Origin: Candidatus Krumholzibacteriia bacterium
Lineage (GTDB): Bacteria; Krumholzibacteriota; Krumholzibacteriia; LZORAL124-64-63
Reading direction: 5' to 3'
DNA: 31,097 bases
NCBI GenBank assembly: GCA_027056825.1
Contig: JALUJS010000173.1
Span: 2,743 to 33,839, forward strand
In this document: piece after piece, positions 1 through 31,097 of the stretch
How the letters are laid out: each line of letters opens with the position of its first letter
Position numbering within the stretch: the stretch's first letter is position 1
Program-made: the position numbers and the translations under genes
Notes under the pieces: model-generated
Told to the model about the DNA's origin: nothing
Database searches by the model: none
What the model saw: only the letters and a program-made list of their open reading frames with translations

Positions 1-223
1 GTTTGGCCGATTTGTGCCTTCACGGATTGCCCGAGGTGATCATGCCCCAAAAAGACTGTGAAGGATATTTTCAAAATGGATAGACCATGTCTATTATGGC
101 CATAAATATCAACATGTTACCTCCCTATCGCCGACAAATAATCCTCAACCCGGATCGATCCCGGCCGATATCCGGGAAACCGAGGGAGAGAACATGGCTC
201 CAGTAGTGAGGGAGTAACGGGAA

Positions 224-1900
224 ATGATGTCGTTCGTTGAAGAACTGGAGATCCTGGGGAGCCGGATTGACGAATTGGGCGATGATGCGGGATCCGCAGC
301 CGGCGCCGATGTGAACCCCGAGCGCGAAACGCGCGAGGCCGTGGGCCGGATCCTTGATGTGGCCATGACCCCGATGAACGTAGTCAAGCAGCTGCACGAG
401 ATGCTCAACGTGTTGATGGAGATTTCGTGGCTGCGGGTGAAAAATAAGGGTGCAATTTTTGTCGCCAACGGCAGGCGGGAACTAGTCATGGTGGCGCAAA
501 AGGGTCTTGACGGGGCTCTTCACGCAACCTGCGCCAAGATCCGTTTCGGGCAGTGCCTGTGCGGCCAGGCCGCGCAGGAAAAGCGGATCATCATGAAAAA
601 CTGCGTCGATCACGATCATCACATCACGTTCGAGGGGATGACGGACCACGGGCACTACTGCGTGCCCCTGCTGGACAACCAGGACGAAATCATCGGGGTG
701 ATGGTGCTCTACCTCAAGGCCGGCCACCAGGGCAGCGAGGAAGAGCAGAGCCTGATGAAAATGCTGGGCAGGGTCGCATCGGGTGTCCTTCTGAACCGCA
801 CCCTGGGGTTGAGGGCGCAGATCAACCGCATTCGCCTGGAGCATGCCCAGTTCGACGTCATCCACAAGCTGGTGGCCGCTTCGGAATACCGGGACAACGA
901 AACCGGGGAGCACATCAAGAGGATGGCTCGTTACTCCGTGGTGCTCGGACGGGGCCTGGGGCTGTCCCGGTCCGAGTTGAAAACCCTGGAGATGGCCGCT
1001 CCCCTGCACGACATCGGCAAGATCGGCGTTCCGGACCGGATCCTGTTGAAGCAGGGCAAGCTCACGGACGAGGAACGGGGTGAGATGCAGTCCCACACGA
1101 CCATCGGCAGCGGGATCCTCGTCGGGATCCATCCTCTGCTGGTTACGGGACGACAAATCGCCGTGAGCCATCATGAAAAATGGGACGGGACGGGGTACCC
1201 CAACGGCCTGAAAGGGGAGGACATTCCCCTGGCGGGGAGGATATGCGCCCTGGCGGACGTGTTCGACGCGTTGACGTCCGCGCGCCCCTACAAGGAGGCC
1301 TGGCCTTTCGACAAGGCGGTTGCGTGGATCGTGGATAAATCAGGGACGCATTTCGACCCCGCGGTGGTCCGGGCCTTTGTGGACGGCCTGGATGAAATCA
1401 GGGAAATTTACCTGATATACGGCGAAGGCCATGCGGACGAGGACTGCACCAGGCTCCCGGATACAATCCAGGTCCAGGAGCCGGTCATGTGCTGGGACGA
1501 ATCCATGTCGGTCGGGGTTGCCTCCATTGACAAGCAACACCAGTTCCTCATCAACCTCATCAACCGGGTTCACTACGCCATCGAGGCCTACCGTCCGCGG
1601 GACATCGTTGACGCCCTGCTGGCCATGAAGTCATATGCCGAAGTCCATTTCGATGAGGAAGAAAAGCTCATGGAAGAGGCCGGGTACCCGGACCTCGAAA
1701 AACACCGCCGCATCCACCACTCGTTCTTCCACAAGACCGAATCCTTCCTCTCGGAACTGGAGGAATCACCTCTGGCTATATGCACCGAAACCGGTCATTA
1801 CCTGACCCGCTGGCTCATGGACCACATCAAGGGAGAAGACAGGGGATATATCCCGTATGTCCTCTCCCGGGCACAGGATGTTGAACCTGTATCCACATAG
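224..1900 (+). CDS. GAF + HD-GYP c-di-GMP phosphodiesterase with C-terminal bacteriohemerythrin domain
   Basis: GAF-like N-terminus (GAIF...GQCLCGQAA). HD-GYP motifs SEYRDNETGEH, HDIGKIG, HHEKWDGTGYP, DVFDALTSARPYK. Hemerythrin motifs WDESMSVGVASIDKQH, HFDEEE, HRRIH, HIKGED. Confidence 0.9.
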   Translation: MMSFVEELEILGSRIDELGDDAGSAAGADVNPERETREAVGRILDVAMTPMNVVKQLHEMLNVLMEISWLRVKNKGAIFVANGRRELVMVAQKGLDGALHATCAKIRFGQCLCGQAAQEKRIIMKNCVDHDHHITFEGMTDHGHYCVPLLDNQDEIIGVMVLYLKAGHQGSEEEQSLMKMLGRVASGVLLNRTLGLRAQINRIRLEHAQFDVIHKLVAASEYRDNETGEHIKRMARYSVVLGRGLGLSRSELKTLEMAAPLHDIGKIGVPDRILLKQGKLTDEERGEMQSHTTIGSGILVGIHPLLVTGRQIAVSHHEKWDGTGYPNGLKGEDIPLAGRICALADVFDALTSARPYKEAWPFDKAVAWIVDKSGTHFDPAVVRAFVDGLDEIREIYLIYGEGHADEDCTRLPDTIQVQEPVMCWDESMSVGVASIDKQHQFLINLINRVHYAIEAYRPRDIVDALLAMKSYAEVHFDEEEKLMEEAGYPDLEKHRRIHHSFFHKTESFLSELEESPLAICTETGHYLTRWLMDHIKGEDRGYIPYVLSRAQDVEPVST

Positions 1901-2033
1901 CCCGCCTGTGTGACGGGGCCCCCGGCGGCCGCCGGTCACCGATGACGGTCGTCATGGAACCCCCTCCCGGCGCCCGGCCGGGTGGGGTCTCCCCCCCTTG
2001 TCCGGAACCTGTCCGGAAACCTGCCGTCATTTT

Positions 2034-2061
2034 TTGACATCTCTTGTCATTTGACCATCTT
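2034..2061 (+). promoter_or_regulatory. Putative sigma70 promoter of the atp operon
   Basis: TTGACA at 2034-2039, 16-nt spacer, then an imperfect -10 (CATCTT, 2056-2061), about 70 nt upstream of atpI. Confidence 0.4.
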
Positions 2062-2131
2062 TACCTGCGATCAGGCGCCCCGAACTGGCGGGTCGCCCGA
2101 CCACGCACCCGAGCAAGAGGAAATCGCCGTT

Positions 2132-2587
2132 TTGAACGCATCTCTCCTTGCCCGAGTCCGCTTATGGACTATTTTACTCGCGATACCGGCGGCCGGCGCA
2201 TGTTGGCCGCTTTTGTCCGGCGCCTTCGCCCTGGGCGTTCTGGCGACGGCCCTGTGGGCGGTGGCGGGTTTCTTCGTCCTGGAGCGGCTGCTGCAGGCGG
2301 CGGTTGTTCCTCCGGGGGCTCCCCGCAACGGATTCACCGTATTTCTGTGGGGCGTGGCGAAATTGGCTATTTACGGACTTGCGGTGTGGGTGTTATTTTC
2401 CCGCCCGTTCCCGGGGATGAGCCATGTCGTCGGCCTGACGATCATGATCGCCGTCCTGGCCGTCATCGGAGCCGGGGCGCGGTCCCGGGAAATCAAGGAT
2501 CTGAAGTCCGGACAACAGGTCACCCCCTCCGGCATCACCCCTGGTCATTCACGGGAAGCGCGGGATGGACGCGATGACGAGGATTAA
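2132..2587 (+). CDS. atpI: ATP synthase accessory protein I (AtpI-like, about 4 TM helices)
   Basis: Hydrophobic ORF directly upstream of atpB. TTG start at 2132 chosen after GAGG at 2117-2120; the ORF-track start at 1982 lies in the promoter region. Confidence 0.7.
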   Translation: MNASLLARVRLWTILLAIPAAGACWPLLSGAFALGVLATALWAVAGFFVLERLLQAAVVPPGAPRNGFTVFLWGVAKLAIYGLAVWVLFSRPFPGMSHVVGLTIMIAVLAVIGAGARSREIKDLKSGQQVTPSGITPGHSREARDGRDDED

Positions 2588-2588
2588 G

Positions 2589-3647
2589 ATGAGCGGGAAA
2601 ACATCCCTGGCCCTGTGTGCGACCCTGATCCTCGCCTTCGGGGTGTTCGGCGCCGCTTCCCCTGCGGCGGCCCAGCATGACGCCCACCATGACGCGGCCC
2701 AGGCCCACGAACAGGTCCATCAGCAGGCCGACGAGCACCACGCCCATGATGACGCCGCGGTCGCTCACGCCGGGGATGAGGCCCACGCCGAACACACCGA
2801 ACACACCGAACACGCCGAGCATGGCGAACACGAAGGCGGTCACGCCGGCGCCCACCTGCCCAACCTGGTGAGCCTCATCGCCGAATTGCTGCCGCCTTCG
2901 GTGGCCGCGGTGCTGGAAAACTTCATCGATCCCATCTTCAGCCTGCTCATGGCCCTGCTGGTGAGCATCTTCTTCATCGTGCTGGCCCGGCAGTTGTCGG
3001 TGCGCAACCCCGGCCGCAAGCAGATGTTCGTCGAATTGTTCTTCGGTTGGCTTTACGACCTGTTCCGCGAGGTGCTGGGCGACGAGGCCCGCCGCTACAC
3101 GCCCTACCTGGGCACCCTGTTCATCTTCATCCTGGTGAACAACTTCTGCGGGATGCTGCCCCTGGGTCACTCGGCCACCAGCAGCTTCGCCACCACCACC
3201 TTCGCCCTGGGCGCCCTGACCTTCCTCTACGTGCAGGGCATCGCCCTGAAGAAGAACGGGATCGTGGGCTACCTGCACCACATGGCCGGCTCGCCCACCA
3301 CCGGGCTGGAGTGGGGCTTCTCCGTGCTGCTGTTCCCCCTGCACCTGCTGGGCGAGCTGATCAAGCCCATCAGCCTCAGCCTGCGTCTGTTCGGCAACAT
3401 CTTCGGGGAAGACACCCTGGTGGCCACCATGGTGCTGATGGGAACCGGCATCATCTACAAGTTGACCGGAGCGGGCACCCTTTCGGGTTACCTGCCGGGG
3501 ATTCCCCTGCAGTTCCCGTTCTACTTCCTGGGCCTGTTGTCCAGCACCATCCAGGCGCTGGTCTTCACGCTCCTGTCCACGGTTTACATTGCCCTGTGGC
3601 TCCCCCACGGCGATCACGGCGATCACGGGGAGGCCCACGGGCATTGA
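2589..3647 (+). CDS. atpB: F0 subunit a with N-terminal signal peptide and His-rich extensions
   Basis: PISLSLRLFGNIFGED (essential Arg) and STIQALVFTLL motifs. ATG 2589 follows GAGGA at 2579-2583. Confidence 0.95.
   Translation: MSGKTSLALCATLILAFGVFGAASPAAAQHDAHHDAAQAHEQVHQQADEHHAHDDAAVAHAGDEAHAEHTEHTEHAEHGEHEGGHAGAHLPNLVSLIAELLPPSVAAVLENFIDPIFSLLMALLVSIFFIVLARQLSVRNPGRKQMFVELFFGWLYDLFREVLGDEARRYTPYLGTLFIFILVNNFCGMLPLGHSATSSFATTTFALGALTFLYVQGIALKKNGIVGYLHHMAGSPTTGLEWGFSVLLFPLHLLGELIKPISLSLRLFGNIFGEDTLVATMVLMGTGIIYKLTGAGTLSGYLPGIPLQFPFYFLGLLSSTIQALVFTLLSTVYIALWLPHGDHGDHGEAHGH
2787..2831 (+). repeat. 9-bp tandem repeat x5 (xEH codons) inside atpB
   Basis: GCCGAACAC ACCGAACAC ACCGAACAC GCCGAGCAT GGCGAACAC, encoding AEH-TEH-TEH-AEH-GEH. 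Confidence 0.85.
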
Positions 3648-3723
3648 GGGGGCCGCAAGGCCCGCAACGGCGGGGCAACCCGCGAGCTTGAACGCGCAAC
3701 GCACGCGCCAAAAGGAGACGACA

Positions 3724-3951
3724 ATGACTGGGAACATTGTGGGACTGGCTCTTCCGATTGGTCTGGGCCTGGCGGCCCTGGGTAGCGGACTCGGCCTGGG
3801 CAAGGCCATCGAGGGCGGCATGAACGCCATGGGGCGTCAGCCCGAAGCCATTGGTCAGATCCAGACGGCCATGATCATCGGCTGCGCCTTCATCGAGGCC
3901 CTGACGATCTACTCGCTGATCGCCACCCTCATGCTGATGGGCAAGGTCTAA
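3724..3951 (+). CDS. atpE: F0 subunit c (75 aa), H+-type
   Basis: GLGLG helix, RQPE loop and FIEALTIY carrying the ion-binding Glu. AAGGAG precedes ATG 3724. Confidence 0.97.
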   Translation: MTGNIVGLALPIGLGLAALGSGLGLGKAIEGGMNAMGRQPEAIGQIQTAMIIGCAFIEALTIYSLIATLMLMGKV

Positions 3952-4055
3952 GCGACGGGAACTCATCCCGCGTGCGTTGATCGGAGGGGGACGGCCCGAC
4001 CGTCCCCGCTTCGGCCGACGAAACCGGTTTTTCCCATCCGGAAGGTGAATCCGTC

Positions 4056-4556
4056 ATGGATATGGTAATGCCCAAACTTCCCCAGCTGCTGACCACCGCG
4101 GTGGGCTTCCTGCTGTTCGTGTGGGTGCTGGCCAAGTTCGCCTGGGGTCCGATCCTGAACCTGCTCGACCAGCGGCGCGAGAAGATCGAGTCCGACTTCA
4201 AGGCCGCCGAGTCGAACCTCGCCGAGTCCGAGCAGCTCAAGCACGAGTTCGAACTCAAGCTGAGCGACATCAAGGTCATCGAGCGGGAGAAGGTCCAGGA
4301 GGCGGTCAAGAAGGGCGAGCAGCTGAGCGAGTCCATCGTCACCAAGGCCCGCCACCAGGCCGAGGAAGTCAAGCACAAGGCCGAGCAGGACATCGACATG
4401 GAACTGCACAAGGCCCAGCTCGAGCTGCGGGACTCGGTGGTGGATATGGCCATCGGGGCCGCGGAGAAGGTCATCGGCGAGCGGCTGGACGACGAACTGC
4501 ACCGCAAGCTGATCCTCCAGTACATCGAACAGGTCGGGGAGCAGCCCCATGCGTGA
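4056..4556 (+). CDS. atpF: F0 subunit b
   Basis: N-terminal TM, then WGPILNLLDQRREKI and a charged coiled coil; expected operon position. Confidence 0.95.
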   Translation: MDMVMPKLPQLLTTAVGFLLFVWVLAKFAWGPILNLLDQRREKIESDFKAAESNLAESEQLKHEFELKLSDIKVIEREKVQEAVKKGEQLSESIVTKARHQAEEVKHKAEQDIDMELHKAQLELRDSVVDMAIGAAEKVIGERLDDELHRKLILQYIEQVGEQPHA

Positions 4557-5097
4557 TCGCAAGGTCGCAACGAGATACGCGGGGGCCCTGCTGGCTTCGG
4601 CCAAGGAGGCCGGCGTACTCGACGGCGTGGCCGAGTCGTTCGCCGCGGTTGACGCCGTGGTGCGCGACAACCGCGACCTGGTGGTGTTCCTGGACAGTCC
4701 CCAGGTGCCGGTGGCGGAGAAGAAGAAGCTCCTGAAGGACGTGTTCGGCGGCAAGATCGAGGATCTGCTGCTGACCTTCTTCTACCTGCTGATCGACAAG
4801 AACCGCATCGAGAACCTGCGCGACATCGCCGAGGTCTTCGCCGACCTGGTCGAACAGGAACGCGGGGTGCTGCGCGCGGGCGTGGTCACCGCGGTGCCGC
4901 TGGCCGAGGATCTGGAAGCCTCGCTGCGGGACAAGCTGGCGGCGATGACCGGCAAGACGGTCATCCTGGAAAAGAAAGTCGATCCCGGCGTCATCGGCGG
5001 GGTCTGCGTCACCATGGGGGACAGGATCCTCGACGGCACGGTGCGCGCGAACCTGGACCGGCTGCGCAAGCAGCTTGCAGAGGCCCCGGTACGCTGA
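4549..5097 (+). CDS. atpH: F1 subunit delta
   Basis: VATRYAGAL N-terminus and VDPGVIGG...GDRILDGTV C-terminus. Confidence 0.95.
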   Translation: MRDRKVATRYAGALLASAKEAGVLDGVAESFAAVDAVVRDNRDLVVFLDSPQVPVAEKKKLLKDVFGGKIEDLLLTFFYLLIDKNRIENLRDIAEVFADLVEQERGVLRAGVVTAVPLAEDLEASLRDKLAAMTGKTVILEKKVDPGVIGGVCVTMGDRILDGTVRANLDRLRKQLAEAPVR

Positions 5098-5146
5098 CCC
5101 CTGTCGGCGCCGGGAACCCTGAGAGTATTCAACGAGGAGATGGGCA

Positions 5147-6652
<1,506 letters not shown>

Positions 6653-6690
6653 GCCCGCGGCGCAGCGCAACAGAGCGCAGGAGGTAACCC

Positions 6691-9034
<2,344 letters not shown>

Positions 9035-9037
9035 ACC

Positions 9038-9448
9038 ATGGCCCGGTCCTTCAAGGTCGTGATCGTCACCCCGGACAAGACCGCCTACGAGGGCGAAGCC
9101 ATCTCGGCGGTCATCCCGGGTCTGGCCGGATACATCGGCATCTGGGCGAATCACGCGCCCTTGGTTGCCGCGGTGATCCCCGGGGTGGTGACCCTGAAGA
9201 AGGACGATGCCGGCAGCGAGCTGCGCATGGCCGTGGGCAGCGGTTTCGTCGAGGTCTCGGACAACACGGTCAACCTCATGGTCGAGACCTGCGAGGTCGC
9301 CGGCGAAATCGACGTCGATCGCGCGGAGAAGGCCCTGGAACGCGCCCGTCGCCGCCTGGCCGACATGCAGGAGGACATCGACCGCGAACGGGCCCGCCTG
9401 GCCGTGGCCCGCGCCCAGGCGCGGCTGAGAGCCGCCGGGAAGAAATAA
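9038..9448 (+). CDS. atpC: F1 subunit epsilon
   Basis: IVTPD...GIWANHAPL and a C-terminal helical hairpin. Confidence 0.96.
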   Translation: MARSFKVVIVTPDKTAYEGEAISAVIPGLAGYIGIWANHAPLVAAVIPGVVTLKKDDAGSELRMAVGSGFVEVSDNTVNLMVETCEVAGEIDVDRAEKALERARRRLADMQEDIDRERARLAVARAQARLRAAGKK

Positions 9449-9471
9449 ATGTCCTGAATTTTCGGGTAGTG

Positions 9472-9499
9472 AAGGGGCGCTCGCAGGAGCGCCCCTTTT
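9472..9499 (+). terminator. Intrinsic terminator of the atp operon
   Basis: AAGGGGCGCTC-GCAG-GAGCGCCCCTT, an 11-bp perfect stem ending in TTTT. Confidence 0.85.
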
Positions 9500-9680
9500 G
9501 CGTTGAAAACATGAACAGAGGCGCGTTGAAGACTTATACGCGCGCAACTTGCTGCAAAACAAGAGAATGACCCCGTTTCGCCCCGTGGAGCCCCCGCATC
9601 CGCTGATATTTTCTACGATTTTCAGGGCCAGGAAGGTGTTGAATTTTCCGTAAGTTATTTTGGTACAATATGTTAACAAA

Positions 9681-9697
9681 TTGGCACCTCCAATGCA
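9681..9697 (+). promoter_or_regulatory. Sigma54 (-24/-12) promoter of the GcvH-like gene
   Basis: TTGGCACCTCCAATGCA has GG(9683-84)-N10-GC(9695-96) and an intact TGGCAC core. It lies in an AT-rich stretch 66 nt before the ATG. Confidence 0.75.
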
Positions 9698-9762
9698 ATG
9701 CCTTGGGTGACGAAGGCAATGAAAGGCAGGTCCCGCGAGGGACATAGACGGAGGTAAGAACA

Positions 9763-10428
9763 ATGACTGCGATTCTGGTGATCCTCATGGTCGTCGCGAT
9801 CTTCGCCATCGACGCCATCAAGCTCTCCATCAAGCGCCGCCGCGGTGAGGTCGCCGTTCCCGAAGCGGTCCCCTCCTTCTCCGCGGTGAAGTTCCCCAAG
9901 GGGTTGTTCCTCGGCGAGAACCACAGCTGGGCCCGGCTGACCGAGCTGGGCGAGCTGAAGATCGGCATGGACGAGCTGCTGACCCAAGCCCTCGGCTTCG
10001 TGGACGAAGTGGAGGTCGTCCCGGCCGGCACACGGGTGCGCAAGGGTGATCGCCTGGCCACCATCCACCGCCTGGGCCACAAGATCGAGGTGACTTCCCC
10101 GGTGGACGGCACCGTGGTGGCCATCAACGACAACGCCGTCAACGAGCCCTACGGCGTGCATCAGGACCCTTACGGCCGCGGTTGGCTGGCCACGGTCTGG
10201 CCCACCGAGCACACCGAGGCCCTGCGCGACCTGAAGGTCGGCGAACGGGCCGCCGCCTGGCTGAACCACGAGGTCCAGCGCTTCACCGACTTCCTGGTGG
10301 CCCGCACCAGCCCCGAGATGGTTGGCGCCCTGGCGGCCGACGGTGCCCACCCCCTGGTCGGCGCGGCCTGCAGCCTGGACGAGGACGGCTGGAAGGAGTT
10401 CGAACAGGAGTTCGCCCGGATCCGGTAA
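9763..10428 (+). CDS. Membrane-anchored GcvH-fold protein lacking the lipoyl lysine
   Basis: N-terminal TM. HSWA..KIGMD, SPVDGTVVAIN and DPYGRGWL match the glycine cleavage H fold. Carries an extra C-terminal domain. Confidence 0.85.
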   Translation: MTAILVILMVVAIFAIDAIKLSIKRRRGEVAVPEAVPSFSAVKFPKGLFLGENHSWARLTELGELKIGMDELLTQALGFVDEVEVVPAGTRVRKGDRLATIHRLGHKIEVTSPVDGTVVAINDNAVNEPYGVHQDPYGRGWLATVWPTEHTEALRDLKVGERAAAWLNHEVQRFTDFLVARTSPEMVGALAADGAHPLVGAACSLDEDGWKEFEQEFARIR

Positions 10429-10447
10429 TCCGGGGCCAGCCGAACGC

Positions 10448-10477
10448 GCGAGGGGAGGCCATACGGCCTCCCTTCGC
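10448..10477 (+). terminator. Hairpin, probable terminator of the GcvH-like gene
   Basis: GCGAGGGGAGGCC-ATAC-GGCCTCCCTTCGC, a 13-bp stem with one G-U pair, followed by a weak TGTTGT tail. Confidence 0.6.
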
Positions 10478-10517
10478 TGTTGTGCGCGTGGACCCTGGGT
10501 CTCAAATATCTAGATCC

Positions 10518-10559
10518 TTGCCCAGACAATTATTTCAATTGCAATAATTGCCTGGGCAA
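10518..10559. repeat. 42-bp near-perfect palindrome
   Basis: TTGCCCAG-A-CAATTATT-T-CAATTG-C-AATAATTG-C-CTGGGCAA; 19 of 21 symmetric pairs are complementary. Confidence 0.9.
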
Positions 10560-10644
10560 CTATTTAAAAAAACAAGGGACACGACCAGCGCTCGTGTTGC
10601 ACTCAATCAAAAAATACGATCACATGTTTGCTCAGCTACGGATC

Positions 10645-11070
10645 CTACTCCGGAACCCGTCCCTCACCCAGCTCCGGGCCCGCGGGCAGGGCCTTGCGCT
10701 CATGGCAGTCAACGCACGCCACCGGCCCGGCGTCCTCCACGCGATGACAGCCGATGCAGCGCTGGTGGTAGGCCATCTTCAGCGCGGGGGTCTCCGGTTC
10801 GGCGGGGTCGAATTCCTCGCCGTGGCAGTCCGCGCAGGCGATGATGTCGTCGGGGCCGTCGCCGTGGTGGTGGCAGTCGGCGCAGGACTCGGCCAGATCT
10901 ACATGATCGGCATGGGGGAACTCCACCGGACCGAACCAGTAACTCAAGCCGTCGATGGCCACGGTGTCGGGCCCGGTGTCTTCGGGTGTCTGCGCCGTCA
11001 GGGTCGGGGCGCAGAGCAGCAGGCAGGCGGATACGCAGATCAGGACCGCAAGCGACGGTGCGATTCTCAT
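10645..11070 (-). CDS. Tetraheme cytochrome c3 (class III), secreted
   Basis: Sec-type signal. FPHADH distal His pair, and CADCHH, CADCH, YHQRCIGCH, CVDCH heme motifs. Confidence 0.9.
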   Translation of the reverse strand: MRIAPSLAVLICVSACLLLCAPTLTAQTPEDTGPDTVAIDGLSYWFGPVEFPHADHVDLAESCADCHHHGDGPDDIIACADCHGEEFDPAEPETPALKMAYHQRCIGCHRVEDAGPVACVDCHERKALPAGPELGEGRVPE

Positions 11071-11644
11071 GGTTGATCTCCTTTCAGGAAGAACGAAAGG
11101 ATCCCGTCCCGGGGCACGCCCATGATCTCGCTACAGGGCTCGCAGTAGGACGGATCCTTCAGGTCGACGTGTTCGGGCAGAAGCGAGGCGCTCATGGCGC
11201 ACCAGGGAACCTGGCAATGCACGAGGTTGAAGGTGTGGCCGAGCTCGTGGAGGACCTCCTTGAGGATGCGCAGGCGCATGATCTGGGGATCGGCGCGGTC
11301 CCCCTCGAATTCCGGGCGCAGGCGGTGAACCGAGGCCACGCCCACCCGGCCCTTGAGCTGGGCGCTGCCCAGGACGTGGGCGAACACCGGCAGGAACAGG
11401 TCCACGTCGGTCACCCCGATGCGGCGGTGCGCACCCTCGAGAGGGGGCTCCTGCAGCATTGCCAACAGACGGGAGGCCGAGTACTGCCGCCTTTCTTCCG
11501 AGAAGGCCTCGGCGGGGGACAACTCGAAGTCCGCGATCCACACCGGGTGGGCCAGGCACACGGCCAGGTCGCCCCGCAGCCGGCGCAGAAGGGCGGGGGC
11601 CACCGCACCCACCCGGACCAGTTCGAGTCCCCACGGGGCCACGG

Positions 11645-11648
<4 letters not shown>
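11067..11648 (-). CDS. Archaemetzincin-like Zn metalloprotease
   Basis: HELGHTFNLVH zinc motif, CQVPWCAM Met-turn and CEPC Cys cluster; 193 aa, no signal peptide. Confidence 0.85.
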
Positions 11649-12987
<1,339 letters not shown>

Positions 12988-12991
<4 letters not shown>

Positions 12992-14586
12992 GAGCTTTCC
13001 CTTTCGCTTGCGGCGCCCGCGTCCTCGGGCAGGAAGATGGTGAAGCGGCAGCCCTCGCCCGGCGCGGTGTCCAGGTCGATGCGCCCGCCATGCCGCTTGA
13101 CGATGCCGTAGACCACCGACAGCCCCAGGCCCACTCCGGAGCCTTCGCTCTTGGTGGTATAGAAGGGTTCGAAGGCGTGACGGGCAACCTCGGGCTCCAT
13201 GCCTGGTCCGTTGTCGGCGACCTCGATGGTGACCCCGCCGGGGGCCCGTGCGGTGGCCAGGGTGATCTTGCCTCCCTCGGGCATGGCCTGGGCCGCGTTG
13301 ATGATCAGGGCCATGAGGAACTGCTGCACCTGGTTCTGGTCCGCGATGATCTCGGGCAGGTCCGGGGCGAAGCGGCGCTCCGCTTCCACGGAGTTGAGTT
13401 CGAGCTGGTGGTTCACCAGGAACAGGGCGTTCTCGATGGTGGCGTTGACGTCCATGGGCGCCAGCTCCTCGTTGCCGCGCCGGGCGAAGGCCAGCAGCTG
13501 GGAGACGATCTTGCCGCACCGGGCCGCCTCGTCCGAAATGGCCTCCAGGTAGGTCAGGTTCTCCTTGCACTCGTCGGTGAGCTCGTCCTGCTTCTTCAGC
13601 CTCCGGACCACCGTCTTGGCGTAGGTCACCACGCTGGCCAGGGGGTTGTTGATCTCGTGGGCCACCACCGCGGCCAGCTTACCCAGCGAGGCCATCTTCT
13701 CCACCTGCAGCATCTGGTCCTGGGCGCGGACGAGCTCGTCGGCCTTGGCCTGGACGCGCTGCTCCAGGGTCCGGCCCCACTCCAGCAGCTCGTTGCGGGC
13801 GTTCTGCAGGTCCAGGGCGAGCTGGTTGAAGGTGCGGTCCAGGGTGCCGATCTCGTCCTGGGAACCCTCGGCCACGCGCACGGTCAGGTCGCCGGCGGCC
13901 AGGCGCCGCGTCTGGTCGATGAGGGTGCGCACACGGCGGAAGACGATCTGTCGCCCCGCCAGGTACACCACGATCACCGCCAGCAGGATGCTGACCAACC
14001 CCACCAGGCCCGTGCCCCGCGCGACGGCGCGCCGGGCGGCCTCGAAGGGCTCGAGGTTCAAATCCACGTCCATGACCCCCAGCAGGGGGCCGTCCTGCTC
14101 GTGGTAGTGGCAGGCCGCGGTGGCACACGAGGGTTCGTTGAGCAGGGCGTGGGTGACCGCGAGCATGCGGCGGCCATCCTGGACCACGGTCTGCGCCCTC
14201 TCGTCCGGCGGCAGGGAGTTGGGGAGCACGACCCGGCCGTGGCAGACCAGGCACTGGGCCTGGGTGGTGTCCAGGATGGCGCCGATCTCCGCGTGGCGCG
14301 TGGAGTAGGCGATCAGGCCCTGCTTGTTGTAGATGCGGATGCGTTCGATATCACGCTGCGCCCCGAAATTGTCCAGCGTCTCCTGGATCTTCTCCCGGTC
14401 GTTCTGCAGCATGGCGGTGCGCAGCACGGCCGCGGCGGTCTCGGCCAGCTGCACGCCGTTCTTCTGGACGATGGCGGTGGAGGCCCGCTCCTGGAGAGCC
14501 AGGTTGACCATGGTCATGGCCGCGAAGATCACCGCCAGCAGACCGGTCGTGATCAGCGTCATCTTGGCCGCGACGGTGAGCTTCAT
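12988..14586 (-). CDS. Membrane sensor histidine kinase (HAMP-HisKA-HATPase) with c-type heme motifs in the periplasmic domain
   Basis: Two TM segments. CLVCH and CATAACH lie between them. H-box AHEINNPL, then DNGPG, FYTTK and GLGL boxes. Confidence 0.93.
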
Positions 14587-14616
14587 GGCGGGCCTCCTCT
14601 CACGGGTCCGGACCGG

Positions 14617-15792
14617 TCACCCGGAGTGCCGGTTCAGTTCGACGAACGGGTCCACGGGCCGGGCGTTGGTCAGCGGGCCTTCCTCGAACACCGGCAGGTA
14701 CCGCGCCGCCAGGCTGAACAGGAACACGCCGATGGCGATCATGCCCATGGAGACCACGAACTCCATCCAGTGCGGCCGGTATCCCGCGCCCGTGCCGAGC
14801 TGGAACGCGGTCACCGCCACGTTCATGCGGTTGAACATGATTCCCAGCACGACCAGGAACTGGGTCCCGGTCAATGCCAGCGGATTCCGCCGCACCCGCT
14901 TCTGGAACAGCAGGAGCATGGGTACGACGCCGCCGATGATGATCTCGGCCAGGAAGAACCACGAAGCCTGGTCGAAGCGGAAGGCCAGCGGCAAGGTGCC
15001 GTGCACGAGGAGATCCTCGATGCGGATCACAAGGTAGAGCAGGAGCATGACCGCCGTGGCGCGCCCGATGCCGCGCAGCAGGGGCGCCTCCAGGCGTTTG
15101 CCGAAGGCGCGGAAGCTGAGGAAGGACTCCACGTTGGTCATGGCCAGGCCCAGGGTGATGGCCGAGACGAAGAACAGGATGGGCAGGATCGGCGAGTACC
15201 ACAGGGGGTGCAGCTTCTCCGGCACGATCACGTACAGGGTGCCCAGGCTGCTCTGGTGCATGGTCGACAGCAGGACGCCGGCGATGACCAGGCCCGGCGT
15301 CAGGTACTTGTGCATGAAGTGCACCTGCCGGTTGTAGCCCAGCCGCTCGAAGACCAGCGGCAGGAATTCCAGGAACAGCACCGTGGTGTAGAGCATCACG
15401 CACCAGCCCACCTCGAACATCACCGAGTGGGGGTTCCAGAAGATCAGCGGATGCCAGATGTTCCAGGGACGCCCGAGGTCCACCAGCAGCGCCGCGATGA
15501 CCATCAGGTAGCCCAGGAAGGCGGTCAGCACCGCGGGGCGGGCCATGGGCTTGTAGTCCTCCAGGTGGAAGATGTAGACCACGGCCGTCACGGTGAAGCC
15601 GCCGGCGCCCAGGGCCACGCCGCACAGCAGGTCGAAGCCGATCCACAGGCCCCAGGGCATCGAATCGTTGAGATTGCTGATGGCGCCGATGCCGCCGGTG
15701 TACCTACGGAAAAGAACGACCGCCAGCAGGATCATGAGCAGGGTGAAGACGGTGGCCCAGAAATGGGGCCGGGGCAGCTTGCGCTCAGTCAT
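14617..15792 (-). CDS. NrfD-family integral membrane subunit (HybB/HmcC-like)
   Basis: PWGLWIGFD...GVALGAGG, DLGRPW, SVMFEVGWC, HQSSLG; about 10 TM helices. Confidence 0.9.
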   Translation of the reverse strand: MTERKLPRPHFWATVFTLLMILLAVVLFRRYTGGIGAISNLNDSMPWGLWIGFDLLCGVALGAGGFTVTAVVYIFHLEDYKPMARPAVLTAFLGYLMVIAALLVDLGRPWNIWHPLIFWNPHSVMFEVGWCVMLYTTVLFLEFLPLVFERLGYNRQVHFMHKYLTPGLVIAGVLLSTMHQSSLGTLYVIVPEKLHPLWYSPILPILFFVSAITLGLAMTNVESFLSFRAFGKRLEAPLLRGIGRATAVMLLLYLVIRIEDLLVHGTLPLAFRFDQASWFFLAEIIIGGVVPMLLLFQKRVRRNPLALTGTQFLVVLGIMFNRMNVAVTAFQLGTGAGYRPHWMEFVVSMGMIAIGVFLFSLAARYLPVFEEGPLTNARPVDPFVELNRHSG

Positions 15793-16549
15793 GGTTGTCC
15801 TCCCCTTCCTGGATCTGCCGGCGCTCGTGCGCGGCGACCTCGACCTTGCGGTTGCCCAGCCAGTACATCCCGCCCAGGAAGACGCCCCACACGGGGATGA
15901 TCTGGGGCAGCTTCTCCAGGACCGTCCAGGTCAGGTGCGGCATGTCGTGTTCCGGAACGTTGTCCGGTAGGTCGGATTCGGAGGCGGGCTTGCTCAGCAG
16001 CATGAGCACGCCGGTGCCGCCGGCTTCCTTCTCACCGTATACCTCGCCAGTGTACCGCTGCGGGTCCGCCTTGAGGCGGCGGTGCGCCTCGGCCAGCATG
16101 GCCTCGCGGGTGCCGAAAGTCGTGGCGCCGGTGGGGCAGATGCTGGCGCACGCGGTGGGCAGGCCCTTGGTCACGCGGTGCACGCACATGTCGCACTTGC
16201 GCACGCGGGGGTTGGGACTGTGCCACTCGTACTTGGGGATTTCGAAGGGGCAGGCCATCATGCAGTAGCGGCAACCGATGCACTTCTTGGCGTCCCAGGT
16301 CACCGGGCCCAGGGGATTCTTCTCCAGGGCTCCCACCGGGCACACCGAGACGCAGGTGGGGTTCTCGCAGCTCATGCAGAGATGGCGGGCGTACTGGTCG
16401 TTGCCGAGGTCCTCGACCCAGGTGAACGACTCGTGGTCGAGCTTGTCCGGCTTGTGCGGACGCTGGTCGTGCTCGGACTGGCAGGCCTGTTCGCAGGCCC
16501 CGCATCCGATGCACCGACTCTGATCAAAGAGCAGGGCATAGGTGGACAT
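15785..16549 (-). CDS. 4x[4Fe-4S] electron-transfer subunit (HybA/FdnH/DmsB-like) with C-terminal TM anchor and no Tat leader
   Basis: 16 Cys in the canonical arrangement (CIGCGACEQAC, CMSCENPTCVSVCP, CIGCRYCMMACP, KCDMC...ACASICP). AAGGAG precedes ATG 16549. Confidence 0.92.
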   Translation of the reverse strand: MSTYALLFDQSRCIGCGACEQACQSEHDQRPHKPDKLDHESFTWVEDLGNDQYARHLCMSCENPTCVSVCPVGALEKNPLGPVTWDAKKCIGCRYCMMACPFEIPKYEWHSPNPRVRKCDMCVHRVTKGLPTACASICPTGATTFGTREAMLAEAHRRLKADPQRYTGEVYGEKEAGGTGVLMLLSKPASESDLPDNVPEHDMPHLTWTVLEKLPQIIPVWGVFLGGMYWLGNRKVEVAAHERRQIQEGEDNHD

Positions 16550-16855
16550 GGATGCTCCTTTGGGTGGCGGCAATGTTCGCAAACACCAGGACCGTTGAAT
16601 AATTCAATTGTACTACCTGTTGTCCATTATCAAGTTAAAAGTTTAACAAACTCCTAGAGAAGTGGTGTTAGATGATATTCAACCTCTTTTTTTACAGCGT
16701 GTTATGCGATTTCAGATGAAGGGTTTTCGTAGAAAATTTTTACACACCCCTCTTCGTGTCCTTTCCGGGAAGCCCTTGATCCTTGGGGTATGGGGGGTTA
16801 GCTTCCCTGTGTTACACCATCGCCGGGTGAGATCCCGGCTGGCCGGAGGGCGTCC

Positions 16856-17173
16856 ATGCCGGAATTCTCAAGCGGAAAGATCACCGTCGAACTTGACGAC
16901 AAGGGTTACCTGGTGGACGGGTCGGCCTGGACGCCCCAGGTCGCCGCGGCCCTGGCCGAGGCCGACGGGCTAGGTGAGTTGACGGAGGATCACTGGAAGG
17001 TCATCGATTTCCTGCGCTCCTTTCATGCCGAGCACGGGGCCGCCCCCATGATCCGGGTACTTTGTCGGGAAACCGGCCTTTCCCTGCAGCGGATCTATGA
17101 CCTGTTTCCCGCCGGGCCGGCCAAGGGAGCCTGCCGGGTGGCGGGTTTGCCGCGGCCGGATTCCTGCGTGTGA
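16856..17173 (+). CDS. DsrC/TusE-family sulfur relay protein with both C-terminal cysteines (C-X10-C)
   Basis: DDKGYL..W, HWKVI, LFPAGP, GACRVAGLPRPDSCV. GGAGG ribosome-binding site. Confidence 0.9.
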   Translation: MPEFSSGKITVELDDKGYLVDGSAWTPQVAAALAEADGLGELTEDHWKVIDFLRSFHAEHGAAPMIRVLCRETGLSLQRIYDLFPAGPAKGACRVAGLPRPDSCV

Positions 17174-17530
17174 TTGTTTTTTCCAGATTCTTTACCTGGG
17201 GTGGCGCGTTTCTGAAGTTGTTGTTATTTCGGAAGTAAAGGCCATTATACAGTATACAATCCTCTGACGCAGTTCATCTTGCGGTCACAGTCCACCTTGG
17301 CTCCGTGGTCATCCAATTGCTACTGGGTCAGGGGTAGATCCAGGTGGACTGTCATCTCCTGCCGGCTGGCCACAATTTCAAGGGCACAAGAAAAATTTCA
17401 AGAAGGTTGTTTTTTTGTTTACAACCCCCACGTCATTTGGTTTAATCGGATAAGCCTATCCTATTTATGTGAAAAATCCGGGGTTTGCTTCATTGCTGCG
17501 GGCCGTTCGGCCGGAACCAAGGGGTGTGAG

Positions 17531-20302
17531 ATGACTCTGACTCGTCGGGACTTCATCAAGCGGGCCGCGGCCGTCAGCGCGGCCGGCGCCATCGGGATGA
17601 ACCTGTCGCCCGCGGACCTGGCCCAGGCCTCGGAAGCGGAAAAGGGCTGGAAGTGGGACAAGTCGGTGTGCCGGTTCTGCGGCACCGGCTGCGGCCTGAT
17701 GATCGCCACGAAGAACGACCGCATCGTGGCGGTCAAGGGGGACCCGGCGGCTCCGGTGAACAGGGGTTTGAACTGCATCAAGGGCTACTTCAACGCCAAG
17801 ATCATGTACGGGCGGGACCGCCTGACCAAACCCCTGCTGAGGGTCAATTCCCGGGGCGAGTTCGACAAGAAGGGCAAGTTCCAGGAGGTGTCCTGGGACA
17901 AGGCCTTCGATGTCATGGCCGCGCAGTTCAAGAAGCATTACCAGGCCTTGGGCCCTGCGGGGATCGGGGTGTTCGGGTCGGGGCAATACACGGTCCAGGA
18001 AGGCTACGCCATGGTCAAATTGGTCAAGGCGGGCCTGCGCAGCAACAACATCGACCCCAACGCCAGGCACTGCATGGCCAGCGCCGTGGTGGGTTTCATC
18101 CAGGCCTTCGGCATCGACGAACCCGCCGGCAACTATGACGACATCGAGTATACCGACAGCGCCGTGCTCTGGGGCGCGAACATGGCCGAAATGCATCCCA
18201 TCCTCTGGTCTCGCATCACCGACCGCAAACTGTCCAACCCCGACCGGGTCAAGATCGTCAACCTCACCACCTACCGGAACCGCTGCTCCAACCTGGCCGA
18301 CCTGGAGATCATCTTCAAACCCCAGACCGACCTGGCCATCTGGAACTACATTGCGCGGGAAATCGTCTTCAACCACCCCGAGGCCATCGACCGCGAGTTC
18401 GTGGACAAGTACACGGTGTTCGCCACCGGGCACGTGGACGTGGGCTACGGCATGCGCGACAACCCGGAGCACCCCGCATACAGCGAGGCCGAGCGCGAAA
18501 CCATGCGCAAGCAGAAGACCAAGACCGTCAGCAGGGCCGAGGGCGTGACCCTGGCCCACCTTGGCTACAAGGAGGGCGACGAGCTGCAGATGAAGCACGC
18601 CGCCGCCGCCGGCAAGCATTGGCTCATCTCGTTCGAGGAATTCAAACGGGGGCTGGAACCCTACACCTTGGACTTCGTGGCCGAACTGTCGCGGGGAGAC
18701 GCCGACGAACCCCTGGAGCAACACAAGGCCAAGCTGAAGCAGCTCGCGGAGATCTACATCGAGAAGGGCCGCAAGGTCGTCAGCTACTGGACCATGGGCA
18801 TGAACCAGCATACCCGCGGCAGTTGGGTGAACGAGCAGGCATACATGGTGCACCTGCTGCTGGGCAAGCAGGCCCAGCCCGGCAACGGCGCCTTCAGCCT
18901 CACCGGCCAGCCCAGCGCCTGCGGGACGGCCCGCGAGGTGGGCACCTTCGCCCACCGCCTGCCCGCCGACATGGTCGTGGCCAACCCCAAGCACCGCGAG
19001 CGGGCCGAGAAGTTGTGGAAACTGCCTGCCGGCACCCTCAACGGCAAACCCGGCAGCCACTACACCAAGCTCATGCGCGACATCGAGGACGGAAAGATCA
19101 AGTGGGCCTGGGTGCAGGTCTGCAATCCCTGGCAGAACACGGCTAACGCCAATCACTGGATCAGGGCCGCCCGTGAAATGGACAACTTCATCGTCTGCTC
19201 CGACGTGTACCCGACGGTCTCGGCCAAGGTGGCGGACCTGATCCTGCCCAGCGCCATGATCTTCGAGAAGTGGGGGGCGTACGGTAACGCCGAGCGGCGC
19301 ACCCAGCACTGGAAACAGCAGGTCACCCCCGTGGGCGAGGCCATGCCCGACATCTGGCAGGCCATGGAGTTCGCCAAGCGCCTCACCCTGGGCGAGGTGT
19401 GGAAGGAGTGGAAGATCAGCGACTCGTTGACCCTGCCCGACGTCCGGGCCGAGGCGCGGAGCATGGGCTACAAGGACGACGACACCCTCTTCGACGTGCT
19501 GTTCGCCAACGAGGAGGCGCGAGGCTATTCCTGGCCCGACCCGGTGGGCGCGGGTTCCCTCAACACGCTGGCCGAGGGCGACAAGCGCAAGGTCGCCGGG
19601 TTCGAGGGCTACGGCTTCTTCGTGCAAAAATACCTGTGGGAGGAATACCGGAAGTTCGGCGTCGGGCACATGCACGACCTGGCTTCATTCGACGCCTACC
19701 ATGAGGCGCGCGGCCTGAAGTGGCCGGTAATCGACGGCAAGGAGACGGCCTGGCGTTTCAACGCCGAGTACGATCCCTACGCCGCCAAGGCGGGGACGGG
19801 AAAGTTCGCGTTCTACGGACCTGCCCTCAAGGCCCTGCCGTCCGGCGATCTGGCCGGCCCCCGCAAGGGCGACAAGACGCCGCTGCCGAACAAGGCCAAG
19901 ATTTTCTTCCGACCCTACATGGATCCTCCGGAGACGCCCGGGGGCGACTATCCCTTCTGGCTGGTGACCGGCCGCGTGCTGGAGCACTGGCACACCGGTA
20001 CCATGACCATGAGGGTGCCCGAGCTGCACCGGGCGGTGCCCGAGGCCCGCTGCTTCATGAACGGCGCGGACGCGCGCGGCATGGGCCTGAACGACGGGGA
20101 CCCGGTGTGGGTGGAGAGCCGCCGCGGCAGGATCAAGGCCCGGGTCCAGATCCGGGGCCGCAACGTCATGCCCAAGGGGATGGTGTTCGTGCCGTTCTTC
20201 GACGAGCGCGTGCTGATCAACAAGGTCTGCCTGGACGCCACCTGTCCCATCTCCAAGGAGACGGACTTCAAGAAGTGCGCCGTCAAGGTCACCCGGGCCT
20301 AG
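17531..20302 (+). CDS. napA: Periplasmic nitrate reductase catalytic subunit
   Basis: Tat signal [15 protein letters not shown] FeS motif, ARHCMASAV Mo ligand, [24 protein letters not shown]-terminus; 923 aa. Confidence 0.97.
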
Positions 20303-20306
20303 GCGC

Positions 20307-21086
20307 ATGACCGGGCGCGAAGGCATGGACCGGCGGAGCTTCCTGGCCGGGATGTTGAAGGGCGCGGCCGCCTCCGCGGTCGGGGGCGTGGTCTGGGGCG
20401 GTCTGGTCGCGGGGATGGACCGCGCTCCACTGGTTCTGCGTCCTCCCGGCGCCCTGGCCGCGGACAATTTTCCGGCCACCTGCATCCGGTGCGGCCGCTG
20501 CGTGGCGGCCTGCCCCTACGATACGCTGGAACTGGCCACGCCGGGCCGGCCCGGCCCGGTGGGCATGCCGGCCTTCACTCCACGCAAGACGCCCTGCTAT
20601 CTCTGCCAGGATATTCCCTGCACGGCGGCATGCCCCAGCGGAGCCCTGGACCCGTCGTCGGTGTGCGACGAGACCGGCGCGCCGGATATCACGCGGGCGC
20701 GCATGGGCGTGGCGGTCATCGACTACACGAACTGCATCGCGGCCTGGGGGCTGCGGTGCGACGTGTGTTATCGCGTGTGCCCCCTGGTGGACAAGGCCAT
20801 CCTGCTGGAGATGACCCGCAACGAACGCACCGGCCGGCACGCCCGTCTTGTGCCGAGGATCGACCCGGAGCATTGCACCGGATGCGGCCTGTGCGAGCAC
20901 GCCTGCGTGGTGGAGAAGGCCGCCGTCTTCGTCCAGCCCCGCGAAGTCGCCCTGGGCAGGGTGGGCGACCAGTATATCCGCGGTTGGGACCGGGCCGACG
21001 AGCGGCGTCTGCGCCAGGATGCCGTCCAGCCTCCGGAGGGCGACCCCCTCGACTATCTCAACGGGGGTGGACTGGATGATGAGTAG
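20307..21086 (+). CDS. napG: Ferredoxin-type quinol dehydrogenase subunit NapG
   Basis: RRSFL leader, LRPPGA and four Cys cluster motifs. Alternative start at 20325. Confidence 0.93.
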   Translation: MTGREGMDRRSFLAGMLKGAAASAVGGVVWGGLVAGMDRAPLVLRPPGALAADNFPATCIRCGRCVAACPYDTLELATPGRPGPVGMPAFTPRKTPCYLCQDIPCTAACPSGALDPSSVCDETGAPDITRARMGVAVIDYTNCIAAWGLRCDVCYRVCPLVDKAILLEMTRNERTGRHARLVPRIDPEHCTGCGLCEHACVVEKAAVFVQPREVALGRVGDQYIRGWDRADERRLRQDAVQPPEGDPLDYLNGGGLDDE

Positions 21087-21891
21087 GCTGCTTCGGCATC
21101 GTTACCTGATCGCCCGGCGGATCCTTCAGGCCGGGATCCTCGTGTTGCTGGCAGGCGGCAACCTCTACGGCTGGCCGGTGCTGGTGGGCGATCTGAGCCA
21201 TTCGCGGTTGCTGGGGACGGTGCCGTTCTCCGATCCGTTCGCCGTGGCGCAGCTTCTTGTCGCCGGCGGGGTTCTGGCCGGCGATGTCCTGCTGGGGGCG
21301 GTCCTGGTGCTGGCCTTCTACGCCCTGGTGGGCGGTCGCACATTCTGCGCCTGGGTCTGTCCGCTGAACGCGGTCACGGACCTTGCCAACCGGCTGGGAA
21401 CCGGTCGGCGCGGCACGCATCCACGGACGGGACGCGCCGTTCGCTATTGGGTGCTGGGGTTGGCGCTGGTTGTCTCGGCGGTGGCGGGAACGGCGGCCTT
21501 CGAGGCCGTCAGTCCCATCGGCATGCTGCACCGGGGGGTGATTTTCGGCATGGGTGCGGGCTGGGCTGCGGTTGCCGCGGTGTTCCTGTTCGACCTGGCC
21601 GTGATGCACAACGGATTCTGCGGGCGGCTCTGTCCCCTGGGAGCCTTTTACGCCCTGATCGGTCGTTTCGGGTTGTTGCGGGTCCGGCACGACCACACCG
21701 TCTGCACCCATTGCCTGGAATGCCTGCGGGTGTGTCCGGAGAACCAGATCCTGCAGCAGGTAGGGCGGGTCAGCGGTACCATCAACAGGGGGGTCTGCAC
21801 CAATTGCGGACGTTGCATCGAAGTGTGTGATGACGACGCGCTGGGGTTTCGCATTCGTGGCAGAGCACTTTCCGAACGAACCGGAGGTTGA
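21076..21891 (+). CDS. napH: Quinol dehydrogenase membrane subunit NapH
   Basis: TM helices, FCAWVCP and FCGRLCP motifs, two C-terminal ferredoxin motifs. Start moved to 21076 (21079 is an alternative). Confidence 0.93.
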   Translation: MMSRLLRHRYLIARRILQAGILVLLAGGNLYGWPVLVGDLSHSRLLGTVPFSDPFAVAQLLVAGGVLAGDVLLGAVLVLAFYALVGGRTFCAWVCPLNAVTDLANRLGTGRRGTHPRTGRAVRYWVLGLALVVSAVAGTAAFEAVSPIGMLHRGVIFGMGAGWAAVAAVFLFDLAVMHNGFCGRLCPLGAFYALIGRFGLLRVRHDHTVCTHCLECLRVCPENQILQQVGRVSGTINRGVCTNCGRCIEVCDDDALGFRIRGRALSERTGG

Positions 21892-21893
21892 CA

Positions 21894-22466
21894 ATGATGA
21901 GGAAGAAGCACTTCTGGCTGTCGGCGGCCGCCTGGGTCTCCCTGCTGCTCCTGGTCGCGGGCTGCGGGGGAACCGGCGCCGGAAATATTCCCGCACGGGA
22001 TGCCGCGCAGGATTCGCCGGCGGTGGTCGGGGACGAGGATCTCAGCTACCGCAACACTCCCCTGGAGTCGGCGGCGGTCACCCCTGCTGTCCAGCCTGTG
22101 GCGACCGAGCCCGGCGACTCCCGGACCGTGCCGCGTTCCTTCGAGAACGCGCCGCCGGTGATTCCCCACACGGTGGAGGGGCTGCTGCCCATCACCGCGG
22201 CGGACAACCAGTGCACCGAGTGCCATCTGCCGGACATGGCGGAAGACGCGGGGGCTCCGTCCATCCCGGCCAGCCACATGTATGACATACGCCGCGACCG
22301 CAAGTTGACCAGCCTGAACCCGGCCAACTACAACTGCACCCAGTGTCACGCCATGCAGACCGACGCGGGAGAACTTGTCGCCAATTCCTTCACTCCGGAT
22401 TTCCGTTCCGATAAGGGGATGAAGGAGTCGGATCTGCTGGAGAGGCTCAACGAAGGTGTCCGGTGA
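21894..22466 (+). CDS. napB: Diheme cytochrome c NapB, probably a lipoprotein
   Basis: FENAPPVIPH, CTECH, YNCTQCH. Lipobox-like LVAGC; GGAGG before ATG 21894. Confidence 0.93.
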   Translation: MMRKKHFWLSAAAWVSLLLLVAGCGGTGAGNIPARDAAQDSPAVVGDEDLSYRNTPLESAAVTPAVQPVATEPGDSRTVPRSFENAPPVIPHTVEGLLPITAADNQCTECHLPDMAEDAGAPSIPASHMYDIRRDRKLTSLNPANYNCTQCHAMQTDAGELVANSFTPDFRSDKGMKESDLLERLNEGVR

Positions 22467-22473
22467 CCGGGTC

Positions 22474-22980
22474 ATGAATCCGTCCCGGCGGCGCTGGTTG
22501 CGCGGGCTGATGAATCCGGCCGCCTGGTGGCGCGGGGGAGGGAGCGTGCCCCTGCCTGGCATGGCTGATCCGCCGGCCGCACGCCCGGTCTGCAAGGCTT
22601 GCAGCGCGTCCGCTCCCGGCGCGGGCCCGCCTTGCGCGGCGGTGTGCCCCGAGGATATCGTGCGGGTCGGCGACGACGGATTGCCGGGCCTGGATTTTGC
22701 CCGTTCCGGCTGCACCTTTTGCGGGGACTGCGCCGCAGCTTGCCCGCACGCCGTCCTGGAATCCGGGCCGCAGGCGCTGATTCGGGCCTCCATTACCCTG
22801 GACCGCGGCAGTTGCCTGGCCTGGTCCTCCACCATGTGCCGGGCCTGCCTGGATTCATGCCCGGAGGACGCCGTCCGCTTCAAGGGCCTGCTGAAGCCGG
22901 CCATCGATGGCAAGAGCTGCACCCGCTGCGGATTCTGCGTGGGCGCCTGCCCGGTGGACGCCATCGGGATCGGGGTGTGA
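22474..22980 (+). CDS. napF: Ferredoxin-type protein NapF
   Basis: SRRRWL N-terminus; CTFCGDCAAACP, CLAWSSTMCRACLDSCP and CTRCGFCVGACP motifs. Confidence 0.85.
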   Translation: MNPSRRRWLRGLMNPAAWWRGGGSVPLPGMADPPAARPVCKACSASAPGAGPPCAAVCPEDIVRVGDDGLPGLDFARSGCTFCGDCAAACPHAVLESGPQALIRASITLDRGSCLAWSSTMCRACLDSCPEDAVRFKGLLKPAIDGKSCTRCGFCVGACPVDAIGIGV

Positions 22981-23008
22981 TGCGAATACGACGCGGAGGA
23001 GAGGAATC

Positions 23009-23260
23009 GTGAACATCTCCAGCATCATTGTCACCTGCCGGCCGGAGCACATGGCCGAGGTCGAGGCCTCCCTCCGGGAGAGCGGACTGTGCGATGTCCA
23101 CTTCCGGGATGAAAAAGGGCACATCATCGTGACCGTGGAGGAAGATGCCGCCGGCGACGAGACCGGAAAGCTCAAAGCCATCGCCGACCTTCCCCACGTG
23201 GCCGACGCGGTCTTCTCCTACACTTGCTGCGAGGAGGGACCGGAAGACGGCACGACATGA
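23009..23260 (+). CDS. napD: NapA chaperone NapD
   Basis: MNISSIIV...EKGHIIVTVE pattern; GTG start after GAGGA; last gene of the nap operon. Confidence 0.88.
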   Translation: MNISSIIVTCRPEHMAEVEASLRESGLCDVHFRDEKGHIIVTVEEDAAGDETGKLKAIADLPHVADAVFSYTCCEEGPEDGTT

Positions 23261-23488
23261 TAAATCCTCAATCCGTATAAGGACCACCCATATATTCCAC
23301 GGTTTTCGTGGGAGATAAGAAACGAAACGGATTCTCATAACCACCTTTAAAACTGTCAGTTAAGACCCCATTTTTGTTTTGGATTAACCCCCTTCAATGA
23401 CTACCTTTCGACAGTCAATTAACATCGAAACTTAAAAATTCTTCCACAGGCCGGGACCGCCGGACCTGCCCAACTGGAAGGAACGCTG

Positions 23489-23989
23489 ATGAAACGCCTG
23501 GGCCTGTTCCTGTTCATCACCGCGGCGCTGTGGCTGTTCTGGCTGGTGTTCGTGGGGAACCTCGATCCGCAGGAGATGCTGGTGGGCGCCGTGGCCGCGG
23601 CCCTGGTCACCCTGCTGCGCAGCGGGCAGCCCTGCCTGCTGGAGAACGTCAACTTCCTGAATCCCCGCCGCGTCTTCATGGCCCTGGCCTACATCCCCTA
23701 CATGATCTGGGCCATCATCGTGGCGAACCTGGACGTGGCGCGGCGGGTCGTCCAGCCCCGGCTGGACATCAACCCCGGCATCGTCCGCATCAAGACCCGT
23801 CTGAAGAATCCCGTGGCCCGGATGATCCTGGCCAACAGCATCACCCTGACCCCAGGCACCCTGACGGTCGAGGTGTCCGGGGACGACCTGTACATCCACT
23901 GGATCGATGTGCACGCGCAGGACTCCGAAGCCGCGTCGCGGGAGATCGCCGCCGGCTTCGAGAAATACCTGGAGGTCATCTTTGGTTGA
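23489..23989 (+). CDS. mnhE: Mrp/Mbx subunit E (MbxA/MbsA-like)
   Basis: NPGIV...LANSITLTPGTLTVEV..LYIHW. Confidence 0.93.
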   Translation: MKRLGLFLFITAALWLFWLVFVGNLDPQEMLVGAVAAALVTLLRSGQPCLLENVNFLNPRRVFMALAYIPYMIWAIIVANLDVARRVVQPRLDINPGIVRIKTRLKNPVARMILANSITLTPGTLTVEVSGDDLYIHWIDVHAQDSEAASREIAAGFEKYLEVIFG

Positions 23990-24242
23990 TCGAGTTCTCA
24001 TCCTGGCCATGGCCCTGGCGGGCGCCGGCATGCTGCTGGCCCTGATCCGCCTGCTCAGGGGCCCCAACATCCCGAGCCGCGCGGTGGCCCTGGATGTGCT
24101 GACCCTGATCACCATGCCGGTGATGGTCGGCCTGGCGATCACCTCGGGCCGGGTCATCTACCTGGACGTGGCGCTGGTGTACGGCATCCTGTCGTTCCTG
24201 GGCGTCATCTCCCTGGCCCGCTACTTCGACCAGGGGGTGTGA
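23982..24242 (+). CDS. mnhF: Mrp/Mbx subunit F (MbxB-like)
   Basis: RLLRGP...RAVALD...LDVALVYGILSF. TTG start after GGAGG. Confidence 0.9.
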   Translation: MVDRVLILAMALAGAGMLLALIRLLRGPNIPSRAVALDVLTLITMPVMVGLAITSGRVIYLDVALVYGILSFLGVISLARYFDQGV

Positions 24243-24243
24243 G

Positions 24244-24648
24244 ATGGCCGCACTGGACATCATCGGCGCTCTCCTGGTCCTGCTGGGGTCCCTGTTCCTG
24301 TTCCTGGGGGCGCTGGGTATCCTGCGCATGCCCGACCTCTACAACCGCATGCAGACCGGCACCAAGGCCACGACCCTGGGCAACATGCTGACCCTGGTCG
24401 GCCTGGGCCTGCTGGAGCCGGCCTGGTTGCCCAAGATCTGCCTCATCATCCTGTTCGTCCTGATCACCAACCCGTTGAGCAGCCACGCCCTGGCGCGCGC
24501 CGCCCACCGGGCGGGCTATCCGCTGGCCGCCGGTTCGGTGACCGACGCCCTGCGGGAGGACGAACAGGCCGGCGGCATCGAACCCGGTTCGACCGCCTGC
24601 CAGGTCCGGGACCCCGGTTCGGACCCTCAACCGGAGGTGGCCGAATGA
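24244..24648 (+). CDS. mnhG: Mrp/Mbx subunit G (MbxC-like)
   Basis: RMPDLYNRMQTGTKATTLG...TNPLSSHALARAA. Confidence 0.93.
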   Translation: MAALDIIGALLVLLGSLFLFLGALGILRMPDLYNRMQTGTKATTLGNMLTLVGLGLLEPAWLPKICLIILFVLITNPLSSHALARAAHRAGYPLAAGSVTDALREDEQAGGIEPGSTACQVRDPGSDPQPEVAE

Positions 24649-24884
24649 TCATCGTCGATATCCTGATCTGCCTGGTGCTGCTGGCCGCCGGCGTGGGGGC
24701 CATGCTGCAGCGCAACCTGGTGGCCTCGTCCGTCCTGGTGGGCGTGGTCAGCCTCATGGTCAGCATCCTGTTCCTGCGCATCGGGGCGCCGGACGTGGCC
24801 ATGACCGAAGCGGCCATCGGGGCAGGCCTGTCCACGGTCATCTTCCTGATCGCCGTGCGGCGCACCGAGGAGGAGGAGCAGTGA
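24645..24884 (+). CDS. MbhD/MbxD-like small membrane subunit
   Basis: APDVAMTEAAIGAGLSTVIF; 4-nt overlaps with both neighbours. Confidence 0.88.
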   Translation: MIIVDILICLVLLAAGVGAMLQRNLVASSVLVGVVSLMVSILFLRIGAPDVAMTEAAIGAGLSTVIFLIAVRRTEEEEQ

Positions 24885-25612
24885 AGCAGATCTTTTCCCT
24901 GGCGCTGTTGGCGATCACCGGGTGGCTCCTGTGGAGCCTGGTTCCCTACGGCCAGGCCACCGAGCCGGGTCCGGTGTCGTCGCACTACATCGCCCACGGC
25001 CTGCAGGAGAACGGCGGCTCGAACCTGGTGACGAGCATCGTGGTCAACTACCGCGGCTTCGATACCCTGGGCGAGGTCACGGTGCTGTTCCTGTCGGTGG
25101 CCGGCGCGGGATTTGTGCTGCGCCGCCGTTCGGGCCAGCGCCGGGTGGCTCCGCGGCCGTCCAGCGAGTTCGTCCAGACCGGCGCGCGCATGCTGTTCGC
25201 GCCCATGGTGCTGTTCGGCGTCTACATCTTCGTCCACGGTCACCTGACCCCCGGCGGCGGCTTCCAGGGCGGGGCCGTGATCGCCTCGGCCGTGCTGATG
25301 CTGCTGCTGGCCGACCGCGACCACCACCTGCCCCACGGTTTCATGGGCTGGCTGGAGTCCCTGGCGGGCTTCGGCTACGTGCTGACGGGCTTTCTGGGAC
25401 TGGCCATCGGCGGCTCGTTCCTGGCCAACAAGGGCGTGCTGCCGCTGGGTCAGTGGAACCGCCTGTTCTCCGCCGGCGTGATTCCGATCATCTACACCCT
25501 GGTGGGCCTGAAGGTCGGCACCGAGCTGAGCACCCTGCTGGACGTGATGGTGGACTCGGGCCGCGACCACGGCGAAGCCGACGCGCACGGCCAGAAGGGG
25601 GGTGCGGCATGA
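24881..25612 (+). CDS. mnhB: Mrp subunit B-like protein (fused MbhE/F type, MbxE/MbsE)
   Basis: NLVTSIVVNYRGFDTLGE and HGHLTPGGGFQGG. Confidence 0.92.
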   Translation: MKQIFSLALLAITGWLLWSLVPYGQATEPGPVSSHYIAHGLQENGGSNLVTSIVVNYRGFDTLGEVTVLFLSVAGAGFVLRRRSGQRRVAPRPSSEFVQTGARMLFAPMVLFGVYIFVHGHLTPGGGFQGGAVIASAVLMLLLADRDHHLPHGFMGWLESLAGFGYVLTGFLGLAIGGSFLANKGVLPLGQWNRLFSAGVIPIIYTLVGLKVGTELSTLLDVMVDSGRDHGEADAHGQKGGAA

Positions 25613-25998
25613 ACGGGTTGACTCCCTCGACGCTGTACCTGGCCACGGCCATCCTGCTGATCCTCATGGGTCTGGCCGCGGTGCTGGTCAAGCGCAACCT
25701 GCTGAAGATGGTGCTGGGGTTGTCCCTGGTGGACACGGGCATCCACCTGCTCATCGCGGCCCTGGGGGCGCATCCGGGACGGACCGCGCCCATCCTGGAC
25801 GACGCGAAATACCTGGCCGACCCGCATACGCTGCTGGCGCGCGTGAACCTGGTCGTCGATCCGGTTCCCCAGGCCCTGGTGCTGACGGCCATCGTCATCG
25901 GCGTCGGTGTTACGGCGCTGATGCTGTCCTACGTGGTGCGGCTGTACGCCCGGCGCGGCAGCCTGGACATCGGTGAAATCGGGAGGCTCAAATGGTGA
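25609..25998 (+). CDS. mnhC: Mrp subunit C (MbxG-like)
   Basis: RNLLKMVLGL...DPVPQALVLTAIVIG. Confidence 0.92.
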   Translation: MNGLTPSTLYLATAILLILMGLAAVLVKRNLLKMVLGLSLVDTGIHLLIAALGAHPGRTAPILDDAKYLADPHTLLARVNLVVDPVPQALVLTAIVIGVGVTALMLSYVVRLYARRGSLDIGEIGRLKW

Positions 25999-28900
25999 AC
26001 CCCATCCTGCTCGTCGCCGTCCCCCTGGGGGTGGGCTTCCTGCTGCCGCTGTTCGGCAAGCTGGGCCGCCCGGTGGCCGTGGCCGTGCACGGGGCGACCA
26101 TACTCTTTACGACCGCTGTGGCGGCGCTGTGGCTGCCGGGCCTGATCGACGGCAGCACCGCGCCCCTGGACATCACCACCGGCGGGTGGTCCGCGCCCAT
26201 CGGCATCACCCTGCGCTTCGGGCTGCCCGAGGCCGTGCTGTGCGTGCTGGCCGGACTGACGGCCCTGGCTTCGCTGGCGGCCCTGACCCCGCGCGAGGAC
26301 GCCGAGACCGTGGGCCGTTCGGGCCTGCTGCAGCTGCTGGTGCTCACCGGGGCCTTCGGCCTGATCATGACCCGCGACCTGTTCAACCTTTACGTCTTCC
26401 TGGAGATCTCCTCCATCGGCACCTACGCCATCGTGGCCTTCGGGCGCGACGATTCGGCCCTGGAGGCGGGCTTCAAGTACATGCTCATCGGGGCGGCCGC
26501 AAGCACCTTCCTGCTGGTGGCCATCGCCTACCTCTACAAGTTGACCGGCACCCTGAGCCTGGTGAACATGCCCGGGCTGGTGCACACCGCTCCGGCCGGC
26601 GCCCTGGCCATTGTCATGCTCTTCCTGCTGGCGGGCATGGCCATCGAGCTGAAGCTGATTCCGGTCAACGGCCCGGCCCTGGACCTGTACGACGGCGCCG
26701 AACCCGGCGTGATGGCCCTGCTGACCGGCGCCACCGTCAACGGCGTGCTCTTCGCCTTCTGGAAGGTCAGCGCCCTGTTCCCGCAGGCCTGGTACCCGGT
26801 GCTGATGACCATGGGCATGATCACCTTCACCGGGGGCAACCTGATGGCCACCATGCAGGACCGGCCGCGCCGCATGCTGGGCTACAGCTCCAGCGCGCAG
26901 CTCGGCCTGCTGGTGTTCCTGGTGCCGCTGGTGCGCACCGGCGCGGTGCCCATGCTGGCGGCGGGACTGCTGCTGATCAACCACACCCTGGCCAAGTCCG
27001 CCTTGCTGTGGCTGGCCGGGGTGATCCCGGGAAAAACGCTGGACGACTGGACCGGCGCCTTCCGGTCCGGTTTCGGCGGCCGTGTGCTGCTGGCCGCGGG
27101 CATCCTGGCCATCACCGGCCTGCCGCCGTTCCCCGGTTTCTGGGGCAAGTGGACGGTCGTGACGAGCCTGGCCCACGCCGGGATGAACGGCTGGATCACC
27201 GCCCTGCTGCTCGGCTCGCTGTTCGAGTTCATCTACTACTACCGCTGGTACCAGCGGGTGCAGACCGAGGATGATTCCCGCACCGCCGCGCGTCCGGTGG
27301 CCGGTCTGTGGGACCTGTTCGGACCCGCCCTGTTCGGCTTGGGCGGCCTGGTCCTGGGCCTGGTGTGGACGGTGCGCATGACAGGGACGCCCACCGAGGC
27401 GGTGATCGTCATCGCGGCCGTGGGCCTGGTGCTGTTGCTGGTCAAGAACCTGCCTGCACTGGTGCTGAACCTCGCGGGCCTGTTGGGCGTGGTCGCGGCC
27501 GCCCTGTGGCTGGGCAGGACCGGGGCCCTGGCGCCGGACACCCTGCCGGGCCTGTTCCAGTTGCTGATCCTCGGCGGCGGCGCGCTGGTGCTGCTGGCCG
27601 GACTGTCCGGCGGCAGCGGAGCTTCGGGATCGGTGCCGGGGCTGTTCATGATCCTGGTCTCCTCGCTGCTCATGCTGGCCCGGGCGGAGACCCTGCTGCA
27701 GTTCTTCGCCGGCTGGGAGATCATGACCTGGTCCAGCTACCTGATCATCGGCCACGGCCGCCGGGGCCCCAAGCCCGCGAGCATCTACATGGTGTTCTCG
27801 GGCGCGGCGGGCTTCCTGGTCCTGGGCGGCATGATGGCCGCCATCGGCGCGGGCCAGACCACCCTGGCGGGACTCGGCATGTTGACGGGATCGGCGGCGG
27901 TGTGGGCCTGGACGCTGCTGGGGCTGGGCTTCCTGGTCAAATCCGCGGCCGTTGGCGCCCACGTGTGGGCGCCCGGGGCCTACAGCGAGTCGCCTGACCT
28001 GTTCACCCCCTTCCTCAGCGGCGTGATCAGCAAGATCCCCATGTTCGGTTTCATGGTCGCGGCCCTGCGCATCGCCGCGGGCAATCTCGCCCTGGTCACC
28101 GACGGGCTGGACCCGCTGTGGCTGCTCGGGGCGGTCGGGGCCGTGACCGCTTTCGGCATGACCCTGCTGGCGGTGTTCCAGGAGGACGCCAAGAAGCTGC
28201 TGGCCTACTCGTCGGTGGGGCAGGTGGGCTACATCGTCGTCGGCCTGGCCATCCTGTCGCCCCTGGGCTGGACCGCGGCGCTGTTCCATGTGGTGCACCA
28301 CCTGCTGTTCAAGGGGCTGCTGTTCTTCGCCATCGCCGGGGTGATCATGCGCACGGGCACGCGCACCATGTACGAGATGGGTGGGCTGATCAAGAAGATG
28401 CCCCTGAGCTTCATCTCCACCCTCATCGGCATCATCGCCCTGTCGGGCGTGCCGCCGCTGGCCGGGTTCACCGGCAAGTGGCTGCTCTACCAAGCCCTGC
28501 TGGCCAAGGGCTGGTACTTCATCCTGGTGCTGGTGATGTTCGCTTCGGTGGTGGCCTTCGTGTACCTGTTCCGGCTGATCCACACCGTGTTCCTGGGTCA
28601 GCTCAAACCGCAGCATCGCACGGTGCGCGAGGTTCCCCTGCCGCTGGCTGTGACCCAGGTGCTGATGATCATCGGGACCATGGCCCTGGCGGTGTACCCG
28701 CAGGTGCTGCTGCGGCCCCTGGACGCCCTGGTCCGGGGCCAGTTCCAGGCCGCCGCGCTGACCTTCGACGGCACGGCCCTGGTGACGGCCACGGGCGCCA
28801 CGTTCAACCCCACGCACATGATGGTGCTGGTGGTGATCCTGTTTGTGCTCATGGCCCTGGGCCTGCTGGTGCTGGGTCCCTGGCCGCGCAAGGTGGGCCA

Positions 28901-29159
28901 GCTGGACATCGGTTTTGCGGGCGAACTGCCCCCGCCGCCCCAGGAGCTGCACTACGCGGCCAACTTCGCCCAGCCCTACCGGCGGGCGTGGGCCCACCTG
29001 GTTCAGCCCCGGGTGATGCGCTTCTGGAACGCGGTCGCCGACGGCGGCGGCGGCGCGGTGGACCTGCTGCGCCGCATGTACTCGGGCAACGGCCAGACCT
29101 ATGTCATGTACGCCGTGTTGCTGGTTGCTGTTTTGGCCCTGCTGGGGCCGGGAAGGTAG
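25992..29159 (+). CDS. Fused double MrpD/NuoN-like antiporter subunit (MbxH-H' fusion), 1055 aa
   Basis: Two full repeats: FLEI...YSS..GLPPFPGFWGKW and WEIM...AYSSVG..GVPPLAGFTGKW. Confidence 0.9.
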   Translation: MVNPILLVAVPLGVGFLLPLFGKLGRPVAVAVHGATILFTTAVAALWLPGLIDGSTAPLDITTGGWSAPIGITLRFGLPEAVLCVLAGLTALASLAALTPREDAETVGRSGLLQLLVLTGAFGLIMTRDLFNLYVFLEISSIGTYAIVAFGRDDSALEAGFKYMLIGAAASTFLLVAIAYLYKLTGTLSLVNMPGLVHTAPAGALAIVMLFLLAGMAIELKLIPVNGPALDLYDGAEPGVMALLTGATVNGVLFAFWKVSALFPQAWYPVLMTMGMITFTGGNLMATMQDRPRRMLGYSSSAQLGLLVFLVPLVRTGAVPMLAAGLLLINHTLAKSALLWLAGVIPGKTLDDWTGAFRSGFGGRVLLAAGILAITGLPPFPGFWGKWTVVTSLAHAGMNGWITALLLGSLFEFIYYYRWYQRVQTEDDSRTAARPVAGLWDLFGPALFGLGGLVLGLVWTVRMTGTPTEAVIVIAAVGLVLLLVKNLPALVLNLAGLLGVVAAALWLGRTGALAPDTLPGLFQLLILGGGALVLLAGLSGGSGASGSVPGLFMILVSSLLMLARAETLLQFFAGWEIMTWSSYLIIGHGRRGPKPASIYMVFSGAAGFLVLGGMMAAIGAGQTTLAGLGMLTGSAAVWAWTLLGLGFLVKSAAVGAHVWAPGAYSESPDLFTPFLSGVISKIPMFGFMVAALRIAAGNLALVTDGLDPLWLLGAVGAVTAFGMTLLAVFQEDAKKLLAYSSVGQVGYIVVGLAILSPLGWTAALFHVVHHLLFKGLLFFAIAGVIMRTGTRTMYEMGGLIKKMPLSFISTLIGIIALSGVPPLAGFTGKWLLYQALLAKGWYFILVLVMFASVVAFVYLFRLIHTVFLGQLKPQHRTVREVPLPLAVTQVLMIIGTMALAVYPQVLLRPLDALVRGQFQAAALTFDGTALVTATGATFNPTHMMVLVVILFVLMALGLLVLGPWPRKVGQLDIGFAGELPPPPQELHYAANFAQPYRRAWAHLVQPRVMRFWNAVADGGGGAVDLLRRMYSGNGQTYVMYAVLLVAVLALLGPGR

Positions 29160-29163
29160 GACC

Positions 29164-30075
29164 ATGGATCTGGCGTCCCGCATCGGATGGACCCTGCTGA
29201 GCTTCTTCGTGGCGCTCAATTACGGGTTCGTCATCAACGGCATCATCCGCAAGGTCATGGCCCGCATCCAGGGCCGCTTCGGCCCGCCGGTGTGGCAGCC
29301 GTACATCGACCTGGGCAAGATGGCCTTCCAGCGCAACTCCATCAGCCACGGCATCATGTTCTGGCTGGGTCCGGTGTTCCGCGCGGTGGGCGGGGTCGGC
29401 CTGTACCTGCTGATGCCCGTGGTCATGGGCGACCCGCGCCTGTACGCTTTCACGGACATGGGCGATCTGCTGCTGATGATGTACTTCATGTTCTTCGGCT
29501 CGCTGGGCATGGCCCTGGGCGCGGGCGAGGGCGGCCACCCCCACTCGCCCATCGGCATCAGCCGCGGCCTGAGCCAGATGACGGCCTACGAGCTGCCCTT
29601 CATCCTGGCGGTGGTGGCCCTGGTCGCGCAGACCCGCTCTTTCGACGTCACCGCCATCATGGCCGCACAGCAGGGCGGGGTTCTGCACTGGAACCTCTTC
29701 GCCAACCCCCTGTCGTCCATCGCCGCGTTCATCGCCCTGCTGGGCATGAACATGTACGCGCCGTTCAACATCGTGGGGGCGCCCACGGAGATTCCCGTGG
29801 GCCCGATGACCGAGTACCACAACGCCTACATCTCGTTCATGATGGTCGGCCGCAGCGCCTTCGCCATCGCCAAGACGGTCCTGTTCATGAACCTGTTCCT
29901 GGGCGGGGCGCACAGCGTCATCGAGGCCGTCGTCAAGATCTTCGCCATCTACTTCTGGACCGTGTTCGTCGGCGCGGTGTTCATGCGCTTCCGCGCCGAG
30001 CAGTCGGTCCGTTTCTTCCTGCGCTGGCCCGCGGCCCTGGGCGTGGCCGGCCTGGCCCTGAGCCTGTGGAGATGA
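29164..30075 (+). CDS. mbxM: NuoH-like membrane subunit (MbxM)
   Basis: ARIQGRFGPPVWQPYIDLGK, APFNI..APTEI..GPMTEY, RFRAEQ. Confidence 0.88.
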   Translation: MDLASRIGWTLLSFFVALNYGFVINGIIRKVMARIQGRFGPPVWQPYIDLGKMAFQRNSISHGIMFWLGPVFRAVGGVGLYLLMPVVMGDPRLYAFTDMGDLLLMMYFMFFGSLGMALGAGEGGHPHSPIGISRGLSQMTAYELPFILAVVALVAQTRSFDVTAIMAAQQGGVLHWNLFANPLSSIAAFIALLGMNMYAPFNIVGAPTEIPVGPMTEYHNAYISFMMVGRSAFAIAKTVLFMNLFLGGAHSVIEAVVKIFAIYFWTVFVGAVFMRFRAEQSVRFFLRWPAALGVAGLALSLWR

Positions 30076-30076
30076 G

Positions 30077-30745
30077 ATGAAGAACCATGAACCGGACAAG
30101 CCCTGGGACCTGACGCGGTTTCCCACCATCCAGCCGCCCGCCGGCTCGCGGCCCCACGCCGACGCCGGCGACGCGACCTGCTTCCTGGGCGCGGAGGACC
30201 GCCTGCGGGCGCCCAAGCTGGACGAGGCCGTGGCCACCATCAAGAACTGGTTCCGGGCCATGAGCCTGAACGTGCTGGCCTTCGGCACTGGCTGCGGCGC
30301 CATCGAGCTGCGCCCGCTGGCCACCAGCCGCTTCGACATGTCGCGCTTCGGCATCACCGGGGCGCCCACGCCGCGCCAGAGCAACGTGTTCATCATCTCG
30401 GGCTACCTGGCGACCAAGACCCTCAAGCGGGTGATCCGCTGCTACGAGCAGATGCCCAACCCCAAGTGGGTGGTGGCCCTGGGTTCCTGCACCATCAACG
30501 GAGGGATGTACTGGGACAGCTACAACACCATCAAGGTGCTCGACCTGTACATGCCCGTGGACGTGTACATCTCCGGCTGCATGCCTCGGCCCGAGGCCCT
30601 CATCGCGGGATTCAGCTACCTGATGGACGAGATCAAGGCGGGCCGGGCCAACGGCTGGCACCACTACCTGGAGAACCTCGACTGGTACCGGGAGAACCAG
30701 AAGCAGGTCATCACCGACTGGGATCTTCCCGACTACAACTGGTAG
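30077..30745 (+). CDS. mbxJ: NuoB-like FeS small subunit of Mbx/MBS type (MbxJ)
   Basis: FGTGCGAIE, PRQ, GSCTINGGMYWDSYN, GCMPRPEA. Confidence 0.88.
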   Translation: MKNHEPDKPWDLTRFPTIQPPAGSRPHADAGDATCFLGAEDRLRAPKLDEAVATIKNWFRAMSLNVLAFGTGCGAIELRPLATSRFDMSRFGITGAPTPRQSNVFIISGYLATKTLKRVIRCYEQMPNPKWVVALGSCTINGGMYWDSYNTIKVLDLYMPVDVYISGCMPRPEALIAGFSYLMDEIKAGRANGWHHYLENLDWYRENQKQVITDWDLPDYNW

Positions 30746-30752
30746 GTGGACG

Positions 30753-31097
30753 ATGTTCGAACTGAACGGAAACCCCAACGGACGCCTGCAGGACCACGAA
30801 GCGGTGCTGGGCGAGATCGCGCGCCGCTTTCCCGACGCGGCCATCAAGCCGATCAAGACCGACCTGGTGCGCATCGAGATCCGGCAGGACGAGCTGTTGC
30901 CCCTGCTGGGTTGGCTCAAGAGCGACACCCCCTTCGTGTCGCTGACCCACCTGACGGCGGTGGACTGGATCGAGGACGGCCAGTTCGAGCTGATGTACCT
31001 GCTGACCGCGCCGACCCTGCGCCGCACCCTGATGATCTCCATCCGCATCGACCGCGAGACCGCGACCGCCGACTCGGTCCATGGCCTGTGGTTGCAG
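30753..31097 (+). CDS. mbxK: NuoC-like subunit (MbxK), truncated by the window end
   Basis: Not in the ORF track. Open from ATG 30753 to the edge: MFELNGNP...LTHLTAVDWIEDGQFELMYLL...SVHGLWLQ. Confidence 0.85.
   Translation, partial: MFELNGNPNGRLQDHEAVLGEIARRFPDAAIKPIKTDLVRIEIRQDELLPLLGWLKSDTPFVSLTHLTAVDWIEDGQFELMYLLTAPTLRRTLMISIRIDRETATADSVHGLWLQ

Follow-up and report, generated by a model that had tools for sequence, protein, structure and literature searches.

What does a bacterium gain from an iron-sulfur and NrfD module whose genes are run together with those for a haem-motif histidine kinase, a sigma-54-dependent regulator and a predicted protease, with no catalytic subunit among them? 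NrfD-type modules hold a central place in anaerobic respiration, and sensing of the quinone pool is a long-standing question in bacterial physiology. The locus considered here lies in a window of 31,097 nucleotides (the whole stretch of DNA that was analysed) from a Candidatus Krumholzibacteriia bacterium (assembly GCA_027056825.1, contig JALUJS010000173.1). An earlier note on this DNA had described six minus-strand genes as one unit and, converging on them, a GcvH-like gene with a -24/-12 element. Open reading frames and protein families confirm all seven genes at the positions below, the element is present as described, and direct reading of the sequence bears out the unit and its junctions, namely an 8-nt overlap (ATGACTGA), a 30-nt gap and three ATGA overlaps.

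15785 to 16549, minus strand: iron-sulfur (FeS) subunit, 254 aa, with a C-terminal TM helix, no Tat signal and 16 Cys in four [4Fe-4S] motifs
14617 to 15792, minus strand: NrfD-family quinone-interacting membrane subunit (HybB/HmcC type, Pfam NrfD), 391 aa, about 10 TM helices
12988 to 14586, minus strand: sensor histidine kinase, 532 aa, with a periplasmic PDC/PAS-like domain carrying haem-c motifs, and HAMP, HisKA and HATPase domains
11645 to 12991, minus strand: NtrC-type sigma-54-dependent response regulator, 448 aa, with Response_reg, Sigma54_activat (232 bits), AAA_lid_14 and HTH_8 domains
11067 to 11648, minus strand: archaemetzincin (M54), a predicted zinc protease, cytoplasmic, 193 aa, Pfam Peptidase_M54, motif HELGHTFNLVHCQVPWCAM...CEPC
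10645 to 11070, minus strand: tetrahaem cytochrome c3, periplasmic, 141 aa, with a signal peptide and four CxxCH motifs, Pfam Cytochrom_CIII
10579 to 10597, minus strand: terminator-like hairpin 3' of the c3 gene, where the six-gene operon ends
9763 to 10428, plus strand: membrane-anchored GcvH-fold protein, 221 aa; a TM helix at the N terminus precedes the H-protein core, and the C-terminal extension is helical
10453 to 10472, plus strand: GC-rich hairpin GGGAGGCC-ATAC-GGCCTCCC followed by a T-rich tail, read from the sequence and likely the terminator of the GcvH-like gene

The last of these hairpins does not appear among the results of the consensus scan.

Chance does not account for this gene neighbourhood. 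Searches turned up at least 594 related loci, and the best 80 of them, each with an archaemetzincin gene and together spanning about a dozen phyla, were analysed. The sigma-54 regulator adjoins the archaemetzincin gene in 74/80 of these, and among the loci with full flanks, profile HMM searches place the haem sensor domain or kinase in 48/48, FeS together with NrfD in 42/48 and the GcvH-like gene in 36/48; in 6/48 the trio of kinase, regulator and protease has no FeS-NrfD pair nearby. The earlier note had staked its reading on co-occurrence in other genomes, and the genes do co-occur across many phyla. Within the phylum, kinase, regulator and protease are found in 20/20 fetched loci and FeS-NrfD and the GcvH-like gene in most, and in nearly all loci the kinase gene lies directly 3' of the NrfD gene. 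Carriers number in the hundreds of genomes and belong to Acidobacteriota, Bacteroidota, Ignavibacteriota, Gemmatimonadota, Desulfobacterota and Krumholzibacteriota, among other phyla. The constant core is the haem-motif kinase, the sigma-54 regulator and the archaemetzincin; its usual companions are FeS and NrfD proteins of the HybAB/HmcBC type and at least one GcvH-fold protein that is membrane-anchored and lipoate-free. A protease and a two-component system that had been read as embedded in an electron conduit are instead the invariant part, and the FeS-NrfD and GcvH-like genes are attached to them. The same trio is paired with either of two quinone modules, of which one resembles Hmc/Hyb and the other, Qrc-like, includes a molybdopterin-like subunit bearing a Tat signal, and some lineages add cytochromes or adjoin porin-cytochrome genes. 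The seven-gene locus represents a cassette of wide distribution that is so far undescribed in the literature; our literature search found no paper describing it, in agreement with the earlier statement that no functional study was known.

The cytochrome, which had been counted as a component, is not part of the core. It is a class III protein (Cytochrom_CIII 51.4 bits against a threshold of 22.9; CxxCH at residues 63, 79, 105 and 119), and its gene is translationally coupled within the six-gene operon. It follows the protease gene in close relatives only: a cytochrome directly after the protease gene occurs in 0/80 of the cross-phylum loci (the best 80 of at least 594), and a cytochrome with at least three haems lies within 10 kb in only 14/80, with none in the other 66/80. 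The c3 is a lineage-specific addition, and because it is absent from most cassettes, a quinone-to-cytochrome conduit cannot be the general role unless the partners are encoded elsewhere.

The members of the core are well defined. The kinase carries two haem-c motifs, CLVCH at residue 112 (CxxCH) and CATAACH at residue 154 (Cx4CH); the pair is found in 64/73 homologues, and C154, C159 and H160 are invariant. The model of the sensor domain (pLDDT 87) is matched by Foldseek to the sensor domains of WalK, KinD, DctB and CitA and to the haem-c domains of Geobacter GSU0935 and GSU0582 (PDB 3B42 and 3B47; E 7e-5 and 4e-3, 18-19% identity), so that fold and motifs together point to a putative haem-c PDC/PAS sensor. 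The Geobacter domains share the PDC/PAS-like periplasmic fold and a c-type haem attachment motif; however, they belong to chemoreceptors with one CxxCH, whereas the cassette protein is a kinase with a CxxCH and the invariant Cx4CH, and its model is structurally nearer to the haem-free WalK, KinD and DctB domains. The regulator has a receiver, an AAA+ domain with GAFTGA at residue 219 and a Fis-type HTH, as expected of the NtrC type. The protease scores 65.6 bits with Peptidase_M54 (threshold 24.4) and carries the HExxHxxGxxHCx4CxM...CxxC motif with Asn at the Gly position; the HExxH...H and Cys4 metal ligands are invariant in 17 homologues, while its score falls just short of the NCBIfam subfamily cut-off (126 vs 145).

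The GcvH-like protein (Pfam GCV_H, 66.7 bits) has the fold of the glycine-cleavage H protein and of lipoate-binding LbpA, its model (pLDDT 88) superposing on solved H-proteins with a TM-score of 0.93 and an rmsd of 1.5 A at 24-30% identity. In contrast to these it has a membrane anchor at its N terminus and about 60 additional, helical residues at its C terminus, and it lacks the lipoyl-lysine of the (E)SVK hairpin: Gly105 replaces this Lys in an alignment with the canonical GcvH that is encoded elsewhere in the genome, no Cys or Lys is conserved among 30 homologues, and NCBIfam scores fall below the glycine-cleavage cut-offs (66.5 vs 117 and 58.5 vs 116). There is also no gcvT, gcvP or lipoate ligase gene nearby.

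How these parts may be wired together is suggested by the control regions on either side of the cassette.

9501 to 9517, palindromic, no strand assigned: candidate enhancer CGTTGAAAACATGAACA, a 10/12 match to TGTTGA-N5-TCAACA, 165 nt before the -24 element
9525 to 9530 and 9638 to 9643: further half-sites GTTGAA upstream of the GcvH-like gene
9682 to 9697, plus strand: -24/-12 element TGGCACCTCCAATGCA (TGGCAC-N5-ATGCA), sigma-54 type, 66 nt before the GcvH-like ATG
9730 to 9743, plus strand: short hairpin GTCCC-GCGA-GGGAC in the 5'-UTR of the GcvH-like gene, immediately ahead of its ribosome-binding site
16593 to 16609, palindromic, no strand assigned: TTGAA-TTA-TTCAA (CGTTGAATAATTCAATT on the plus strand), some 45 nt ahead of the start of FeS
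16599 to 16626, minus strand: sigma-70-like promoter, its hexamers overlapping the preceding palindrome

The proposal that the GcvH-like gene is a sigma-54 target has gained ground, its predicted promoter being conserved in orthologues and enriched across phyla. The -24/-12 element is the single match to TGGCAY-N5-WTGCW in the window (mean of shuffled sequences 0.12); since 12/100 shuffles also give at least one match, the motif by itself is modestly significant, and it is credible because it lies at this distance from the ATG and is conserved in 10 orthologous upstream regions, in which TGGCA and ATGC are invariant. Genome-wide, nine strict matches were found against about 7-8 expected by chance on our own base-composition estimate, and rpoN is present. 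Sigma-54-type elements (score of at least 10/12) lie 47-105 nt upstream of 11/81 GcvH-like genes compared with 0.6% of background windows, the loci being related and non-independent, and Terriglobales loci with the same convergent layout have TGGCAC-N5-ATTGCC 68-73 nt upstream of the gene. The 5'-UTR hairpin keeps its place in 10 orthologues; by eye its stem varies (TCCC/GGGA, TTCC/GGAA, TTTC/GAAA, GGCC/GGCC), with weak RNAalifold support.

The palindrome TGTTGA-N5-TCAACA is probably the binding site of the regulator. Its half-sites were first detected in the family of the window, where they are kept in 11 orthologous upstream regions, and an unbiased 6-mer enrichment over 22 cross-phylum promoter regions ranks the same half-site at the top (GTTGAA in 11/22 against a background of 15%, CAACAG in 14/22 against 13%). 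The palindrome at 10/12 or better is found in 11/22 of these regions vs 2.1% of background windows, figures for a motif defined and scored on the same set of related loci. The palindrome before the FeS gene is a possible second binding site: TGAA-N3-TTCAAC occurs once in the 3.18-Mb assembly, at this place, and is kept in two genus-level relatives. No sigma-54 promoter of the six-gene operon itself is found in the convergent arrangement seen here, and no sigma-54 element lies upstream of FeS in 26/28 loci where this gene heads the operon. Transcription of the operon seems to start from an ordinary promoter, with the GcvH-like gene alone inducible in the convergent arrangement. The earlier claim that the module regulates itself thus stands for the collinear arrangement of other genomes alone, because the six-gene operon here has no sigma-54 promoter of its own.

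We read the cassette as a self-regulated, non-catalytic redox module between quinone and periplasm, and give this reading a probability of about 0.5. FeS-NrfD would pass electrons between the menaquinone pool and the periplasm, with c3 as the link in the present locus, and would itself be non-catalytic by analogy with Nhc, Qrc and Cbc4. By means of one or more covalently bound haems, the kinase would sense the redox or ligand state of the periplasmic chain. Once phosphorylated, the regulator would bind sites of the TGTTGA-N5-TCAACA type and open the sigma-54 promoter of the GcvH-like gene, the conservation of promoter and motif being the observed part of this step. The GcvH-like protein, with its domain in the cytoplasm, may then act on the module from the inner face, and the protease may target a component of the signalling trio or the GcvH-like protein.

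The electrons could also serve the sensor alone. FeS-NrfD would then be an input wire that poises the periplasmic haems of the kinase at the potential of the quinone pool, and the whole cassette would be a redox sensor of that pool, with an output consisting of the GcvH-like protein and perhaps further sigma-54 genes. The invariance of the trio speaks for this explanation, as do the position of the kinase gene directly 3' of NrfD, the kinase being the lone haem protein within 10 kb in 66/80 loci, and the pairing of one trio with both Hmc/Hyb-like and Qrc-like modules. Nevertheless we hold it to be unlikely. The trio stands without a nearby FeS-NrfD pair in the six full-flank loci mentioned above, the added cytochromes and neighbouring porin-cytochrome genes, here and in several lineages, suggest real electron flow, and for sensing alone a four-cluster FeS protein plus a 10-helix NrfD would be elaborate machinery. 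To our knowledge, moreover, no kinase is wired to an FeS-NrfD module.

Alternatively, the cassette could be an ordinary cytochrome c:menaquinone oxidoreductase of the Nhc/Cbc4 type with a linked regulator, in which the GcvH-like protein and the protease serve in accessory or maturation roles and nothing is mechanistically new. The nearest NCBIfam families of the FeS protein are HmcB and HybA and those of the NrfD protein HmcC and HybB, and the coupling of c3 to the operon fits as well. The FeS protein is 36% identical to E. coli HybA, with which it shares the C-terminal TM anchor; the alignment begins only at HybA residue 37, from which it follows that the signal peptide is missing. A Tat signal is likewise absent from about 40 window-like homologues and present in a more distant subtype; the periplasmic location is predicted from charge bias alone, and the cassette encodes no carrier for the signal-less protein, which counts against the redox-module reading given above. 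The NrfD protein exceeds the gathering score of Pfam NrfD (PF03916; 91.5 bits vs 25.8) and shares 33% identity with E. coli HybB across 361 aa. Its D105 and S123, invariant in 26 homologues, align with HybB Asp109 and Ser129, named as quinone-site residues with the acid on TM2 (PMC8076601); this conservation also speaks for the quinone step of the redox module read above. Compared with hydrogenase-2 of E. coli, the hydrogenase subunits, the maturation genes and the HybA signal peptide are lacking. The earlier note had presented a conduit without a catalytic subunit as unexplained, but there are precedents in Nhc and Qrc of sulfate reducers, which combine FeS, NrfD and cytochrome (PMC8076601), and in Cbc4 of Geobacter, a non-catalytic module of the same kind (bioRxiv 10.1101/2025.04.14.648717).

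Against this second alternative, the scores stay below every curated NCBIfam equivalog cut-off for subunits of Hmc, Hyb, Qrc, Dsr and Tmc, the possible match to a characterised complex having been raised before: HmcB 224.4 vs 420 and HmcC 320.4 vs 550 bits, HybA 195.8 vs 263 and HybB 307 vs 450, QrcC 75.5 vs 400 and QrcD 162 vs 570, DsrO 105 vs 200 and DsrP 33 vs 350. The c3, whose best matches are HmcA/TmcA, stays below TmcA (49.9 vs 114) and the nine-haem model NhcA (46 bits vs 640). Desulfovibrio NhcABCD and HmcABCDEF likewise unite a periplasmic class III multihaem cytochrome, a four-cluster FeS protein and a 10-helix NrfD without a catalytic subunit. However, their cytochromes have nine or sixteen haems and not four; the cassette has no HmcD, HmcE, HmcF or NhcD genes (in 9.4-17.2 kb there is no 16-haem HmcA, cytochrome b or HdrD-like gene), and it differs in its Tat-less FeS protein and its obligatory link to haem kinase, sigma-54 regulator, archaemetzincin and GcvH-like proteins. 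Cbc4 (CbcSTU) of G. sulfurreducens, a putative quinol:cytochrome c oxidoreductase compared here by its available description, has the same make-up of tetrahaem cytochrome, four-cluster FeS protein and membrane subunit, again with no catalytic subunit; its CbcS is a membrane-anchored NapC/NirT-type protein and the cassette cytochrome a soluble one of the c3 class by Pfam, and that description reports no GcvH-like, protease or haem-kinase partners. GcvH-like or archaemetzincin genes are unreported at the described Nhc, Hmc, Qrc and Cbc loci, and the family as a whole can do without the cytochrome but not without the protease or the haem kinase. We therefore give an ordinary oxidoreductase only a slender chance.

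A catalytic partner could also be sought just outside the cassette, where a DsrC-like gene and the complete operon of a nap nitrate reductase begin at distances of 300-730 bp:

about 17531 to 20302, plus strand: NapA, molybdoenzyme

The earlier note overlooked both the DsrC-like gene and this operon, which lies 730 bp from the FeS gene. Its statement that no catalytic subunit is present fails for the surroundings; it holds for the cassette, because nap and the dsrC-like gene do not travel with it elsewhere. Among the loci compared, cassettes of this type are not accompanied by a hydrogenase, an active molybdoenzyme or an HmcF/DsrK-like subunit. That FeS-NrfD serves NapA, whose Tat signal could carry the signal-less FeS protein across the membrane, is very improbable despite the proximity of the operon: nap has its own quinol dehydrogenase pair, NapG and NapH, the close relatives L001 and L002 (70-91% identity across cassette proteins) keep dsrC and cassette with no NapA within 4.4 kb, and NapA occurs in 0/80 cross-phylum loci (the best 80 of at least 594). 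Just as improbable is a DsrOP-like module acting with a divergent DsrC-like protein in thiol or sulfur redox chemistry: the DsrC-family gene (CX10C tail) is divergent from FeS, shares its promoter region, is kept there in the genus and was met once near a Qrc-like cassette (L049), but DsrC occurs in 0/80 of the same loci, dsrA was not found in the 86%-complete assembly, no DsrK/HdrD-like protein is there to act on DsrC, and DsrO and DsrP are the weaker family matches.

A bolder and unlikely reading is that of a new signalling device, in which FeS-NrfD would act as a dedicated redox wire from the quinone pool to the kinase haems, the sigma-54 output, a membrane-anchored GcvH-fold protein without lipoate, would gate or retune NrfD from the cytoplasmic side, and the archaemetzincin would reset the circuit by proteolysis. 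We know of no bacterial role for archaemetzincins or lipoate-free H-proteins, and the cassette provides a first genomic context that points to candidate substrates and partners for both. It links an NrfD-type module to a haem-motif kinase in hundreds of genomes, and the conserved promoter and the TGTTGA-N5-TCAACA palindrome offer concrete handles on the circuit.

The window has a G+C content of 65% and consequently many spurious open frames, among which codon-position G+C singles out one coherent gene set. Six minus-strand genes had been described in the earlier note as a single unit, and the sequence matches this exactly, down to the junctions: the FeS/NrfD junction reads ATGACTGA and is followed by a 30-nt gap and then by three ATGA overlaps. 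A terminator-like hairpin lies 3' of the c3 gene and sigma-70-like hexamers lie 5' of the FeS gene.

Genes of the cassette in the window
15785-16549, minus strand: four-cluster FeS protein
14617-15792, minus strand: NrfD-family membrane protein
12988-14586, minus strand: histidine kinase
11645-12991, minus strand: NtrC-type sigma-54 activator
11067-11648, minus strand: archaemetzincin (protease)
10645-11070, minus strand: tetrahaem cytochrome c3
9763-10428, plus strand: GcvH-like gene, converging on the six minus-strand genes

The gap that separates the converging GcvH-like and c3 genes contains a near-perfect 17-bp inverted repeat with an AT-rich centre (10518-10559; TTGCCCAGACAATTATT / AATAATTGCCTGGGCAA), which is not conserved in the close relative L001 and was rejected as a repeated element, as it is present in a single copy in the genome. 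The window also holds a gene for a GAF/HD/hemerythrin protein (218-1900), an atp operon (2505-9448) and, on the plus strand, an Mrp/Mbx-like membrane complex (23423-31097) with MnhE, MnhB/MbhE, NuoH-like and NuoB-like subunits and a fused antiporter-like subunit of 1060 aa.

The nearest relatives are MAGs of Krumholzibacteriia, and within the phylum 48 of 201 sampled genomes gave a match to the protease. Kinase, regulator and protease occur together in all 20 loci fetched from these 48 genomes, accompanied in most by FeS-NrfD and the GcvH-like gene, and the commonest order, on one strand, is GcvH-like, FeS, NrfD, kinase, regulator, protease. A six-sequence protease alignment, searched against one genome per species beyond the phylum, hit at least 594 loci that encode a related protease; the best 80 of these, from Acidobacteriota, Ignavibacteriota, Gemmatimonadota, Bacteroidota, Zixibacteria, Desulfobacterota, Clostridia, Cloacimonadota and others, were analyzed, with the proviso that counts over relatives are non-independent. 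Among these best 80 the regulator is a neighbor in 74 loci, and the kinase likewise in 74. Where flanks are complete, which holds for 48 of the 80 loci, profile HMMs detected the haem sensor domain every time, FeS and NrfD 42 times and a GcvH-like gene 36 times. Five of these loci have the GcvH-like gene without FeS-NrfD, 11 have the reverse, and one lacks both. The genes thus co-occur both within and across phyla, and the proposal of a cassette, which the earlier note would have given up had they not done so, stands. The picture of a protease and a two-component system embedded in a redox conduit has to be re-centred: the invariant core is the trio of haem kinase, regulator and protease, and the quinone module and GcvH-like proteins are its usual companions. 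In a second version of the cassette, the same trio and GcvH-like genes are found with a Qrc-like module that consists of a pentahaem cytochrome, a Tat-bearing molybdopterin-like protein, FeS and NrfD.

The sensor domain of the kinase gave a confident model (pLDDT 87) with a PDC/PAS-like fold and structural matches to WalK, KinD, DctB and CitA as well as to the haem-c sensor domains of Geobacter GSU0935 and GSU0582. One CxxCH and one Cx4CH motif are present in 64 of 73 kinase homologues, the Cx4CH being invariant, so this PDC-fold sensor has conserved haem-attachment motifs, with haem attachment itself predicted. In the protease every zinc ligand is retained, as is the Cys4 site, and its predicted metal sites are intact. 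NrfD shares 33% identity with E. coli HybB, in which Asp109 and Ser129 are quinone-site residues (PMC8076601); the equivalents D105 and S123 are invariant in 26 cassette homologues, and the predicted quinone site is intact. The FeS protein, 36% identical to HybA, begins at the position of HybA residue 37 and therefore has no Tat signal, which is also absent from about 40 homologues of the same kind, while a more distant FeS subtype in otherwise similar cassettes carries clear RRxF signals. A cytoplasm-facing FeS domain, as might be argued from the missing signal, is not favored. NrfD loops show an equal K+R bias with both FeS subtypes (14 vs 7) and the FeS protein has a basic tail after its TM helix, so that the FeS domain most likely faces the periplasm. 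The GcvH-like protein superposes on solved H-proteins with a TM-score of 0.93, has Gly at the position of the lipoyl-lysine and no Cys or Lys conserved among its homologues, and ends in a conserved helical tail; its N-terminal TM helix is followed by KRRR, which would place the domain in the cytoplasm. Many cassettes have a second class of GcvH-like gene between the NrfD and kinase genes (L060:6038-6817, L075:5657-6493, L089:5888-6715 and others among the fetched loci), in which a Cys-rich N-terminal segment (C..W...YKLCD...C..C.FD) replaces the TM helix. A copy of this class did not turn up in the window.

The converging GcvH-like gene had also been credited with a sigma-54 promoter, and TGGCAC-N5-ATGCA at 9682-9697 is indeed the sole such site in the window. 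The -24/-12 motif alone is weak evidence, because 12 of 100 shuffled versions of the window also yield a match, and the genome (an assembly that is 86% complete) has nine strict matches, about the number expected from our own base-composition estimate. The weight comes from conservation: ten orthologous upstream regions, elsewhere only about 60% identical, all keep TGGCA and ATGC unchanged, distant members of the phylum have similar elements about 90-100 nt before their GcvH-like genes, and across phyla 11 of 81 GcvH-like genes have an element scoring at least 10/12 at 47-105 nt upstream, compared to 0.6% of random windows. With rpoN present in the genome, the GcvH-like gene is fronted by a conserved predicted sigma-54 promoter. 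The 5'-UTR of this gene can form a small hairpin (9730-9743, plus strand; loop GCGA) just before the ribosome-binding site, which occurs at the same spot in 10 orthologues, with stem changes that look compensatory by eye and weak RNAalifold support only. There is no -24/-12 element upstream of FeS in the window or, for FeS-led operons, within 400 nt in 26 of 28 loci, and for this reason the conduit, sensor and regulator appear to run from an ordinary promoter in the convergent layout, with the GcvH-like gene as the inducible output. Under the collinear layout, all genes would be driven by that sigma-54 promoter. The convergent gene was also considered as a lineage-specific inversion, which was rejected, since the Terriglobales loci L112, L122 and L131 share the layout.

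Upstream of the promoter, the conserved blocks in the window's family contain GTTGAA/TTCAAC half-sites. When 6-mers were counted in an unbiased way over 22 cross-phylum promoter regions, a set independent of this family, the same element emerged, with CAACAG in 14 regions (13% background), TCAACA in 11 (12% background) and GTTGAA in 11 (15% background). These resolve to a palindrome, TGTTGA-N5-TCAACA, of which two Gemmatimonadales loci have a perfect copy and which scores at least 10/12 in 11 of the 22 regions compared to 2.1% of background windows, a post hoc comparison over related loci. The window has a 10/12 copy at 9501-9517 and, on the FeS promoter at 16593-16609, a related palindrome that occurs nowhere else in the genome. 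The cassette regulator, 52-57% identical across phyla, is the obvious candidate to bind it, as we infer. Among the nine strict genome matches (86%-complete assembly), which reveal no wider regulon, only the GcvH-like site has three upstream half-sites; a Dps-like gene in this genome (G000 C445:494, plus strand) has a match with two GTTGA/TCAAC half-sites upstream, a weak hint that it may be a second target of the regulator.

In the working that we propose, and to which as a whole we give a probability of about one half, FeS-NrfD, here with c3, would pass electrons between menaquinone and the periplasm with no catalysis involved, as is likewise thought for Nhc and Qrc of sulfate reducers (PMC8076601) and Cbc4 of Geobacter (10.1101/2025.04.14.648717). 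The kinase would sense this chain through its predicted haem and the regulator would turn on the GcvH-like protein, which may work at the inner face of the FeS-NrfD module, with the protease targeting either the signalling trio or the GcvH-like protein. Multihaem cytochromes are not core to the cassette: among the best 80 of at least 594 cross-phylum loci only 14 carry such a gene inside 10 kb, and in none does a cytochrome directly follow the protease gene as in the window. That most cassettes are without any other haem protein would suit FeS-NrfD being the input wire of the sensor itself, which is the main alternative but an unlikely one; the added cytochromes and the module's size speak against it. 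We consider a plain Nhc-like conduit with a regulator somewhat less probable again; the FeS, NrfD and c3 proteins do belong to the HybAB/HmcBC/Nhc branch, but such a conduit leaves unexplained the fact that the protease and haem kinase are both more constant than the cytochrome. Several Krumholzibacteriota cassettes lie beside genes for a porin-like protein of ~455 aa and 12-haem and 4-8-haem cytochromes (L036:6904-10022, L038:885-3574, L042:849-2516, L048:17652-19457), a layout that resembles the porin-cytochrome conduits of extracellular electron transfer. In two Cytophagia cassettes (L064:4176-5771, L086:4302-5993), the NrfD frame runs on into a segment with three CxxCH motifs and looks like an NrfD-trihaem cytochrome fusion.

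The earlier note had stated that no molybdoenzyme is present, and in doing so overlooked NapA next door; it was right in so far as NapA is not the missing catalytic subunit of the cassette. Divergent from FeS and 300 bases past its start lies a DsrC/TusE-family gene (16856-17173, plus strand), directly upstream of napA, whose product has a two-cysteine CX10C tail and is the sole DsrC-family match in the assembly, in which (at 86% completeness) no dsrA is detectable. It is followed by a complete periplasmic nitrate-reductase operon (17279-23260, plus strand) with napA, napG, napH, napB and probable napF and napD, and this operon has a quinol-oxidising pair of its own, NapGH. With 1393 bits, NapA clears the cut-off of 904, and it contains an insertion, since from its Tat-signal start at 17531 it is ~923 aa long, roughly 90 aa above the 830-position model, and its Pfam molybdopterin domain is stretched across residues 181-701. 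The close relatives L001 and L002 retain dsrC and the cassette, with NapA absent within 4.4 kb, and neither NapA nor DsrC is found near the cassette in any of the best 80 of at least 594 loci from other phyla. A link between cassette and nap was therefore rejected, the association not being conserved even inside the genus, and so was a DsrC link as a general feature of the cassette. The dsrC adjacency is kept in the genus and seen once beside a Qrc-like cassette (L049); readings of the cassette built on Nap or on DsrC are both highly improbable.

None of the cassette's FeS, NrfD and c3 proteins reaches a curated equivalog cut-off, and our literature search found no paper on the combination of haem kinase, sigma-54 regulator, archaemetzincin and lipoate-free H-protein. 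That the cassette is a genuinely new signalling device is doubtful. We regard it as a variant of the non-catalytic NrfD quinone module.
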